Origin: a virus
Length of the DNA stretch: 64,000 nucleotides
IMG/VR virus record: IMGVR_UViG_3300032217_000845
Coordinates: 61,777 to 125,776 of that record
Direction: 5' to 3' (one strand)
The position numbers and the translations under genes are program-made. The notes under the pieces were generated by a model. The model did not search any database. It saw only the letters and a program-made list of their open reading frames with translations, and was not told where the DNA came from. Each line of letters begins with the position of its first letter. Position 1 is the first letter of the stretch. Shown one piece after another: positions 1 to 64,000 of the stretch.

Positions 1-1
1 T

Positions 2-31
2 GAGTTGTCTGACGAAAGCGACGACGACTAA
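2..31 (+). CDS. 3' end of an upstream cassette ORF (partial, ...ELSDESDDD*)
   Basis: In-frame acidic codons ending at TAA 29-31, followed by a terminator hairpin (GTCGCTGAC-TTCG-GTTGGCGAC-T run). The array continues beyond the window. Confidence 0.6.
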   Translation, partial: ELSDESDDD

Positions 32-242
32 ACACGACACGAGAAAGGTCGCTGACTTCGGTTGGCGACTTTTTTTGTATCTGCCGATTACGGAGTTGTA
101 TTCGTTTTTTCCTCACCCCTGCCGAACACGACTTCCCTGTTATCTATTTGTTATAAAACTTTCTACACTTCGGGAATAAATGAACTTGACTTTTAGTTAT
201 ACTCTATGTAATAATGTAGTTATGGACAACGAAAGGGAAACA

Positions 243-770
243 ATGAACAACTACGAGAAGTCATACAGCAACGAGCCGTTTCTAAATGGTGCGTTAGACA
301 TACCTATTTGGAGTGAAATACTGCCGAACTTTTGGCTAGGTGGAACTGCCGATAACGATTGTGTTGGCGATAAGCACTTTCAGTTTGATAGGCAGGACAT
401 CTCTATCAAGCCTAGAAACTTTGATAGCGTTTATACTTTCTACGCTTACGCTAACCCTGTTGATTGGCTAGTTAGAGAGTTTAGGTTTGGCTACTTTGAT
501 AGTGGCGAAACTGACTTTGACTTAGACGAGTTTAGGCGTATTGCTCTAATGGCTCACGCTGATTGGAAGCGTGGCGAGAGAGTGCTAATGCGTTGCCAAG
601 CAGGTCTAAACAGGTCAAGCCTATTCTTTGCCTTAGTGCTTATGATTGACGGCTACACGGCACAAGAAGCGATTGACTTGATACGAGAGAAGCGACACGA
701 TAAGTGTCTATTCAATCCTCACTTCGTAGCGTGGTTGCTCAAACAAGACTTAGAGTTTTGGCGAGCATAA
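243..770 (+). CDS. Dual-specificity/tyrosine protein phosphatase-family protein
   Basis: CX5R P-loop (RCQAGLNRS) and the AQEAIDLIREKR...NPHF C-terminal pattern. Start placed after GAAAGGGAAACA. Confidence 0.85.
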   Translation: MNNYEKSYSNEPFLNGALDIPIWSEILPNFWLGGTADNDCVGDKHFQFDRQDISIKPRNFDSVYTFYAYANPVDWLVREFRFGYFDSGETDFDLDEFRRIALMAHADWKRGERVLMRCQAGLNRSSLFFALVLMIDGYTAQEAIDLIREKRHDKCLFNPHFVAWLLKQDLEFWRA

Positions 771-791
771 ACTCACGCTAAGAAAACCTAA

Positions 792-820
792 CCCCCGTGA
801 AAACTCACGGGGGATTTTCT
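792..820 (+). terminator. Intrinsic terminator (representative; nearly every cassette ends in one)
   Basis: CCCCCGTGA-AAAC-TCACGGGGG followed by ATTTTCT. Confidence 0.85.
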
Positions 821-962
821 TAGTGCGAAGTTGCGAAGGTGTATTCGTTTTTTCCTTACTCTACAAACACGGTGGAAGTATTACTTGCGTAAATCCATAA
901 GGTATGGTAAGATAGTTAGGTAGTCAGAAAGTCTGGCACAATAGAAATCCTGAAAGGGAACA

Positions 963-1286
963 ATGCTAAAAATGGAAATAAATGGGACAGAAGTAGTTAG
1001 TCCTATGGAAATCGCAAGTCGCTTCGGAGTTAGTTTGCCTGCTGTTTATGTCTGGGCAAGGCGTTCGGATTTTCCGACACCACTACTAACGACAGGTGGC
1101 TCACAACGACCACGCCACATTTACTCGGCTACCGAGATTGAGGCTTGGGTCGCTGAACACCTTGACGCTAAGGGTGGCAGGGGCAAGGCTCATCTAATCG
1201 GGCGTAGAGTTCTAGGGCTGGCAACATCTAACCCTGAAATCTACAAGCAGATTGAGCAGTTGCTAGAAAGCACCGACACCGAATAA
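963..1286 (+). CDS. AlpA/excisionase-like HTH DNA-binding protein
   Basis: EIASRFGVSLPAVYVWARRSDFPTP...YSATEIEAW pattern; RBS GAAAGGG. Confidence 0.7.
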   Translation: MLKMEINGTEVVSPMEIASRFGVSLPAVYVWARRSDFPTPLLTTGGSQRPRHIYSATEIEAWVAEHLDAKGGRGKAHLIGRRVLGLATSNPEIYKQIEQLLESTDTE

Positions 1287-1411
1287 GGCTCTGAAAGAAA
1301 CACGCTTACCCGAAAGGGTAGGCGTTTTCTTTTTTTGCTAATGCGAAGTTAGCCGAGTGTATTCGTTTTTTCCTTACACGCTGTCTAGCACGACACGCTA
1401 ATAGTATGAAC

Positions 1412-1440
1412 TTGCTTTTGTCGGTAGTATTTGGTATAAT
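1412..1440 (+). promoter_or_regulatory. Sigma70/SigA-type early promoter (representative)
   Basis: TTGCTT-17 bp-TATAAT. Equivalent promoters precede nearly every cassette (e.g. TTGACT at 3421, 7026, 14084). Confidence 0.85.
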
Positions 1441-1481
1441 AGTTATGTAGTCAGAAAGACTGATTACAGAAAGGGAAACAA

Positions 1482-1796
1482 ATGGAAATCGCTTTACTAG
1501 GTTTCTTAGGTGTTGTATCGCTTATGACTATCGGTGCTTTCTTGGTCGTAGTCTTGTGTGCGTTTATCATCTACAAGATAGACCCGACTTATGACGAGTT
1601 TGGTTTCTGGGGAAACTTCCGTATGGAACTCTCCACTATCCTTGCTGGCAAGTTTGGCTACGAAGTATCACGACAAGAATACAAACAGGCTTACGACTTA
1701 GGTGTCAAAATGAGCGACAGAACTCTACAAGGTAGCAAGAACAGACACCCTGCCAACAATGATGGTAAGTTGCCTTACGAACTCTACAAATACTAA
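1482..1796 (+). CDS. Hypothetical membrane protein
   Basis: N-terminal hydrophobic helix; RBS GAAAGGGAAACAA. Confidence 0.75.
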   Translation: MEIALLGFLGVVSLMTIGAFLVVVLCAFIIYKIDPTYDEFGFWGNFRMELSTILAGKFGYEVSRQEYKQAYDLGVKMSDRTLQGSKNRHPANNDGKLPYELYKY

Positions 1797-2012
1797 GTAG
1801 AACTCACCGAGAGATTACCCCGTAGAGATACGGGGTTTTCTTTTACCCTGTGGGCTGGGAGTTGTATTCGTTTTTTCTATACCACTAATACGAAAGATAA
1901 CAACTTGATAACAACACGATACAAAGATAGTAAATGGGCTTGTATTGTCATTAGATAGGAGTATAATCATAGGTATAGGAAAGTTTCCAAAGGGGAAACT
2001 GAAAGGGACAAA

Positions 2013-2384
2013 ATGACACTAGTAGCAGATACCAAGATTGGCACAGCAGTAGAAACCAAGATTGGCACAGCCGAGTTGAGTGCTGGTAGAGAACGCAAGA
2101 ACTTCTACAAAGACGGAACTAGGGTTGCTCACATAGACAGGATTTACGCACCGAGCAGAGTGTTTATTGACTTGGGCGAGAGTGTCTGGGAACACCTGAA
2201 CAACAGACACAATAGGGATTGGCAGACCCTAAAACCTATCGTGGCTGGATTGCTCTGGGCTAATGGGATTGCCTTTGAGAAACTATCGTGGAACAAGAAC
2301 GCTGGTTGTAAGATGTGTGCTTGCTCTGGTGGGTTCGTAATCACAGGACACAAGGGACAAGACTTCTGGCTCACGATTAGATAA
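2013..2384 (+). CDS. Hypothetical protein (GCxxCxCS motif)
   Basis: Promoter, RBS and terminator context. Confidence 0.8.
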   Translation: MTLVADTKIGTAVETKIGTAELSAGRERKNFYKDGTRVAHIDRIYAPSRVFIDLGESVWEHLNNRHNRDWQTLKPIVAGLLWANGIAFEKLSWNKNAGCKMCACSGGFVITGHKGQDFWLTIR

Positions 2385-2571
2385 GCCAAACACGAAAGCC
2401 CCTGCCGAGAAATCGGTGGGGGTTTTCTCTTGCTATCGCTAATGCGAAGTGTATTCGTTTTTTCCAGATGGCACGGGGCGTGGAGTTTCCGTTATCTGTT
2501 TGTTATAAAGTTTTGGGAAGATTTGTATCACTATTTAGGTTTCTATTATTGTGAAGGAAAGGAGAGATACT

Positions 2572-2712
2572 ATGGAAGACAAACTAAATCCTAAGTTTGG
2601 ACTAAACACCGAGAACCCTGATGTCAAGGGTTTCTTAGCGTGGCTATTCGACCCAGAAGTCGATAAGGCTATTGAGCAGTTCATACAGGACACTAGCAAC
2701 GACACCGAGTAG
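2572..2712 (+). CDS. 46-aa hypothetical protein (MEDKLNPKFG...)
   Basis: RBS GAAAGGAG, own cassette; below the ORF-track cutoff. Confidence 0.7.
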   Translation: MEDKLNPKFGLNTENPDVKGFLAWLFDPEVDKAIEQFIQDTSNDTE

Positions 2713-2958
2713 GTGTAGTCCGTAGCGATAGGCACAGATAATCTCTGTGCCTATTTTGCTATCTTGATACGAAGTTAGGGAAAAAACGAATACATACCCT
2801 AACCCTCTTTATAACGAAATGATAACAACACGATAATACTTGCTAAATGGATTTGACTTTTCCTAGTGGTATAGATTAGGATTACTAATGTAATCGGAAA
2901 TCAAAGTTGGAAAGTCCAATAGAGAGATTACTTAGACCTCACGAAAGGGGTTGGTAGT

Positions 2959-3312
2959 ATGGCTAAGACAGCCATTACTCCGAAGGTAGTAGCAACTGCT
3001 ACTACTTCCACCACCGAAGGCACTCGCAAGGTGTCTAAGGTTCTAGTTGCTAAGGTTGCCGAAATGGCTCACCTTCGCACCGAGATAGCACGCTTGGAAA
3101 AGTTGGCTAACTCACTTCGCAAGGAAGTTCTTGCCGAAGTCGGTTCTGACCCTGTTGTTCTTATTCACAACAACATCAAGGTTGCTAAGGTGTCTGTGGT
3201 AATCACGGAACGCCCTGACCTTGACGCCCTTCGTTCAGCGTTCCCTGACGCTTGGGACGCTGTGAAATACGACAGCCCTGCTGTAAAGATTTCGGTTATC
3301 CACGAAGTCTAA
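2959..3312 (+). CDS. Hypothetical protein, coiled coil plus 'DxDALxxxF' domain; paralog of 15034..15363
   Basis: RBS GAAAGGGG; similarity to the 15034 ORF seen by eye. Confidence 0.75.
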   Translation: MAKTAITPKVVATATTSTTEGTRKVSKVLVAKVAEMAHLRTEIARLEKLANSLRKEVLAEVGSDPVVLIHNNIKVAKVSVVITERPDLDALRSAFPDAWDAVKYDSPAVKISVIHEV

Positions 3313-3455
3313 TCAGTAGTCCCGAAGTCCCCTAGCCGAAAGGCTGGGGGATTTTCGCTATCGGGTTTTGGCAGGGTTGTATTCGTTTTTTCCACACGAC
3401 ACACGGGGGGCAGATTGGATTTGACTTTGTCTGTGCTATGGTGTAGTATGAAGTT

Positions 3456-3872
3456 ATGAATACACAAATACAGCAAGACGAACTAGAACTCCCGACAGGG
3501 CGTATCTACTTTGACGACATCATCAAGACCGATTTTGGTCTATTCCAAAACCTAGATGCTTTGTTGCTCTGGGCTAGTGAAAACCCTAGTGAAGTATCTG
3601 GCTACGAAAGTAGAACTTTCCTGCGTTCATACCGAAACAATAATGGTAATCTCTCTGTGGTCTATGTCTGTAAAGACATTGACGAATGCGATTGCTCTTG
3701 GCAGTTTGCTACACACTTACACGAAATCGCTGTAAGACACATCAAGGAACAGGGTGGAACAGACTTCCCTGCTGAACCTGACTTTGATACAACTCCACGC
3801 AAGCAAGTTGATTGCGAATACCTAGTTGAGATTGAGTATCGCTATGTGGAAGTTGGCGTAGTAGTCAAGTAA
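3456..3872 (+). CDS. Hypothetical protein (leaderless)
   Basis: ATG is 6 nt after the -10 box TAGTAT (3444-3449). Confidence 0.75.
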   Translation: MNTQIQQDELELPTGRIYFDDIIKTDFGLFQNLDALLLWASENPSEVSGYESRTFLRSYRNNNGNLSVVYVCKDIDECDCSWQFATHLHEIAVRHIKEQGGTDFPAEPDFDTTPRKQVDCEYLVEIEYRYVEVGVVVK

Positions 3873-4040
3873 TCTGCGAGAGAGTGGGCAGGGGAAACCC
3901 TGCTCATTTTTTTTGTTAGTCCAATGTGTATTCGTTTTTTCCTAGCACGACACGCTAACACGGGGGCTACTTGCTTTTGTCGGTGCTAGGGTGTAAGATA
4001 GTGTTATCGGAAACTCCGATAGGAAATGAAAGGGAAACAA

Positions 4041-4247
4041 ATGAAGTATGCGTTTCGCAGATTACTTGCTGGTATCGTAATCGTGCCACTAGTCGCTATC
4101 GCCTATCTATTCGGCTACGCTATGCTGGTTGGTCTGGGTGCTGAACCTACTGCTAGTGCTAGTGAAGTCTGGTCGCTAGGGTTGCTGTTCGGTCTAATCG
4201 CTACGCTGGTATTCGCTGGCTCGGCTCTGGTAAAGGCAGGTAAGTAA
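4041..4247 (+). CDS. Small 2-TM membrane protein
   Basis: Two hydrophobic segments; RBS GAAAGGGAAACAA. Confidence 0.75.
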   Translation: MKYAFRRLLAGIVIVPLVAIAYLFGYAMLVGLGAEPTASASEVWSLGLLFGLIATLVFAGSALVKAGK

Positions 4248-4405
4248 TGAAGTATCTACTCGCTGGGCTAGGGGCTTACTCCATTGGGGTTGGCTCTTGG
4301 TTCTACAACGCTAACAACACGCTAAACTCTCTGTTTATCGGCTGGGGGCTGGGCTTGCTCTTGCTAGTTGGCTCTATGGTTCTATTCATTGGGGGCGACA
4401 AATGA
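4247..4405 (+). CDS. 52-aa membrane microprotein (MKYLLAGLGAY...)
   Basis: TAATG overlap with the previous ORF; hydrophobic. Confidence 0.65.
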   Translation: MKYLLAGLGAYSIGVGSWFYNANNTLNSLFIGWGLGLLLLVGSMVLFIGGDK

Positions 4406-4521
4406 CTAGGGAACTCTGGTTCGCTGTTGTCCTAGCGTTGCTCGTTGGCTCATCTATCTTGCTAGGCTGGTGCTTACACGCTTGGCATTACAGACCACGC
4501 TATCGCAGAAATCGCAGATAG
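4402..4521 (+). CDS. 39-aa single-TM microprotein with Arg-rich tail
   Basis: ATGA overlap; MTRELWFAVVLALLVGSSILLGWCLHAWHYRPRYRRNRR; terminator follows. Confidence 0.6.
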   Translation: MTRELWFAVVLALLVGSSILLGWCLHAWHYRPRYRRNRR

Positions 4522-4729
4522 GTTTTAGGAACTCCCCCGATTATGTCGGGGGTTTTCTTTTGCCTGTTTCGGTTCGGGGTGTATTCGTTTTTTCTTGACA
4601 TACGGCAAGGATTATAACGAAATGATAACGCTACACTAATACGAAGTTGCTAAGTTGCTTTTGTCGGTGGTAGGTGGTAAGATTGTATTAGTTAGAAAGT
4701 CTAACTACTTATAGAAAGGGGCGACCAAA

Positions 4730-5089
4730 ATGGTTGCTGGCGTTATCATCACAACTGAAATGAACACCACAGAACTTCCTGACACTTCATACGAAGCGAT
4801 TAGCAAGGCTGTCGGTGGCTACATACAGATAGTTCCACTACAAAACGACTTCGCTGGATACTCAATGTATCTACACGAAGAGGGTAAGTTGATTGGTCTT
4901 CCAATGAACGACATCGCAACTGCCGTTTGGGAAAACTCATACGGACACACAGACATCATCTTAGGAAATGTCGTAATCGTCAATGCGAACACAGACGACG
5001 ACGGAAACGAACTTCCTATTAGCGAAGACGACGCTGAAAGCCTTATGGCGAAACTAAGACTAGTCTTTGTGAAATACGCTACGAACTAG
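4730..5089 (+). CDS. DUF3846-like protein
   Basis: VGGYIQIV...MYLHEEGKLIGLPMN...DIILGNVVI pattern. Confidence 0.75.
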   Translation: MVAGVIITTEMNTTELPDTSYEAISKAVGGYIQIVPLQNDFAGYSMYLHEEGKLIGLPMNDIATAVWENSYGHTDIILGNVVIVNANTDDDGNELPISEDDAESLMAKLRLVFVKYATN

Positions 5090-5271
5090 CCAAGCAAGTA
5101 GTTAGGCGATTAGGGAAACCTAGTCGCCTTTCTGCGTTTTTGCGTGGGGGCAGGGTGTATTCGTTTTTTCCATTACGACACGCTAAGGGCTATCGTGATT
5201 TGTATTTGTCGGGGTAGTATGATACAATCGTATTGTTAGTTGGAAAGGCTGACTAACTGAAAGGGAAACAA

Positions 5272-5670
5272 ATGGCAGTAATAGATTGGGACGAAGTAGA
5301 TAGTGGTCTAGTAGGTGCTAAGGCTATTGCCTTTGATACTTGCCACAAAATCTATGTCCTTATGGACGATGAGCAGGTTGCCGAAATGCGTGGCTACGGA
5401 TACGGCGATGAACCAGATAGTTTCTACACTTGCGATGAAATGTCGCATAGCGAAATGCTGGAAAAGCTAAAAGAGTGGTTTGAGAAGTCTTGCCCCCTGA
5501 AGTTCATACAAGCAGTAGAAACTAATCACACCGACCCTAACGCTGGTTTTACCACGCTGATTGAGCAGGGTGCTACCGAATACGAACTTTGCTACATCTG
5601 TGGAGCCGAAGGTTGCGAAGGTGAGTGCGAAGACGAAGACGACTACGAAGACGAAGAAGACGAAGAGTGA
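5272..5670 (+). CDS. Hypothetical protein with Cys-rich and acidic C-terminus
   Basis: RBS GAAAGGGAAACAA; cassette context. Confidence 0.8.
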   Translation: MAVIDWDEVDSGLVGAKAIAFDTCHKIYVLMDDEQVAEMRGYGYGDEPDSFYTCDEMSHSEMLEKLKEWFEKSCPLKFIQAVETNHTDPNAGFTTLIEQGATEYELCYICGAEGCEGECEDEDDYEDEEDEE

Positions 5671-5681
5671 GCCTGATAGCA

Positions 5682-5852
5682 ATGCGTAAGTGCGATTGCT
5701 GTAATGGCGAGAGTGTCTTCACTTGCGAGAGTTGTGGAAACGGATTGGCAAGCGAACGAAAACCTTTCGTTGATAGTTCTGGGATTGAGTTTGACCCGAA
5801 CACCGAACACGCTATTTGGGTTTGCGTGGATTGTGCCGAACGCCTAGCCTAG
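5682..5852 (+). CDS. Small Cys-rich (zinc-finger-like) protein
   Basis: CxxC pairs (CDCC, CESC, CVDC); alternative GTG start at 5667. Confidence 0.6.
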   Translation: MRKCDCCNGESVFTCESCGNGLASERKPFVDSSGIEFDPNTEHAIWVCVDCAERLA

Positions 5853-6034
5853 TCCTAAGAAAGTCCCCTTGCGAAAGCAGGGGGATTATTCTTTGCCCGA
5901 TTGGTTGCGAGATGTATTCGTTTTTTCCTGTGGATACGGCAGACACGACACGCCTTAGCCTTGACTTGACTTTATGTTAGTAGTTTGGTATAATGAGAGT
6001 ATCAAGTAAGTTGCTTGATAGAAATGGGAAACAG

Positions 6035-6238
6035 ATGTCAGTAAAGTATCCAGAAGTCAAAACTGTAAAGTTAGTTGGCGAAGACGGAAATGCTTTCGCT
6101 ATCTTGGGAAGAGTTGTGAAGGCTATGCGTGTAGCAGGTCTATCTAAGGAAGTCCAAGACGCTTACTACAAGGAAGCCACTAGTGGCGACTACGACCACT
6201 TGCTACAAACAACGCTTCGCTGGGTAAAGACCAAGTAA
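6035..6238 (+). CDS. Phage hypothetical protein (LVGEDGNAFAILG...SGDYDHLL)
   Basis: Motif I recognise from small phage proteins; cassette context. Confidence 0.75.
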   Translation: MSVKYPEVKTVKLVGEDGNAFAILGRVVKAMRVAGLSKEVQDAYYKEATSGDYDHLLQTTLRWVKTK

Positions 6239-6459
6239 AGAACCCGTCGGGTATTCGGTCAATACTCAAAAGCCCCCTTACTCTCACACACGGAGTAGGG
6301 GGGTTTCTTCTTTTGCTGTGGTTGTGGTTGCTGCTGAAAAAACGAATACACTTCGCACTAGCACGGGGGCGACACGCTTCGTATGTGTTTGCGTATGTCG
6401 GGGGTGTAGAGTATAATAGTATTAGTTAGAAATACTAACTAGAAACGAAAGGGAAAGAA

Positions 6460-6708
6460 ATGGGTCTAAGCAAAGACTTCTATTCGGGGTTTGCCTTTGA
6501 GGAACTCGGTCGTATGGTCGGGGGACACAAGGACTACTTCGTTAGTGAGCAGACTATCGCTATGGTCTGGGCAGAGTGCCACAAGAACGAACGCCTTATC
6601 ACGCTGGCTGGTATGTATCTGGTTGGGTCAAGCGAAAGGGCTGAACGAAACTTACAGAAACTACAAGACGAACTCCGTCTTGTGTTCATTGAGCGAAAGG
6701 TAATCTAA
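6460..6708 (+). CDS. Hypothetical protein
   Basis: RBS GAAAGGG. Confidence 0.75.
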   Translation: MGLSKDFYSGFAFEELGRMVGGHKDYFVSEQTIAMVWAECHKNERLITLAGMYLVGSSERAERNLQKLQDELRLVFIERKVI

Positions 6709-6929
6709 TGGAAGTCGCAGTAATCGTAGTGCTAATCCTTATGAGTGGTCTGGGTGCGATAATCGGTGCTTGTCTTACGACAATGAACTTACGCAAGGCT
6801 TTCATCTTTACTATCCACAATGCTACGGACTATGTAGTAGATGTTCGTATTGACTACTCCACTAAGGAAGTTGTGGTTGTAGATGTAGCCAAGCAACCTG
6901 CTAAACCAAGAGCCAAGCGAACCAAGTAA
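6708..6929 (+). CDS. Small membrane protein
   Basis: TAATG coupling; N-terminal TM helix and basic tail. Confidence 0.7.
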   Translation: MEVAVIVVLILMSGLGAIIGACLTTMNLRKAFIFTIHNATDYVVDVRIDYSTKEVVVVDVAKQPAKPRAKRTK

Positions 6930-7060
6930 GTTCGCATACGGGAAGTCAGTAATGGCTTCCCGTTTCTCTTAGTGTCAAGTTGTATTCGTTTTTTCCTGAC
7001 CTGTGGGACACGGGTCGCTCTTGACTTGACTTTACTAATGCTATGTGATACACTTATCTT

Positions 7061-7249
7061 ATGAATAAGAAAGCGAAGCCAATGAACAAGGCAAACCAAG
7101 CAAGAGCCAAAGTAGAGCGTTCTGCTCTGGCAGTAATCTTGCGTGAGCGTGCCAAGAGCAACGCTTCTGGTGTTCATACCAACAAGGCAACAAAGCGAGC
7201 CAACACCCGTTCGGCTCGTAAATCACAAGCACTTAGAGAGTGGGCATAA
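7061..7249 (+). CDS. Small very basic protein (leaderless)
   Basis: TTGACT 7026 and TACACT 7049, then ATG 6 nt later; K/R/A-rich. Confidence 0.7.
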   Translation: MNKKAKPMNKANQARAKVERSALAVILRERAKSNASGVHTNKATKRANTRSARKSQALREWA

Positions 7250-7375
7250 ATGGAACTAACTGACCTAGAAGCAAAAGCAGTAAAGGCTATTTACAGCGAC
7301 TATCACGATGGGGCTATGGACGCTGACGAAGCACTACACGCCTTAGAACAACTCATCAACAACGACAACGACTAA
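7250..7375 (+). CDS. 41-aa acidic protein (MELTDLEAK...)
   Basis: Directly abuts the previous stop codon; terminator follows. Confidence 0.6.
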   Translation: MELTDLEAKAVKAIYSDYHDGAMDADEALHALEQLINNDND

Positions 7376-7535
7376 GAACAGAGAGAGAGAGCCTATGCTT
7401 CGGCATAGGTTTTCTTTCTGCGTGGGTAGCAGTGGAAAAAACGAATACATACGGAGAGCAACACGCCTATCCTATGGACTTGACTTTTATCCTATGCTTT
7501 GATACAATAGGGGTATAGAAAGAAAGGGGTAGCAA

Positions 7536-7898
7536 GTGGCTACTAAGCAAACAGCAACAGCAAGCATAAAGTTATGGGACTTTACTCTAACTATGTCGGG
7601 TGGCATTATCGGCGTATGGAGTGAATGGACTTACACACTAACCTATGGTTCTGGACAGAGCAAGACCTATCACGACGAACACGGATACTACACAACAGAC
7701 GAGTTAGATGAAGCCCTATGGGTAGAAGCAGTTCGCATTGTTGAGAAGTATGGCAGAAACATTTCAGTTGAGGTAGCAGATGTAGAAGTCTGCCCTGATT
7801 GCGACGAACGCATTACAGACGACAACCCTCTCATTGACGAAACACAATACAGCACGCAGTTCGGTTCTTGTATTGGTTGTTGCGACCCTACGCCATAA
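7536..7898 (+). CDS. Hypothetical protein with C-terminal CxxC pairs
   Basis: RBS GAAAGGGG, GTG start. Confidence 0.75.
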   Translation: MATKQTATASIKLWDFTLTMSGGIIGVWSEWTYTLTYGSGQSKTYHDEHGYYTTDELDEALWVEAVRIVEKYGRNISVEVADVEVCPDCDERITDDNPLIDETQYSTQFGSCIGCCDPTP

Positions 7899-8075
7899 CA
7901 CGACCTAACAAAACGCCACTTAGTCAAACGACTAGGTGGCTTTTGTCTTATCTGGAAGTTGTGGCGAAGTGGCAGTGTATTCGTTTTTTCCTAACAACAT
8001 CGCATTAGTGAGATGTGCTTGACTTTGTCGGGGGTCTGTGTTAGAATAGTATTATCCAAATGAAAGGGGATACAA

Positions 8076-8228
8076 ATGGCAGAGCCATTGCTACACACAC
8101 TTCGTCAGTTATCGGCAGACACCGATGTAGAAATCGGTTTGCTTGCTTACGACGAGCAACTCATTCGCCTTATTAGAACTTCACACAAATACGCAGACTT
8201 GCTTGTGTATGTGGATAGCAACTACTAA
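8076..8228 (+). CDS. 50-aa hypothetical protein (MAEPLLHTL...)
   Basis: RBS GAAAGGGG; own promoter and terminator. Confidence 0.7.
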   Translation: MAEPLLHTLRQLSADTDVEIGLLAYDEQLIRLIRTSHKYADLLVYVDSNY

Positions 8229-8447
8229 ACAATAAAGCGAAACTAAAACCTGGAAGCGAAACTGCTTCCAGGTTTTACTTTTGCCTAATGCGAAGTTGCT
8301 CATCTAGTTCGGTGTATTCGTTTTTTCCGTGAGTGTGCTACACGGGTCGCAACACGCTAGTTCTATGTGCTTGCTTTTGTCGTAGGGTTGTGGTATAATA
8401 AGATTATGAAATGGAACGAAATCTAAGTAGTTCCGAAAGGGAAGCAA

Positions 8448-8693
8448 ATGAACATTTATGAAATCGTAGAGAGTGGTCAGGTTGTATTATCTGCCGATGA
8501 GGAAATGGGAGTTCTAATCACTTGGAACGGCAACTCAATGCTAAACCTCTGGGTAAGAGATTACTCAATGGGAAACTGGGACAACACCGATGTTAGAACA
8601 CGCTACGACATTGACGGAAGTCTAGGCAAGGCATTAGAAGAAAGTAGCGAGTGGCTTTTAGAAATGGAACAGGGTCGCTACGAGAACCACTAA
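8448..8693 (+). CDS. Hypothetical protein
   Basis: RBS GAAAGGG; cassette context. Confidence 0.75.
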   Translation: MNIYEIVESGQVVLSADEEMGVLITWNGNSMLNLWVRDYSMGNWDNTDVRTRYDIDGSLGKALEESSEWLLEMEQGRYENH

Positions 8694-8913
8694 ACAACAA
8701 ACTAACAAGGAACGCCCTCGCAGAAATGTGGGGGCTTTCTTGCTTTTGCTGTGGGTTGTTAGTTCGTTGTTGCTGTGGTGTATTCGTTTTTTCCGTAGCA
8801 TACGACACGACAAAAGATTATGCTAAATGGATTTGACTTTACGATAGGCAACTGCTATACTGAGAGGGTAGTCAGGAGAACAAGGGGTTCGAGGGCTACG
8901 AAAGGGAAACAAG

Positions 8914-9162
8914 ATGTCTAAGAAAGTAATCGTTCTAACCTCTACCTCTCAAGGAGAGCGTGGTCAGGCAGGACACAAGAAAGTCTATGAGATTATCGTA
9001 GATGGCAACAAGGTAGAACTTCGCTGGGGCAAGGCAGAGGAAACCAAACGACAGACACAAACCAAGTGGTTCTCTTACGAGAACGCCGCTTACAACTTCG
9101 CACTAGAAAAGAAATGGGCGAAAGTTGATAAGGGGTATGTAGTCGCTTACCAAGCGATTTAG
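8914..9162 (+). CDS. Stand-alone WGR-domain protein
   Basis: KVYEI...VELRWGK...Q.Q.K.F...A......K...K..KGY pattern. Confidence 0.75.
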   Translation: MSKKVIVLTSTSQGERGQAGHKKVYEIIVDGNKVELRWGKAEETKRQTQTKWFSYENAAYNFALEKKWAKVDKGYVVAYQAI

Positions 9163-9411
9163 CCACGAAAGACTTGTCGGGGTATTGCCCCCCTTTCCCC
9201 CGACAAATGAGAAGCCCCCGACTAGTTCGGGGGTTTCGCTTTTTTGCTGTGGGTGTTTGGCTGTGGTGTTGTTGTATTCGTTTTTTCCATAGCGTTCATA
9301 CACACGGCGAGTGGGGGGGGGGTGTGTTGTTGGCGTTTCGTGTTGCTTTTGTCGGTTGTGTGTGGTATGATAGTTATAGACAATCAAGGTGGTTGTCTGA
9401 AAGGGAAACAA

Positions 9412-9570
9412 ATGAAAATCTATTCACTAATCATCCACGATGAAGTTGCTAATGTTCATCCTGTTTATGAAGTTCATTCTTGGGAGAAGGCAGAAGAAAT
9501 CATCAAGAAAACAATCGAACTAGCAGAAGGCAAGCCTTTTACTTGGGAAGTTGTCGGAAACTCAAACTAA
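9412..9570 (+). CDS. 52-aa hypothetical protein (MKIYSLII...)
   Basis: RBS GAAAGGGAAACAA; corrected start of track ORF 9244..9570. Confidence 0.7.
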   Translation: MKIYSLIIHDEVANVHPVYEVHSWEKAEEIIKKTIELAEGKPFTWEVVGNSN

Positions 9571-9774
9571 GTTAGTCAAAGTAGTCCCCCTGCGTATGTG
9601 GGGGGATTATTTTTTTGTCTGTGGGTGTGCGTGGTTGTTTGGAAGTGTATTCGTTTTTTCCGTAGGTATAGCAACACGGCGAAGGGGGGGGGCGACTTGA
9701 CTTTGTCGTATCTATGTGTTATGATGTAAATACAAGGGAAACGAAATAGAAGTAGTTTCGTAAAGGGGTTCTAA

Positions 9775-10107
9775 ATGAGTTGTAAAGATTGGTCTATCGC
9801 AGTAGTAGCCGAAAAGCCTATGTGCGACATCTGCCCTAAGTTTGGGTTTATCACTAAGGTTGCCGAGTATGACGCTAGAACGCAGTTCGGGGGAAACCCG
9901 TGGGCGTTTATGTGCGAGAGTTGCTACGGCTACTTTGGGTTTGACCGACTAGGTCTAGGCTATGGTCAGCGACTAATAACAGAGAGCGAACACACTCACG
10001 AGTGGATAGAAGTAAATCTCGCCGAGTATGAAACTTACGAGTTTAGCCAGAGCGAGCCAGATACTACGCTATGTTCGCAATGTGGGCTACATAAGCCAGC
10101 AGAATAA
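9775..10107 (+). CDS. Hypothetical Cys/His-rich protein
   Basis: CDIC...YDART...WAFMCESC...LGLGYGQ; cassette context. Confidence 0.75.
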   Translation: MSCKDWSIAVVAEKPMCDICPKFGFITKVAEYDARTQFGGNPWAFMCESCYGYFGFDRLGLGYGQRLITESEHTHEWIEVNLAEYETYEFSQSEPDTTLCSQCGLHKPAE

Positions 10108-10296
10108 GGTCTAGGGGTTAGGTCAAGTGCCTAGCCCCTAATCTTATGTTCGGGGTCTGTGGAAAAAACGAATACACCTCGCTTGGCACGGCTACTAGCT
10201 TTTGCTGTGGTGTGCTGTCTTACTTGACTTTCTTATGTTTCTATGTTAGGCTCTCGGTAGAGCCTGAAAATCTCGGGTTCTAGAAAGTGGGTTCCA

Positions 10297-10755
10297 ATGT
10301 CCAAGCCAGCCAGCGATAAGCAGGTAGCGTTTCTTACCACGCTCGCAAGCGAGCGTATCTACGAGGGTGCGACCGAGTTCGCTACCCTTACCTCTGCCGA
10401 GGCTTCCGACCTAATCGGTCAGTTGCTAAACGCACCACGCAAGTCCAGCACCTCTACTTCATACGAGCGTATTACGGAAGAGGGCGTGTATCAAAACGCC
10501 GAGGGCGACATCTTCCGTGTCCAGCGTTCCCGTGAGAGTGGCAACCTCTACGCCAAGCGTCTAGACATCTTTGAGGGTGGCTTTGTCTATGAGGCAGGGC
10601 TACTTCGCAAAATCACACCTAGCGACCGACTAGGCGTTGAGCAAGCCAAGGCTCTTGGAGTTCAGTATGGCTTCTGTGTAGTCTGTGGTATCTTGCTTAC
10701 CGACCCTAAGAGCGTTGAGCAGGGTATCGGTCCTGTGTGTATCAAGCGTGTCTAA
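10297..10755 (+). CDS. DUF6011-like zinc-ribbon protein
   Basis: C-terminal CVVCGILLTDPKSVEQGIGPVC. Confidence 0.75.
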   Translation: MSKPASDKQVAFLTTLASERIYEGATEFATLTSAEASDLIGQLLNAPRKSSTSTSYERITEEGVYQNAEGDIFRVQRSRESGNLYAKRLDIFEGGFVYEAGLLRKITPSDRLGVEQAKALGVQYGFCVVCGILLTDPKSVEQGIGPVCIKRV

Positions 10756-10994
10756 CGCCTAGCGTTAGTCAAGACCCCCTTGCCAAACGGCAGGGGGGTT
10801 TTCCTTTGTCTAATGCGAAGTTGTGGCACGGGGGGAGATGTATTCGTTTTTTCTGTGGTGCTGGTTTTGGGCTGTGGTCGTTATCAAGTTGTTATGTATT
10901 TATTATGCGTTTATGTAGAAAATGTCTGTGGAGTAGGCTATAATGGTATTAGTTGGAAGTTAGCGAATGTCTAACTCAACTGAAAGGGACGCAA

Positions 10995-11210
10995 ATGGCT
11001 AAGCCAAGTGTGAAGTTAGTTCAGGAATGGGAAGTTGCTTACGAGAGTGGGCTAGTGAAAGTGTCTTACGGCACGGCTGTCTTTGAGCAGGACTATTGGA
11101 AAGTGGAAAACAGGATTATCAACAAGGTTCAGTATTTCTACGGAGAAACTGCGTGGTCGGACGCTAGGCGTAGAGCAAGCGACATTGACTTTGGTGCGTG
11201 GAGTTTCTAA
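10995..11210 (+). CDS. Hypothetical protein
   Basis: RBS GAAAGGG; start corrected from the track. Confidence 0.7.
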   Translation: MAKPSVKLVQEWEVAYESGLVKVSYGTAVFEQDYWKVENRIINKVQYFYGETAWSDARRRASDIDFGAWSF

Positions 11211-11487
11211 CTAAATAATCAAACAAACAAACTAGGCAGGGTTCTCCTCTCTGCCTAGTTTTGTTTTTGCCTGTGGTAATGCGAAGTTGCGTGCGTGCGT
11301 ATGTGTAAGTGCGTGCCTGTGGTTGCGTTCGTGTATTCGTTTTTTCCTAACTACTACGGAACGAAACACGGGTGCTAGTTCGTTATCTGTTTGTTATAGA
11401 AAGTTAGTGTATGAACTTGACTTTATCTTAGTTAGGGTATAGACTACATTTGTAGTCGCAAGGGCTACCAGATGAAAGAGGGAACAA

Positions 11488-11811
11488 ATGGCAACTATCA
11501 AGATTACTTGGGTATCAAAGGGATACTTGGGCGAGTTCAGGGACGCAACTATCCTTGACCTAATCAACAAGGGCTACGATGTTCGTGGCAACGCAACAGC
11601 AGAGTTGGACTTTGACTTTCCAGAGGGCGACACTCTAATCTGTAATGCTATCTACGCAAACACTAACTCCTACACAGGAAAGTTTTGGGACGCATTACAG
11701 GCAGTTATTCCAGCAGACAGACCACACACGGCTCTAAGTATGGGCGACAAGGTTTCTATTGACGGACGAGAGTATGTTTGCTCGGAGTTCGGTTGGAAAC
11801 TTGTAGCCTAG
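11488..11811 (+). CDS. Hypothetical protein (HTALSMGD...YVCSEFGW C-terminus)
   Basis: Cassette context. Confidence 0.75.
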   Translation: MATIKITWVSKGYLGEFRDATILDLINKGYDVRGNATAELDFDFPEGDTLICNAIYANTNSYTGKFWDALQAVIPADRPHTALSMGDKVSIDGREYVCSEFGWKLVA

Positions 11812-12012
11812 CCAAACAGCCAAACAGCCAAACAGCCAGCCGAAAGGTTGGTTGTTTGGTTTTTGCGTTAGTGCGAAGTTGTGGCTGCCAGGAAAAAACG
11901 AATACAGACCCTAGCCCGACACGCCCGACACGACAAGCAACTTGACTTTATTGCTGTGGTATGTTAGACTACAAATGTAGTCAGAAAGATTACGGAACTG
12001 AAAGGGAAACAA

Positions 12013-12231
12013 ATGAACCTACTACAAGCAGAAATCCTAGTTATCGGACTTGAGTTTGAGATTGCTATGGACGGAAAGATGTCTGTTAGTGCCGAACCAG
12101 CGATGAAGTCTTTGGGTCGCCTGATGAACATTGACGCTTATGCTCACTTTGGTAAAGGCGTAAAGGGTCGCCAAAAGGCTCTTGAGTGGCTCAAGGAAGC
12201 GATTGCGGAAGCAGAGAAGCAAGAAGCCTAA
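12013..12231 (+). CDS. Hypothetical protein
   Basis: RBS GAAAGGGAAACAA. Confidence 0.75.
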   Translation: MNLLQAEILVIGLEFEIAMDGKMSVSAEPAMKSLGRLMNIDAYAHFGKGVKGRQKALEWLKEAIAEAEKQEA

Positions 12232-12297
12232 TACGAAGTTAGAAGCCCCCTACGGAAGCGTGGGGGGTTTTCTCGTGCCTGTGGAGTTATGAACACC

Positions 12298-12318
12298 TGT
12301 GGATAACCCTGTGGATAA
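12298..12318 (-). promoter_or_regulatory. Two tandem perfect DnaA boxes
   Basis: TGTGGATAA (reverse complement of TTATCCACA) at 12298-12306 and 12310-12318. Confidence 0.7.
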
Positions 12319-12411
12319 CTTTGGTGGGGTTTGTATTCGTTTTTTCCTAATCACGCTTGCGAGTTGCCTCTACAATAGGAACACGCTTACATTTAGAAAG
12401 AGAGGCTAACT

Positions 12412-12642
12412 ATGGTTTGGATACAAACAAACTTTACCGCCGAAGCAATGAACACGGGCAAGCCAGCGACAGAAACCCCTGTTGTAGCGAAGCCTGAACC
12501 TGTCGTCAAGAAGAAGGCTAAGGCTGAACCTGTGGCAGAAGTAGTAGCAGAAGTAGAAACACCTGCGGTTGAGGTTGAGGAAGTAGTCCTCGCTGAACCA
12601 GAGGTCGCCGAGCCAGAGGTCGCTGAACCCGAAGCAGAGTAA
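12412..12642 (+). CDS. Low-complexity acidic protein (AEPEV repeats)
   Basis: RBS GAAAGAGAGG; terminator at about 12661-12690. Confidence 0.7.
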   Translation: MVWIQTNFTAEAMNTGKPATETPVVAKPEPVVKKKAKAEPVAEVVAEVETPAVEVEEVVLAEPEVAEPEVAEPEAE

Positions 12643-12739
12643 TCACGGCTTATAGTAAAGTCCCCCTTGACTAGAAATAGTTAGGGGGATTTTCTATTTG
12701 GTGTTGCTTTTGTCTGTGGTATGTGATAGACTATAAATA

Positions 12740-13010
12740 ACAAGGAAGCGACGGCTAACTTGGAGTATGGCTGAACAACCTCAATCGTCAGATGGGGGGG
12801 TAAGGCAATGTCGGATACTAGCGTATCGTCTTAGCGGACAAACGGCAGGTGTGCTGAAAAGCGGGCTTAGAACCGAACTGACTTGGCATTGGTGGTAAAA
12901 CGCAATCCACCTACTCAACTACAAACATAAACGGGCTGGTGTGGCGTTTATGTGGCTAACATTAGTGGCTACCAGACAGAACCCTTAGCGGAAACGCTAG
13001 GGGTATTTCT
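12740..13010 (+). ncRNA. Candidate structured non-coding RNA cassette
   Basis: Promoter TTGCTT(12704)-17-TAGACT(12727), terminator 12981-13004 and several internal hairpins. The only ORF noticed is 43 aa (12767..12898) and lacks the array's RBS. Confidence 0.55.
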
Positions 13011-13153
13011 GTTTTTGCGATGTCTGCGGTTGCGGTATGTATTCGTTTTTTCCTAGCCCCTCACGAGAGGCGACACACGCACGGCAGGTGGAGTTGCTTT
13101 GTTTAGGTGTTAGTGGTATGATTACTTTGTAATCAAGCAACGAAAGGGAAAAA

Positions 13154-13522
13154 TTGGAAAACAGAATTACTGAAAAGCAATTAGGGCTTCTAAGAAAACT
13201 AGCCAAAGAAAAATACGCACCAAGTTTGGTTGCGGAGTTGGAGAAGTTTCTAGCAACTGATTTGAGCAAGCAAGGGGCTAGCAACCTTATTGAGAAGTTC
13301 CTAGAAGCACCGAAGAAAAGCGAAAGTCCAGAATACAAAGCCGAACTTGCCGAGAGAGCCAAGCAAGCGAGAGAACGAGCAGAACTAGCCGAGCAAGCCA
13401 AGCAAGCAGAAACCGAGAACTGCCGAGAGTGTAAGCAGGGACACCCTGTCGCACATTTCAATTGTAGTTTCCCGAACAGGATTGGACACACTAGGCACTG
13501 CACCGCTGACTTGTGTTTCTAG
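13154..13522 (+). CDS. Hypothetical protein; N-terminal domain shared with the 10297 ORF
   Basis: TTG start after GAAAGGG; ITEKQL...LSKQGASNLIEKFLEAP. Confidence 0.7.
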   Translation: MENRITEKQLGLLRKLAKEKYAPSLVAELEKFLATDLSKQGASNLIEKFLEAPKKSESPEYKAELAERAKQARERAELAEQAKQAETENCRECKQGHPVAHFNCSFPNRIGHTRHCTADLCF

Positions 13523-13725
13523 TTAGCAACTAGGGAAGTCCCTTAGCCAGAAATGGTTAGGGGGCTTTCTTGCTTTTGGGCTGTGGCTGTGGGTTAGGTG
13601 TATTCGTTTTTTCCTAGCCTCAACTGCGACACGACACGCATACGATAATGACTTGACTTTCTGTTATCTGTGTGTTAGAATACTTATGTATTCAAAGGGA
13701 ATACAAAAACGAAAGGGAAACACAA

Positions 13726-13932
13726 ATGTCAGTAAAAACTCTAGTAGTAGAAATCCACTACCAAGACGGCAGACCAACTCTAAAGCCAATCTACGAGTGC
13801 CACAGCGTAGAAAAGTTTGAGGAGTTTGTGGCTTGGCACAAGGAAAACCTACCAATGAGAACCACCACAACTCTCAAAGCCTACGACTACAACTCAACCA
13901 CCCCTGAACTAACAGAGATGATTATCAAGTAA
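13726..13932 (+). CDS. Hypothetical protein
   Basis: RBS GAAAGGGAAACAC; start corrected from the track. Confidence 0.7.
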   Translation: MSVKTLVVEIHYQDGRPTLKPIYECHSVEKFEEFVAWHKENLPMRTTTTLKAYDYNSTTPELTEMIIK

Positions 13933-14118
13933 GTTAGGCAACCGAGAACCCCCTACGAAAGTGGGGGGTTTTCTTTTGTCTGCGGGTGCGTGTGTTAGTG
14001 CGAAGTTGTAGAGTGTGAAATCGGTAGCGTAAGAAAAAACGAATACACTACGGACACGACAACACGGGGGCGAGTGTGGCTACTTGACTTTTGCTGTGGT
14101 AAGTGGTAGAATAGTATT

Positions 14119-14550
14119 ATGGCAAAACTTCTAGTGCTACAAGGCTTAGTGGCTTCGGGCAAATCAACTTACGCTAAGGGACTTCTATCTATTCACCCTG
14201 CGGGCTACGCTATGCGTATCAACAATGACGACTTATCTACGGCTATGTTTGGCTCTGCGTTTGGCGGTGGTGCTAACACGGCTCAACTGCTAGGCAAACT
14301 TCGGGCGGACTTAGTTCGTCTAGCGTTTCGCAATGGTTTTGAGTTAGTCATTATGGACAACACAAACCTAAACCCGAAAGCCGTCAAGTCATTAGAAAGA
14401 TTGGCGGAGAGTTGCGGTGTTGAGTTTGAGTTGGACAACTCGTTTCTAAGTGTGCCTATTGCGGAGTGCTTGCGTAGAAATGCTCTGCGTGAAAACCCTG
14501 TTCCCGAAAAGGTGGTTTTAGAAATGGCTCGCCTTATTGGAGATGATTGA
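14119..14550 (+). CDS. P-loop kinase, T4 polynucleotide-kinase N-domain/AAA_33-like (leaderless)
   Basis: Walker A GLVASGKST, RINNDDL, VIMDNTNL and ECLRRNALR...VPEKVV motifs. Confidence 0.8.
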   Translation: MAKLLVLQGLVASGKSTYAKGLLSIHPAGYAMRINNDDLSTAMFGSAFGGGANTAQLLGKLRADLVRLAFRNGFELVIMDNTNLNPKAVKSLERLAESCGVEFELDNSFLSVPIAECLRRNALRENPVPEKVVLEMARLIGDD

Positions 14551-14614
14551 CTTTTGCGTTTCTATGTGGTAGAATACTTTTGTAGTCAAAGGGATTGACT
14601 ACTGAAAGGGAAAG

Positions 14615-14815
14615 ATGAACAAGTTCGTTATCACAAAGTCAATAGCAGTAGTCAAGGCAGTTGCTCGTGGTGTTGCGGTAGCAACCGAAAGCAAGGCGAC
14701 CACAAACCGAAAGGCGAAAGTTGCTAACGAGGTAGCCAAGTGCGTTGCCGACTTAGGACTAAACCCTGTTGCGAGTGTGAAGCGTGTTGTGCGTATGGTG
14801 GAAACCCTGCGGTAA
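14615..14815 (+). CDS. Small basic hypothetical protein
   Basis: RBS GAAAGGG; its promoter -35 overlaps the previous TGA. Confidence 0.65.
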   Translation: MNKFVITKSIAVVKAVARGVAVATESKATTNRKAKVANEVAKCVADLGLNPVASVKRVVRMVETLR

Positions 14816-15033
14816 GACTTACAAAGCAAACCCGTCTAGCGAAAGTTAGGCGGGTTTTCTTTTGCTTGCGGTGTTTGCTTCGTGCGTTGTTGTATTCGTT
14901 TTTTCCTAAGTGCTTGCCTAGTGCGACACGCTAGAAAGAAAGTTTGTAAATGAACTTGACTTTTCTGCGGTAGCCTGATAGACTACAAAGGTAGTCAAGG
15001 CAAAGGGCTAAGACACAGATGAAAGGGAAACAA

Positions 15034-15363
15034 ATGACCACAGCAACACAGACCACCGCAAAGGTAATCTCTAAGGTTGAGTTGAGTGCTAAGGGCGTAA
15101 AGGCTCTACAAGCGTTCAACAAAGCAAAGGAAGCGGAAGCAAAGGTAAAGGCAACTAAGTCAAAGGCGGAAGCAATTTTGCGGACAGAGTTGGGCGAAAC
15201 CCCGAACACACAAGCAACTATTCAGGGCGTAGTTGTTGCCAGCGTAGTTGGAAGCAAGAATACTTCGTTTGACCGAGATGCTCTAAAAGAGTTTCTAGGT
15301 GAAGAGAAATACAACGAGTTCCTGCGGACAACCGAATACACTTACATCAAAACCGCTAACTAA
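15034..15363 (+). CDS. Hypothetical protein, paralog of 2959..3312
   Basis: RBS GAAAGGGAAACAA; FDRDALKEFL motif. Confidence 0.75.
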   Translation: MTTATQTTAKVISKVELSAKGVKALQAFNKAKEAEAKVKATKSKAEAILRTELGETPNTQATIQGVVVASVVGSKNTSFDRDALKEFLGEEKYNEFLRTTEYTYIKTAN

Positions 15364-15552
15364 GTTAGCAAGCGAGCAACCGCTAACCGAAAGGTTGGCG
15401 GTTGTTTGCGTTTTTGTTTTGCGGTGTTGCGTTTCGTGCGTGTGTTCGTGTGTCTGCGGTAAGCGTGGAAAAAACGAATACACTTTCGCCAGCCAGCCAC
15501 GCCACGAAAGCGAGTGTTTGCTTTTGTCTGCGGTTAGTGTTAGAGTGTAAGT

Positions 15553-15690
15553 ATGGACATTAGATTTTATGCGTGGAAAGCAGTCGCTAAGGTTGCTAGG
15601 TATTTCAGCAGAGTTGGGTATAACCTATTTAGGCGAGCCGAACACTTCTCTTATCTTTCAGGTAAGAAAGCAAGCAAGTATAAGGCTTGA
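15553..15690 (+). CDS. 45-aa basic protein (leaderless; MDIRFYAWK...)
   Basis: TTGCTT 15518 and TAGAGT 15541, ATG 6 nt later. Confidence 0.6.
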   Translation: MDIRFYAWKAVAKVARYFSRVGYNLFRRAEHFSYLSGKKASKYKA

Positions 15691-15742
15691 CTTTACTGCG
15701 GTAAAGTGATAGAATAGTATTACCAGACAACACTAAGAAAGG

Positions 15743-15991
15743 GTGAAAATGTCTAGCAACTATCCAGACGGCTCTATGATGGGTTCAGGTATTTACGCAA
15801 GCGAGGTTTCGTATGAAGAGTTTGAGTGCGAAAATGAAGAGTGCGGTAAGACCAATGAAGCAGGTGAAACTTCTACTGACGATTGGGGAAACTACTCTAT
15901 CGAGTGTGAGTTCTGCGGTGCTAACTATTTAGAGAGTTCTCTAAGTGATGACCGAGATGACTACTTAGCAGACTACGACCCGAATAACTAA
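15743..15991 (+). CDS. Small acidic zinc-ribbon-like protein
   Basis: CENEEC and CEFC; RBS GAAAGGG (ATG 15749 is an alternative start). Confidence 0.7.
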   Translation: MKMSSNYPDGSMMGSGIYASEVSYEEFECENEECGKTNEAGETSTDDWGNYSIECEFCGANYLESSLSDDRDDYLADYDPNN

Positions 15992-16050
15992 ATAGACTTA
16001 TGCGGTAAGGCGGGGAAAGCCGAACGCAACTTTACATAACTAAATAAACT

Positions 16051-16165
16051 TCTGCCTAACTTGTTTCCCCCTTTCCGTTAGGCAGAGAAAGAGAAACGGG
16101 ACTGCCCCCTAACTAACCCGTTTCTCCTAAACCGCTAGGCGTTTATTCGTCTAGCGGTTTTGTCT
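16051..16165 (+). ncRNA. Candidate small RNA: two hairpins with C/U-rich loops plus terminator
   Basis: Stem 16051-60/16077-86 with loop TTGTTTCCCCCTTTCC; stem 16091-100/16117-26 with loop ACTGCCCCCTAACTAA; terminator about 16129-16160. Confidence 0.5.
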
Positions 16166-16466
16166 TTGTCTGCGGTGTTTGTTTTTGTGTGTTTGTTGTA
16201 TTCGTTTTTTCTTGTGCTTGTGAAACCGCTTCCACTACGCAACTTTGTATTAGTAGGTTGCTTCGCTTCCTTCGCCTTCGCTTCGTGTTGTTGCTTCGCT
16301 TCGCTTTCGTTCGCTTCGCTTCTGCGGTGCTTCGCTTAGTGAGTTGTTTCGTTATCATTTTGTTATAAAGTCGTTATCGTCTTTGTAATCTTATTACTTG
16401 ACTTTTATTCTGCGGTAGAGTAGAATAAGAGTATGTAGAAAATCTACATAGAAAGAAAAGGGAAAG

Positions 16467-16685
16467 ATGAACAACAAGGCAAGAGATACCCGAGCAAGTT
16501 GGGGACTAGTTTCATTTATGTTGGCATTGTTTATTGGTGCTGACGCTTTGGGAAACATAGACACTACGGACTATTACCACGACAGAGCATTAGGTTTCTT
16601 TGTTCTGTTCTTAGGTATTACTTTCGTGCTTTACACTTGGAACGCTATTCAGTATGCGGTATTCCTAAAACGCAATAGACGCTAA
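16467..16685 (+). CDS. Small 2-TM membrane protein (last cassette)
   Basis: Promoter, RBS AAAAGGG and terminator. Confidence 0.7.
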   Translation: MNNKARDTRASWGLVSFMLALFIGADALGNIDTTDYYHDRALGFFVLFLGITFVLYTWNAIQYAVFLKRNRR

Positions 16686-16926
16686 CAACTTCACAACTTA
16701 GCAACCGCCTAGCCGAGAAAGGTTAGGCGGTTCTTTGTTTTTGTTTGTGCTTCTTTCTTTTGCTTCGCTTCGTGCTTCGTGAGAGGTTGAGAAAAAACGA
16801 ATACGCTTCGCAACTTTGTATTAGTGTTTGTCTGCGGTGCTTCGCTTCTAGGTTCTTTCTTTGCTTTGCTTCGCTTCGTAGTTCTTTCGTGCTTCTTTGT
16901 CTTAGTTGCTTCTTTGTCTGCGGTGC

Positions 16927-17742
16927 TTGACTTTCTTGCTTCTTTGTTCTATGTTTGTTTGCTTCGCTTCGCTTCGCTGTTATCATTTCGTTATTATTCT
17001 GTTTGACTTCTTTGCTTCTTTGTTCTATGCTTATTCTTTGTTGTTATCATTTCGTTATCTTTGTATGTTCTTGACTTTGTTAGTCGTTTGTTCTATGCTT
17101 ACTCTTTGTCTGCGGTAATGCTTCTAAGGGGTTGTTTGTTATCATTTCGTTATAAAGGTATAAAAAAAGTGCCTTTGTAGAATAAGCAAGGCGACACTTT
17201 CAGGGATAGGCGTGTGTGTTTGTATCATCTAAGGGGTCGTGGCTTCTATGAGCCTTATAGAGCCTTTTGAGATAGGGGACTTTCAGGATTATTTGGGTTC
17301 GTTATCTGTTCGTTATCTGTCTGTTATCTGTTCGTTATGTGCGGTAATGCTTCTAAGGGGTATTTCCTTGCTTCGCTTCTCTTAGTTAGTTGTTCTCTTT
17401 CCCTGTGCTTACTTGCTTAGTTCTATGCGGTAATGCTTCTACTGCTTGACTTATGTGCTTCTATGTAGTAGAATAGTGTTATCTATTCGTTATCTAATAG
17501 ACTTGACTTTATTAGAATACTTTGATAGAATAGTATTGTCTGCCTCTTTGACCTGACTTGACTTAGTTAGGTTAGGCTTCCCTAACTTACTTCCCTGCGG
17601 TAATGCTTCTACAAGTTAGTTAGTGCTTCGCTTCGCTTCCCTACTTAGTTAGTTGTTTGACTTATTCGCTTATGTCTGTTAGAATAGTGTTATCTATTTG
17701 TTATCTAACTTACTTGACTTTGTTATAGTTTTATGTTATAAT
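16927..17742 (+). promoter_or_regulatory. Seven consensus promoters with no credible downstream gene
   Basis: TTGACT-17-TAnnnT at 16927, 17003, 17071, 17446, 17503, 17657 and 17714. Confidence 0.7.
17567..17585. promoter_or_regulatory. IdeR/DtxR-type iron box (1 mismatch)
   Basis: TTAGGTTAGGCTTCCCTAA versus consensus TWAGGTWAGSCTWACCTWA. Confidence 0.65.
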
Positions 17743-17788
17743 AGTAATGTCTATCTATTGACTATCTCAACCCCTACCCCCTGCCTAC

Positions 17789-17807
17789 TTAGGTTAGGCT
17801 TACCTTA
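17789..17807. promoter_or_regulatory. IdeR/DtxR-type iron box (full consensus match)
   Basis: TTAGGTTAGGCTTACCTTA. Confidence 0.75.
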
Positions 17808-17937
17808 CCTACCCCCTGCCTAGCCCTGTGCGGTAATGCCCTTATAGGCTTACTATTCTCTGCGGTAATAGTGGTAATGGTTCGTTATCATTTCGTTATC
17901 TATTAGTTAGTGCTTGGCTTTGCTGGGTTAGTCTAGG

Positions 17938-17956
17938 TTAGGTTAGCCTTACCTAA
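17938..17956. promoter_or_regulatory. IdeR/DtxR-type iron box (full consensus match)
   Basis: TTAGGTTAGCCTTACCTAA. Confidence 0.75.
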
Positions 17957-18581
17957 CTAACTAAGTATTAGTTAGTGCTAACTAGGTATGACTTACCCCC
18001 TTGTATGTATTACCTACCTACCTATACCCCCTACCCCTACCCCCTTATGCTTACCTATCTCTGCGGTAAGTGCTTTATAGGTTGTTTGTATCCTAATGAC
18101 TTACTTACCTAGGTAAAGACTTTCATCACTTAGATAGTCATTGACTTACTTAGTCATTGACTTACTCACTTAGTCATTGACTTACTCATCTACTCATCTA
18201 CTCATCTACCTTTGTAGTGGATAGAGTGCTTAGTGCTAAGTTGATAATCGTTAGTGTCCTAATGACTTACTTACCTAGGTAAATAATAGTTAGTTAGTGC
18301 CTAGTTCGTTAGTGTCCTAATGATAGTCGTTCGTATCCTAATGATTTCATAAACTAATAAACATAATCGTTTGTATCCTAATGATTTAGATAGTAAAGAG
18401 AGCATTGACTACCTTACATAACAATAAATAATAATGTTATGTCAAGTAAGAATTTTCGTAGCATAATACAGGAAACGATTAGCAGGAACCCCAGATACTG
18501 CAACTGCCGTCTGACCCGCCAAAAGCACTAGACGCTAAGGTATCAACTCTTCGGTACAGTAGAGCCAGAATAGGTGCTAGT

Positions 18582-19091
18582 ATGTACCTTATGGATAGAA
18601 GACCAGCAAGGAAACAGCCCCTTCCCCCAAAGGAAGCCGCTTACCTCAATACCCTCAATCAAGACGACCTTATGGCTCGCGCTTACGAACTTTACACTGC
18701 AGGCTGGACGCTGCAAGCTATCGGCGATGCCCTTGAGCCACCACGTCCCCGCAGTACTGTGCGGTCTTGGCTCCTAAGGTACCAACTCCCTGAGTCAGGC
18801 AAACCATCTAAGGTCCCGTCCCCTCTATACAAGACACATAAGGACGGCTACCAGAAGAAACGCAACTCGCCGGGGATTCTTCCAGACGAACTTGAACTGA
18901 TTCAGCAACTTGCCCCCCGTGCCCGCACATTCCGAGCCAAGATGTCATCAAACGACTCTGCCAGGGTTGCTAATGACCAGTTGACAGCTATCTGTATCCG
19001 CCTATATGATACTGGAGTCACAACTTCCGAACTTGCAAAAGCTGCTGGAGTGACGTATCGTGCAATGGTGAAACGTTTAGGAAAACGCTAA
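18582..19091 (+). CDS. Double HTH DNA-binding protein
   Basis: GWTLQAIGDAL...RSTVRSW and GVTTSELAKAAGVTYRAM helix-turn-helix patterns. Confidence 0.7.
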   Translation: MYLMDRRPARKQPLPPKEAAYLNTLNQDDLMARAYELYTAGWTLQAIGDALEPPRPRSTVRSWLLRYQLPESGKPSKVPSPLYKTHKDGYQKKRNSPGILPDELELIQQLAPRARTFRAKMSSNDSARVANDQLTAICIRLYDTGVTTSELAKAAGVTYRAMVKRLGKR

Positions 19092-19248
19092 ATTTGACAC
19101 CAACCCCGAAAAGGTGTGCTAGTCTTTTACATGGAGAGCTTATCTCGCAGTAAAAGCGAAGGTAGGCTCTTTCGCATAACTGAATAAAGTGTCACTTCGA
19201 CAATAAACGACCCCAGTGCTAACTAACAAGGAAAGGTAAGGTCGCTAA

Positions 19249-19830
19249 ATGAAAAAGTCCATTATTGCAGCAGTTACAGTGCTGACTTTAGCTGGATGTT
19301 CAGCATCAGCAGTAGCTTCAACTATCGCCCCGAAAGACGAGGCGGTATTGCAAATTACTAATGAAAAAACACACAACGTTCTTGAGACCAAAAATCTCAT
19401 ACAACTTGTTAAGTCCCAACGTAATCTGATTCAAATGAAGAAGGTTATTAAATATCTGAAAACTCGTGAGCACCGCACGTCTTACGTTTTTTCGGGTTCC
19501 AGCCCTAGAGGCTGGGATTGTTCAGGTCTGGTCCGATGGACCTATGAGAGGTTCGGCCTGGAATTACCCCACTCCGCCAATAAGCAAGCCCATATCGGCA
19601 AGCGTGTATCTAATCCAGTTCCTGGAGATATTGTTGTGTTCGCCTATAAAGGCAGTACCAATTTCTATCACGCTGCTATCTACATTGGCAATGGTAAAAT
19701 CATCAATGCTCACTACGAAGCTGGAACTACAATCATTCAACCTTTGAGTGATTACAAGAACAACCAGATTCGTTTTGTTCGGGTGATTGAACAAGCACAG
19801 GCAAAGGTTAATGGAGGACTGAACCCATAA
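19249..19830 (+). CDS. NlpC/P60 (C40) peptidoglycan peptidase, predicted lipoprotein
   Basis: Signal peptide with LAGC lipobox; GWDCSGLV, PGDIVVF, HAAIYIGNGKIINA. Confidence 0.9.
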   Translation: MKKSIIAAVTVLTLAGCSASAVASTIAPKDEAVLQITNEKTHNVLETKNLIQLVKSQRNLIQMKKVIKYLKTREHRTSYVFSGSSPRGWDCSGLVRWTYERFGLELPHSANKQAHIGKRVSNPVPGDIVVFAYKGSTNFYHAAIYIGNGKIINAHYEAGTTIIQPLSDYKNNQIRFVRVIEQAQAKVNGGLNP

Positions 19831-19894
19831 GCTTGAGCCCTGGGACATGGCTTAAAACTGTCCCACTTTACATTTTGTGTGCTAGGGTTGTGGC

Positions 19895-20056
19895 ATGACT
19901 ACAGAAATCCTAGTGGGCCTAGTTGCCCTAGCTATTATCGCCAGTGTGAGTATCTTTACTTACATCATCATTGTGGCTCGCCGCAATAAAGCTAAGAGGC
20001 AGCTACAAACTCTTCTTGGTGCCGTCTACCCATCCGCTAACAGAAAGACAAAGTAA
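19895..20056 (+). CDS. 53-aa single-TM protein
   Basis: MTTEILVGLVALAIIASVSIFTYIIIV followed by a basic tail. Confidence 0.6.
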   Translation: MTTEILVGLVALAIIASVSIFTYIIIVARRNKAKRQLQTLLGAVYPSANRKTK

Positions 20057-20223
20057 TGACCCGATTCCTAACATTCTTACGCTCACTGATTTGGACCTCG
20101 GTTCTGTCAGTGGTTGCTATCGTCGCCGCAGTTATTGCGACACTACTCCACCCAGAGGCAGCTACCCTGAGTATCGTTCTAGCAGTCTCAGCTGTAGCTC
20201 TGGCACTACTCTCTAAGGACTAA
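20056..20223 (+). CDS. 55-aa 2-TM protein
   Basis: TAATG overlap; two hydrophobic helices. Confidence 0.6.
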   Translation: MTRFLTFLRSLIWTSVLSVVAIVAAVIATLLHPEAATLSIVLAVSAVALALLSKD

Positions 20224-20225
20224 AT

Positions 20226-20414
20226 ATGGACTGGTGGTTTATTGCGCTGACCATCTTTGGTCTAGTCGCTATCGTAATAGTCGCAGGCATTGCTTTCGTT
20301 TTACTAGAGGCAGCGTTTAGCGGATGGGCACAGGCTGACATTGATGGTCACGATGACTATGACAGCCTAGACGACCTAGATGACATTTTTAGAAAGAAGA
20401 ATTACGGTGATTAG
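20226..20414 (+). CDS. Single-TM membrane protein
   Basis: Hydrophobic N-terminus, acidic tail. Confidence 0.65.
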   Translation: MDWWFIALTIFGLVAIVIVAGIAFVLLEAAFSGWAQADIDGHDDYDSLDDLDDIFRKKNYGD

Positions 20415-20685
20415 TCTTATTGTTCACAATGCAGAAGAGTTCCAAGCAGCCCTACCAAGAACAGGACTGTTCGAGATGTTTGATTGCGCTATTGAAATCA
20501 ATGCTCCCCAGAACTACCCAGTTCACGAAGTCGAGCAGATGGTTAAGATTCTTCAATACAGCATCAATGTCACCGATGTGAAGGTTTTAATCACTCCAGA
20601 AGATGGCGATGACGTACACGTAGTTATTACGGATACGCCTTATAACCCAACGAAAAGAAGAACCCCGGCTCGACCAAAGCCTTAA
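20407..20685 (+). CDS. Hypothetical protein
   Basis: GTG start overlapping the end of the previous ORF. Confidence 0.6.
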   Translation: MISLIVHNAEEFQAALPRTGLFEMFDCAIEINAPQNYPVHEVEQMVKILQYSINVTDVKVLITPEDGDDVHVVITDTPYNPTKRRTPARPKP

Positions 20686-20785
20686 AAATCTGGAAAAATT
20701 TTTCCAAAAAAATCGCTCTGGACTTGACATAACGAAACTGTAACACTTACACTGAAATAACGACGTCTATACAAGGAGAAAAAAC

Positions 20786-21340
20786 ATGGCTACGCCGTAC
20801 ATTAAGAAACACCAGGTTCTTCCTGGAAACATCAAAGCTGCATTTGACAGCATCATTGATAGCGATACAAGAGACGCACTTATCTATGACCTTCGCAAGG
20901 TCGAGTGGACTCTTGAGTCAATCGCGTCTGCATCTGGACTTACTCGTGAACGAGTACGTCAAATCTCTCTTACAAAACCTGCAGAGGCTGTACGAGACGA
21001 GAGTCTAGAAATCCCTACTCCGCCCCTAAAGCCAGAGCGTGTACGCCCTGTCTATATCGAGCCAGTACCAGAGACTCTTGCACGCCTACTAGAACTACAG
21101 CCGTTTGCACAGCTTGTCCGCTCTAACGGAACTAAGTACCGTGCAGAAGCAGAAGAATACACAGCACTACTTAACCACGCCCACGTTGTTGAAGGTGTAA
21201 CTCTTTACCGACTAGCTAAGCGTCTTGGAGTTACTCACGGTGCACTGCGCTTCCGTCTAGTTCGCTACGGCTACAAGACTCCAGTAAACGCAACCTCTAA
21301 GGTTTACACTCCAATTCTTGCCGAGAATCGAGCCAAGTAA
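20786..21340 (+). CDS. Double HTH DNA-binding protein (sigma region-4-like LTRERVRQI); paralog of 18582
   Basis: WTLESIASASGLTRERVRQI and GVTLYRLAKRLGVTHGAL; RBS AAGGAG. Confidence 0.75.
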   Translation: MATPYIKKHQVLPGNIKAAFDSIIDSDTRDALIYDLRKVEWTLESIASASGLTRERVRQISLTKPAEAVRDESLEIPTPPLKPERVRPVYIEPVPETLARLLELQPFAQLVRSNGTKYRAEAEEYTALLNHAHVVEGVTLYRLAKRLGVTHGALRFRLVRYGYKTPVNATSKVYTPILAENRAK

Positions 21341-21633
21341 TGTCCCTTACTTTAGAAGTTCTACACGAAACCCCTCTCCAACATGTTCGGGAGCAGGGGC
21401 TAGGACTCAACTTCCGAGTCCTAAATCCTGAAGATGGTTTCCGAAAGGACAACTCACTCTGGTTCGGAACGTGTGATACTTGCGGAGAGCATGTTTCAAA
21501 CTCTTTGCACAAAAAGTTCTGGGCGCATACTGCGGTTCTAGAAGTTAAGTATCACGCAGATGGAAAGAGTATCCTTTCCCAGAAGTCAATACAAATCGAC
21601 TACTGCCCTCTAGGTGATATCGTAGTGGACTAG
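21340..21633 (+). CDS. Hypothetical protein
   Basis: TAATG coupling; contains CxxC. Confidence 0.6.
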   Translation: MSLTLEVLHETPLQHVREQGLGLNFRVLNPEDGFRKDNSLWFGTCDTCGEHVSNSLHKKFWAHTAVLEVKYHADGKSILSQKSIQIDYCPLGDIVVD

Positions 21634-21642
21634 AATATACCT

Positions 21643-23028
21643 ATGGGTAAATCAATCATGGAGCAGCTTGCTCTTCTGTCACCGGAAGAGCAGGCTCTCG
21701 CTTTACAGGGTATGGACCCAGACCAACTCCTCTGGGACTGGTCTGTTTGGGGCCGCCCCGAGCAGCAAGCACCTGAAGGGGACTGGAACGTTTGGCTTGT
21801 ACTAGCGGGTCGTGGTTTTGGTAAGACAAGACTTGCATCCGAATGGGTGCGTGAACAGGCTCGATACACAACTACTGGCCAAAGACGTTTCGCACTTGTT
21901 GCTCGTACTGCTGGAGACGTTCGAGACGTTATTGTTGAAGGTGAGTCAGGCATTATGAATGTCACGCCGCCATCCGAGCGTCCACTATACGAGCCGTCCA
22001 AGCGACGCCTAACTTGGCCCAACGGAAACGTTGCCTCACTCTTTACTGCTGACGAACCAGACTCTCTCCGTGGACCTCAGTTCACTCACGCTTGGGGAGA
22101 TGAGATAGCTGCGTGGAGACAAACTCCAGATGCCGCAGGTATGACTGCCTTTGACAACCTTCGTGTTGGTACTCGTCTTGGTACTCGTCCAAAAATCTTA
22201 GTCACTACTACCCCGAAGCGTACTCCGCTTCTTTACAAACTTATTGAAGAATCCCGAACCGACCGAGTTGTTGTTACTAAGGGTTCTACCATGGACAACG
22301 CTGGAAACCTCTCTGGTGCTTATCTAGACACAATGCTTGGCGTTTACGAGGGAACAGCCCTTGCTCGTCAGGAGCTTTATGGTGAAATGCTTGAAGCTCT
22401 CGAAGGTGCCATGTGGACCGAAGAGTCCATCGAAGCTGGACGCCAGATGAACATGCCTCAATCAACTCCCCTACGATGTATCGGCGTTGACCCGTCTGTT
22501 GCTGAAAACCCACGTGACGAATGTGGAATTGTTGTTGTTGCCTCTACTTCAGAGCATGACCTGTACAAGCGTCAAGCCTGGGTTCTTGAAGATGCCAGCA
22601 TCCATGGCTCTCCAGATGTCTGGGCTAATCAAGTTGTGAAGATGGCTCGTAAATGGGGCTGCCCAGTTATCGCCGAAGTCAACCAGGGTGGTGCACTTGT
22701 AAGAAACGCCATCAATACAATTGACCCGACTGTCAAGGTTCTTGAAGTTCACTCTAAGCAGGGTAAGCAACTTCGTGCAGAGCCAATCACTATGGCGTAT
22801 CAGCAAGAACGTGTTCACCACGTTGGTCACGCACTTACCGACCTCGAGACACAAATGATTACTTGGATTCCAGGAGAGGGCAAATCTCCTGACCGCGTTG
22901 ATGCACTCGTTCACGCACTAACTGCGCTGCTCATCAAACCACCAGCAGGATTCTCTGGCGGAAAGATTCGTGCAAAGTCAATGGCTAACCGACGCATCGG
23001 TGGCAATGGCGGATTTAGGGTAAGATAA
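21643..23028 (+). CDS. terL: Terminase large subunit
   Basis: Walker A AGRGFGKT, LRGPQF, Walker B AWGDE, TTTP, nuclease GVDPS and SPDRVDALV. Confidence 0.95.
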   Translation: MGKSIMEQLALLSPEEQALALQGMDPDQLLWDWSVWGRPEQQAPEGDWNVWLVLAGRGFGKTRLASEWVREQARYTTTGQRRFALVARTAGDVRDVIVEGESGIMNVTPPSERPLYEPSKRRLTWPNGNVASLFTADEPDSLRGPQFTHAWGDEIAAWRQTPDAAGMTAFDNLRVGTRLGTRPKILVTTTPKRTPLLYKLIEESRTDRVVVTKGSTMDNAGNLSGAYLDTMLGVYEGTALARQELYGEMLEALEGAMWTEESIEAGRQMNMPQSTPLRCIGVDPSVAENPRDECGIVVVASTSEHDLYKRQAWVLEDASIHGSPDVWANQVVKMARKWGCPVIAEVNQGGALVRNAINTIDPTVKVLEVHSKQGKQLRAEPITMAYQQERVHHVGHALTDLETQMITWIPGEGKSPDRVDALVHALTALLIKPPAGFSGGKIRAKSMANRRIGGNGGFRVR

Positions 23029-23387
23029 TGAGAATAATTACAGATATTTTTCCAGCACACTTGGTGGCGGTACCCGCAGGCGTTTTTGGGTCTCCTTGGG
23101 AGATTGAAAGTGACCCACCTAGCCCAGAGGGGCACTATGTTGGCAAAGCACGGGTAGTTTTGACCGAAAAGATGATAGTTGTAGCAGTAGATGGTCCCGA
23201 AGGAGCAGTAATTGCCTTCCGAGAGAACTATGTAGACTACATTAAGTCTAATAAACAGACCGAAAATAGCTTTATAACCACCGAAAGTGGAAAAATGCTA
23301 GCTTTCAAGAAGGATTTAGGTTGCGGATGCGGCTCTAGACTCCGTTCTTGGCACGCATACAACACTTTGACAGCTCTGGAGGGCTAA
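23028..23387 (+). CDS. Hypothetical protein (GCGCGSRLR motif)
   Basis: Coupled to terL. Confidence 0.7.
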   Translation: MRIITDIFPAHLVAVPAGVFGSPWEIESDPPSPEGHYVGKARVVLTEKMIVVAVDGPEGAVIAFRENYVDYIKSNKQTENSFITTESGKMLAFKKDLGCGCGSRLRSWHAYNTLTALEG

Positions 23388-23678
23388 ATGACAGCAATAG
23401 ACCCGTTCACATTCGTAATTCTTGCCCTAGCGGCGTTCAGAATTACCCGTTTAATCACTACAGACACCATTTTTGACCCTCTAAGGGAGAAAATCTGGAA
23501 TAAGTTCCCCCCAAACCGCATCAACATCGGTTACCTCATCACTTGTGACTGGTGTACAAGCATTTGGGTTGCTCCAATCGTGATTTTTTCGTATCTTCTT
23601 GTTCCATCAGTTGTATTTGTGGTATCATTAGTCTTAGCAACCTCTGCCGTTGTTGGATTTTTAGCCGCACGGAGTTAA
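23388..23678 (+). CDS. DUF1360-like membrane protein
   Basis: LALAAFRITRLITTD.IF..LR...LITC.WC.SIW pattern. Confidence 0.75.
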   Translation: MTAIDPFTFVILALAAFRITRLITTDTIFDPLREKIWNKFPPNRINIGYLITCDWCTSIWVAPIVIFSYLLVPSVVFVVSLVLATSAVVGFLAARS

Positions 23679-23711
23679 TTCCGTTCCGTTATCGAAGACA
23701 GGGAGTCCCTC

Positions 23712-25520
23712 TTGGGCATTTTCAAGCGTGAATCTGGTAAACAGACACGTCAACCAACTTCTAATGGAGTTCGCGCTACCAATCCTGGTGCACGCCCATT
23801 AAATCCAGCACCACTCTATAGAGACTCTTTTGGAGTTGTCTACCAGCAGCCACTACCTTTCAACGAGCCTCGACCTCTTACTGCAGCCGCTGCCCAAATC
23901 AAAATTGGTGACGTAGGAGAGGCTCAAGTCTTCAAATCTCGCCGTCAGTCGGCATCTTCTGCTTGGCAGAAGGAAGCTTGGGAGTATTACGACGCAATTG
24001 GTGAAATCAAGTACGCTTTTAACCTTGTTGCCTCTGTTGTCTCCCGTATTCGTCTTTACGCTGCCAGTATTGATGACCCAGCCGAGGCCCCTGTTACTGT
24101 ACGCAAGTCAGAGGTGGTAAGTCCAGAGCTTGCAGCCGCAGCAGAGCGTGCTCTTGACCGACTTAACAGTGCTTACGGAGGTCAGTCAGGTCTTTTGAAG
24201 GACACTGCCCTAAATCTTCAGGTTACTGGCGAATGCTACCTAGTTCAGGTTCCAGAGCGTATCGGAACTGGACTTCCAGAGTCATGGGACATTCGTAGCA
24301 CCGACGAACTTCAAGTTGACGCCAAGGGTAACTACATGATTAACCCTCGCCGTGAAGTTGGCAATGGTGGTGGCAGCGTAATGTCTGCAGGTAACGCAGA
24401 AGTCATCAGACTGCCTAAGACAGCCTTCATTGGTCGTATCTGGAAGTCGCACCCACGTTACTCACAGGAGGCTGATAGCTCGCTACGTGGCCTTCTAGAC
24501 CTATGTGCAGAACTACTACTCTTGAACCGCACATTCCGTGCAACGGCGCGTTCCCGTCTGAACGCTGGTGCCCTTTATCTTCCAGACGGTCTCTCTGTTG
24601 CAGCGTCTCCAGACCCTGACTACCCATACGACGAGAATGGTGTCTACAACGAGAAGTACAACCCTGAAGAGGCTGCCGACGACTTTGAAGACCAACTTAT
24701 TGATGCAATGCTTACTCCTATTAAGGATGAAGACTCTGCCTCAGCTGTAGTCCCACTTATCATTCGTGGTCCTGCAGAACTTGGTGATAAGATTAAGCAG
24801 TTCAAGTTTGAGCGCAGCTTTGACCCTGCTCTAGCAGAGCGCTCAGAGCGTGTCCTAGAACGCATCATGCAGGGACTAGACGTCCCTAAGGATATTGTTT
24901 CGGGTCTAGCTAACGTCAAGTATTCAAACGCTCTACAGATTGACGAGAGCCTCTACAAGGCACACATCGAGCCATTGATGTTGCTAATTGCAGATGCTGT
25001 AACAGTTGTCTACTTGCGCCCATACCTAATCTCGATTGGCTACTCCGAAGCTGAAGTTAGCCGTCTTGTTATTTGGTATGACCCAAGCCAGGTTGCTACT
25101 CGTAATGACCGTGCAGCAGACGCAGACGCTGGTTTTGATAAGCTTGCAGTTTCTTACGACAGTTGGAGACGTGCTCACGGATTCTCAGACCAGGATGCTC
25201 CAGATGCAACTGAGCTTGCCCTGCGTTTGATTATCAACAAGGGTGCTATCACTCCAGAACTTACTGAAGCTATGCTCGGTGCCGTTTCTCCAGACCTTAT
25301 GGAGAAGGTAAAGGGCGTTGCTCAGCAAAACTCGATTGCTCCTGTTCCGCCTGAGATTGAGCAGGCACTTAGTGGACAAGCACCAGGAGCTGCTCCTGAA
25401 GGAGCTCCAGCAACCGAAGCGGCTCCTCCTGGACTCGCTGAACCTGCACCAGCACAACCGACCGTAACAAACACCGAGGCTTCTCCACCCCCACCAGGGC
25501 TAGCCGAACCAAGCGCATAG
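23712..25520 (+). CDS. Portal protein
   Basis: About 600 aa, follows terL; WQKEAWEYYDAIGEIKYA N-terminal pattern of actinophage portals; Pro/Ala-rich tail. Confidence 0.85.
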   Translation: MGIFKRESGKQTRQPTSNGVRATNPGARPLNPAPLYRDSFGVVYQQPLPFNEPRPLTAAAAQIKIGDVGEAQVFKSRRQSASSAWQKEAWEYYDAIGEIKYAFNLVASVVSRIRLYAASIDDPAEAPVTVRKSEVVSPELAAAAERALDRLNSAYGGQSGLLKDTALNLQVTGECYLVQVPERIGTGLPESWDIRSTDELQVDAKGNYMINPRREVGNGGGSVMSAGNAEVIRLPKTAFIGRIWKSHPRYSQEADSSLRGLLDLCAELLLLNRTFRATARSRLNAGALYLPDGLSVAASPDPDYPYDENGVYNEKYNPEEAADDFEDQLIDAMLTPIKDEDSASAVVPLIIRGPAELGDKIKQFKFERSFDPALAERSERVLERIMQGLDVPKDIVSGLANVKYSNALQIDESLYKAHIEPLMLLIADAVTVVYLRPYLISIGYSEAEVSRLVIWYDPSQVATRNDRAADADAGFDKLAVSYDSWRRAHGFSDQDAPDATELALRLIINKGAITPELTEAMLGAVSPDLMEKVKGVAQQNSIAPVPPEIEQALSGQAPGAAPEGAPATEAAPPGLAEPAPAQPTVTNTEASPPPPGLAEPSA

Positions 25521-25531
25521 GAAAATAAAAC

Positions 25532-26023
25532 ATGGAGCACGACGCAATTTCTATTAATTTAACTTCTTCTAAAGGAAGTCCGGCACTAGCACAGGCACTG
25601 GCTAAGCTTCTTGGCTCGGTTGTTGTCTTCAAGTTCACAGCTCATGGCTTCCACTGGAACGTCAAGGGCAAGGACTTCCGCGAGTACCACGACTTCTTCG
25701 GGGCAATCTATGAAGACGTTGATGGCTCAATTGACCCAACAGCGGAGAACATTCTTAAGCTTGGCTACGATGCTCCATACATGCTAAGCGACTTTATTGA
25801 GCTATCATGCCTTGCTCCCCGAGAGCGTGTCACTACTGGCGACTGCCACCAGATGGCTCAAATTCTTGAGGCTGACAACGTTAAGTTGCTTCAGGAACTC
25901 GTTGGAGCTTTCGATATTGCTAATAGCTGCAACGAACAGGGAGTTGCAAACTTCCTTGCAGAGCGTATTGACATGCACCAAAAGTGGCAGTGGCAACTAC
26001 GAGCAACACTAAACATTCAGTAA
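25532..26023 (+). CDS. dps: Dps-family mini-ferritin
   Basis: HGFHWNVKG.DF.EYH.FF..IYE.....D..AE ferroxidase signature and C-terminal HQKWQWQL. Confidence 0.92.
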   Translation: MEHDAISINLTSSKGSPALAQALAKLLGSVVVFKFTAHGFHWNVKGKDFREYHDFFGAIYEDVDGSIDPTAENILKLGYDAPYMLSDFIELSCLAPRERVTTGDCHQMAQILEADNVKLLQELVGAFDIANSCNEQGVANFLAERIDMHQKWQWQLRATLNIQ

Positions 26024-26042
26024 TCATTAGGTAGGAAACTAT

Positions 26043-26720
26043 ATGTCCGGATATCTGTCAGAAGTACTAACTGACGTCACTGCTACCACGGCTAGTGGCG
26101 GTACTGGTGTATCTGCACCCGTGCTGAAAGAGGGAGATATTCAGCCAGCAAAGAAGAGCCCCACTCTAAAGCCGAAGAAGGTTCAATTCTCTAAGGCAGT
26201 AGAATCTGCTCTAGCGCAGAAGTACAAAGAATGCAGCACTGTTCTAAACGACGGGTCTAAAACTCCACAGCTTGATGCGTTCCGTGTAGTGTACCGAAGA
26301 GGAGCTAGCTCGTACGACAACGCTGACACTGGAACACTTAGCCGCCACGACTGGGCTATGGCAAGAGTCAATGCTTTCAGTGCTCTAGTTCAGGACGCTG
26401 CACTTGTAAGCTCTGCTTACAGTTCCGATGATGACTTGCTCCCTCCAACGCACTCACGTTCTAACGGAGCAACGCAGAACTATTCTGCTGACCTAACTGT
26501 CTCGATTCTCCCTGAGGACGAGTACGAATCTCAGGAGCAGGCAATCTTTGCACTAGCAGAGTTGTCTGGTCTTGGCTATGAAACAATCCCCGCTATTCGT
26601 ACCGCATGGGTACGAGCAGCTAACAAAAATGAAAACCCATTTGAGCGTGCAGCAGTACTTGCTTCTGCTCTCTACGACAGCCCAGATGCTGACCTGCTCC
26701 CAAAGAAAGGTATTCTCTAA
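26043..26720 (+). CDS. Head-module hypothetical protein (VYRRGA...WAMARVNAF motif)
   Basis: Position between portal and protease; RBS AGGAAA. Confidence 0.75.
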   Translation: MSGYLSEVLTDVTATTASGGTGVSAPVLKEGDIQPAKKSPTLKPKKVQFSKAVESALAQKYKECSTVLNDGSKTPQLDAFRVVYRRGASSYDNADTGTLSRHDWAMARVNAFSALVQDAALVSSAYSSDDDLLPPTHSRSNGATQNYSADLTVSILPEDEYESQEQAIFALAELSGLGYETIPAIRTAWVRAANKNENPFERAAVLASALYDSPDADLLPKKGIL

Positions 26721-26722
26721 GA

Positions 26723-27868
26723 ATGAGCCAGACACCAGAAATTATTGAAACTAACGAAACGGTTGAAGAGTTGAAGCCAATCACTCGTCAGGAAGTCTCA
26801 GCGATGATTGCATCGGCTAACGAGTCAATCATTGACGATGTTCGTCAGGTACAGCCGAAGCTTGTGAACCAAGTTATCGAACGCACTTACCTAGATACTG
26901 AAGGTCTTCCAGTACGTTCACGTAACTTTGCGATTCGTCGTGCAGTTACCAACTACATTGACCTACAGACCAAGGGTCTAGTTGCTAGTGCTGCCCCTAA
27001 CCATACTGACCTACTAACCCCGGCTAACCCGTACTCAACTGCGGCTACAGTTTGGGACGAGGATACCCTACGTCAGAAGCGTGCCACATGGGCTGCAGCT
27101 GAGCCAGGCGTATCCGAAGAGCACCGTGCACTTATTGCTGCTGCTTACATGCAGAAGCCAGGTTCGGTAGAAGCTCTTCACGCCGAGGTTCGTCTAACTG
27201 CCCTTACTGCTGGTGGTGCAATCCCTGCTCAGGTTCTAAACTACGGACACGCACTTACAGCTGGTGCAGCTGTCAACACTGCCCCTACTAATGACGAAAT
27301 GTATGAGTACTACGAAGAGTCTCGCGCTGCGTTCCTAGAACTGCTAGATGCTCAGTCTGCTCTTACAGCGTCTGGCTCTGCTCCGTTTGACTGGAAGGGT
27401 GACCTTACTCGTCGCGTTTACCGTGGCGACACTCGTCACCAGATTCTTAGCCACCTAAGTCAAGACGAAGAGTTTGCTCAGAACGTACTACTGCTAAATG
27501 AAGACCTATCTGACACAGACATGTACACCCGTGCAGGTCAAGCTCAGTTCCAAGTTTTCTATGACGCACTCTGTGAACTTGCGGATGCTCCTCAGGTTAT
27601 TGACCTTCGTGAGCGTGCAGCTAAGGCTATCTCTAAGTATGACGAGACTGGCGAAATTGCTCAGGCAATTGTTGCTGGTGCTTCGACTAACCACGTCCTA
27701 AGCAAGCTTCACCAGCTTGAATCATGGAACCTTGACAACGACTATCTAAACGTTGATAGCGAGTCAGATAGGGCTGCAGAATTTGCAGTAATCTATGAGT
27801 CAGTTCTCGATATCGATGGTGAGTCATACGACTATGACTCACTCAGAGAAGTACTTCCAGAGAAATAA
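26723..27868 (+). CDS. Head-module hypothetical protein
   Basis: Long ORF with several ALTAG/ALTAS motifs. Confidence 0.75.
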   Translation: MSQTPEIIETNETVEELKPITRQEVSAMIASANESIIDDVRQVQPKLVNQVIERTYLDTEGLPVRSRNFAIRRAVTNYIDLQTKGLVASAAPNHTDLLTPANPYSTAATVWDEDTLRQKRATWAAAEPGVSEEHRALIAAAYMQKPGSVEALHAEVRLTALTAGGAIPAQVLNYGHALTAGAAVNTAPTNDEMYEYYEESRAAFLELLDAQSALTASGSAPFDWKGDLTRRVYRGDTRHQILSHLSQDEEFAQNVLLLNEDLSDTDMYTRAGQAQFQVFYDALCELADAPQVIDLRERAAKAISKYDETGEIAQAIVAGASTNHVLSKLHQLESWNLDNDYLNVDSESDRAAEFAVIYESVLDIDGESYDYDSLREVLPEK

Positions 27869-27958
27869 CCTATTCAATAGTTCTATACACTTGTACTAGG
27901 TTAAAAACTTATTCGGGTACATTTGCCCGCTACCCTGAGACACATAAGAAGGAACACG

Positions 27959-30900
27959 ATGTCTGATTACCTAGACAGCCTTTACTCTGGCTTAAACGAA
28001 GAAAGCCTTACAGCGATTACTGCTGGTATTGGATTTAATGATGGAGCCAACAAAGGTTTCTGGCGCAAGCAGCCTCGCAAGAAGTGGGGTAAGGGCAAGG
28101 GTCAATGGATTGAGATGGGTGCACGACTACGTGCCCTATTCAACATCAATGGTAAACTTCAAAGCGTTACTGGTCGCTCTGCTGGTTCTGATGGTACCCC
28201 TAACGGTGTTCGTTTCCGTCCAGACCCTGGACAGCCTGGTGTAGACAGCAACCTACTCTACGGTGTTAACACTGCTCACCTAGAAGAGATTCAAGCTACC
28301 CTTCCAGACAACTATGTTGAGAGCAAGGGTCTTAACGCCAACCGTGAGCAGACTGGAACTGGCAGCGTAGTTTCTACCGCCAACATTCCAGACATAAATG
28401 ATATGGAGACTGCTCCTGTAACTCCTGATGACATCAGAATGATTGAAGAGGGTGTCAACTCTAAAGAGGGTCAAGAAGCAGAGAACTTCAAGAACACTGA
28501 CGAAGGTCAGCAAGTTGCCAGCTTAGATGACGTAGATGAGTCTGATGTTCTCACTGGCGAAGAAGTCAACCAGCTAGTTGACGGAAACGCTCCACGTAAT
28601 CTGGCAGGTTATAAAGGTCTAAAAGAAACTTCTCCTGGAAGTGGAATTTGGGATTACAAAGAAGGTAAATATAACTACCGACTAAAGCAGAACAAAGCTG
28701 GACAATGGGAAATCTATGCTGATGGTGCTAACCCTGACTATGAATATGATACTCCTGCAGATAGACGTAACATGCGTTACATGTTTGAAAAACTTGATGC
28801 TGGAAGCTACAGCAGCGTGCAGGACGCCATGGATAATTTCTTTGGCGCAGAGTACACCTCGAAGAAGTCTAAGAAATCTAACGAGGACGTCACCGAGCCA
28901 ATCGCTGTCGTTACCAATCCAGAAGATGTAGCTGACCTCACCCTAGGTGAGACCCCTCTTATGGAAGCTGGTCTAGTCAAACATCCAGGAGAATATCCTG
29001 GCATAACAGAGTATTCAGACGGTGAAGGTGACCTAACCCCAGAAAATGCTACCTTCGGTCTCGAGAATCTAGGCGGAGGTAACTGGGAGTTTACTAACTA
29101 CAAGACTGGTCAAATCTTCCCGATAAAGGCTGACAATCTTGCAGATGCCGAAAGACAGCTGGCCGACTATCGTCTTGAAAGAGGCGATTTCGACCCAGCA
29201 GTTATTCAAGCCCGCAGTGATGAGGAAACAGCTAACGCTCGTGGATTCACTGAAACTATGCGTGGCAGCCTGCAAGGCATGAAGGGTCGCAATATCAAGG
29301 GTGGTTTTGCTAAGGCTTACCCTAACGGAAGAACTGCAACCATTGTACAAGACGATGATGGTTCCTGGCACCTAGAAAAGCATGACGAGTTTAATGGTGG
29401 AATCCAAGAAACAAAGCGTTTTGAAGATGGCTACTTTAGCTCTGGATTAGACCAGGCCCTTGCAGAAGGTGACGCTTATCTAAACGAAGACATTGCTTTA
29501 CCAATGACTCGTAAAGAGTTCGGTGATTACGTTGAGAATCGCTATGGCGATGCCGAGCGTAAAAAGCCGGCCTTCCTAGACGAAGCTGCCATAGACGAGG
29601 CTTTTCAAAGCTACTCTGACATGTATAAAGAGAGTAAGGCAGACAACGGCTGGGTATCTAAAGACATGGACGCAGATGCGCGTTCTCAGGCATTCTCCGA
29701 AATGGATGACATGGCAGTGGCCGAAGAGAGAGACCCTCTAGGCGACGGTGGTTTTGACCAGCTAGTCAAAGATGCCATAGATGGTAAAGATGTAAGTCTA
29801 GATGGGCTGCTCAATGAAAAAAGCAAAATGGATGACCAAGACGGGGACGGTACTCCAGACGATGAAGACCCTGACTTCGACCCTGACCTAGAAGATACAG
29901 ACCTAGAGCTTACTAGCGGTGACCAAGACCCTGAACTACTTAGGGATATTGTTCGCAAAGACCGCGATGAGGCAGAGAATGTCAACATTGGCGATGTAAT
30001 CATGGGCCCTGATGGTATGCCTGTTCGTGTTAAGAGATACGACTGGGACGAGTCTGACTCTGACGAAGAGTCTCCTGGATTGACCATTACTGCTACCGAT
30101 GCTAACGGTGAAGAAGTAGAGTTTTACAAGGGTCGCTACGACAGCGTTTACTACCCAGAGTTTGCACCAGAAGGTGCTGCTCCAAAGGCCAAGCCTGCTG
30201 ATAAGCCGATTACTCCAGCTGATGCCACTCCAGCAACTCCTACCAGAGTTGCACCAGATAGCGCACTAGAGGTTGATGCTGGTCGAGTTCAGATTGGCGA
30301 CAAGCTTTACAGTCCAGACGGTTCTACACTTCTTGGTGAAGTTACTCAGACTCGTAAGAAGGGCGGCAAGACTGAAGCCCGCCTGAGCCTAGATGGTAAG
30401 GACGAAGGCTTCCAAGAGCTTGGTCCAGTAAACCTAGTCGATAGAAACCCTAGCGTTAATGCTCAGAAGCAGGCAGAGAAAGACGCCAAGAAGGCTGAAG
30501 CAGCTCGTGTCAAGGCTGAGAAGAAAGCCGCTGACGAGAAGGCTGCAGCTGACAAGGCAGCAGCTATGAATGACCCACGCACAGACGAGGGTATCGAGAA
30601 CCTAAAGGGTATCCTTGAAGCTGCTAATAACCCAGAGCGTCTTCAGCCTGCAATCGATGTTCTAAATGACCCTAGCCTAAGCAACGACGAGAAGGCTACT
30701 GCTCTTGTAGACGCTTTGACTACGAAACTTGGAATGCTGAATGGTACAGATGAACAGCGTCTGAATGCTCGTAAGGCAGAGCAGAAGGCTATGAAGATGC
30801 TAGAGGATGCTGGCATCCCTGGCTCTAGCCGAGAAGAGCGTCAATCTTCTGCGGCTGTACGTCGCTCTAGAAGCAACATTCAAGGAGACAGCAACCTTAA

Positions 30901-32857
30901 ATTCCCTGAAAGTAACACTCTTGCTGCAGAAGTTGCTGACATGAAGAAGCGTCTAGACGCTGGAGAAGATGTTCCGCTTGCGGAAACTGACGCTTTGAAT
31001 GACAAAATTGCTGCTCACCGTGACCGTTTCTGGATGAAGGGCGACTCTAGCGGTAAGCCACTTCCAGGTGAGGCAGAGCGTGTTGATGAAGAGATTCGTA
31101 AGGCACAGCGTGAGGGTACTGCTCCAATCCCATTCGTAAGAAAAGATGGCTCGGAGATTCGTCCTGACGACAACACTGCTGGCACAGCTACTCCAGCTGC
31201 TCCTACAACTCCTGGAGCAACTTCAGCTCCTACAACTCCAGCAACTCCTACCCAGTACAAGACTCCTGCCCCAACTCCTAAGGCTCCAAAGCACCCTAAG
31301 CCTGTCAAGAAGAGCCCTAAGGCTAAGCCAATCGGCACTCCTGACGACGATGGTAAGCCTATCAAGGGTGACAACAAAACTGATGCAGATGTCGAAGCAA
31401 TGCGTAACAGAAAACTGGAAAACGCTATCGATGCAGATGGTAACCCAGTTTATGCCAAGGACGTTAATGGGAACATCCTAACTGACAAGAAGGGCCGTCC
31501 AATTCCTCTACAGGATACAGACGCTATTCTTGCTGCTCTACGTGCAGACTACCCAGACGCCAAGCTAGACAACTTCGGTAACATTGTTGTCCACCGCGAG
31601 AAGTACAAGGCTGATGACGGCTCAGAGAAGATGTTTGAAGTCCTTGTTCACATGAACACTGGTGGTAAAATTGGTCTGTCAATGCGATTTACCGACCCAG
31701 CTACTGGCGAGGTAGAACACCTAATCCACCACGATGAGCGTGACTCCTACATGGGTCTACACGGTAAGACAAACGGTATTCAAGCTCTTATCGATATCGT
31801 TCAGGGTAAGAAGCCTAACACCGACCGTAAGACTGCTACCCGTGGATACAACACCGCTGGACTAACTGACTACCGTCAGCGTGCAGAATACTTTGTTCGC
31901 CAAGGCCGTCTGCTTACGCAGGGTCAGGTATGGGACAAGTACCTTTCAGGTATGGCTGAAGAAATTAACACCAGCATGGGCGGTAAGGGTAAGGCATATC
32001 TAACAAAGCGTAGAAGTGAAGTTGCTTCTGCTGCCGAGGCTCTTCGCCAAGGAGATAGAGAAACCTTCTTCCAGCGTGTTCGTGCTGCTGTTGGTCACAC
32101 TCCTGTTCACCCTAGCCAGAGAGCGGAAATGCGTAAAGCAATCCGTGACTATCTAGAGCGTGAAATGCCTGCGATGTCAGCTAGAGAGCGTACAATTCTT
32201 GCTCAGTATGTTGACAGACACCTAACCCGCCGTGGCGAACTAGTAGACCCTACTGGTAGAGATGTTCCATTTGTTTCTCGCGAAACAAGAAAGCTCGAGC
32301 CAGGCCTTTGGGTTGACTACGTAAACAACTTCGGTGAGAAATCTCGTGGTCGAGTAGTTAGCCTAGACGAGCCTCAGCTAAACGATGCTGGAACTGAGTA
32401 CTATGACAACGTAACTATAGAGTTTGCTAACGGAGAGCGAGTCTCTATGCTTACTTCACAGAACATGATTCCAGTTCCTCCGAAAGAACAGGCTAAGGCT
32501 GCTCCATCTAAGTACATTAAGAATGTTCAGGGTGAAGAGATGCGTCGTCGTCGTAGGGAGCAGCTTGGAATTACCGCAGCTAGAACTACTGGTGTTCTAA
32601 GATTCCTAGAAGATGTTAAAGCAGAAGAAGCCGAAATGGCAGAAAACGCTAACAAGACTGGTGGCAAGATTGAAGACCTCGGTGCTGGAGATACTCTCTT
32701 CAGCAAGGATGGTGACCCTCTAGGTCCAATCATCGAGAAGATTCCTATTGTTGGTAAGAGTGGTAACCCAGGTTACGCTGTTATCTTTGAAAATGCCGAT
32801 GGTGAAGAAGTTCAGGTTCGTCTACCTCTAGGAGAGTTCCGCGGCCCAAAAGCGTAA
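27959..32857 (+). CDS. Giant (about 1630 aa) head-associated protein
   Basis: Start at MSDYL after AAGAAGGAA; N-terminal QPR...GQWIEMG; acidic and Pro/Thr linkers; ends at a slippery site. Confidence 0.85.
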   Translation: MSDYLDSLYSGLNEESLTAITAGIGFNDGANKGFWRKQPRKKWGKGKGQWIEMGARLRALFNINGKLQSVTGRSAGSDGTPNGVRFRPDPGQPGVDSNLLYGVNTAHLEEIQATLPDNYVESKGLNANREQTGTGSVVSTANIPDINDMETAPVTPDDIRMIEEGVNSKEGQEAENFKNTDEGQQVASLDDVDESDVLTGEEVNQLVDGNAPRNLAGYKGLKETSPGSGIWDYKEGKYNYRLKQNKAGQWEIYADGANPDYEYDTPADRRNMRYMFEKLDAGSYSSVQDAMDNFFGAEYTSKKSKKSNEDVTEPIAVVTNPEDVADLTLGETPLMEAGLVKHPGEYPGITEYSDGEGDLTPENATFGLENLGGGNWEFTNYKTGQIFPIKADNLADAERQLADYRLERGDFDPAVIQARSDEETANARGFTETMRGSLQGMKGRNIKGGFAKAYPNGRTATIVQDDDGSWHLEKHDEFNGGIQETKRFEDGYFSSGLDQALAEGDAYLNEDIALPMTRKEFGDYVENRYGDAERKKPAFLDEAAIDEAFQSYSDMYKESKADNGWVSKDMDADARSQAFSEMDDMAVAEERDPLGDGGFDQLVKDAIDGKDVSLDGLLNEKSKMDDQDGDGTPDDEDPDFDPDLEDTDLELTSGDQDPELLRDIVRKDRDEAENVNIGDVIMGPDGMPVRVKRYDWDESDSDEESPGLTITATDANGEEVEFYKGRYDSVYYPEFAPEGAAPKAKPADKPITPADATPATPTRVAPDSALEVDAGRVQIGDKLYSPDGSTLLGEVTQTRKKGGKTEARLSLDGKDEGFQELGPVNLVDRNPSVNAQKQAEKDAKKAEAARVKAEKKAADEKAAADKAAAMNDPRTDEGIENLKGILEAANNPERLQPAIDVLNDPSLSNDEKATALVDALTTKLGMLNGTDEQRLNARKAEQKAMKMLEDAGIPGSSREERQSSAAVRRSRSNIQGDSNLKFPESNTLAAEVADMKKRLDAGEDVPLAETDALNDKIAAHRDRFWMKGDSSGKPLPGEAERVDEEIRKAQREGTAPIPFVRKDGSEIRPDDNTAGTATPAAPTTPGATSAPTTPATPTQYKTPAPTPKAPKHPKPVKKSPKAKPIGTPDDDGKPIKGDNKTDADVEAMRNRKLENAIDADGNPVYAKDVNGNILTDKKGRPIPLQDTDAILAALRADYPDAKLDNFGNIVVHREKYKADDGSEKMFEVLVHMNTGGKIGLSMRFTDPATGEVEHLIHHDERDSYMGLHGKTNGIQALIDIVQGKKPNTDRKTATRGYNTAGLTDYRQRAEYFVRQGRLLTQGQVWDKYLSGMAEEINTSMGGKGKAYLTKRRSEVASAAEALRQGDRETFFQRVRAAVGHTPVHPSQRAEMRKAIRDYLEREMPAMSARERTILAQYVDRHLTRRGELVDPTGRDVPFVSRETRKLEPGLWVDYVNNFGEKSRGRVVSLDEPQLNDAGTEYYDNVTIEFANGERVSMLTSQNMIPVPPKEQAKAAPSKYIKNVQGEEMRRRRREQLGITAARTTGVLRFLEDVKAEEAEMAENANKTGGKIEDLGAGDTLFSKDGDPLGPIIEKIPIVGKSGNPGYAVIFENADGEEVQVRLPLGEFRGPKA

Positions 32858-32904
32858 AGGCTTCTGAGCCAACGTCTCGGGATGCCGAGGCATCCTCAGA
32901 GGCC
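32845..32904 (+). other. Predicted -1 programmed ribosomal frameshift signal
   Basis: In-frame C CCA AAA at 32845-51, 7-nt spacer, stem GGCTTCTGAG/CTCAGAGGCC; the -1 frame is open into the 32935 ORF. Confidence 0.8.
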
Positions 32905-32934
32905 ACTGGTCCGAATCTCAATGAGAAAAACGCT

Positions 32935-34377
32935 ATGTTTAGGGACTTTGACCTAGACGAAGGCGGTAACCCAGGGCAAATTAAGCTGGTATCCGAAGAG
33001 TCTGATTCAGACTTTGACGATGTTGAGGTAGACACTTCTTACTTGCGAAAAGCAGCCGCTTCGTCGCCTACTACTGATGCAGTAGATGAAGCCTTAGCTC
33101 CATTTGTAGATACTTATGGATTGGCGGCGGCTCCTTCAGACATTATGTCGCTTAGCCAGGCTGCTGATACTGTTAACAAGGCTGCAGCAGAACTACGTGC
33201 TAACCCAAGCGCAGAGACCAATAAAAAGTATAAAGAATCTCTACAAGCCTTCCTAAATCACAGAGCTTATATGATTCAGCGTGCTCACGAAGAATTTATT
33301 ATCCCTGGCGACATGAAGAAAGACTGGGAGCTCCCAGCTGACAGTCTTCTCTCGGTTTCAGAGCTAAAACTTATAAATGCTGCTATCAAACCATCTAAGT
33401 TATATGGTGCCGGAATCGGTGGCGGACGAGTACAGAAGTTCTCTCCTAAGGTAAATCGTAAGAACGCACCGAACTGGGCAGCCACTCTAGAGACAGCCAG
33501 AGAGATGGACCAAACCAACAAGAATAACCCAATCAAGGACTTAGCTCCAAACTGGGAAGTTCAGTCGTTTGAAGATAAGCTAGTTGCTGGAGAGAGCGAT
33601 TTGCTTGATGCAAATGGTGCACCTATGGCTGGACTAAGGACTGGAGTATCGGTTCACATCGTCAAGCTACTAAGCCGAGCTAGTGTTCTGCAAGAAGTAC
33701 GAGACTTTATGACTGTTGGCACCATGCAGCTTAAAGATTCTTCTGGAGTTTATGCTGGAAAACTTACTATCAACAGCGGTCTTACTAAGGGCAAACGATA
33801 CGCTACCGATGAAGAAATTAATGCCGCACTTGCTAGCATTATGGATGCTGGTGGGAAGCTACACCTCCCGGGTACAGCAGGCTCTGTTGCTGCTGGTGAT
33901 ATCCTAAAAGACAATGGTATGGATATATTTATAACATCGTCCGGTAGAGAGCTAACTTCAATCACTTCTATGCATGGCACCGAGCGTAACGCACTTGCTT
34001 ATGCAACTCCTTTGTTTGGAATTACAGTGTTTGCTGATAGAGTTAGAGACTCTCAGGCAAGTACTGATAAGGGCAGAGGGCAGCTAGATGGTTCCCCAAT
34101 GGACTGGTGGTCTTCTAAGATTAACCCGAATACCTTGGAGACATGGGACCACACTATGAAGCACGAAATTGGCCACATAGTTGATGCCAGAAGTAGCACC
34201 CTAAGCAATGATAATAGCTTTGGCTCCATCGGTTCTCCTAGCCAATATGGTAGAAAGAACTCGAAGGAGAAATTTGCTGAGCTATTCGCCAAGTACATGC
34301 GAGGCGAGCCAGTGTCAGACACATTTATGGCTATCCTTAGAAATAAGGGGCTATTGAAGTCCCAGCAGAGCAACTGA
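32935..34377 (+). CDS. HExxH zinc-metallopeptidase-domain protein (probably the frameshifted extension of the 27959 protein)
   Basis: MKHEIGHIVD...SQYG..N..EKFAELF; no clear RBS of its own. Confidence 0.8.
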   Translation: MFRDFDLDEGGNPGQIKLVSEESDSDFDDVEVDTSYLRKAAASSPTTDAVDEALAPFVDTYGLAAAPSDIMSLSQAADTVNKAAAELRANPSAETNKKYKESLQAFLNHRAYMIQRAHEEFIIPGDMKKDWELPADSLLSVSELKLINAAIKPSKLYGAGIGGGRVQKFSPKVNRKNAPNWAATLETAREMDQTNKNNPIKDLAPNWEVQSFEDKLVAGESDLLDANGAPMAGLRTGVSVHIVKLLSRASVLQEVRDFMTVGTMQLKDSSGVYAGKLTINSGLTKGKRYATDEEINAALASIMDAGGKLHLPGTAGSVAAGDILKDNGMDIFITSSGRELTSITSMHGTERNALAYATPLFGITVFADRVRDSQASTDKGRGQLDGSPMDWWSSKINPNTLETWDHTMKHEIGHIVDARSSTLSNDNSFGSIGSPSQYGRKNSKEKFAELFAKYMRGEPVSDTFMAILRNKGLLKSQQSN

Positions 34378-34389
34378 TAGGATTAGACA

Positions 34390-34614
34390 ATGAGTAAATA
34401 TCCGCAGCCACCTTTTGACACTAAAGATGTTCTAATCGTTGACACTGTCAACCCAGAAGACTCTTACGAGAGTGTTGTAGATTTAAACGATTTCTCTAAC
34501 GAGAAGTTATCTGAGCTGTACTTCGTTCATCCAGTAGCCAAAAAATTGCTAGACTGGCGATACGAGAACAAGGTCGGCTTTGATGAAGACGAGAACCAAG
34601 ACCAAAAGGACTAA
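34390..34614 (+). CDS. Small acidic hypothetical protein
   Basis: RBS AGGA; directly after the peptidase domain. Confidence 0.7.
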   Translation: MSKYPQPPFDTKDVLIVDTVNPEDSYESVVDLNDFSNEKLSELYFVHPVAKKLLDWRYENKVGFDEDENQDQKD

Positions 34615-34671
34615 GTATGCTAAACTTTATTCTAGAGCATACGTCGTCCGACGCTAAATTAAAGGAAAATA

Positions 34672-35031
34672 ATGGCTAATTACGCTATCGATATGTATGT
34701 ATACGTTGACCCGGATACACGAGAAGTAAAGGGTATGTACCTGTACGGCGGTCTGGGAGCTCTAACTCGCCTAGACGGAGACTGGGAGCCAGTCAACCGC
34801 GAGACTGACCCAAACATGGAAGACTTTGAAAGCGGCTATGTTGCTTACTCAATCGACTTTGAAAAAGGTGGAGATGAAATTCTTCTTGACGAGGAAGACG
34901 ATGAGTTTGAATACGTCCACCCACTAGTCAAGGCATTTGATGAAGGTGAAATCACTGAAGACATGGTCAAGCAGTACGGTGACCTAGCTCACGACGAAAC
35001 TGGACATAATCCAGAACTAGGTCTCAACTAA
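34672..35031 (+). CDS. Acidic hypothetical protein
   Basis: RBS AAGGA. Confidence 0.75.
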   Translation: MANYAIDMYVYVDPDTREVKGMYLYGGLGALTRLDGDWEPVNRETDPNMEDFESGYVAYSIDFEKGGDEILLDEEDDEFEYVHPLVKAFDEGEITEDMVKQYGDLAHDETGHNPELGLN

Positions 35032-35047
35032 TAACTAAAGGCTAAAA

Positions 35048-38000
35048 ATGGTAAATTTCGTTGGTCGCAGTGGCGAACTAGCTTTATTCAGCAATGGTTC
35101 GGATGCTGCTGTAGTTAACACCTCCCTCAACTTAGTTGTGGGTGTCGGTGAATACTCTGTGCTATCTGCCACGCGCGAATGGCAGAGTACCGACGAAGTC
35201 ATTTCTAGTTCGGTCATAGAACTTGCAGCTGGTGCCGTTACTACTCTCGACATCAAAGTTATAACTGCTGCCGCTGGACGTATGTATACAATTCCAGACG
35301 GTGCAAAAGGAGAAGCTAAAAAAGCCCTTGAATGGCATAAAGAGCATCATCGCGGCGGAACTCCTGTAGGTCTAAATACTGCTCGTACTCTTGCTAAGGG
35401 CGGCCAGATTGGTATTGAAAAGGTACGTCACATAGCTAAGTACTTTGCCCGTCACGAAGTAGATAAAAAAGGCAAGGGCTACAAGCCTGGCCAAGACAAC
35501 TTCCCGAGCAACGGACGAATCGCGTGGGCCTTGTGGGGCGGTGACACCGCTTGGCGTTGGGCTAAGGCAATCGTTGAGCGTGAGAACAAGAAAGCTCTTA
35601 CTGCTGGCGGTTATGCACTTCCTGGATATCACGACAGCGTAGAAACTTATAGAACAGCAGATGCTTATGACTCAAGCATGGATGCTTTCAAGATGGCTCA
35701 CGAACTTGAGCCAGAGTATGGTCCAGAGTTTATGGCTCGTGTTCGTATGGATGGTTCGGGTATTGACCGACTATATAAAGTTGACCACGATGGCACCGTC
35801 TGCGTTTGGGATGGCAAAGGCTGGGACGACTTAGGCCACGTTGAGGGCGACATATGGAGCTACGACCGTGCTCTAGATGACCCATATGACCACTGTGAAA
35901 AAGACCACTTTATAATTGACCCGGAGTCAGCAGTTGCTATCTCTGGGCACATGCAGGAGAATCCATTTAATAGAGTATCTCTTGAAGACATAGATGCTTA
36001 TGAGGCTAACCTCATGGCAGATGGTATTCCTGACGAAGACTGGCAAATGGTTGACTATGCGTTGACAGCTGCTGGCGACTCTATGTCTGGTGCCAAGGGC
36101 GCAAAGCCTACTGGTGCAGTTAAGGCTGGCGATGGTCAGTACACTGCAGCAGAACGTTCTAACATTGCTACCTCTGCTCCTCGTGATGCTACTGGTAAGT
36201 TTGCTAAGTCTGGTGGTCGTGCTGTAGTTGGAAACAATCCAGCAACTGGTGCTGGAACTATTGTTGGACGAAGCAAGACTCCTGGAAACATTATGTTCAA
36301 AAAGGATAGCGATGGACAGACCATTGACGTTCCTGCTAAGTACAGTACCCCTGAAGATAAGTTCCAAGCTCCGACCCCTCCTACTGGCGTAGATTATGGT
36401 AAGCCACTAGACACTTCTGGGATTTTAGGCGAGCCACGTACTCCAAATGATATGCCTGGAGCCCAACTTAAAGGCACTCTCCCTCCAATGACTCAGCAAG
36501 ATATGAAGAGCCTACTTAATGACTGGCCTTCATATGTTCAAAAGCAGCGTGCGTCCTTCACTCCTACTAATGAGGCAGATGCTCGTAAGTATGCTCAGGA
36601 AACTAAGCAGAAAGTTCGTGAAGTACCGACAGTAACTCGTACCCCTATTACTACTTTTAAAGATGGAAAGTTAGTTCAACAAAATAGAGTTACAAAACAG
36701 TCAAGTCCGTCAGCTGTTGATAAGTTCTTACCTAACCCAGTTAAACCTGGTGTACCTAAATCTCTACAAGTACCTAAGAGACCAGCAGTGGCTAAGCCAA
36801 CTGGTCAGCCTGGTGCATGGTCTACTGCAGTTAAAAAGGCTCCGTCTCCATACAAGCCGATTGGAAATAACAAAACTGCAGAGAACGCTAGAAAAGGTCT
36901 TCTTATGGGCCCGCTTTCTGGTCGTGGACCAGTTACTAAAAGTTCAAGTAGTGCTGGACCTGCTCCTCAAGGGAATTTTGTCCGTGGTCAAAGTCGTATG
37001 GATGGTAGACCAGGCTCTACAGTAAACCCTAAAGGTCAGCCTGGGGCATGGGACACTGGCAAGAATGGTACAGGTAGACCTGGTATTAAGTCTGCTGACC
37101 CTCGTAATGCTCCTGGCTCAAACAGGCAGACAACGCCAGCATCTAAGTCTCAGTTTGATGACAAGGGTCGTTACGTAGTTCAAAAGGGAGATAACCTATG
37201 GTCTATCTCCGACAAAAACAAACCTAAGGGTCAAACTACAGCTCAGTACTGGAACAAGGTTCTTGATGCAAACAAGGGCAAGTTCAAGTCAGGCAACCCT
37301 AGTCTCATCTATTCTGGTGAGCGTGTAACTCTGCCGGGCGTAGGTAAGCCTATGAGCCCAGCCGAGAAACGTAATGCAGACGCTAAAGCTTACGGCCAGG
37401 GCATTATGCAAGGTATTGCCAAGGATAAAGCTCAAAAAGCTGCAAAGCAAAATTCAGATGCCAAGCAGTATGGTCAAGGTATCCTTGCTGGAAAGGCTAA
37501 AGCCAAGGCTGAGGCTGACAAGCGTAATGCAGACGCCAAGGCATACGGTCAGGGCAGAATAGCCGGAAACGCTAAGGCAAAAGCCGCGGCAGATGCAAAG
37601 CGTAATGCAGACGCCAAAGAAATTGGCACAGCTAAATTGAAGGCTGCTGCAAAGGTCAAAGCTGCAAGCGATAAGCGCAATGCTGATGCTAAAGCATACG
37701 GACAGGGTATCAAGTCAGGTATTGCTCAGAAGCGCAACGCTGATGCCAAAGCTTATGGGCAAGGTATCTTGTCTGGTAAAGCTAAGGCTCAGGCTCAAGC
37801 GGATAAGCGTAATGCCGATGCTAAAGCTTATGGTAAAGGCATTATGTCTGGACAGGCTAAGGCAAAAGCAGCAGCGGATGCTAAGCGTAATTCAGATGCT
37901 AAAGCTTATGGACAGGGTATCAAGTCTGGTATTGACAAAGCTAAGGCAGATGCTGCAAAGCGTAATGCTGACGCTAAAGCATTTGGTGAAGGCAAGAAAG

Positions 38001-38848
38001 CCGGAATTGCTAAGAAGCGTAATGACGATGCTAGAGAGTATGGTCAGGGCATTATGAAGGGCATTGCTAAAGACAAAGCTCAACAGTCTTCACTAGACGA
38101 CAAAGGTCGCTACGTTGTAAAAAAGGGCGACAGTCTTTGGTCTATTGCTGATAAGAACAAGCCTTCCAACGAAAGCACTGCTAACTACTGGTCTAAAGTT
38201 ATGAAGGCCAACCCGAAAGAAAACTTTAAGTCTGGTAATCCAAGCCTTATCTACTCCGGTGAGCGTGTGAACCTCCCAGGCGTAAAGAAGAATGCTCCTA
38301 AGATGACTCCTTCCCAGAAGCTAAACGCTCAGGCTAAAGAATATGGTGAAGGTAAGTTGGCAGGTATTGCTAAATCTAAAGCCGAAGCCGCTAAGCGTAA
38401 TGCCGATGCTAAAGAAATTGGTCAGGCTAAGAAAGCCGGTATTGCCAAGAGCAATGCTCAAAAATCTGCAAAGGCAAATGCTGATGCTAAAGAACTAGGT
38501 AAAGCAAAGCAGTCTAGTATTGCTAAGTCTAAGGCTCAGAGTGCCAAGATTAATGCTGATGCTAAGCAGCTGGGAGAAGCTAAAAAAGCTTCTCAGCCAA
38601 AAGCAACTCCTAAGCCTTTCTTGAATCCAGTAAAGCCAGGAGTTCCTAAGTCTCTACAGAAGCCAGCCCCTTCCAAGCAGCCTCAAAAGCCAGCCCCCTC
38701 CAAGCAGCCCGAGAAAAACCCTATTAGGGAAGCACTTGAAGGTATTAAGAAACGTACTACCTATAAGCAAGAGGTTTTTGTACCAGCTTCAGAACAGAAG
38801 GCAGTAAAACGTGGCAAGGCTGGAACTCGTAAGCGTAATCAGGGCTAA
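35048..38848 (+). CDS. Large head-module protein with two LysM domains and basic KRNADAKAYGQG repeats
   Basis: YVVQKGDNLWSIS...PSLIYSGERVTLP (about 37172) and YVVKKGDSLWSIA... (about 38111); N-terminal GTPVG..TAR...YFARHE...IAWALWGG domain. Confidence 0.85.
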   Translation: MVNFVGRSGELALFSNGSDAAVVNTSLNLVVGVGEYSVLSATREWQSTDEVISSSVIELAAGAVTTLDIKVITAAAGRMYTIPDGAKGEAKKALEWHKEHHRGGTPVGLNTARTLAKGGQIGIEKVRHIAKYFARHEVDKKGKGYKPGQDNFPSNGRIAWALWGGDTAWRWAKAIVERENKKALTAGGYALPGYHDSVETYRTADAYDSSMDAFKMAHELEPEYGPEFMARVRMDGSGIDRLYKVDHDGTVCVWDGKGWDDLGHVEGDIWSYDRALDDPYDHCEKDHFIIDPESAVAISGHMQENPFNRVSLEDIDAYEANLMADGIPDEDWQMVDYALTAAGDSMSGAKGAKPTGAVKAGDGQYTAAERSNIATSAPRDATGKFAKSGGRAVVGNNPATGAGTIVGRSKTPGNIMFKKDSDGQTIDVPAKYSTPEDKFQAPTPPTGVDYGKPLDTSGILGEPRTPNDMPGAQLKGTLPPMTQQDMKSLLNDWPSYVQKQRASFTPTNEADARKYAQETKQKVREVPTVTRTPITTFKDGKLVQQNRVTKQSSPSAVDKFLPNPVKPGVPKSLQVPKRPAVAKPTGQPGAWSTAVKKAPSPYKPIGNNKTAENARKGLLMGPLSGRGPVTKSSSSAGPAPQGNFVRGQSRMDGRPGSTVNPKGQPGAWDTGKNGTGRPGIKSADPRNAPGSNRQTTPASKSQFDDKGRYVVQKGDNLWSISDKNKPKGQTTAQYWNKVLDANKGKFKSGNPSLIYSGERVTLPGVGKPMSPAEKRNADAKAYGQGIMQGIAKDKAQKAAKQNSDAKQYGQGILAGKAKAKAEADKRNADAKAYGQGRIAGNAKAKAAADAKRNADAKEIGTAKLKAAAKVKAASDKRNADAKAYGQGIKSGIAQKRNADAKAYGQGILSGKAKAQAQADKRNADAKAYGKGIMSGQAKAKAAADAKRNSDAKAYGQGIKSGIDKAKADAAKRNADAKAFGEGKKAGIAKKRNDDAREYGQGIMKGIAKDKAQQSSLDDKGRYVVKKGDSLWSIADKNKPSNESTANYWSKVMKANPKENFKSGNPSLIYSGERVNLPGVKKNAPKMTPSQKLNAQAKEYGEGKLAGIAKSKAEAAKRNADAKEIGQAKKAGIAKSNAQKSAKANADAKELGKAKQSSIAKSKAQSAKINADAKQLGEAKKASQPKATPKPFLNPVKPGVPKSLQKPAPSKQPQKPAPSKQPEKNPIREALEGIKKRTTYKQEVFVPASEQKAVKRGKAGTRKRNQG

Positions 38849-38906
38849 ATAGCACTAACCAGTCCAAAGTATACTAATACTAGTGAATTTTAAAGAAGGT
38901 ACTCAG

Positions 38907-41900
38907 ATGGCAGAAGCACCAGCGGTCGCCCCTAAAGCACAGGGCGCACCCGAGGTTACCCCAGCCACATCGGATGTTCCGCCACTATACATGGCTATTG
39001 TGTCTCCTGATGACCCGGCTGCAGTTATGCAAGTTGTTGCTCTTACCCCCGAGAACGCTGAGTCCACAAACCCTATGACATTTAAGCGTGTTGAAGGTCA
39101 GTGGGTTAAAGATGAGCAAATTCTTCGTGACCTAAAGTCTGCCACTCCACCACCTGTAGTTCCTCTTGATGCAACTGTTCTTGATGGTGTGTTACAACAG
39201 GTTGATAAGGCTAGCCCAGCTGTTACTGCTTCTGGCTTAATTGCTGTCTTCCGCCTCACCGACCTAGATGAGATTCTAGAAAAAGAAGACGAGCAAGAAA
39301 CTTCTTATGTTGATGCACTTGTAGCTTCAGTTTTTGCTGGAGTTGAAGAGTATGCTTCTGATGAAGAAGACTACTTTGCTCTACTTTCCACTGAAGAATA
39401 TGCCATGCTTGAAGCAGAAGGTCTTCTAGAGGAATTTTCTATTCAAGCAGCTGGCGGTCTAGACCGTAACCGTGGTAATGCCGAAGAACTACGTCGTTAC
39501 TGGACTAAGGGTAAGGGTGCTGCAAAGATTCGCTGGGGTACCCCTGGCGACTGGACCCGTTGTGTCCGTCATTTATCTAAGTACATGGGTACTCGTGCAA
39601 AGGGCTATTGCCAGCTTCGTCACAAGGATGCTCTAGGTTTCTATACAGCTACCCACGCAAAAAATGACCGTGCTCACGACTTTGCTGCGGATGAGTCATT
39701 TGAAGCAGCAGTTATTGAGCAAGCTTTCCTAACTGCTCAAGCTAATGTTGCTCGCTCACGTATGTCTTTGACAGCAGCAGCCACTACCGCTGAGCCTATG
39801 TATGGTGCAGAGTTTTCTATCCCTCTAGTTCTTCCAGAAGACCACGAGTCGGGAGATGGACGTAAGTTTAAGACAGAATCAGTAGAGATTAGAGAACTGC
39901 CTCTACCTCTTCTATGGCAGTACAAAACTGGCGAAGGCCATTCAGGTTCAGTAGTCGTAGGCCGTATCGACTACATGGAGAGAATTGAAGGCGGAATTGG
40001 AAATGCACGTGGTGTATTTGACAATGGCCCTCACGGTAAAGAAGCCGAGCGTTTAGTTCGTAACGGATTTCTCCGTGGCGTATCTGCAGACCTCGACCAG
40101 TTTGAAGCAAAAGAATCAAAAGCGGAAGGTTCCGCAGATGAGCTTGGCGACGAACTTGGAAAGAACAAAATTACCATAAATCACGCCCGTGTTATGGCTG
40201 TTACAATTGTACCCAAGCCCGCTTTTCAAGAGTGTTTAATCATGCTTGTAAAAGACGAGGAGCAGGAGGATGACATGATTCCTAAAGATGGAATTTACGA
40301 AGAATCGGTTGATGCGCAAGAGCCAGGAGCATCGTTAGTTGCATCTGGCTTCCTTAGTGCACCAATCCCGACTGTACCACCGACCGATTGGTTTGCTGAC
40401 CCGTCTCTAAGCAAGCCAACCCCACTGACTATTACTGAAGATGGCCGCATCTACGGTCACGTTGCTGCATGGCATGTAAACCACATAGGTCTGCCAAATA
40501 ATACTAAGCCACCTCGCTCTCGTAGCAACTATGCCTACTTCCACACTGGCGTTGTACGTACCGATGCTGGTAAAGATGTTCCAGTTGGTCAGCTAACTCT
40601 TGCTGGTGGACATGCATCTCTACATGCCAGTGCATCCCAGGCAGCTAAGCACTACGATGACACAGCTTCTGCTATTGCAGACGTCCACGCGGGTGAGGAC
40701 CGCCACGGTATTTGGGTAGCTGGCTCTCTACGTCCAGAGGCAACTGAATCACAGATTCGTGCACTTCGTGCCTCTGCTCCTTCAGGTGACTGGCGTCCAG
40801 TCGGTGGCTCACTTGAGCTTGTTGCTGTATGTCAGGTAAACGTTCCTGGCTTCCCAATTGCTCGTGCTCTTGTTGCATCTGGTTCTGTTATGGCTCTTGT
40901 AGCTGCTGGTGCATATGAAATGGCTATGATGCGTTTCGATGCAGCAAGCAAGCTAACTGCTAAAGCTGATGCACTTGGTGCTCTAAGCTCTAGCGTTGAA
41001 GACCTAAACATTCGTGAGCGAATCTCGACTAAGAAGATTGACTCCGAGTTTGGATACGTATCTCGTGACGAGCGTCAAAAGCTTGCTTCCGAGGGCAAAG
41101 CACTTCCAGACGGCTCTTATCCAGTAAGCAATGTAGATGACTTAAAAAATGCTATTCAAGCATATGGACGTTCTAAAGAAGCTGACCGTGCCAAGGTTCG
41201 TCGTCACATAATTAAGCGTGCAAACGCTCTCAAGGTTCGTCACATGATTCCAGAAGACTGGAAGACTGCTTCTTCAAGTGAAGCTTATTCAGCTCTATCT
41301 AACATGCGTTCAAAGATTGAATCCCTTACTGCTGCTATACCCGCTCCAGTTGAGATTAGCGATACCGACTTAAAAAAACTTGAAGACGCCAAGATTGCTG
41401 CTGACTTAGAACGTGAACAAGTACAGGCAGAAATCAAAGCTCGTAAAGACGGTTCAGTTCTTCCAAACAATGCCCTACCTAAATTTGACCAGGAAACTGG
41501 ACTAACTAAGTTTATCCCTGGTAAGACTCAGCCTCGTGATGCTGCTGGTAAGTTCCGTAAGGTTCTTGCTCGTCTAAAGCAGGACCTAGGTGTTGCTGGT
41601 CTACAGGAAGCTTTGAAGCAAGTAGAGAAGACCGAGAACTTAGAGTTTGCTGGAAACTATACTCAGGCCGCGGCTTCTGCTCAAGACCTGCTTGGAACTA
41701 TTGACCGCCTCGACTCAGGTGCTCTAGATGCAACTAAATTGGAGAATGTTCGCCTTACCGCGAAAGACCTTGGAAAAGTAATTTCTAACCTACCGTTGCC
41801 ATTTACTAACCAAGCACAAAAAGTTAGATTTTCCGACCTTCCGCCTGCACTAAAGAATCTTGTCGATGACATGATTACTCGTGTAGAAGGGAAGATTGGT

Positions 41901-42017
41901 AAAAAGGACGCAGATGTTGCAACCGCAAAACTGCGTTCCTACAAGTCCGGAGCCGACGTTTTCTCTCAGTCTGAGATTTCATCTGAGATGGCTACGTTGC
42001 TCCGACTCCTTACCTAA
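38907..42017 (+). CDS. Capsid maturation protease (multidomain fusion)
   Basis: ESGDGR...LPLPLLWQ...GH.GS.VVGRID and GVSADLD...AVTIVPKPAF prohead-protease-like core; directly precedes the capsid gene. Confidence 0.8.
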   Translation: MAEAPAVAPKAQGAPEVTPATSDVPPLYMAIVSPDDPAAVMQVVALTPENAESTNPMTFKRVEGQWVKDEQILRDLKSATPPPVVPLDATVLDGVLQQVDKASPAVTASGLIAVFRLTDLDEILEKEDEQETSYVDALVASVFAGVEEYASDEEDYFALLSTEEYAMLEAEGLLEEFSIQAAGGLDRNRGNAEELRRYWTKGKGAAKIRWGTPGDWTRCVRHLSKYMGTRAKGYCQLRHKDALGFYTATHAKNDRAHDFAADESFEAAVIEQAFLTAQANVARSRMSLTAAATTAEPMYGAEFSIPLVLPEDHESGDGRKFKTESVEIRELPLPLLWQYKTGEGHSGSVVVGRIDYMERIEGGIGNARGVFDNGPHGKEAERLVRNGFLRGVSADLDQFEAKESKAEGSADELGDELGKNKITINHARVMAVTIVPKPAFQECLIMLVKDEEQEDDMIPKDGIYEESVDAQEPGASLVASGFLSAPIPTVPPTDWFADPSLSKPTPLTITEDGRIYGHVAAWHVNHIGLPNNTKPPRSRSNYAYFHTGVVRTDAGKDVPVGQLTLAGGHASLHASASQAAKHYDDTASAIADVHAGEDRHGIWVAGSLRPEATESQIRALRASAPSGDWRPVGGSLELVAVCQVNVPGFPIARALVASGSVMALVAAGAYEMAMMRFDAASKLTAKADALGALSSSVEDLNIRERISTKKIDSEFGYVSRDERQKLASEGKALPDGSYPVSNVDDLKNAIQAYGRSKEADRAKVRRHIIKRANALKVRHMIPEDWKTASSSEAYSALSNMRSKIESLTAAIPAPVEISDTDLKKLEDAKIAADLEREQVQAEIKARKDGSVLPNNALPKFDQETGLTKFIPGKTQPRDAAGKFRKVLARLKQDLGVAGLQEALKQVEKTENLEFAGNYTQAAASAQDLLGTIDRLDSGALDATKLENVRLTAKDLGKVISNLPLPFTNQAQKVRFSDLPPALKNLVDDMITRVEGKIGKKDADVATAKLRSYKSGADVFSQSEISSEMATLLRLLT

Positions 42018-42145
42018 AAAGTAAGGTAAAATTAGGTATAGGTGGAGTGCCTCCACGCCAAGTTGCGTGTGTAGTCCCTCGGCCTGACTGTTCACCAATG
42101 AATGCGAACCCGCATTCAGTAAACAAAACTGGCCTAGGAGGTACA

Positions 42146-44128
42146 GTGGACCACATCAATGCACAACTTGATGCGCTAGCGGAGCTAAGTGACGAACAAG
42201 TCGCCGAGCTTCAGGGTGCAATCATAAGTGAATTCGAAGTAGTCGAAGGCGAAGAGCCTACTCCTGAGACAGTTGATGCCATGACGTCACTAGCTGACTC
42301 TCTTGACACAGTACGTGGTGAGCTTTCGCGCCGTGAGGCGCTGGCTGCCGAGCTAGCTTCCGCAGCAGCAGAAGCCACCGCACGTGTTAAGGGTTCAGAT
42401 GACGCCACAGAAAATGGAGAGGCTATGACTGACTATGCAGAAGAAGAGGTGCCAGTGGAAGAAGTTCCAGCTGATGCACCACCAGCGGAAGAGATGCCTG
42501 CAGAGGCAGCTCCAGCTGAAGACATGCCTGTAGAGGAGGCTCCTGTTGAAGGAGCTCCCGCTGAAGGTACTCCTGAGGAAGAAGTCACAGAAACTCCTGC
42601 AGAAGAAGATGAAGAAAAGAAGAAAAATGCTTCCGAGTACTCAGCTGAAACTACAGACGCATCAATCGTTCAGGAAGAAGGCACCGAGCTTTCGGCCACA
42701 GATGGAACTCCTGCAAATGCAGAAGCTCCAGCAGAAGTATCTGAAGCAGTCGTTGAGACTGTTGAAGGTTCTGAAGCATCAACCCTAGAAACATCAACAA
42801 TTGAGCCAGAGGCTCAGGAAGGGCAGGCACCCGTGACCGCCGCAGCAGAAGAGGGCTTCTCAGCCCCTGCAGACCGTCAGCCTGTTATCCAGGTTACAGA
42901 GGCAGCTCCAGTGGCAATCACTGCAGGTGCTGACATTCCTGGTTACACAGCTGGCTCAACCATCAACGACATGAACGAAGTAGCTCAGGCTATGGAAAAG
43001 CGTATCCACTCGCTTCGTCGTGTTAACGGAGGAGACGGAGAGCAGCACATTGTTGCTTCCCTAACCACCGCGTACCCAGAGTCACGCACTCTGACAACCG
43101 ACGCAGAGTCAAACCAGCTGAAAATCAACAGCGTTGTAGGCCCTGAGGCACTTGTTGCTTCTGGTGGTCACGCAGCACCTTTCGAGGTTAAGTACGACAT
43201 CTATGCAATCGGTTCTACAAACGTCCGCCCAGTGCGTGACGCTCTGCCTAAGTTCCAGGCTGACCGCGGTGGTATCCGCTTCGTAACTCCACCGAGTTTC
43301 GCAGCTGACACCTACAACGCTGCTGTCGGAGTATGGACTGCCGCTACTGACACTTTGCCTTACGCTAACACCAAGGCTTCGTACACAGTAACTGCTGCTA
43401 ATGAAAACACCGTCTCAACAGACGCTGTTACTCTACAGCTACAGTTCGGTAACCTAATGACCCGTGCTTACCCAGAACTAATTGCTCGCCACAACGAGCT
43501 AGCTCTAGTACAGCACGCTCGTGAGGCAGAAGACAACCTGCTAAGCAAGATTGGCAACGCATCTACAGCTGTTACAACCACAAGCCTTATCGGTTTTGGT
43601 CGTGACTTCCTAGTTCAGATTCGTCGTGCCGCTACTGCTTACCGCAGCCGTCACCGCATCGACCCTAAGACCAACCTAAAGGCGATTATCCCAGCTTGGG
43701 TATACTCCGCTATGGCTGCTGACCTAACCCTGTCTATGCCAGGTGATGGTACTTTGTCAGTCTCTGAGTCAGAAATCAATGGTTACCTTGCTAACGTAAA
43801 CGTAACCTTGACTCCTACTCTAGATGGTACTGTCTTTGGTTCACAGAGTGCTGGCGCACTTCTTGAGTTCCCAGACTCATTCGTCTGGTACCTATTCGCA
43901 GAGGGTACATTCCTCTTCCTAGATGGTGGAACTCTTGACCTAGGTATCATCCGTGACAGCTCTCTGGTTGGCACAAACGACTACAAGATGTTCGTTGAAA
44001 CTTTCGAGAACGTTGCCTTTGTTGGTATCGAAGCTCTAAAGATTACATCGACCATCAGCGTGAACGGTGTAGCCGCTGCTCTCCGCGACACCACTGGTGG
44101 CGCAACTGCAGCTGCAATCGAGTACTAA
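42146..44128 (+). CDS. Major capsid protein (hexamer-type) with acidic N-terminal scaffold-like region
   Basis: GTG after GGAGG; ALVASGG, VRDALPKFQA.RGG and LDLGIIRDS....NDY..F.E.FE patterns; terminator follows. Confidence 0.85.
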   Translation: MDHINAQLDALAELSDEQVAELQGAIISEFEVVEGEEPTPETVDAMTSLADSLDTVRGELSRREALAAELASAAAEATARVKGSDDATENGEAMTDYAEEEVPVEEVPADAPPAEEMPAEAAPAEDMPVEEAPVEGAPAEGTPEEEVTETPAEEDEEKKKNASEYSAETTDASIVQEEGTELSATDGTPANAEAPAEVSEAVVETVEGSEASTLETSTIEPEAQEGQAPVTAAAEEGFSAPADRQPVIQVTEAAPVAITAGADIPGYTAGSTINDMNEVAQAMEKRIHSLRRVNGGDGEQHIVASLTTAYPESRTLTTDAESNQLKINSVVGPEALVASGGHAAPFEVKYDIYAIGSTNVRPVRDALPKFQADRGGIRFVTPPSFAADTYNAAVGVWTAATDTLPYANTKASYTVTAANENTVSTDAVTLQLQFGNLMTRAYPELIARHNELALVQHAREAEDNLLSKIGNASTAVTTTSLIGFGRDFLVQIRRAATAYRSRHRIDPKTNLKAIIPAWVYSAMAADLTLSMPGDGTLSVSESEINGYLANVNVTLTPTLDGTVFGSQSAGALLEFPDSFVWYLFAEGTFLFLDGGTLDLGIIRDSSLVGTNDYKMFVETFENVAFVGIEALKITSTISVNGVAAALRDTTGGATAAAIEY

Positions 44129-44140
44129 AAAACGCAGTGG

Positions 44141-44170
44141 AGGGGGGCTCGGCAACGGGCCCCCTAACAC
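44141..44170 (+). terminator. Terminator-like hairpin after the capsid gene
   Basis: AGGGGGGCTCG-GCAA-CGGGCCCCCT; no clear T tract. Confidence 0.55.
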
Positions 44171-44204
44171 AGCAAACACACAGACTTTAAATTAAGGATT
44201 TCAG

Positions 44205-45296
44205 ATGGCTTTCCCAAAGAATGGCGTTGTAGAGGCACCAAAGATTGTGCCCTCCGCTTTTGGCCTACTCACTGTAGTCAAGCCTGAAAATTCAGCTGAC
44301 GAAAACATGTGGATTCGTGGTTTCTCTCAAGAGTTTGAGACTGAAATTTATTCAGCAAAAAACTGGGACGACACTGACACTACTAGTTCTGTAGTTGTAG
44401 CTGCAGGTGTCCCTAACTATTTCACCAAAATTGACCCATTCTTTATTGAGGCAGAAGAGCTTCGTTCAGGTTTAGGGTTCCTAGGTCTTGACCGTGTTGC
44501 ACGCCTAAAACGCCAACTTGACGGTATTACCCAAGACGCTATGGAGAAAGAACTTTGGGACGGCGATATTAGAATTGGTCAGAGCCATCCTAACCGCGCT
44601 TTAGTGTCTTCTGGCGTTACCGTGCTTGATGGTACTGGACTCTCGTCAAAGCGTGCTTTGGCAGTACTAGAGCATGGCATCGGTGTGGTATCAGAATCTG
44701 GCGAGCAGGGAGTCATTCACGCTACTAGAGATACAGTCGCTATTCTCTCAAGCAACAATCAAATGCTTTTCCACAGCAAAAACTTTGACCACCTACAAAC
44801 TTTTGGTGGCACTCCACTGGTAGTAGGTTCTGGCTACACTGGCAACGGTCCTCGTATTGCTGTTGCCACTGCAACTATTAGCGGTAGCACTACGCTGACT
44901 ATCAATACTTCAGGCGACCACTATCTTCTTGCTGGCGATACTGTTCGCTATTCTGTTGTTGGAGCACTAATCAACCAATCTTCAACTTCTACAGCAGTTG
45001 TCACTAAAGTTGACGCTGACACAGTAACAATTACTATTGCAAGCGCTACTAACCGTTCTCAAGAAGCGGTTACTGGCTACATTCAGCAGTTGGGAACCAA
45101 CTCTGCAAAATGGATTTACGGCACCGGAACAGTCCGCACATACGTGGGCGAAATTGATGTCGTGAACGACAATCTAGCGCAAGCTTATGATGTGTCGGGA
45201 AATCAAAATGACATGAGACTTAAAGCAATCCGCCCAGCTGCGGTTTACTTTGATACCTCGATACACCTCGCTGTTCGGGTCGACCTAACAGCTTAA
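44205..45296 (+). CDS. Second capsid protein (pentamer-type) with an inserted beta-rich domain
   Basis: Position after the hexamer-type capsid gene; T..GT..V.G.GY and WIYGTG.V motifs flank a Thr/Ser/Val-rich insertion. Confidence 0.65.
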   Translation: MAFPKNGVVEAPKIVPSAFGLLTVVKPENSADENMWIRGFSQEFETEIYSAKNWDDTDTTSSVVVAAGVPNYFTKIDPFFIEAEELRSGLGFLGLDRVARLKRQLDGITQDAMEKELWDGDIRIGQSHPNRALVSSGVTVLDGTGLSSKRALAVLEHGIGVVSESGEQGVIHATRDTVAILSSNNQMLFHSKNFDHLQTFGGTPLVVGSGYTGNGPRIAVATATISGSTTLTINTSGDHYLLAGDTVRYSVVGALINQSSTSTAVVTKVDADTVTITIASATNRSQEAVTGYIQQLGTNSAKWIYGTGTVRTYVGEIDVVNDNLAQAYDVSGNQNDMRLKAIRPAAVYFDTSIHLAVRVDLTA

Positions 45297-45329
45297 CCAT
45301 AACCACAATAACCTAAGGAGAATAGCTCA

Positions 45330-46496
45330 ATGGCTACTCAAGATTATGCAGCAAGCATCCAAGGTGTGTCAATCCGTGTCACCCGTCTGGACGCTGCTGG
45401 AAACCTACTAACTGGTCCTCTGGACAGCTACACCACGTCAGCTTTTATGCGTGTTTCGTTCACCCCTGAATATGAAGAGGGCGACGAAATCACCGAAAAA
45501 GGTGCAAACGGTGTCATCTGCGTGTCCTACAAGGCTCCAGACACCCTGAAGCGTATCACCATGGAGCTCGCTATTTGTGAGCCGGACCCAGAGCTTTCTG
45601 CTTTGCTTTCTGGTGGTTTGCTTCTTCGCAAAGATATCTCAAACGATGGCAATCCTTCCTTCAAATCTGTTGGTTGGGCTGCTCCAGGCGTTGGAGATGA
45701 CCCAGCCGGTAACGGTGTAGCCATCGAATGTTGGTCACACGCAGTTTCTGGTGGTAAGCGTGCCGGAGTACTTCCGTACTTCCACTGGGTATTCCCATAC
45801 GCTAAGTTCCGTCAGTCAGGCGACCGTGTAATTGAAAACGGTATGATGGCTAACACCTTCGAAGGCTACGGTCTTGGAAATGTTAACTTTGCTACTGGTA
45901 TTGATGGCCGCTGGGAGTTCCCGGTTGCTGCAGAGCGTCCATACGCTTATGCACGTACATCATACGCACCGACCGGTCTATCAGGCTTCTATACCTGGTC
46001 TGACAACTCAACCAACCAGGTTGTATTCTCAGCTAGCGGTGCTGGTACCAAGAACAAGACCACAATCACAATTGCTAACGTTGCTGCAAGCAACACAACT
46101 AACAGTAACAACATCACTATGGGCTTCTCAAATAACCCTGTTCTCTCTGTTGGTGACTTGATTCGTGTTCAGAACATTGGCACCGAGTTTGATGGTGATG
46201 TACTTGTTGTATCTTATGCAGCTAACACCATCACCTACACCTCACCTGTAGCAAATACTACGTTCAACACCATTACTACTAACACTGCTGTGGTTACAAA
46301 CAGCATTGCTCGTGTTCAGGTGCTCAACGCTGCTACCGAGGTTCGTGTATCACCTGTTGCTACAACTGAGACAGACTTTGCCTCAGCAGCTGCAGATTCT
46401 ACATTCAACGTTCCTGGAAGCAGGACTTACAATGCTGATAATGCTATCGACAACATCATCACAGCTAACGAAACTGGCTCAACAACTGCCAACTAG
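45330..46496 (+). CDS. Major tail protein with C-terminal extension
   Basis: IRVTRLDAAG...EYEEGDEI..K.ANG..CV pattern; RBS AAGGAG; terminator follows. Confidence 0.85.
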   Translation: MATQDYAASIQGVSIRVTRLDAAGNLLTGPLDSYTTSAFMRVSFTPEYEEGDEITEKGANGVICVSYKAPDTLKRITMELAICEPDPELSALLSGGLLLRKDISNDGNPSFKSVGWAAPGVGDDPAGNGVAIECWSHAVSGGKRAGVLPYFHWVFPYAKFRQSGDRVIENGMMANTFEGYGLGNVNFATGIDGRWEFPVAAERPYAYARTSYAPTGLSGFYTWSDNSTNQVVFSASGAGTKNKTTITIANVAASNTTNSNNITMGFSNNPVLSVGDLIRVQNIGTEFDGDVLVVSYAANTITYTSPVANTTFNTITTNTAVVTNSIARVQVLNAATEVRVSPVATTETDFASAAADSTFNVPGSRTYNADNAIDNIITANETGSTTAN

Positions 46497-46512
46497 TAGC
46501 TAATAACTCAGT

Positions 46513-46555
46513 GGGCGGTGCATTCAGTAAAATGGATGTACCGCCCGTTTAGTTT
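46513..46555 (+). terminator. Intrinsic terminator
   Basis: GGGCGGTGCATTCA...TGGATGTACCGCCC-GTTT. Confidence 0.7.
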
Positions 46556-46572
46556 GATAGACAGAGGAAGAC

Positions 46573-47682
46573 ATGGCAAATAACCTGTGGATTCAGCCAG
46601 AAGAGCTGGGTCACTATGCCAATACCGAGTACGCTCAGGAGGCGTGCGAGGTTGCCTCTTTCCTGCTTTGGGCAATGTCTGGTCGCAAATACACTGGTGA
46701 AACTGTTGTAACTGAGCGTTACACTTGTGTACTTCGCAATAACCGTATGGGACCTTCTTCAAAGACAAATTCTCCAGTTCTGTTCGGTGGAGATGTGTTC
46801 AACATTCCATCGGGTGACTATGACGAATACTCAGAACTCACCGCAGACGGCCTCTCCCCAGATGCTCGTATTCGACTTCGCGGTCGTCCAGTAACAAAAA
46901 TTATTGCTATCCGTAACAAGGTCGGAGCAATCATTGACCCGTCTAAGTACTATCTTGTAGACCACTCAACTATCCACGTTGCTGCTGGCACTCCTTGGAC
47001 CCCATGTAATACAGAAATTACTTACATGTATGGCGTCCCTGTTCCAGTTGCTGGAAAGATGGCTGCACTAACTATGGCTACAGAATTTGCCAAGCTTTGG
47101 GCCGGAGATGACGACTGTGCTTTGCCGCAGCGTATTACATCTGTATCTCGCCAGGGTGTCTCTTACACAATTCTTGATAATCAGGAGTTCATTGCTGAAC
47201 TTCGTACTGGTCTTTACGCAGTTGACCTATTCCTTAAGACAGTCAACCCAGACAACGCTCGTAGGAAGTCAAAGGTCTTTACTCCTGATGTTCCTCGTGC
47301 TCGCCGTTACACAGCTAAGCCGTTGTATCTGACTGCAAATGCTCTCTTTGATGTAAAACTAATCCGCAGTGCAGCTGGCTCATGGACATCTGTTGGAACT
47401 AGTGCAAACCTAGCTGCATTGGTTGATGACACCGGCTGGACTCCTGTTGTTACTCTTCGCAACTACGGTGCTACTAAATCTGTAGACCTAGACACGTCTG
47501 ACATAACTGTAAATACCACAACTAATATTGTCACGTTCTCGGTTTCTTATGACAAAGCTTTTGCAGCAATCGGAATGGTTGACCCTGGAACTTGGACGCT
47601 ATATGCAACCAAGACTATCGCTGGCGTACCAACTGTCAGCGAACTTGCCACGGGTAACTTGAAGATTCAGATGTACGACTAG
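46573..47682 (+). CDS. Head-to-tail adaptor
   Basis: LLWAMSGR...CALPQRITSVSRQGVS...TGL..VD.F...VNP pattern. Confidence 0.75.
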   Translation: MANNLWIQPEELGHYANTEYAQEACEVASFLLWAMSGRKYTGETVVTERYTCVLRNNRMGPSSKTNSPVLFGGDVFNIPSGDYDEYSELTADGLSPDARIRLRGRPVTKIIAIRNKVGAIIDPSKYYLVDHSTIHVAAGTPWTPCNTEITYMYGVPVPVAGKMAALTMATEFAKLWAGDDDCALPQRITSVSRQGVSYTILDNQEFIAELRTGLYAVDLFLKTVNPDNARRKSKVFTPDVPRARRYTAKPLYLTANALFDVKLIRSAAGSWTSVGTSANLAALVDDTGWTPVVTLRNYGATKSVDLDTSDITVNTTTNIVTFSVSYDKAFAAIGMVDPGTWTLYATKTIAGVPTVSELATGNLKIQMYD

Positions 47683-47690
47683 GAGAGATA

Positions 47691-48194
47691 ATGGCTGGAC
47701 TCGATGTCAGAATGGTGTCTGACGACGCCCTTCATTTAAAAAACATGATGGATGGGATTATGGAAAGAGTGGAGGCTGTATTTCAGTCCTACAATGTTCC
47801 GCTTCCTGGACGTCGTTACTGGATGGTTGGTGACCCTGCAATTGACTGCGAACAAGTTGTAGTCTCTTTTATGCAAATGTACTTGGGTTCCCCGGGCGAT
47901 GAAGCTCAGCAGCCTCAGCGTTGCAACGTTCCTCGCAGTGCTACTGTTGCTATTCATATTTCTAGAGAAATTCCTACTGTTGGTGTGAATGGTCGTCCAC
48001 CTACTGCTGCCAAGATTCAAGAAGGCTCCAGTAGTGCAGCTATCGACGCTTGGGTACTCATGGAAACTGTACGTGAGTTTGACATGTGGGATGAAACTGG
48101 CTATGGCTTGGGTGTTATTGCTACCCTTGACATGGCTGGACCTGAAGGTGGATTTCAAACTACCAGCCTTCAACTAACTATGGCGGTTCCATAA
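47691..48194 (+). CDS. Tail terminator/completion-type protein
   Basis: Position; C-terminal GPEGG motif. Confidence 0.6.
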   Translation: MAGLDVRMVSDDALHLKNMMDGIMERVEAVFQSYNVPLPGRRYWMVGDPAIDCEQVVVSFMQMYLGSPGDEAQQPQRCNVPRSATVAIHISREIPTVGVNGRPPTAAKIQEGSSSAAIDAWVLMETVREFDMWDETGYGLGVIATLDMAGPEGGFQTTSLQLTMAVP

Positions 48195-48195
48195 A

Positions 48196-48669
48196 ATGCC
48201 AACTACTGTTGTATATAAATTTGAGCGTATGAGCTGGGAAAAGCACGCTGGTGAGTTTAGGAAAGAGTTTAATACTCCTAGAGTTGGTGTAGTTGGTACA
48301 TGGCTTAATAAAGAGGGTGTAAAGATGGTTGCCGGAGCTAAGGCTCAGGTCGAGCGTCGCCGTAAGACCCCTGGTATTATTCGTAGACCTACGCATAGGC
48401 TGGCTAACTCTATTCACATGCGTCACTTGGGCAATGTTACTGGTCAGTACCTTTGGATTGGTACTGAAGTTGACTATGCCCTATATGTACATGAGGGAAC
48501 CAAGCCTCACAAGATTCGCCCACGGGAAACTGGCGGACAGCTAATCTTTAGAACTAAGGGTGCTGGTGGCGTTATTGTTCATCGTGCAAAAGAGGTCAAT
48601 CACCCCGGAATTACCCGCCGTAGACGTAACCCATTCTTGAGCGACCAACTAAAGCATTTCCGTTACTAG
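48196..48669 (+). CDS. HK97 gp10-like neck protein
   Basis: LANSI...YALYVHEGTKPH.I.P...VNHPG....NPFL. Confidence 0.75.
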   Translation: MPTTVVYKFERMSWEKHAGEFRKEFNTPRVGVVGTWLNKEGVKMVAGAKAQVERRRKTPGIIRRPTHRLANSIHMRHLGNVTGQYLWIGTEVDYALYVHEGTKPHKIRPRETGGQLIFRTKGAGGVIVHRAKEVNHPGITRRRRNPFLSDQLKHFRY

Positions 48670-48734
48670 TACAATAGTCTTAGCACAAACTGTGTTAAAA
48701 GACAATAATACGCATTAGCGAGAAAGAAAACAAG

Positions 48735-49073
48735 ATGAGTAGATTTAAAGACTTTGGCAAGACTGTCGACCTAGATAAGCCAGCAGAACCACTATCGTTC
48801 AAACTTTGGGACGAAGAGTTCCACTGTGTCCGTCGTATTCAAGGCCGCGTTATGTTGGAACTTGTAGAGAGTTCGAACGCAGACGACCCTTCAGCATCAG
48901 CTAGAACAATCCGTACCTTCTTCAAGAAGATTATGCTTCCAGAAAGCTACGAGCGATTTGACGCACTTCTTGGCGACCAAGACAAAATTGTTTCTGTAGA
49001 AACACTTAGCGAAATTGTTGCTTGGCTAATTGAACAGTACGGTGACCGCCCAAATCCGCAGCCAGGGGCTTAG
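48735..49073 (+). CDS. Tail assembly chaperone (G-like)
   Basis: Upstream of tape measure; ends WLIEQYGDRP with slippery C CCA AAT at 49049-55. Confidence 0.85.
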   Translation: MSRFKDFGKTVDLDKPAEPLSFKLWDEEFHCVRRIQGRVMLELVESSNADDPSASARTIRTFFKKIMLPESYERFDALLGDQDKIVSVETLSEIVAWLIEQYGDRPNPQPGA

Positions 49074-49453
49074 CCACTTGGGCTGTAGACCTCTGGCCAT
49101 ATGTAAACGGTAAAGCAATAGTGAATCACATAAACCTTTTGGAACTAGATTTAGCAGAAATGCTAGATGTGATTCACTATTTTTACGAGGAAGACCTCAA
49201 CTATTTCACTGTTGAACATGCAAAGATGGCTGAGGTTAGACGTGTAGCGATTTACAAACATCTCTACAATGTCGACTATAAGTACGGTAGTGGTGGTGCC
49301 TCTTCTGGTGTTGCCAATGGCGGATTTGATGAAGATAACCTCGAGCCGTTTGACCCAAGTAACGCACCAGTAAAATCGTATTTTCCGCCTACTGAAGTGG
49401 ATGCAGATTCACGTAATCCTTTTGGTAGCGTACTTGATGCACCAATTAACTAA
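49055..49453 (+). CDS. Tail assembly chaperone -1 frameshift extension (GT-like)
   Basis: The -1 frame is open from the slippery site (SAARGLATWAVDLWPYVNGKA...) into track ORF 49121..49453. Confidence 0.8.
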   Translation, partial: SAARGLATWAVDLWPYVNGKAIVNHINLLELDLAEMLDVIHYFYEEDLNYFTVEHAKMAEVRRVAIYKHLYNVDYKYGSGGASSGVANGGFDEDNLEPFDPSNAPVKSYFPPTEVDADSRNPFGSVLDAPIN

Positions 49454-49472
49454 TTAGAAAGGAGGTGAGAGC

Positions 49473-52400
49473 ATGGCAGTAGTCGGCGAAGCCCACATAC
49501 TCGTCAGGGCCATTACAACTGGCCTGAAGAAAGATATTGAAAAAGGGTTCCAAGGTGTTAAAGGAGCTACCGAAGCAGCTGGTAAAGAGTCTAGTAGTGG
49601 TTTTAGTAATGAGTTTGCTAAAGGTCTAAAGAAGTTTAACAACGCTTCTCAGGGGGCAGCTAGTAGTTTTCACAAACTAATGCGTCGTGCAAACATATTC
49701 CAAGCTGGAATTGGTGTTGCAGCTAGCTCTCTCTCCGCTCTAGTTGGGGCACTTGGTGCCTTTGCAGGAGCAGCTGGTGGAGCAGCAGCTTCAGGTGTTG
49801 CACTTGTTGGAGTGATGGCTCAGCTTAAAGTTGCCACTATGGTCGGCAAAATGGCATTTAAAGGTGTCATGGAGGCTGTTAAAGCTGCTGGAACTCAAAG
49901 CGGATTAACTGGTAAAACCATCCGTGAGCTACGTGAAGAGATGCAGCAACTTGCTTTCTCTGCTGAAGAGGCCGCTCTTAGTGAAGAAAAAGCATCTCTA
50001 AGCTTGGAAAAAGCTCGAGAAAACCTTGCTCGAGTTCAGAACTTACCGCCAGACAACCGTGCTCGCCGTGAGGCGGAACTTGCATATCAAGAAGCCGACC
50101 TTGCATATCGTCAGGCTAAAGATAAGCATTCTGACCTCATGGAGCAGATTAACGACCCTCAAAAAAAGAGTGGCGGTGCTGGTGCTCAAGACCCATATAA
50201 GGACTTAACTGCAACTCAAAAAGCATTTGCTATTTATCTCAAGGGCATAATGCCTAAGATGAAGAGCCTGAGAGAAGCGGCCGCTAGTAGCTTCCTTCCA
50301 GAGCTAACTAAGCAAATGGACGCCATGATGAAGAATGGCTTCTTCCAACTTCTTGTTACTGGTTTTGAAAGAGTTAGCCAGGGACTTGCAGAGGCTACTA
50401 AGAACTTTGCTGGCTCGGCATTTGATGGTACAACTAAGGGTAGCCTTGCTCACTTTTTTGAAAGTTCCCGAGGAACTGTAGGTGCTTTAGGTAAAGTACT
50501 TGGCAACATGTTTAAGGCATTCCTTGGACTGATGCAAGCTGCCGACCCTCTTATTAAAAGATTTGTCAACTTTCTAGACAAGAAAAGCTTTGGTCTTGCG
50601 GAAAGTGTAGGTAAGAATCAAGGACCACTTACTACATTCTTTAGAAATGCTGGAGATGCCGCTGCCTCCCTAGGTAAAATTTTTGGTAACGTATTCAAGG
50701 GACTTACTTCCTTAATTACAGCTAATATAGGTCCAGGCTCCGCCGGTCAGGGAATGCTTGATTGGATGGCCAAGGGCAGCGAGAAGTGGGCGCAGCTTCA
50801 AAGTTCTGTCTCTCAAAACAACATGAATAACTACTTCAGTCAGGCTGTTGAAAACTTTAAGTCTATGTGGAATGCTATTAGCGGTTTTGCTAGCATCTTT
50901 GCATCACTAGGTAATCAACCAGGAGTGAAAGAGTTCTGGGATACAATTGCCGCTGGTTCTGGAAGCATTGAAAAAATCTTGATGAGCATGACTGCTGCCG
51001 GACCCGGCCTTGCAGACCTTATCAGTAAAGTTGTAGAGATTGTTGCCCTCTTTAGCGATACTAAACAGATTCAAGCGTACATTGCTGTACTTACTGACAT
51101 GTTTAGATGGTTCCTTGAAATTGGCAAGATGATTAAACCAATCGCCGATGCACTAGGTCCAGTAATTGGTGTTGTCGGTGCTTTGGTTACATCGTTCTTG
51201 GTTCTTAAAAAAGTAACCATGATTGTATATGGAACAATCTATACCTTTGGTAAAGGTTTGATGTTCTTAAGAAAAGCATTTATGGCGATTAAAGCTGCTC
51301 AAGTTGCATACACAGCTGCAGTTACTGCAAACACGGTTGCAACTGGTGCAAACAAGGCTATGAAGAATGCTGCTATAGCGTCATCCGTCAAAGAAGCTTT
51401 TATGACATCCTTTGGCACTAAAGCCAAAGAAAAAGAAAGTCTTGCACTTGCAACTGCCACCATTGCTCGTCAAGCTCAAATTATTACAGCTCTTGAAGCA
51501 TCTGGAGCTAATGGTGTATTAGCAGCTTCTGAGGTTGGAGTTGGTACAGCAGCTACCGCAGCCGTGCCTCCTGTTGCAACACTTGGTGCTACTCTTATGG
51601 CTGCAATACTTCCTGTTCTACCGATTATTCTTGCAGTAGTAGCTGCAATTGCCTTGATAGTAGGTGCTGTTGCTATCTTTAATGCTGTTCAAGCCAAGGA
51701 AGCAGAAGATGCTCAGAAGAGGGTTGGCGAAGCAATAAAAGCCAATGTTTCAATGGGTAAAGACATAGAGTCCCAAACAATCCACGCTCAAAATACTTGG
51801 ACTGCAGCTATATCTTCCACTTCACTTGGAACTAAGTCACTAGCAGCAGACGTTACTAACTTGCATAAGCAAACTAAAACCCTGCAAACTACTCAAAAGA
51901 GCGGCTGGGACTGGTTCTGGAATGCTACTAGTGGCTCTGAAGACCTTAAAGAAGGTCTTAAGAATATGGGTACGCAACTTGGTAAGTTAGCTAAAAAAGA
52001 TTTGAAGGGTGCTCAGCAAGAATTTATTAGATTTGCTAACGCTCAAGGAGCGTCTAGAGAAGAACTTACTGTTCAAATGCGAGAGATGCCAGAGTTCCAA
52101 GACGAGCTCACAAAAACTGCTGAGAAATATGGTCTTCTAACTGATGCTATGGACGAGAACCAGAAAGCTGCTGTTCTTGTTGACGTAGCTACTAATAGTG
52201 GTGCCTATGCTAAAGCTAAGGCAGCTGAGGCCACAGAAAACTTTAATCAAAAGATTCGTGAAGCTGCTTCTACTTTTATGGACTTTGAAGGTCCACTACA
52301 GCAAAACTCAGAGGACGTTAAAAAGTGGGCTGAGGCGCAAGCTAAACATTCTAAGTCTGCTACAGATACTTGGAAAGACTACTGGGATGGTCAAAGTTTT

Positions 52401-53300
52401 AGCCTAGATAAGTACATGGCTGACTTAAATGCTCAAGTTAAAAAACAAGTCGACTGGGCTAGCAATATTTCAATGCTTCAGGGAGCTGTTGGTCAGGGTC
52501 TTATTAGTCAAGATACTCTTAACGACCTAAAGCTCAAGGGTGCGGCTGGTGCAGACTTAGTGGATTCTTTAGCTAAGAAATTTAAATCAGGAACTGCGAG
52601 TGCTAAAGCAGACCTTAAAAAATTCCAAGCAGCAACTGAAACATCAAAACTATTCTCTGATACAAATGTTGCAAGCGGTTTGACAGATGTGTTTGTCAAT
52701 CCAAAGAACACCACTGTTTTAGATATGGCCACTGCAAAAGTTGGTAAACAGGCTGGTGGAATTATGGCTGGCGAATATCGTAAAGAGATGGAAGCTAAAC
52801 TTAAAGCTGGTAAAGTTACCCTTCAACAAATTATGAAGGACCAGGGGATTAAAATGGAAGACATTAGTAAAGAAGTTCAAAAATTAAAAATTGAAGCAGA
52901 TGTTACTGTTAAGTACACTGGCGATACTGATGGCAAAAAGTTAGGTGGAATGATTGGCTACAAACTTGGTGGAATGATTCCTCGCTATGCCAACGGTAAA
53001 AGTCCTGGCTCGTTCCAAATGTTCCCTAATGGAATTCTTAAAGGCCCTGGCGGTCCTAGAAGTGACAGTATTCTTGCCCGTGTATCGCGCGACGAAATGG
53101 TTGTCAACGCTGAGTCAACTCGACGTAACAAAGATGTTCTTAACTACATCAACAAGGGTGGAGTTGTTAGTGCTGGCGGTGGTGGAAACTACAACTTATC
53201 ATTTGTTGTCAATGCGTCAGACGGTATGGATGAGACTCAGGTTGCTAGAATTGTCTTGAGACAACTAGACAGAACTTTAGGACTAGGAGCGTCTAAGTAA
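49473..53300 (+). CDS. Tape measure protein
   Basis: 1275 aa, Ala/Gly-rich helical, VGEAHILVRA N-terminus, C-terminal GPGGPRSDSI.A..S..E.VVNA; RBS GAAAGGAGG. Confidence 0.92.
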   Translation: MAVVGEAHILVRAITTGLKKDIEKGFQGVKGATEAAGKESSSGFSNEFAKGLKKFNNASQGAASSFHKLMRRANIFQAGIGVAASSLSALVGALGAFAGAAGGAAASGVALVGVMAQLKVATMVGKMAFKGVMEAVKAAGTQSGLTGKTIRELREEMQQLAFSAEEAALSEEKASLSLEKARENLARVQNLPPDNRARREAELAYQEADLAYRQAKDKHSDLMEQINDPQKKSGGAGAQDPYKDLTATQKAFAIYLKGIMPKMKSLREAAASSFLPELTKQMDAMMKNGFFQLLVTGFERVSQGLAEATKNFAGSAFDGTTKGSLAHFFESSRGTVGALGKVLGNMFKAFLGLMQAADPLIKRFVNFLDKKSFGLAESVGKNQGPLTTFFRNAGDAAASLGKIFGNVFKGLTSLITANIGPGSAGQGMLDWMAKGSEKWAQLQSSVSQNNMNNYFSQAVENFKSMWNAISGFASIFASLGNQPGVKEFWDTIAAGSGSIEKILMSMTAAGPGLADLISKVVEIVALFSDTKQIQAYIAVLTDMFRWFLEIGKMIKPIADALGPVIGVVGALVTSFLVLKKVTMIVYGTIYTFGKGLMFLRKAFMAIKAAQVAYTAAVTANTVATGANKAMKNAAIASSVKEAFMTSFGTKAKEKESLALATATIARQAQIITALEASGANGVLAASEVGVGTAATAAVPPVATLGATLMAAILPVLPIILAVVAAIALIVGAVAIFNAVQAKEAEDAQKRVGEAIKANVSMGKDIESQTIHAQNTWTAAISSTSLGTKSLAADVTNLHKQTKTLQTTQKSGWDWFWNATSGSEDLKEGLKNMGTQLGKLAKKDLKGAQQEFIRFANAQGASREELTVQMREMPEFQDELTKTAEKYGLLTDAMDENQKAAVLVDVATNSGAYAKAKAAEATENFNQKIREAASTFMDFEGPLQQNSEDVKKWAEAQAKHSKSATDTWKDYWDGQSFSLDKYMADLNAQVKKQVDWASNISMLQGAVGQGLISQDTLNDLKLKGAAGADLVDSLAKKFKSGTASAKADLKKFQAATETSKLFSDTNVASGLTDVFVNPKNTTVLDMATAKVGKQAGGIMAGEYRKEMEAKLKAGKVTLQQIMKDQGIKMEDISKEVQKLKIEADVTVKYTGDTDGKKLGGMIGYKLGGMIPRYANGKSPGSFQMFPNGILKGPGGPRSDSILARVSRDEMVVNAESTRRNKDVLNYINKGGVVSAGGGGNYNLSFVVNASDGMDETQVARIVLRQLDRTLGLGASK

Positions 53301-55639
53301 TGCCTACAAATCTAGTCTTTAATCCTACGTTCTCTGTCAATACCGACGGCTGGGGAGCAGCTAACTCTGCAACAATAACTCGTATTACAACCGATACATA
53401 TTTTGGTAGAGGTGCTCTACAGGTAACCCGTAGCGCAACTCAGTCGTGCGGTGCTTCTAGTGGGAATGCTCTCTTTGACGTTTCGTATGGTACAAGCTAT
53501 ACGGCTTCTGCTTATGTAAAGGTCCCTACTGGAAAAGCTAGCATTCTTGCTGACATCGTCATAAACTACTATAATTCTTCAAAAGTTTTTGTATCCAGTG
53601 TAACTGCTGGAGACACATCTCTATCAAGTACTGACGGCTGGACAAGACTATTCTTAAACTTTACTGTCTCTAATTCGACTGCAGTCTACGCAAGCGTGGC
53701 AATCCAGGATAATACTACTTCTCCAGTTTCTGGCGACACATTTCTTATTGATGCTGTAATGGTCTCCACCGGGTCGCTTCTAACTCCATTTGTAGAGCCG
53801 GAGCTCCCTCAGGCTGTAAAGAACCAAGCTGTAAACATTGCTCTTACCAAGCTGCCTCAGCCGCACTTAACTGGTATGAAGCTGAAGGGTGATGTTCGAA
53901 TCAATGGACTAACCCTGAATAGCGTTGATGAGAATGGTATTGTTTGGGTATGTCGTGATATTGAAGGCTGGTGGAACCTACCTAACGTAGAAGTTCCTGA
54001 TATTGCTCGTGGCTTAGATGATGGCTCTTACAATGTTCGTGGCCGCCGAACTTCTAGAAACATTAGTATTGAGGGCTCTATTCTAGTTCCAGACCCGTCT
54101 TGGACTGCAACTGCAAGACAGAAGTTGATGGAGACATTTAACCTTGTCTACAAAGGAGCATGGCTTTACGTAGATGAGTCACCTACTAAAGCAGCATTTG
54201 TGCGTCTGGTCGGACAGCCTACTATGTCAAATACAAATGCTCGTGGTCGTATTGACTTCAGTATTCCCCTACGTGCTGGTGACCCAATCAAATATGATTG
54301 GCAGGAAACTAACGCGAATGGGTATACTGCGGTTGGTTTATCAAACCTTATATCTAACCCTAGCTTTGGGTCTGGCTCTAACACTGAGTGGACAGCAACT
54401 GGCGGAACTGGAACCGCTAGCACCACATTTGCCTATGTAGGAGCATACTCTTATAGAATCAGTGCTACTGGCTCAACTACCATACAATTGTCTCTGTCAA
54501 GCACCGCATACTACCCAGCTGTTACAGAAGGATATACCTACACCTTCTCCATATACGGCAGAGATGCAGCTTCTCCAGACAATACCTCTGCGGTAATGAA
54601 TCCTAGAATTGTTTGGTATGACTCGTCTTATACTCGTATCTCTACCGTATTGGGCCCATTTACAGCACTAACAACTAGCTGGACCAGAATGTCAATCACT
54701 GCCACTGCCCCAGATAACGCAGCATACGCTCATTGCTACCTAGTAAGCACAGCCAACATTACAGCTTCAAGACTTGCCTATTTTGATGCTGCGTATTTTC
54801 AGCTATCTACTACCGCTACAGACTATGCATTTATTGGCGTCTCTAATCTTCCAATTACCAACTCTGGAAACGTCGATGTTGCTGCAGTCTACAAGCTAAC
54901 TGGTCCAATAACTGCGCCTGCGTACATTGTATCTAAATCTGGCAATACCACTCAAACGATAACTGTAAACACCAACCTTAGAGATACCACCGCTTCTTCT
55001 AGCATATCTGCCAGTGAGTTTAGTGCTGGGTACGCAACTTTGACAACATCTGCAACTAACTCATTCATGGTTGGAGATAAGGTCACCATCGACGCGTCAA
55101 ATAACTACTATGATGCTACTGCTGTAACTCTTACTGCGGTTACTGATACTTCAGTCAGCTACGCTAACCCGATTGCCAATGTTACCAGTATTACGCATGC
55201 TTCTAACCGAGCAGATGTGATTACAGCCACCGCTCATGGTTTAACTAGCGGAACTACTTTCTACATCAACGGTTCTAGTAATCCCGTATTTGACGGTGCC
55301 TACACTGTACTGTCATCTCCGTCTCCTGGAGCTACTACTTTCTCCTACACTAAAACTACTTCCGACCAGACTACTGGTTATGGTGGAGCTATGTCCCGTC
55401 AGATTGCGTACTCTTCTGGTACAACTGGAACAGTCACTCTGGCTCAGGTAGATACCCTTGAGATTGACACCTACAACAAGACAGTACTTTACCGAGGACT
55501 TCCTGATAGCTCCCGTTCTACTATTGCTGTAAATGTTGACTGGATTCAGCTGGCTCCCGGGGACAACTTACACACCTTCTCTAGAACTGGTGGAACAGGT
55601 TCAGCCGAGGTCAAATACCGCTCCGGCTGGATAGGGTAA
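53300..55639 (+). CDS. Minor tail (distal-tail-like) protein with carbohydrate-binding-module-like insertions
   Basis: Follows tape measure; two NL..NP.F modules; C-terminal W..L.PG.N...Y.SGW. Confidence 0.75.
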   Translation: MPTNLVFNPTFSVNTDGWGAANSATITRITTDTYFGRGALQVTRSATQSCGASSGNALFDVSYGTSYTASAYVKVPTGKASILADIVINYYNSSKVFVSSVTAGDTSLSSTDGWTRLFLNFTVSNSTAVYASVAIQDNTTSPVSGDTFLIDAVMVSTGSLLTPFVEPELPQAVKNQAVNIALTKLPQPHLTGMKLKGDVRINGLTLNSVDENGIVWVCRDIEGWWNLPNVEVPDIARGLDDGSYNVRGRRTSRNISIEGSILVPDPSWTATARQKLMETFNLVYKGAWLYVDESPTKAAFVRLVGQPTMSNTNARGRIDFSIPLRAGDPIKYDWQETNANGYTAVGLSNLISNPSFGSGSNTEWTATGGTGTASTTFAYVGAYSYRISATGSTTIQLSLSSTAYYPAVTEGYTYTFSIYGRDAASPDNTSAVMNPRIVWYDSSYTRISTVLGPFTALTTSWTRMSITATAPDNAAYAHCYLVSTANITASRLAYFDAAYFQLSTTATDYAFIGVSNLPITNSGNVDVAAVYKLTGPITAPAYIVSKSGNTTQTITVNTNLRDTTASSSISASEFSAGYATLTTSATNSFMVGDKVTIDASNNYYDATAVTLTAVTDTSVSYANPIANVTSITHASNRADVITATAHGLTSGTTFYINGSSNPVFDGAYTVLSSPSPGATTFSYTKTTSDQTTGYGGAMSRQIAYSSGTTGTVTLAQVDTLEIDTYNKTVLYRGLPDSSRSTIAVNVDWIQLAPGDNLHTFSRTGGTGSAEVKYRSGWIG

Positions 55640-55676
55640 AATAGTCTTATAAAGACGACCCGACGTGAGGATGTAA

Positions 55677-58600
55677 ATGCCAGACTATCTTGCACCTGTA
55701 GACAGTGCACTTGGAGCACGCTACCGCTACTATACGGTTAACATTGTCACAAACACCGTTATTGGTGAAATCCCGTTTGAAGACGTTAGCTACGAGCGTT
55801 CCGTAAAGTCTCCTGGTGCTTTTGATGGCAAGATTACTATTTCTGACCAGACCAAAAATTTAGATTTATATAACTCTACGCTTCCTGGTAAGACCGCGCT
55901 TTATGTTGTTAGAGATGGCACTGCAGTTTGGGGCGGAATTATCTGGGGCAGAACCTATGACTTAAAAGGTCGTAGCCTAGCCGTATCTGCTAGCGAGTTT
56001 ACTAGCTACTTAAGTCACAGAATTGTTTGGAAGACCTACTCGCACAACTGCACTGCTCAGTTAATTAAAAAAACAACTGACGGCTATGTCCAAGTTGTTA
56101 TCCAAAACAAGGTTCTAAAATCTGCTCTAACGCTTGCCGATGCTAAAGGCAATCCTACTTATGTTTCAGTGAACTTTAGTGAAAATGTTTATCGAAAGTA
56201 CAGTGGAAACTATAAAGTAGTTGGCAAGTCTTCTTCTCCTGCTGCATCTGCAGACCCTGGAAGAGTATCTTTCTATATAGATATTCCAGCACTACCTAAA
56301 AAGTCTGTTGGTCTTTATGATGGTGTCGGCATCACATTGAAGGCAGATACATACGAGTTCCTACGTGACATCATTACGTCTACTCTTTCTGATTTTACAG
56401 ACATCGAGTTCCCTAACGAACTTATCGAACCTGGTATCAAGGTCCCTTACGAACTTGCGTCTAAGGAGCTTACTATAACTAATAGTTCTAACGGTGTTGC
56501 TACTATTGAAACTACAGCAGAGCACGACTTGGCTCCTGGTCAGCGAATTGAGTTAGTAAACGTTGACCCTATGCTAGATGGGTTCCAGACTATTTCGTCT
56601 GTACCTAACAAATTTAGTTTCCAGTTTGTGCTAACAAATCCAGTTAGTAAATACGACAAAATGTCTAGAGTATATCTAAGTGCTATTTCTCCTGCAGTAG
56701 CTTTGACATCTAGTGTTGATATGGTTAAGTACCGTAGAGTTATTCAATACTTATCGCAGTACGTTCGGTACGTGAGTAGGTCTAACGGTGTTATCACTGC
56801 AACATTTAACTCTATTCACAATTTTAAAAGAGGTGACAAGGTAGTTGTCAACTTTGAGAAAAACAGTGTTACTCAAAAAACTGAAGAAGTTAAGACTAAG
56901 AATACTGACGGAACAACCACTACAAAGAAAGAAGTAGTAAACACTTTTGACTTTGATAAGTACAACAACACTGTAACAGTCACTGCGGCTACTCCCACGA
57001 CTATCGAGTTCTTAGACCCAGACCCAGACCACGTATCCCCTGCGTATAACACTAAAGGTAATGTAACAGCATCAAAAAACTCTGTAAAGAATGCTGCACC
57101 ACTACCTCTTCTACAGCTATTTCCTCAGAACTCTTCTGGATACAACATTGGCGATGACATTCGTGTAGATGGCGTAGATGAGCCAAGCTGGCAATACCCA
57201 ATCTATGACGGCTATTACAGCGTTTATGATGTCAACCCTGGCACTACTTATGCGGTTACTAAATACAAAGCAGTCTCGGAATTTATTACTGATGATGAGG
57301 ACGACGATGACTCTAAGAGAACCGTTGCCTATATTTACTGCTCGACAGACCCTAATGTAGAAGCTGGAGATATGTTTGTAGTTGCTGGTATTACTGGCAC
57401 TCCATCCATGAACGGCGAGTATGAGGCTTTGTATGATTCAGTATATGACTCTGCTACTAGTTTATACATTGTAAAGTATGTAAAACAGATTGCTGCATTT
57501 AGCATTGTTGCGCAAGCAAGCGGTGCAACCATGGTTAAAAATGGTAACCAGTGGATTACCTATCAACCAAATACCAGCGAGCTTCGGTTTAGCCTAAAGA
57601 ATGAACCAGACGCTGACTCTGCTATTTCTCAATTCACCTACAATGCTGCTGAAGGCACTAAGAAAAACTCGGTTGGTCTAAAACTAAAATCTAGGCATGG
57701 GCTTAAAGTTGGCGATACCGTAAAGATTACTTATGGTAAGTCTGAAAAAGATGTAGACCAAAAGACTTATGGTGGTACCGTAATGGTCACTGCGGTCACT
57801 GACTACGATGAGTTCTACTACACTCTTATCGCAGGTAAACATACCAATAAGGCACCTAAAAAAGACGTTGACTGGACTGATAAAAGTGGAACAGTCACTA
57901 GAGATAAGCATGGCATTCTCACCCCCGCTTCTATCGAGGTAGAAATTGATGCTATACGTACAGATATTACTGCTGCGGGAGCTACGCAGGTTACTGTCTA
58001 CGCTCCAGACCACAACCTCAAAAAAGGCGACTACATTGCTGTAAATATAAATGCAGCTGACTATAAAGGTGTAAACACTGTAGCAAAGCCAGTCAAAGTA
58101 GCCTCTGTTGGTGCCAACTATTTTAGATACACCACCGGAACTGCAGTTATTCAAGGTGACACTTCTACTATTAGTCAAGTTGTCTATGCAAGCAATAACA
58201 AAACTTTAAAATTTAAGGCTAGTAAGTACGGAGCCTTAACAGCGTCTACCAAGACAGCAACTCTTTTAGAGCCTAAGCCAGCTACCGGATACGTTATTTT
58301 TACTACCTCTGCAAACCATAACATGGTAGTTGGTCAGAAAGCTACTGTTTCTGGTTTTGTTGACCCTACTTCATCTACAACTACTTCTGTTACACGTAAT
58401 CACACTATTTCTTCATTAAACTTTAACGCTGCTAAAAAGATTGTGACAATTGTATTTACCAGTAATCACAACTTAAGTCTTCTAAATGACCAAGGTGCGT
58501 CTTTTACCGTAAGCGGTGCCAACAGCGTAGCTTATAAATTTACTGGTACTGACCGAAATATTGATACCCCTATTAACTGGTTAAACGACACGCACACTAT

Positions 58601-60674
58601 TACCAGCATTCCTAATAAAAAAACTATAACTTTTCAGTACTTTGGTGCTAAATATAATTTTAATGTGTATGCAAACTCAAACGGTATTGGGTCTCCAACT
58701 ATTGTGCGAACTATTACTAATACACAAGTTACGTTTGACCCTCAGGATTTAACTGCGTTTAACTTTACTGCTGAAATTGCTGATGTCCCTAGTGCAACTA
58801 AGGTTATGTTCAAGTATCCAAGTTCAGCGGATAGTGCTCTTAGCTCGTCTATAAACTTGACCGGCTTAGGTATTTCAATTGTTGCGGCTGCGCGTAAAGC
58901 TACTGGTGCTGAGCAGCTAGAGGCTGGTGACTATGTATTCATCGACGGGTTTACCGATAGCGGTGAGAATAAGTATTCCAAACTAAACCGTGATGGCTAT
59001 AAAGTTAAGTCCATAGCAGCTATCTCTGGAGACGCCAACAACGTTTATGTAACTGTCGCCAACCCTGTAAGAGACGACTCTAAGTATGTTGGCTATGCCG
59101 ATAAGAGTTCAATTACTGGTGTAAAGATGTATCGCGGCTATGAGGTTGGCGGTAGTGCTTATGTGAGCATGACATCTCTTGACTCAGCGGACACCAAAAA
59201 TAGTTATGTTCTCAAGAACGTAGCTAGAGCATCTGGCTCTAATACTGCAACAGTTACCGTTGGAACGCATGACTTCTCTATTGGCGATTATGTAAATGTT
59301 GAAGTATACGCAGATAATCAAGATGCTTTTTCTCAAAATAATAGAGACTGCAAAATAACTGCCACCTCAAATACCACTATTTCTTACACTATGAAAGCTA
59401 ACAACAGTATTGAGCATATTTCTTACAGAGCTGGTAGAGCCACTCTTTACTTTAAAAATAGCGAGGCTGGTGCCCACAATTACACTGTAGGAGACGTAAT
59501 CACAATTGCTAGCATTCCTACATATACAGGATTTAATCGAACTGGTAGAACCGTAACTTCAACTGGTCCATTTAGCATTACTTATGCTTTGACAACCGCT
59601 GAGGCTGGTCGTACAAGCAAACTAGCTAAAACTGCAGTTACTGCTGGAACAGTTAGCAGAACATCTACTGCTGTGGTTGATAAGCAGGTGTATGGTGTTG
59701 TTACTCGAATTCCGGCTATCTATCGTAAACCTATTGCCTATGCCAGAACTTATGGAGAGTTCCCAACAAACGCTAGTATTGGTGGAATAACGTTTTCTAA
59801 TAATAACTACAGCACCAAGAATCAAGCTACTAGTCCTATTTATGGTAGTGACTTAAAAACAGTAGCCGAAATTCTTGACCAGTACTCAAACAGTATTACT
59901 GGTTTTGACTATAGAATTGATGTCTCTTTATCTACTGATGCTAGCGGAAATAAGTCATTTGGTAGAAGCTTTGTACTTATCCCTAACTACCCTCAGAGTT
60001 TGACTGACTATCTAAACACTCTTCCTGGAAATAAATTAGCTAAGGGTCAAGTTGCAAGACCTAGCGCGTTTGGGGCAGACAGGCTTGTCTTTGAATACCC
60101 TGGAAACATCTCCAATGTGAGCATGGCTGAAAAAGCTGAAAGCTCAGCTACGCGTATCTTTGTAAGCGGTAGCAATAGCAATGCAGGTTCTGGAACAGAG
60201 TCAGCCTATGCTGCAGCAGCCGATAAGGACTTGCTTGCTGATAACTGGCCACTGCTTGATAGAAAAGAAGCCGTTACTTGGCCTGCTCAAACAGCCAATA
60301 CCGCTACTGACACTACAAAGAGCAATAGTAGTTACACTGACGAGTGGGGAAACCATGACGATGAGACCGACTATCACGCCAGTGCCCTGAGATACCTAAA
60401 TGAGAGTAAGCCACCTGCTGGTGATTTTGTGATTAGCGTAAATGGTTCGCTAACTCCTGTTGTTGGCTCATATAACCCTGGTGAATGGTGCAGTATTATT
60501 ATTAATGATGACTTTGTAAAGACTCGTTTAAATAGCGTTCTTGAACCCCGAAAAGATGTAATTGTGCGAAAGATTGATGCTGTTAAGGTTGATGTACCTA
60601 ACAACCCTGCTTTCCCTGAGAACATCAGCCTCACCCTAGTTGCTGATTGGCAGGTGGACTCCGTTGGCAAGTAG
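55677..60674 (+). CDS. Large minor tail protein with repeated beta modules (H.L..GD.V.I)
   Basis: N-terminal RDG..VWGGIIW pattern; 1665 aa. Confidence 0.8.
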   Translation: MPDYLAPVDSALGARYRYYTVNIVTNTVIGEIPFEDVSYERSVKSPGAFDGKITISDQTKNLDLYNSTLPGKTALYVVRDGTAVWGGIIWGRTYDLKGRSLAVSASEFTSYLSHRIVWKTYSHNCTAQLIKKTTDGYVQVVIQNKVLKSALTLADAKGNPTYVSVNFSENVYRKYSGNYKVVGKSSSPAASADPGRVSFYIDIPALPKKSVGLYDGVGITLKADTYEFLRDIITSTLSDFTDIEFPNELIEPGIKVPYELASKELTITNSSNGVATIETTAEHDLAPGQRIELVNVDPMLDGFQTISSVPNKFSFQFVLTNPVSKYDKMSRVYLSAISPAVALTSSVDMVKYRRVIQYLSQYVRYVSRSNGVITATFNSIHNFKRGDKVVVNFEKNSVTQKTEEVKTKNTDGTTTTKKEVVNTFDFDKYNNTVTVTAATPTTIEFLDPDPDHVSPAYNTKGNVTASKNSVKNAAPLPLLQLFPQNSSGYNIGDDIRVDGVDEPSWQYPIYDGYYSVYDVNPGTTYAVTKYKAVSEFITDDEDDDDSKRTVAYIYCSTDPNVEAGDMFVVAGITGTPSMNGEYEALYDSVYDSATSLYIVKYVKQIAAFSIVAQASGATMVKNGNQWITYQPNTSELRFSLKNEPDADSAISQFTYNAAEGTKKNSVGLKLKSRHGLKVGDTVKITYGKSEKDVDQKTYGGTVMVTAVTDYDEFYYTLIAGKHTNKAPKKDVDWTDKSGTVTRDKHGILTPASIEVEIDAIRTDITAAGATQVTVYAPDHNLKKGDYIAVNINAADYKGVNTVAKPVKVASVGANYFRYTTGTAVIQGDTSTISQVVYASNNKTLKFKASKYGALTASTKTATLLEPKPATGYVIFTTSANHNMVVGQKATVSGFVDPTSSTTTSVTRNHTISSLNFNAAKKIVTIVFTSNHNLSLLNDQGASFTVSGANSVAYKFTGTDRNIDTPINWLNDTHTITSIPNKKTITFQYFGAKYNFNVYANSNGIGSPTIVRTITNTQVTFDPQDLTAFNFTAEIADVPSATKVMFKYPSSADSALSSSINLTGLGISIVAAARKATGAEQLEAGDYVFIDGFTDSGENKYSKLNRDGYKVKSIAAISGDANNVYVTVANPVRDDSKYVGYADKSSITGVKMYRGYEVGGSAYVSMTSLDSADTKNSYVLKNVARASGSNTATVTVGTHDFSIGDYVNVEVYADNQDAFSQNNRDCKITATSNTTISYTMKANNSIEHISYRAGRATLYFKNSEAGAHNYTVGDVITIASIPTYTGFNRTGRTVTSTGPFSITYALTTAEAGRTSKLAKTAVTAGTVSRTSTAVVDKQVYGVVTRIPAIYRKPIAYARTYGEFPTNASIGGITFSNNNYSTKNQATSPIYGSDLKTVAEILDQYSNSITGFDYRIDVSLSTDASGNKSFGRSFVLIPNYPQSLTDYLNTLPGNKLAKGQVARPSAFGADRLVFEYPGNISNVSMAEKAESSATRIFVSGSNSNAGSGTESAYAAAADKDLLADNWPLLDRKEAVTWPAQTANTATDTTKSNSSYTDEWGNHDDETDYHASALRYLNESKPPAGDFVISVNGSLTPVVGSYNPGEWCSIIINDDFVKTRLNSVLEPRKDVIVRKIDAVKVDVPNNPAFPENISLTLVADWQVDSVGK

Positions 60675-63600
60675 AAGAATGCAAAGAACTAAAAGCTTTA
60701 GTTCTTATGTAAATTCCTTAAATAGTGATGTTAACAATCTAAAATCTATAAATGATGTTACTAGTCTTAGTGCTGGAGCTATTAGTGGTAACAGTTTTTC
60801 TGAAGATATAACACTATTTGGAAGTTCCATAAAAAGCAGTGACTATGTTGGTGGCGAAGCTGGTTGGAAGATTGATAGCAGTGGTGTAGCTGAGTTTGCA
60901 GATGTCTATGTTCGTGGAGATATCAACGCTCAGACTGGAACTATTGGATACTGGAACATTAGCTCTCCTGGAGTTATTAGACGAATTGGTTCTGGTACTC
61001 AGTTTGGTACTTTCCTAGAGAGCGAAAACGTAGGCCCTACTGACGACTCTAAGACTTCTGGCGTCTATGTTGGTCTATTTAAGTCTTACTTTGAAAATCC
61101 TCTTCCTGTAACTAACATAAGACGCGTATCTAACGTAGCAACTATTACTGTTATTGATAGCGGTTTCCAGCCCGGTGATAGGGCAACTATTGCTGTGGTA
61201 GAGGACGCTACGTACAATAATGGCGGACTTCCGGTTACTATTATTTCAGTAACTGGTGACACAATTAGCTACATAAATACTGGTTCTGATTTTCCAGCTG
61301 CTGGTACTTTAGATACGGCTGACACTAGTGCTACGGGAACTGTAACATTCTACAACCCAGACATCGCTGGTCTGTACATCAAAGACTATGGTAAAGCTGA
61401 TATTGACTACGGGTACTTCTCTAGTGCTGGTCTAGCATTTGTTAGCGGTAGCCGAGTAAACCTGGTTTACAATCCTAGCTTTGAGTTCGTAAAGTCAGTT
61501 GATGTTACTGCCATAACTGGTAATGGCACTAATGTTACATACTCTACATCAGGAAGTAGCGGATTTGTTGGTGGTAAAAAGGTAACTGTTATTGGAGCAG
61601 ATAATACAACTTATAACGTAACTAATGCTACTATACAGTTTTCTAATACGGCTTCTTCTTTTTATATTGTTAGCTCTGCAACTGGTGCAACATCCACTGC
61701 TACGGCTTACTCAAAAGTTTCTACTGCATCTAGTTGGAACTATGCAGCTGCAACTACCGCGGCTATTGACCTAGTTGAGTTTAGTGCTCTTACAAATAAC
61801 TACTTAACTGCTAGTCAATATGGTGGAGCAGTTTCCTGGTCCAATACCATGTCATCTGCCTACAGAATAGAAGGAGTAGTTGCTTACGGTAAGGGATTAA
61901 CTTACAACTTATTCTCGAATGAACGTGTGCTAGCACTGTCTTATGACTCGTTTGTTGACTATAAGCCGTTTACTGCTGTAGCTACTGCAATGTATAAAAT
62001 CAATGGAACTCTTTCTCAGATGGGAATTACCACTTCGGGAGCTCACGGGCTTTCTGTTGGTGACCTAGTATATTGCGACTTTATTGCTTCGCTTCCTGAA
62101 GAAGACTGGGAATTTGGTTCTGGAATAGTTACAGTTGCTGCAGTGACGTCTGATACAACAATTAGAGTAAATAATCCTAATGGTAATGTACAGCCAACTT
62201 ATACCATTACTCCCGCAGCAATAAATGGCAGAAGTACCAGCATCTACAAAGCTATCAGTCCGGCTATCCCTCTTGACCAAATTTCTTTCAAGTTTCCTGG
62301 TGGGGCTTCTACATCTATTTCTAACGTTGCTAGTGCGGTAACTACAGCCAGCTGGAGCACAGTAAATAATAAGTATCTTGCTCAGGATGCAGAAGTTTGG
62401 ATGGCTGAGTATGTTAGACCTACAAATGGCATTCAACCACTAAAACCAGTATCCAAAGTTCCTATTTATGTAGATGCAGAAAAACTTAGATTAGAGTATG
62501 CAACTCTTGACTCTGCTAACTTTGCAAATGCTGTAAATATAACTTTGTCCATTCCGGCTCCTGTCTATCAACAAGTTAGAAACGTAAGCACTTACACTAC
62601 ATCTAACATTGCCTATATGAATTCGGTTGCTACCGCAACAGCCATCTCGGGTAACGGAACAACTGTAACCGTAACTGCGCCTAACAATTTTGCAGTTGGC
62701 GATAAAGTAACAATTACTGGAGCATCTACAGCTGCCTATAATACTATTATTAACTTACCAGTAGCTAGCGTCTCTTCGTCTTCTTTTACTGTTCTTAGCT
62801 CTGCAACTGGTGCAACATCTACTTGTACTGCCACTGCTTATAGACCAGTTCGTCAAATTATTGACTCGGTATCTTTATCTACCGAGCCTGTTGCATTCTA
62901 TGGTGACTCTTCGTCTGACTACGCGTGGGAAGACCCGACGCTGAATACGGCATCTCAAATCTCGATTCAAGACCCTAAGAAGTGGGTAGATATTGACCTA
63001 TCTACGCAAGCTGGGTACCTATCAAATCTTGACTACATAAGTCTTAAGCAATCTCGTTTAAATGAGCCTATGCTTGTTCAGCCTAGCATTGAAGCAGATG
63101 GGGACTATAGCTCTGACATTGGTAGCATATTCTCTCCAGACTATAACTATGAAAACTTAAAGCTTAGTAGCGGTATTATTTCTGTCTTTGACGGTGCTAA
63201 CTACAATAACTACGAGTCTCGTCACAACTTGGCTGCTTCAAAAACTAAAGCAGTAAATCAGTTGGTTGCATCTACATCTACTGACTCTTCGTCTATTACT
63301 CTACAAACTGATAGCCTTGGTGCTACTTCTATCCTTTTAGCTGCAAACTCTATTTCTGCAATTTCTGGGTCTACTCTTTACGTAAATACAATTAAAACAT
63401 TACCTACAATCCCTACTACTCCAGTAAGTTTCCCGACCGGTATAACTACGGCTGGCAACCTTACAGTGACTGGTGCTCTTACAGTCTCTGGCGGAACTAC
63501 TTACTCTGGTGCAACAACATATGAATTTCTAAGAATCACTGGTGCTGGTGGTACTGGTAGTGGTACGCATGGGTTCCAGCTAGGAGCGACCGCGGGTCTA

Positions 63601-64000
63601 AACATTCAGATGGACCGTAATAGTATTCAAGTCTATAGTAATGGTGTTGCAGCAGATATAGATATAAACGGTTCGGGAGGGGCCGTCAAAATTGGAGATT
63701 CTGCATCCGCTGTAGTTATTGAAAATGGTAATTTACTTATTGAAAACTCCGGGGCAGTTCCTAGTGCAGCAACAGTTAATGGAGGTACCCTATTTGTTGA
63801 TGCAGGTGCTCTAAAGTATCGCGGAACATCTGGTTCTAATGCGACAATCGTAAATGCTAATGGAACTATATCTGTATCAGTTGCAACATCCACAGTTGTT
63901 GGTGGTATCGAGCTATTCTCTAGTACAGTTCAAACGGTTGCAGCTGCATCTGTATCAGCTACTGCATCAAGAACTTATGGAATACAGTTAAACTCAAGCG
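60664..64000 (+). CDS. Minor tail/tail fibre-like protein (3' truncated by the window)
   Basis: The frame from TTG 60664 or ATG 60679 appears open to the window end; GWKIDSSGVAEF.DV.VRG.I.A..G.IG.W motif; Ser/Thr/Gly-rich. Confidence 0.8.
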   Translation, partial: MASRRMQRTKSFSSYVNSLNSDVNNLKSINDVTSLSAGAISGNSFSEDITLFGSSIKSSDYVGGEAGWKIDSSGVAEFADVYVRGDINAQTGTIGYWNISSPGVIRRIGSGTQFGTFLESENVGPTDDSKTSGVYVGLFKSYFENPLPVTNIRRVSNVATITVIDSGFQPGDRATIAVVEDATYNNGGLPVTIISVTGDTISYINTGSDFPAAGTLDTADTSATGTVTFYNPDIAGLYIKDYGKADIDYGYFSSAGLAFVSGSRVNLVYNPSFEFVKSVDVTAITGNGTNVTYSTSGSSGFVGGKKVTVIGADNTTYNVTNATIQFSNTASSFYIVSSATGATSTATAYSKVSTASSWNYAAATTAAIDLVEFSALTNNYLTASQYGGAVSWSNTMSSAYRIEGVVAYGKGLTYNLFSNERVLALSYDSFVDYKPFTAVATAMYKINGTLSQMGITTSGAHGLSVGDLVYCDFIASLPEEDWEFGSGIVTVAAVTSDTTIRVNNPNGNVQPTYTITPAAINGRSTSIYKAISPAIPLDQISFKFPGGASTSISNVASAVTTASWSTVNNKYLAQDAEVWMAEYVRPTNGIQPLKPVSKVPIYVDAEKLRLEYATLDSANFANAVNITLSIPAPVYQQVRNVSTYTTSNIAYMNSVATATAISGNGTTVTVTAPNNFAVGDKVTITGASTAAYNTIINLPVASVSSSSFTVLSSATGATSTCTATAYRPVRQIIDSVSLSTEPVAFYGDSSSDYAWEDPTLNTASQISIQDPKKWVDIDLSTQAGYLSNLDYISLKQSRLNEPMLVQPSIEADGDYSSDIGSIFSPDYNYENLKLSSGIISVFDGANYNNYESRHNLAASKTKAVNQLVASTSTDSSSITLQTDSLGATSILLAANSISAISGSTLYVNTIKTLPTIPTTPVSFPTGITTAGNLTVTGALTVSGGTTYSGATTYEFLRITGAGGTGSGTHGFQLGATAGLNIQMDRNSIQVYSNGVAADIDINGSGGAVKIGDSASAVVIENGNLLIENSGAVPSAATVNGGTLFVDAGALKYRGTSGSNATIVNANGTISVSVATSTVVGGIELFSSTVQTVAAASVSATASRTYGIQLNSS

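Follow-up and report, generated by a model that had tools for sequence, protein, structure and literature searches.

A gene-free block of promoters, putative iron boxes and iterons at the edge of palindrome-purged early DNA in an uncultured siphovirus: a possible boundary of the first-entering DNA

The left end of phage T7 carries a terminal repeat, short repeat arrays and the tandem host promoters A1-A3, which read into the early genes and help to pull the DNA into the cell. In lambda, late transcription crosses the joined cos ends, and in corynephage the tox gene is controlled by DtxR. Two-step injection with a cis-acting stop signal is, to our knowledge, confined to the T5-like phages, and its mechanism is unsettled. 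A preprint on T5 (bioRxiv 10.1101/866236) locates the injection stop signal where the terminal repeat ends on its inner side, in 1.2 kb of untranslated, repeat-bearing DNA. As described there, this region is full of repeats and palindromes and includes eight boxes for a host DNA-binding protein, and sensitivity to EcoRI and CRISPR is limited to the first-step DNA. The iron regulator IdeR works on tandem boxes upstream of bfrB (PMC9132128).

The locus described here belongs to an uncultured siphovirus that is kin to actinobacterial phages and has a genome of 125.8 kb (125,776 bp). The window, which is the whole 64,000-nucleotide stretch of DNA analysed, comprises positions 61,777-125,776 of IMG/VR record IMGVR_UViG_3300032217_000845 and is the right half of this genome; coordinates are those of the window unless given as genome positions. 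The phage looks lytic. A TerL search of viral contigs returned 483 relatives, 80 of which were kept for comparison. In searches against 50,697 phage records, neither the gene-free block (megablast) nor the landmark element at its right end (blastn) showed any similarity. The element is also absent from DSL-LC01, the nearest named phage, which was itself reportedly assembled from a metagenome (PMC10611076) and has no annotated gap of more than ~300 bp upstream of TerL. The cultured relatives Pumpernickel and GMA2 were rejected as guides to the genome ends because their layout is too distant.

The ORF-free block occupies 16,686-18,581, between the last early gene (16467-16685) and g169. Its features and those adjoining it are as follows.

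1..18450, plus strand: part of the palindrome-purged zone within the window, from palindrome counts; early small-gene array and block
16703..16732, plus strand: intrinsic terminator closing the last early gene; stem of 12 bp, then a T run
16791..16804, plus strand: early-intergenic motif GAAAAAACGAATAC, the last of 41 copies, all within the zone
16927..17099, plus strand: three weak promoter-like units (16927, 17003, 17071), each matching 9/12 of the consensus
16979..17899, plus strand: eight GTTATC-N5-GTTAT boxes
17112..17839, plus strand: five copies of GCGGTAATGC (17112, 17341, 17427, 17597, 17830), found genome-wide only in the block
17160..17290, plus strand: conserved non-repetitive island, with homologues in L007 (E 3e-41) and L014 (E 7e-6)
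17446..17474, plus strand: gene-less early-class promoter, 10/12, TTGACT-17-TAGAAT; 28.3 bits
17503..17531, plus strand: gene-less early-class promoter, 10/12 with TG extension; 33.6 bits
17567..17585, no strand: putative iron box, two mismatches; ~+29 to +47 of the 17503 promoter
17657..17685, plus strand: gene-less early-class promoter, duplicate of 17446 (repeat D3), 10/12; 24.4 bits
17714..17742, plus strand: gene-less early-class promoter, duplicate of 17503, 11/12, TTGACT-17-TATAAT; 34.4 bits
17789..17807, no strand: putative iron box, two mismatches; ~+40 to +58 of the 17714 promoter
17938..17956, no strand: putative iron box, one mismatch; retained in L007 despite diverged flanks
18088..18384, plus strand: five iterons GT(A/G)TCCTAATGA, genome-wide only in the block
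18137..18186, plus strand: three copies of GTCATTGACTTACT (18137, 18153, 18173), genome-wide only in the block
18405..18432, plus strand: promoter-like site in the AT-rich block end, TTGACT-16-AATAAT, 10/12; this stretch is missing from L007
18468..18560, plus strand: landmark element of ~95 bp, a single copy in the genome, aligned in nine sequences
18582..19091, plus strand: g169, DNA-binding protein with two HTH domains (Pfam HTH_23)

A preliminary description of this DNA had seen no credible gene here, which agrees with our searches: there are no ORFs of at least 60 aa in 17,119-18,573, eight short ORFs in 16,723-18,405 have no match among PHROG families, a tRNA search of the block found none, and the three Rfam matches (E 0.48-0.92) are not near threshold. 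A structured non-coding RNA was rejected on the same Rfam result and on the lack of a fold, since the island has no stable structure (z = +0.79) and the consensus of nine element sequences yields two predicted pairs with no covariation. Instead of genes, the block contains 29 direct-repeat families and seven inverted pairs within 2 kb, and all the features that had been named were found, with promoters and iron boxes far above chance in shuffle tests. The block is unlikely to be an artefact of misassembly. In run X1, which is possibly the source sample and hence not independent data, one Logan contig (18,668 bp) spans 15,500-19,217 with one mismatch. Related-strain contigs from X4, X5 and X6 run across the block too, and differ from it by indels that fall between repeats (skips of 221, 31, 164, 99, 293 and 168 bp).

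Seven consensus promoters had been proposed. A plus-strand consensus scan recovers all of them (16927, 17003, 17071, 17446, 17503, 17657 and 17714) and also 18405, but they are not equals. Scored with a weight matrix trained on 15 gene-linked early promoters of the same phage (lowest training score 26.5 bits), four are early-class, 16927 is intermediate at 18.5 bits, and 17003 and 17071 are weak at less than 15 bits; because of these differing scores we count four true early-class members rather than seven. Five sites reach at least 15 bits; 200 shuffles give a mean of 0.005 such sites. The three left-hand units form repeat family D2 with a period of 65-76 bp, and the reported duplication of a promoter pair with a 211-bp period is real, 17443-17548 and 17654-17759 being 77% identical. 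Downstream of the gene-linked early promoters, a ribosome site of the GAAAGGG type and a start codon come within ~25-45 nt, and no Shine-Dalgarno sequence with a start codon follows the promoters of the block. Such orphan promoters occur only in the window and L007, plus one in L021. On the plus strand there is no terminator between 16,733 and 19,613, the next being at 19614.

The GTTAT direct repeats noticed earlier correspond to GTTATC-N5-GTTAT boxes starting at 16979, 17043, 17138, 17301, 17323, 17478, 17689 and 17884, which are eight of the 14 copies in the genome; those at 16979, 17043, 17478 and 17689 begin 24-28 bp ahead of the first base of a -35 hexamer. The five GCGGTAATGC copies belong to a co-oriented CTGCGGT cluster. 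Near the right end, TCCTAATGA lies at 18091, 18257, 18315, 18336 and 18376, and two of the iterons enclose a 12-bp CCTAGG-core palindrome, TTACCTAGGTAA, at 18105 and 18271, which occurs nowhere else in the genome and accounts for palindromes previously placed at 18106 and 18271. The threefold and fivefold repeats of the preliminary description are GTCATTGACTTACT and TCCTAATGA. An AT-rich stretch lies at 18,340-18,450. Across 42 sources, the 700 nt preceding the landmark element are 68-fold enriched in TCCWAAYGA.

Iron boxes were sought with the 19-bp IdeR consensus of PMC4598388 at no more than two mismatches. The 125,776-bp genome has exactly three such putative IdeR/DtxR sites, all in the block and with one or two mismatches, as against none in 20 shuffles, so the iron boxes of the preliminary description stand as predicted sites. 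They closely resemble the Streptomyces DmdR1 sites in Table 1 of PMC7174319. A search for a phage-encoded DtxR-family protein (PF01325) gave no match, and a literature search for DtxR/IdeR sites as phage decoys gave nothing relevant by title or abstract. Boxes are found in three or four lineages only: 18 of 25 testable g169 loci have none even at five mismatches or fewer, and in L061 they lie 24-110 nt before the landmark element.

The block is the final 1.7 kb of a purged zone of 30.4 kb (genome 49,834-80,226) that is almost devoid of 14 of the 16 four-base palindromes. Only CTAG (143) and TATA (44) are tolerated; there are 24 leaks in the 30.4 kb, no copies at all of CATG, CGCG, GCGC, GGCC, GTAC or TTAA, and three of AGCT inside versus 602 outside. 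Both edges are sharp. The left one carries a tandem pair of GAAAAAACGAATAC (genome 49,893 and 49,928). At the right one, where the block had been said to end the palindrome-free zone, CTAG and TATA are indeed the only 4-bp palindromes between 15,900 and 18,451. The zone ends 10-60 bp before the CCGTCT box of the landmark element, which consists of a GGAAAC box, a fixed 38-nt offset, a CCGTCT..CCAAAAGCAC box, TAAGGTA and ACAGTA; the late genes for packaging and structure start after it.

This step was measured as palindrome counts in the 3 kb before and after the CCGTCT box: 3 versus 102 in the window, 22 versus 133 in L012, 12 versus 105 in L015, 9 versus 95 in L021, 21 versus 137 in L025, 35 versus 147 in L050, 37 versus 69 in L018 and 44 versus 103 in L054. 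In L007 (0 versus 108) and L014 (12 versus 116) just ~1.4-1.6 kb of sequence precedes the box. Thus the step coincides with the element in the window and in 10 of the 14 relatives measured, counting L080 (23 versus 44) as a weak case, and is missing from four (L041, L061, L068 and L083). Because the purged DNA of L054 includes the terminase gene, the step tracks the element and not the class of gene. G005 has a zone of 30.9 kb that starts at the same tandem motif pair, with GAAAAAACGAATAC arranged in the same way, and that of G006 is ~14 kb; G001 has the element and no purged zone, and the zone is not seen in Pumpernickel or DSL-LC01. We found no literature on region-specific avoidance of palindromes in an early region.

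An ORF-free block is found at the same place in many relatives. Its motif islands outlast the divergence of the flanks, as seen between the window and L007 and in L014, L018 and L021, with weak homology to the island at 17160..17290 in L018/L019. Beyond these islands the blocks cannot be aligned and the order of repeats is not conserved; L007 itself aligns with gaps of 31 and 7 bp. Block, element and g169 move together as a cassette, even to positions downstream of the terminase gene: L060-63 and L083 have a 1.1-kb ORF-free repeat block with two iron boxes, the element and a g169 homologue downstream of TerL, and in some relatives the cassette lies between TerL and portal. Iterons in multiple copies occur only where g169 directly follows.

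Comparison with relatives suggests that g169 truly starts at 18591. The protein has a paralogue at 20786-21340 and 43% identity to gp76 of Microbacterium phage Pumpernickel, and its model (pLDDT 89) consists of two helical domains joined by a loose linker. An assignment as small terminase is not supported: Pfam, NCBIfam, a protein atlas and a PDB fold search gave generic HTH or sigma-like matches; the PDB search contained no terminase-like fold, its best matches having E values of 0.7 or worse.

Our tentative reading, to which we give somewhat less than an even chance, is that the block is the cis-acting boundary of a DNA unit that enters the cell first, possibly a long terminal repeat, in the manner of the T5 injection-stop region. 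Because the block is the last 1.7 kb of early DNA purged of restriction sites, we take it to mark the end of the first-entering DNA. The 30.4-kb early unit would have to function in the host at a stage when the phage has as yet no protection from restriction, perhaps as a T5-like terminal repeat; it would stop 10-60 bp before the conserved element, with the late genes after it. The block would offer three kinds of binding site: gene-less copies of early promoters, iron boxes, two of which lie ~30-40 nt past the start point of the second promoter of each 211-bp unit, and iterons with CCTAGG-core palindromes in AT-rich DNA, which are probably targets of the two-HTH protein encoded downstream. 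Host RNA polymerase, iron-loaded IdeR and this phage protein may then assemble on the block, and the complex may mark or hold the boundary by pausing DNA transfer or by setting the edge of a repeat or of packaging. The same complex could also act as a gate on late-operon transcription that started at the strong early-type promoters.

The idea that the block marks an entry, terminal-repeat or packaging boundary, already put forward in the preliminary description, gains indirect support from the position of the zone edge at a conserved element in the window and in relatives. Against our reading, the strongest promoters and the smallest genes adjoin the block, which fits entry of this end first better than entry last. 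Transcription-powered entry, another of the early proposals, is disfavoured because the early units are each closed by a terminator that precedes the following promoter. Contig depth hints that the zone is present twice, that is, terminally repeated: to the left and right of ~18.1-19.2 kb it is 28.9 versus 14.8 in X1, 22.2 versus 12.6 in X6 and ~5 versus ~3 in X5, with a ratio of just 1.13-1.23 in X4, and since depth sums over strains the two-fold difference may reflect a strain mixture. Contig ends in the vicinity of the element are scattered rather than stacked at one position (eight viral-contig and 14 metagenome matches). The 'direct terminal repeats' listed by IMG/VR for G001 and G003 were rejected as assembly overlaps of 127 and 108 bp. 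A bolder version, in which IdeR and stalled RNA polymerase clamp the entering DNA at the block in an iron-gated two-step delivery, is decidedly doubtful; the clamp would hold back the restriction-sensitive remainder or the late programme, and would be released by early proteins or by a shift in iron status.

Several other explanations address the same features. The block might abut a cos- or pac-type genome end at the left edge of the element, and packaging would proceed to the right, into g169 and the genes for terminase and portal; the purged zone would then be packaged last and injected first, with the block as the very first DNA to enter, the iterons serving terminase in a cosQ-like way and the orphan promoters reaching the late genes once the ends are joined. 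A single-copy element just upstream of packaging genes is the canonical siphovirus layout, and its boxes are phased, with a 10-nt indel between two groups. Promoters of at least 26 bits and monocistronic mini-genes all lie within 12 kb of the block end, CTGCGGT is co-oriented (17 plus, 0 minus in the zone) and restricted to the last 6 kb, the cumulative GC skew ceases to rise at the block, and 16,733-19,613 is free of terminators. However, contig ends are not piled up at the element, g169 has two HTH domains and no small-terminase fold, its Pumpernickel homologue lies 29.6 kb from the first base of the record, and the equally sharp left edge of the zone would need a separate stop or repeat boundary. 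We regard a genome end at this point as unlikely. A left end of the T7 type at the left border of the block was rejected, because the DNA following it would be palindrome-rich. Purely transcriptional control is likewise improbable in our estimation. Here the block would be the regulatory leader of g169 and the late operon, with no role in entry or packaging, its promoters being gated by IdeR roadblocks, phage proteins bound to the GTTATC boxes and iterons, and autoregulation by g169. Iron boxes upstream of g169 in three separate lineages, the restriction of multi-copy iterons to loci with g169 directly downstream, the resemblance of g169 to two-HTH transcription factors, a ferritin/Dps-like gene in the operon (25532-26023, Pfam E 1.7e-13), the action of IdeR on tandem boxes at bfrB (PMC9132128), and the lack of a terminator between the block promoters and g169 all speak for it. 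Yet it leaves unexplained why the purging should end so close to the element (within tens of bases), which it does also without g169 (L025, L050) and with TerL purged (L054), and most relatives' blocks have neither iron boxes nor orphan promoters.

The remaining explanations carry far less weight. The left part of the block, with its terminator, T-rich run containing CTGCGGT, 14-mer, GTTATC box and promoter, follows the order of a standard early intergenic region, so that the whole could be decayed modules of little function from which recombination between repeats deleted genes; indels between repeats among strains and the 31- and 7-bp gaps in L007 agree with this. But iron boxes, iterons and palindromes are peculiar to the block and outlast flank divergence, and an ORF-free block is kept in place in many relatives, which makes mere decay very unlikely. 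A replication origin or terminus, with iterons and AT-rich DNA activated by nearby promoters or serving as a meeting site of forks, is more improbable still. It would account for the iterons, palindromes, AT-rich stretch (18,340-18,450) and tandem promoters upstream, and the GC skew changes slope at the block, which on a circle of ~135 kb would lie about halfway round from the skew minimum (genome 14,148). That minimum, however, lies beside the primase gene and not at the block; the replication genes are at genome 2.7-17 kb, more than 60 kb away, DnaA box near-matches number 14 in the window (chance level) and none in the block, and the cassette lies between TerL and portal in some relatives. 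The origin proposed in the preliminary description is thus poorly supported. Its suggestion of a sponge for host factors would have replicating copies titrate IdeR and RNA polymerase, derepressing host iron uptake and starving host promoters. The only three high-quality iron boxes of the genome and five early-class promoter sites do share 1 kb of gene-free DNA, but most relatives lack the boxes and the early region already has ~20 equal promoters, and as a main function titration appears to us extremely unlikely.

The combination of zone, edge element and block of host-factor sites occurs in an abundant group of freshwater actinobacterial phages and, if the boundary reading is correct, would provide an independent natural system for studying staged genome entry and the protection of first-entering DNA. 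An iron-gated clamp, were it real, would be the actinobacterial counterpart of the DnaA-box model proposed for T5, and relatives would then plug different host-factor sites into one boundary cassette. The predicted iron boxes may tie the phage programme to host iron sensing beyond the classic case of a toxin gene.

Compared with lambda cos, the locus likewise has a site that is unique and directly precedes the packaging genes, together with phased protein-binding boxes and upstream promoters that could read across it. Cohesive ends are a property of lambda and would be hypothetical here; the block is far longer and more repetitive, and a search for a small-terminase fold in g169 found none. 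The T7 left end, too, is ~1 kb of gene-free DNA close to a genome boundary, with arrays of short repeats and strong host-type promoters in tandem; unlike those of T7, the promoters of the block face the late operon with the early genes behind them, and the early units here each end in a terminator. The iron boxes share with actinobacterial IdeR, DtxR and DmdR1 operators a 19-bp inverted repeat with one or two mismatches to the published consensus, and tandem boxes are also known at bfrB (PMC9132128). They differ from these operators in their setting, which is the gene-free DNA of a phage that looks lytic, at 30-60 nt past promoter starts or far from promoters.

A further comparison is with Repeat Region 3 in the left terminal repeat of T5 (bioRxiv 10.1101/866236). 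The paired T5 boxes are for DnaA, whereas those of the block are putative IdeR sites and the block has no DnaA-box match; the order of repeats is conserved across relatives of T5 and not here; and full-strength gene-less promoters distinguish the block, whose phage is of an unrelated actinobacterial-type siphovirus lineage known through sequencing only. What the two have in common is a long stretch of untranslated DNA, 1.2 kb in T5 and 1.7 kb in this phage, crowded with direct and inverted repeats and with palindromes, in which boxes for a host DNA-binding protein, here predicted, are clustered. In T5 this stretch forms the inner end of the DNA first exposed to restriction, and the position of the block at the edge of the purged zone suggests that it may do likewise here.

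Four-base palindrome counts along the genome delimit a zone of 30.4 kb (genome 49,834-80,226, or window -11,943 to 18,450; record segments L090 and L091 hold genome 49,834-61,776) in which 14 of the 16 palindromes are nearly absent and six have zero copies. AGCT occurs 3 times in the zone versus 602 times outside, and TGCA 3 versus 514 times. Only CTAG and TATA are tolerated, with CTAG equally dense inside and outside. The 24 residual palindromes are evenly distributed, and both edges are sharp, to ~200 bp or less. The preliminary description had placed a non-coding, repeat-packed block at the end of a palindrome-free stretch, and this block is indeed the zone's final 1.7 kb. Similar zones are found in related genomes (30.9 kb in G005 and ~14 kb in G006); avoidance in G003 is mild and genome-wide, and G001 has no purged zone, although it possesses the landmark element described below. 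Because almost all restriction-type palindromes are gone and there are two sharp edges, the zone is best explained as DNA that needs to work before the phage is protected.

All 41 copies of the motif GAAAAAACGAATAC lie inside the zone (genome 49,893-78,570, window up to 16,804; 10 on the + strand and 31 on the - strand), and most precede an early promoter by a few tens of bases. The left edge of the zone is marked by a tandem + pair, and the final copy (16,791-16,804) lies at that of the block. G005 has 43 copies in the same layout, and the motif is also present in the related loci L015, L018 and L036. Within the zone, the word CTGCGGT is found 17 times on the + strand and 0 times on the - strand, always in the last 6 kb (window 12,563-18,061). 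It is thus co-oriented and end-proximal, and any Chi-like role would be speculative.

The virus record comprises 125,776 bp (completeness rating 93%), of which the window is bases 61,777-125,776. Both record ends are inside a repetitive tail-fibre gene and share a near-identical repeat of it (genome 1-200 and 125,577-125,776), indicating that the assembly broke within this gene; since complete relatives are ~135 kb, ~9 kb is probably absent. Small genes, all on the + strand, are arrayed along window 1-16.7 kb; every one has a separate promoter of a single conserved type (TTGACTTT...TG.TAGAAT), and many also have a terminator of their own behind them. The late genes are of the siphovirus type, with the portal protein showing 70% identity to its counterpart in Actinomycetia phage DSL-LC01 and 57-64% identity to the portal proteins of large Microbacterium phages.

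Features of the block and late region (window coordinates)
17446, + strand, early-class promoter, 28.3 bits
17503, + strand, early-class promoter, 33.6 bits
17657, + strand, early-class promoter, 24.4 bits
17714, + strand, early-class promoter, 34.4 bits
18,468-18,560, landmark element of ~95 bp, immediately after the zone, single-copy in the genome
18582/18591-19091, g169, a two-HTH-domain protein gene (HTH_23 motif)
21643-23028, TerL, late gene
23712, portal, late gene
25,532-26,023, ferritin/Dps-like gene (Pfam Ferritin, E 1.7e-13; PHROG 'DNA binding protein'), directly after the portal gene
42047, major head protein, late gene
49473, tape measure, late gene

The block is non-coding, as had been proposed: no ORF of at least 60 aa lies within 17,119-18,573, none of its eight short ORFs matches a PHROG family, and searches of it found no tRNA and no credible Rfam match. 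Its + strand is the most pyrimidine-rich 1.5 kb of the genome. Promoters were scored with a weight matrix trained on 15 gene-linked early promoters of the phage (lowest training score 26.5 bits). Of the seven consensus promoters initially listed, the four tabulated score as full early-class members, whereas 17003 and 17071 are weak; five sites in the block reach at least 15 bits, compared with a mean of 0.005 over 200 shuffles. The 211-bp duplication, the GTCATTGACTTACT triplet and two 12-bp palindromes are present where they had been reported, both palindromes being built on the CTAG core that the zone tolerates. The GTTATC boxes and the five-copy TCCTAATGA iterons also stand, with 8 of 14 and 5 of 5 genome copies, respectively, falling in the block.

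An 18.7-kb Logan contig of sequencing run X1 crosses the block with one mismatch; as X1 may be the source sample, this contig represents an independent assembler rather than independent data. Related strains from three further runs also span the block, with indels between repeats. Misassembly is accordingly unlikely, and the block is hypervariable. Contigs from all four runs break or branch further on, at a 69-bp segment (19,190-19,258) at the start of an NlpC/P60 lipoprotein gene. This segment has several alternative flanks on either side, suggesting a mosaic junction produced by recombination among co-occurring strains.

The iron boxes, 19-bp operators of actinobacterial iron-dependent repressors, are borne out as well. 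Exactly three genome sites lie within two mismatches of the IdeR consensus as printed in PMC4598388, all three in the block, compared with 0 in 20 shuffles. They are similar to the Streptomyces DmdR1 sites in Table 1 of PMC7174319, and two of them follow the expected starts of promoters 17503 and 17714 by ~30 and ~40 nt, respectively. The phage genome encodes no DtxR-family protein. Among 80 related loci of 483 TerL relatives, 10 of 844 bins of 1.2 kb contain a site with three or fewer mismatches, all within these blocks. The lineages with boxes are those of the window and L007, L060-63, L083 and, weakly, L048; at 18 of the 25 g169 loci that could be tested, no box with five or fewer mismatches is present. 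GT-rich repeats fill the block of L018, and in L061 and L083 it carries tandem arrays rich in AGCT. In the latter two, which are distant relatives (12,900-13,100 and 13,000-13,290, respectively), the equivalent block is a long array of AGCT-containing units with 49-53 palindromes per 500 bp, the opposite of avoidance, followed by two consensus iron boxes. The ferritin/Dps-like gene shares the late operon with the iron-box-carrying leader.

The element can be aligned across relatives whose blocks otherwise resist alignment. It includes a GGAAAC box, a fixed 38-nt offset and a CCGTCT...CCAAAAGCAC box, and further on a 10-nt indel separates two groups of relatives. It shows no consensus RNA structure and is therefore a DNA-level site. 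Its first box (GGAAACGATT, 18,468-18,479) resembles a shortened form of the 41-copy motif (GGAAAAAACGAATAC), a resemblance only. Palindrome counts rise across it in the following sources.

Palindromes in the 3 kb before and the 3 kb after the CCGTCT box of the element
Window: 3 before, 102 after
L012: 22 before, 133 after
L015: 12 before, 105 after
L021: 9 before, 95 after
L025: 21 before, 137 after
L050: 35 before, 147 after
L018: 37 before, 69 after
L054: 44 before, 103 after
L007: 0 before, 108 after (only ~1.4-1.6 kb of sequence before the box)
L014: 12 before, 116 after (only ~1.4-1.6 kb of sequence before the box)
L080: 23 before, 44 after (weak step)

No step occurs at the element in L041, L061, L083 or L068. 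In L054 the terminase gene falls on the purged side, and in L060-63 and L083 the entire cassette (a repeat block free of ORFs, a pair of iron boxes with perfect or near-perfect sequence, a single TCCAAATGA iteron, the element and the g169 homologue) is downstream of TerL. The step thus tracks the element and not gene class, suggesting that the DNA carries a physical landmark.

Several observations would fit a physical genome end located at the element, in which case the block would be first to enter. Promoters are strongest and single-gene units smallest beside the block, CTGCGGT occurs in one orientation and only in the zone's last 6 kb, and cumulative GC skew climbs from its minimum and flattens at the block. 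Siphoviruses usually carry cos or pac at a place matching that of the element. Cultured relatives are too distant for the end type to be transferred by analogy. Should the zone be a terminal repeat, an end at the element and a boundary at the block would both hold. Contig depths (zone side versus beyond) are 28.9 versus 14.8 in X1, 22.2 versus 12.6 in X6 and ~5 versus ~3 in X5, with a lower ratio in X4 (336 versus 272-296); because these are contig means summed over strains, they give a weak hint that each genome carries two copies of the zone. The replication origin and transcription-powered entry that had also been suggested are both unlikely. The block has no DnaA boxes, the replication module is distant (genome 2.7-17 kb), and the global skew minimum, a better origin candidate than the block, lies at genome 14,148 (segment L088), in a divergent gap that separates replication genes on the - strand from the primase-helicase gene on the + strand. 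Transcription-driven entry is disfavored because every early unit terminates ahead of the next promoter.

A purely regulatory region would account for the iron boxes and iterons, but would leave the palindrome step unexplained. The iteron TCCWAAYGA is enriched 68-fold over the 700 nt that precede the element (37 there versus 27 in 1.43 Mb elsewhere; 42 sources) and is multi-copy only where g169 is directly downstream, and we infer that g169 may bind it. The late operon is headed by g169 (18,582-19,091) and its paralogue, a 184-aa two-HTH protein just upstream of TerL (20,786-21,340; 28% identity, E 2e-6). Gp76 of Microbacterium phage Pumpernickel, beside the terminase, is 43% identical to g169, and relatives with ~80% TerL identity have the homologue downstream of TerL. 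An AlphaFold model of g169 (18 sequences, pLDDT 89) has two small helical domains with a loose linker between them; a PDB fold search returned weak HTH/sigma-like matches only, none at E ≤0.001, and a small terminase is thus unsupported.

We consider the block most likely to be the cis-acting boundary of a first-entry unit, a reading by analogy with the position and make-up of the T5 injection-stop region. Host RNA polymerase, IdeR and a phage HTH protein would bind the block, which would gate transcription reading on into the late operon; the interval 16,733-19,613 contains no terminator. The DNA-entry boundary suggested earlier gains indirect support in that a sharp-edged zone closes with the block. 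Contig ends close to the element are scattered and do not cluster at a single position. In T5, as described in bioRxiv 10.1101/866236, sensitivity to EcoRI and CRISPR is limited to first-step-transfer DNA, and the injection stop signal lies within an untranslated repeat region of 1.2 kb, which contains boxes for host DnaA and occupies the terminal repeat's inner end. The block matches that description in kind of make-up and probably in position, but has IdeR boxes and gene-less promoters where the T5 account has DnaA boxes.

What the first reader, a model, noticed from the sequence alone, without database searches (positions are those of the whole stretch)
27959..34377. -1 frameshift appends an HExxH metallopeptidase to a giant head protein
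Seen: in-frame C CCA AAA just before the stop (CCA AAA GCG TAA), a 7-nt spacer, and a stem-loop (32859-32904, with inner CTCGG-GATG-CCGAG). The -1 frame is open through 34377 and the downstream ORF lacks a good RBS. Predicted products are about 1630 aa and about 2140 aa. Established: X XXY YYZ plus a stem is the canonical -1 signal, and phage head-associated proteins (MuF type) can carry C-terminal toxin or metallopeptidase domains. Inference: a dose-limited enzymatic effector packaged in the virion and delivered at infection. The small acidic ORFs at 34390 and 34672 could be an inhibitor or immunity partner.
Basis: partly seen in the sequence, partly recalled or inferred. Interest (0 to 1): 0.75.

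Follow-up and report, generated by a model that had tools for sequence, protein, structure and literature searches.

The report
Frameshift adds peptidase to giant protein
In an uncultured lake phage that probably infects actinobacteria, ribosomes very probably slip back one base at a conserved signal at the end of a 1,632-residue gene beside the head genes, so that some copies gain a 508-residue tail ending in a zinc peptidase; the slipping trick is textbook, but its use to hang exchangeable enzymes on a giant phage protein is not in the papers I searched.

Summary
C CCA AAA (32845-32851) lies in the frame of a 1,632-aa gene (27959-32857), one codon before its stop. A 46-nt stem-loop (-29.3 kcal/mol, z -5.5) starts 7 nt downstream and an AGGAG lies 10 nt upstream. 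The -1 frame runs open to 34377, giving a 2,139-aa fusion.

Comparison makes programmed frameshifting the best reading. All 13 homologues of the giant end in ...PKA-stop. All four loci with DNA keep the heptamer, the stop position and a stem-loop at the same spacing. In L015 the cassette is 84% identical while its flanks are 47-54%. In L006 and L015 the first start codon in the -1 frame lies 62 and 80 codons downstream, inside conserved coding sequence. Two independent metagenome assemblies give the same junction without an indel. The phage's own tail-chaperone frameshift uses C CCA AAU plus a stem-loop.

The appended domain folds (pLDDT 93) like anthrax lethal factor and Pro-Pro endopeptidases (Z about 11), with HExxH, Tyr and Glu invariant. 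L015 carries different cargo (an RNase T-like domain and another HExxH domain).

Virion packaging, delivery into the host, MuF kinship and an inhibitor role for the acidic ORFs remain untested. Earlier notes of this scan describe the same theme on other DNA.

The parts
27959..32857 (+). Giant gene (0 frame), 1,632 aa, 178.9 kDa, pI 4.8. No known domain. Pro/Thr-rich linker at residues 1069-1128.
   Evidence: 12 of 12 full-length homologues begin MSDY(L/M)D and 13 of 13 end ...PKA. No Pfam, PHROG or NCBIfam family.
32830..32834 (+). AGGAG, a Shine-Dalgarno-like element 10 nt upstream of the heptamer (possible 5' stimulator).
   Evidence: GGAGA is invariant in all 4 loci. The Gly-Glu it encodes is kept in 13 of 13 homologues. 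It cannot be separated from the coding constraint.
32845..32851 (+). Slippery heptamer C CCA AAA in the 0 frame.
   Evidence: Identical in L004, L006 and L013/L015.
32855..32857 (+). 0-frame stop codon (TAA; TAG in the relatives), one codon after the heptamer.
   Evidence: The position is kept in 13 of 13 protein homologues.
32859..32904 (+). 3' stem-loop, 7 nt after the heptamer: 10-bp outer stem, internal loop, 7-bp hairpin with a 4-nt loop.
   Evidence: -29.3 kcal/mol, z -5.5. Identical in L004. Same architecture in L013 (-26.9, z -4.3). L006 has a different sequence at the same spacing (-16.5, z -2.6).
32851..34377 (+). -1 frame extension, 508 codons plus stop. It comprises an acidic linker, a conserved SEESDSDFDDVEVDTSYLRKAAASSPTT segment, a helical region and the peptidase domain.
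   Evidence: 19 homologues. Coding sequence upstream of ATG 32935 is homologous to internal sequence of the long forms.
32935..32937 (+). First ATG of the -1 frame: a possible independent start, with a weak ribosome-binding site.
   Evidence: There is no equivalent start in L006 or L015.
33472..34374 (+). Zincin peptidase domain (residues 180-480 of the 480-aa ORF) with a lethal-factor/Pro-Pro-endopeptidase-like fold.
   Evidence: AF2 pLDDT 93.4, pTM 0.91. VIA Z 11.0-11.7 to the lethal factor catalytic domain and Z 10.4-11.3 to PPEP-1/2/3 and Zmp1. Foldseek E about 0.01.
34162..34176 (+). HEIGH zinc-binding motif. Tyr438 (34246) and Glu445 (34267) lie in the invariant S-x-Y-G...E-x-F-A-E block.
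   Evidence: These residues are invariant in 33 of 33 aligned sequences.
34390..34614 (+). Acidic 74-aa ORF (pI 4.27). Function unknown.
   Evidence: Conserved in L004 and L006.
34672..35031 (+). Acidic 119-aa ORF (pI 4.05). Function unknown.
   Evidence: Conserved in L004 and L006.
49049..49097 (+). Internal control: the tail-assembly-chaperone -1 frameshift site. C CCA AAU, a 5-nt spacer and a stem-loop (49061-49097), directly upstream of the tape measure gene.
   Evidence: -23.5 kcal/mol, z -2.2. Tape measure identified.

Best explanation
This is a conserved, dnaX-type programmed -1 ribosomal frameshift.

Most ribosomes that translate the giant gene stop at TAA 32855 and make the 1,632-aa protein. 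A fraction pause on the stem-loop with CCA and AAA in the P and A sites. They re-pair on CCC AAA and read on for 508 codons, making a 2,139-aa protein. Its tail is an acidic linker followed by a lethal-factor/PPEP-like zinc peptidase. These steps are inferred from sequence and comparison; the fusion protein has not been observed.

The slip fixes a low ratio of enzyme-bearing to plain giant protein, as in Gag-Pol. The gene sits between the portal and the protease/major-capsid genes, next to a 1,266-aa LysM/lysin-like protein. From that position I infer that the giant is a virion-internal protein that carries its cargo into the capsid and perhaps into the host.

Relatives keep the cassette and exchange the cargo. 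An ATG at 32935 may also allow some free peptidase to be made.
For: 1. All parts of a -1 cassette are present at the canonical spacings.
2. All 13 of 13 giant homologues (34-100% identity) end ...PKA-stop.
3. All four loci with DNA (window, L004, L006, L013/L015) keep TCCGCGGCCCAAAAGC, the stop position and the first bases of the stem.
4. Between the window and L015, the giants' C-terminal halves are only 26% identical. The cassette is 63 of 75 nt (84%) identical, against 54% in the upstream flank and 47% in the downstream flank.
5. In L006 the first ATG/GTG/TTG of the -1 frame is 62 codons after the slip site, and the conserved SDPDFDD...SSPTT segment lies upstream of it. In L015 it is 80 codons after, inside a domain that is internal in P0006.
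6. Each locus folds into a stem-loop starting 7 nt after the heptamer.
7. No in-frame fused form was found among 8,000 longer candidates.
8. Contigs from two other studies match 32772-33024 and 32773-32937 with no differences and no indel.
9. The same phage's tail-chaperone site uses C CCA AAU plus a stem-loop.
10. Peptidase fold and invariant HExxH, Tyr and Glu.
Against: - No protein or ribosome data exist, so the efficiency is unknown.
- 12 of the 19 called homologues begin at a Met in the linker, so independent initiation is possible in most genomes, including this one.
- Covariation is thin. With 4 sequences only 2 pairs change on both sides (93 of 500 shuffles do as well), and L006 needs a different register.
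- Synonymous-site conservation at the 3' end of the giant gene is only modestly raised.
- The AGGAG is confounded with a conserved Gly-Glu.
- Pfam ATLF scores 16.1-16.7 bits, below its cut-off of 27.4.
- Virion location and delivery rest on gene position alone.
Confidence: 0.85

Rival explanations
1. There is no frameshift. The peptidase is an ordinary separate gene that starts at ATG 32935, perhaps by reinitiation after the giant's stop. The heptamer and hairpin are then incidental, or serve mRNA stability.
For: An ATG lies 28 codons after the slip site, and 12 of 19 called homologues start at such a Met. Gene callers treat the ORFs as separate genes. Some other genes in the window have equally weak ribosome-binding sites.
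Against: L006 and L015 have no canonical start for 62 and 80 codons, and conserved coding sequence lies upstream of the first one. The peptide upstream of the ATG is homologous to internal sequence of the long forms. The cassette is an island of conservation. The hairpin is not followed by a U-run, and no terminator-like site was found on the + strand in 32000-35200.
Confidence: 0.07
2. The frame break is a sequencing or assembly indel, or this copy is a pseudogene, and the true gene is one continuous ORF.
For: The source is a metagenome-assembled contig.
Against: Four independent, diverged loci and 13 of 13 protein homologues share the same stop position. Contigs from two other studies are identical across the junction with no inserted or deleted letters. 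No in-frame fused form was found (weak evidence).
Confidence: 0.01
3. The frameshift is real, but the peptidase is not a host-directed effector. It is a processing enzyme that cuts the giant protein or neighbouring head proteins, before packaging or after ejection. This is the role Iyer et al. proposed for the metallopeptidase domains of polyvalent proteins such as P1 DdrB.
For: Passages of PMC5512222. The closest folds include Pro-Pro endopeptidases, and the giant has a Pro-rich linker with 16 Pro in 60 residues. Distant relatives place this HExxH core at the C-terminus of long multi-domain proteins that also carry RNase T, ArdC-N, GNAT or ADP-ribosyltransferase domains.
Against: No cleavage site or processed form is known. 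The substrate cannot be read from the fold.
Confidence: 0.35

Closest known systems
E. coli dnaX tau/gamma -1 frameshift cassette (review PMC5009743, passages read)
   Same: The layout is tripartite: an upstream Shine-Dalgarno-like element, an X XXY YYZ heptamer with Lys in the A site, and a simple 3' stem-loop a few nt downstream. The review mentions variants in which the longer product comes from the shift, with the 0-frame stop directly after the site.
   Different: The heptamer is C CCA AAA, not A AAA AAG. Here the shift lengthens the protein by 508 residues and adds an enzyme. This is a phage gene of unknown function.
Tail assembly chaperone G/GT -1 frameshift of lambda and other long-tailed phages (PMC5009743)
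   Same: A low-level -1 slip near the end of a phage late gene sets the ratio of a short form to a C-terminally extended form. This phage has its own such site with C CCA AAU. A high-GC phage (L007) uses a near-identical GGAGAG...GGCCCAAAAGCGTAG cassette at its chaperone site.
   Different: The gene family, the size (1,632 aa against about 110 aa) and the nature of the extension differ: here the extension is an enzyme, not an adaptor for the tail tube.
Retroviral Gag-Pol (PMC5009743, passage)
   Same: [quoted passage not shown] It fuses on an enzyme, here also a peptidase, that is needed in smaller amounts, and co-packaging follows from the shared N-terminal part.
   Different: This is a bacterial dsDNA phage, packaging has not been shown, and there is no homology.
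Polyvalent proteins and MuF-linked effector/toxin proteins of phages (PMC5512222 and PMC5576092, passages read)
   Same: These are large proteins encoded in the virion-gene neighbourhood that carry exchangeable enzymatic domains, often zincin metallopeptidases, and are proposed to be packaged and injected. The toxin genes are often followed by a small ORF.
   Different: In those families the domains are fused in frame. The word 'frameshift' does not occur in either paper. No MuF domain was detected here. The PRFect paper (PMC10885494) only raises the possibility that MuF-like and ADP-ribosyltransferase gene pairs are joined by frameshifting.
Peptidase family of anthrax lethal factor domain IV and Pro-Pro endopeptidases PPEP-1/Zmp1
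   Same: The fold matches: Z 11.0-11.7 over 185-204 residues to lethal factor, and Z 11.3 with rmsd 3.4 over 159 residues at 18-20% identity to PPEP-1. HExxH is followed by an invariant Tyr and, 7 residues later, an invariant Glu in an E-x-F-A-E block. As I recall, this mirrors the lethal factor active site.
   Different: Sequence similarity is below Pfam's threshold. There are an extra N-terminal subdomain and about 180 further residues. Substrate and activity are unknown. Nothing links it to toxicity for animals.

Membership tests
Programmed -1 ribosomal frameshift cassette (dnaX/G-GT type) | X XXY YYZ heptamer in the 0 frame | tested here: met
   C CCA AAA at 32845-32851. Identical in all 4 loci.
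Programmed -1 ribosomal frameshift cassette (dnaX/G-GT type) | The -1 frame is open from the site into a long conserved coding region that cannot be made otherwise | tested here: met
   508 codons are open. L006 and L015 have no ATG/GTG/TTG for 62 and 80 codons. In the window itself an ATG exists 28 codons downstream.
Programmed -1 ribosomal frameshift cassette (dnaX/G-GT type) | 3' RNA structure 5-9 nt after the heptamer | tested here: met
   7-nt spacer. Energies are -29.3 (z -5.5), -26.9 (z -4.3) and -16.5 (z -2.6) kcal/mol in the window, L013 and L006. The covariation statistics are inconclusive with 4 sequences.
Programmed -1 ribosomal frameshift cassette (dnaX/G-GT type) | The signal is conserved beyond what coding requires | tested here: met
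   Window against L015: cassette 84% identical, flanks 54% and 47%. 13 of 13 homologues end ...PKA-stop. Codon-level synonymous conservation is only modestly raised.
Programmed -1 ribosomal frameshift cassette (dnaX/G-GT type) | A trans-frame protein is observed | not testable with these tools
   Needs mass spectrometry or a reporter assay.
Zincin metallopeptidase, lethal factor/PPEP-like (Pfam ATLF PF07737) | HExxH plus a downstream Glu ligand and a catalytic Tyr | tested here: met
   H410, E411, H414, Y438, E445 and E449 are invariant in 33 of 33 sequences. The assignment of roles is by analogy and is recalled.
Zincin metallopeptidase, lethal factor/PPEP-like (Pfam ATLF PF07737) | Fold similarity to solved members | tested here: met
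   Z 11.0-11.7 to lethal factor and 10.4-11.3 to PPEP enzymes. The next unrelated family, YbeY, scores 8.5.
Zincin metallopeptidase, lethal factor/PPEP-like (Pfam ATLF PF07737) | Score above the family's curated HMM threshold | tested here: not met
   16.1-16.7 bits against a cut-off of 27.4. More distant relatives of the core do pass, for example P0045 at 109 bits.
MuF minor head protein family | MuF domain in the carrier protein | tested here: not met
   No Pfam, PHROG or NCBIfam family for the giant, scanned whole or in four pieces. A very divergent MuF domain is not excluded.
Polyvalent / virion-packaged effector proteins | Encoded among packaging and head genes, and multi-domain with enzymatic modules that vary between relatives | tested here: met
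   The gene lies between the portal and the protease/capsid genes. Cargo differs in L015 (RNase T-like plus another HExxH domain), and variable inserts occur in 11 of 19 homologues.
Polyvalent / virion-packaged effector proteins | Presence in virions and delivery into the host | not testable with these tools
   The phage is uncultured.
Toxin-immunity pair | The small downstream protein binds and inhibits the enzyme | not tested
   Only conservation and acidity of the 74-aa and 119-aa ORFs were seen.

The most novel reading that the evidence does not exclude
The last 45 or so residues of the giant, together with the SD-like element, heptamer and stem-loop, form a portable docking cassette. Behind it this phage lineage swaps enzyme modules by recombination at repeated linker sequences. 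Modules seen are the lethal-factor-like peptidase, an RNase T-like exonuclease, a second HExxH domain and small inserts. The slip rate sets how many of the capsid's giant proteins carry an enzyme. This would be a Gag-Pol-like dosing and packaging system for injected cargo in dsDNA phages, and the same cassette is shared with tail-chaperone genes of other actinobacterial phages.
Probability: 0.35. Interest if true: 0.8.

Novelty: new variant of a known kind. Interest (0 to 1): 0.6.

Why it matters
Annotators look for programmed frameshifts in tailed phages almost only in the tail-chaperone genes.

A conserved second site would change how these genomes are annotated. The peptidase and its relatives are currently called as N-terminally truncated orphan genes.

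It would also show how a phage can pack a defined small dose of an enzyme, by tying it to an abundant carrier protein. And it offers a simple sequence handle (...GE-x-R-G-P-K-A-stop plus hairpin) for finding candidate injected effectors in uncultured freshwater phages.

Tried and rejected
- **Deposited phages.** No DNA or protein match for the region, the giant or the peptidase, and no match for a 35-nt cassette query.
- **Related cultured or named phages.** The giants of Actinomycetia phage DSL-LC01 (3,289 aa) and Microbacterium phage Pumpernickel (2,235 aa) share at most an N-terminal motif (E 6e-6) and have no slip site at their ends.
- **Fused forms.** A search for in-frame fused long forms found none (weak evidence).
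- **First structure model.** With 19 close sequences it was unusable (pLDDT 40).
- **Other databases.** A profile search of PDB sequences gave nothing. The ESM Atlas gave nothing for the giant. Rfam gave nothing. No + strand promoter or terminator was found in 32000-35200.
- **More relatives.** Scans added only a truncated contig (L009) and a distant HExxH core in a Chthoniobacterales MAG (L011).
- **Window-type peptidase in G001.** Not found.
- **RNA run X11.** It covers only 32500-32568 and says nothing about expression.
- **X4 contig.** A 151-nt contig shares only 32831-32904 with unlike flanks, which fits the L013 lineage. I did not analyse it further.
- **Covariation count.** Too few sequences.
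- **Candidate third site.** C CCA AAG at 26699 is rejected. It has no stem-loop and reads CCCTAAG in L015, although the flanking genes are conserved.
- **PMC3483164.** It holds 'CCCAAAA' only in a ribosome-binding-site table.
Full report
**Setting**

The window is the second half of a 125.8-kb IMG/VR virus record that is 93% complete. All long ORFs lie on the + strand. Pfam and PHROGs identify these genes:

| Coordinates | Product |
|---|---|
| 21643-23028 | large terminase |
| 23712-25520 | portal |
| 25532-26023 | Dps/ferritin-like protein |
| 26043-26720, 26723-27868 | two unknowns, 225 and 381 aa |
| 27959-32857 | the giant ORF |
| 32935-34377 | the 480-aa HExxH ORF |
| 34390-34614, 34672-35031 | two small ORFs |
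| 35048-38848 | 1,266-aa LysM/lysin-like protein |
| 38883-42017 | protease/scaffold-like protein |
| 42047-44128 | major head protein |
| 44205 onward | tail genes, with the tape measure at 49473-53300 |

The portal is 69.8% identical to that of Actinomycetia phage DSL-LC01 and 57-64% identical to those of large Microbacterium phages. An actinobacterial host is therefore inferred. The runs that hold the junction are labelled freshwater or lake metagenomes.

**The observation**

- The 0-frame reads ...GAG TTC CGC GGC CCA AAA GCG TAA. The heptamer C CCA AAA is 32845-32851 and the stop is 32855-32857.
- The -1 frame is open from 32806 to 34377, and its first ATG/GTG/TTG is ATG 32935.
- Seven nt after the heptamer a 46-nt stem-loop (32859-32904) folds at -29.3 kcal/mol. 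Its z-score is -5.5, and 0 of 200 shuffles fold as well.
- AGGAG lies 10 nt upstream.
- The giant starts at ATG 27959 behind GAAGGA. This start is confirmed by 12 of 12 full-length homologues beginning MSDY(L/M)D.
- The products would be 1,632 aa (178.9 kDa) and 1,631 + 508 = 2,139 aa.
- In-frame X XXY YYZ heptamers occur at 42 of 13,598 codon positions.
- Genome-wide, 10 of 204 + strand ORFs have such a heptamer in their last 20 codons. Only three of those open onto a -1 frame of more than 100 codons, and all three are CCCAAAN.
- One of the three is the tail-assembly-chaperone site directly upstream of the tape measure. It consists of C CCA AAU at 49049, a 5-nt spacer and a stem-loop of -23.5 kcal/mol. 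It serves as an internal positive control for this type of signal.

**Not an artefact**

A 256-nt contig of run X3 matches 32772-33024, and a contig of run X2 matches 32773-32937. They come from studies other than the probable source, and both match with no differences and no inserted or deleted letters. Three further diverged contigs have the same frame layout (see below).

**Comparative evidence**

The peptidase ORF has 19 homologues, including the window's own, at 50-100% identity. A search among longer proteins found no in-frame fusion (weak evidence). The giant's C-terminal part has 13 homologues at 34-100% identity, and 13 of 13 end ...PKA-stop. Eleven read EFRGPKA, one EVRSPKA and one EVRGPKA.

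DNA is available for three relatives.

- **L004.** The peptidase is 82% identical. L004 is identical to the window over 106 nt around the site except for TAA to TAG. Behind the stem-loop it carries a roughly 333-nt insert flanked by a repeat of the linker peptide A-T-x-P-N-L-D-E-K-N-A-M-F.
- **L006.** The peptidase is 52% identical and the giant's C-terminal part 67%. It keeps the heptamer, a stop one codon later and a different stem-loop at the same 7-nt spacing (-16.5 kcal/mol, z -2.6). Its -1 frame has no ATG/GTG/TTG for 62 codons, so the conserved segment SDPDFDD...LRKAAASSPTT lies upstream of the first possible start.
- **L013/L015.** A motif scan found this locus. It has a 1,424-aa giant whose N-terminal 344 residues are 61% identical to the window's, but whose C-terminal 543 residues are only 26% identical. 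The cassette is nevertheless 63 of 75 nt identical, against 54% upstream and 47% downstream. The stem-loop has the same architecture (-26.9 kcal/mol, z -4.3). The -1 frame runs on for 1,096 codons, and its first start codon is 80 codons in, inside a small domain that is internal in homologue P0006.

Independent initiation therefore cannot produce the conserved downstream sequence in two of the four loci. Among the called proteins, P0016 also starts inside the conserved segment.

A formal pair count on the four sequences gives 82.4% of cells paired, against 35-46% in slid controls. Only two pairs change on both sides, so covariation is not established.

**The appended domain**

Pfam gives only sub-threshold matches around HEIGH, to ATLF (16.1-16.7 bits against a cut-off of 27.4), Peptidase_Mx1 and M57.

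A profile search of 1.84 billion representatives found 40 proteins at E up to 0.001. In several of them the core sits at the C-terminus of long proteins. Among the 27 scanned against Pfam, partner domains include RNase T, ArdC-N with MPTase-PolyVal, GNAT, ADP-ribosyltransferase and ATLF.

With a 33-sequence alignment, AlphaFold2 models residues 180-480 at pLDDT 93.4 and pTM 0.91. The best structural matches are the following:

| Match | Z | Aligned residues | Other |
|---|---|---|---|
| Anthrax lethal factor catalytic domain | 11.0-11.7 | 185-204 | |
| Pro-Pro endopeptidases PPEP-1/2/3 and Zmp1 | 10.4-11.3 | 159 (PPEP-1) | rmsd 3.4, 18-20% identity |
| YbeY (next family) | 8.5 | | |

Foldseek E-values are about 0.01. 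H410, E411, H414, S436, Y438, G439, E445, F447, A448, E449 and Y454 are invariant in 33 of 33 sequences. As I recall, a Tyr seven residues before a Glu in an E-x-F-A-E block matches the lethal factor active site. I therefore call this domain a probable active zincin peptidase of that fold, with unknown substrate.

**Cargo varies**

- 11 of the 19 homologues carry unrelated inserts between two copies of the linker. None has a Pfam domain above threshold.
- The L015 extension holds a small domain, an RNase T-like exonuclease (PF00929, E 5e-11), the ESDPDFDD linker and a different HExxH (HEFWH) region. The window-type peptidase is absent.
- P0025 and P0026 combine the same exonuclease with the window-type peptidase.

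**Mechanism and function**

The slip mechanism is inferred from the canonical signal and its conservation. Its efficiency is unknown, and ATG 32935 may allow some free peptidase as well.

The idea that the giant is a virion-internal carrier rests on two things: its position between the portal and capsid genes, and analogy with polyvalent and MuF-linked proteins (PMC5512222 and PMC5576092, passages read). No MuF domain was detected.

Whether the peptidase attacks host proteins or processes the giant is open. The giant has a 60-residue stretch with 16 prolines. The acidic 74-aa and 119-aa ORFs (pI 4.27 and 4.05) are conserved in L004 and L006, but nothing tests an inhibitor role.

**Literature and earlier notes**

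Five full-text searches found no paper describing a frameshift that appends enzymes to a giant head-region protein. 'Frameshift' does not occur in the polyvalent-protein paper or the MuF-toxin paper.

The PRFect paper only raises the possibility for MuF-like and ADP-ribosyltransferase gene pairs. The recoding review describes the dnaX, G/GT and Gag-Pol precedents. I did not open any supplementary files.

Earlier notes of this scan describe the same theme in other genomes. They are unchecked AI notes, and no sequence look-alikes of this window were on record.

**Verdict**

This is a real, conserved -1 frameshift cassette: a new use of a known mechanism. The functional story is inferred only.

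Noticed in passing
window 49049-49097 (ORFs 48735-49073 and 49121-49453): Canonical tail-assembly-chaperone -1 frameshift directly upstream of the tape measure: C CCA AAU, a 5-nt spacer and a stem-loop of -23.5 kcal/mol. The -1 frame is open for 134 codons.
   Followed up: partly
window 26699-26705 (ORFs 26043-26720 and 26723-27868): In-frame C CCA AAG lies 21 nt before the stop of a 225-aa ORF, and the next ORF (381 aa) is in the -1 frame. There is no stem-loop, and the heptamer reads CCCTAAG in L015, although both genes are conserved (53% and 46% identity). Probably chance.
   Followed up: yes
L007/L012 (IMGVR_UViG_3300048793_000048), L007 2494-2523, - strand: [quoted passage not shown] Its tail-chaperone slip site therefore shares the SD-like element, the spacing, the heptamer and the stop position with the giant gene's cassette. 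Seven bases agree beyond those forced by the search pattern.
   Followed up: partly
L015 (G001:C1:44000-53918), 6562-9858: A relative's giant (1,424 aa) is extended in the -1 frame by 1,096 codons. The extension encodes a small domain, an RNase T-like exonuclease and a different HExxH (HEFWH) region. This is different cargo behind the same cassette.
   Followed up: partly
Alignment A2, columns 1-320 (homologues P0003-P0018): Unrelated insert modules of about 100-300 residues sit between two copies of a linker peptide (…PNLDEKNAMFRDFD / MESDPDFD…). This suggests cassette exchange by recombination at the repeats.
   Followed up: partly
window 25532-26023: A Dps/ferritin-like gene (PF00210, E 1.7e-13) lies directly after the portal gene, an unusual place for such a gene.
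   Followed up: no
window 35048-38848: A 1,266-aa protein in the head module has two LysM domains and an endolysin-like segment (phrog_380). It is a candidate ejected cell-wall-active protein.
   Followed up: no
window 16001-18000: This stretch has a strongly negative AT skew (-0.35), lower GC (0.40) and no ORF of 100 aa or more between 15363 and 18582. It marks the border between the early small-gene block and the late genes.
   Followed up: no
window 42047-44128: The major head protein is unusually long (693 aa) and has a Pro-rich, extensin-like N-terminal segment (residues 135-179).
   Followed up: no
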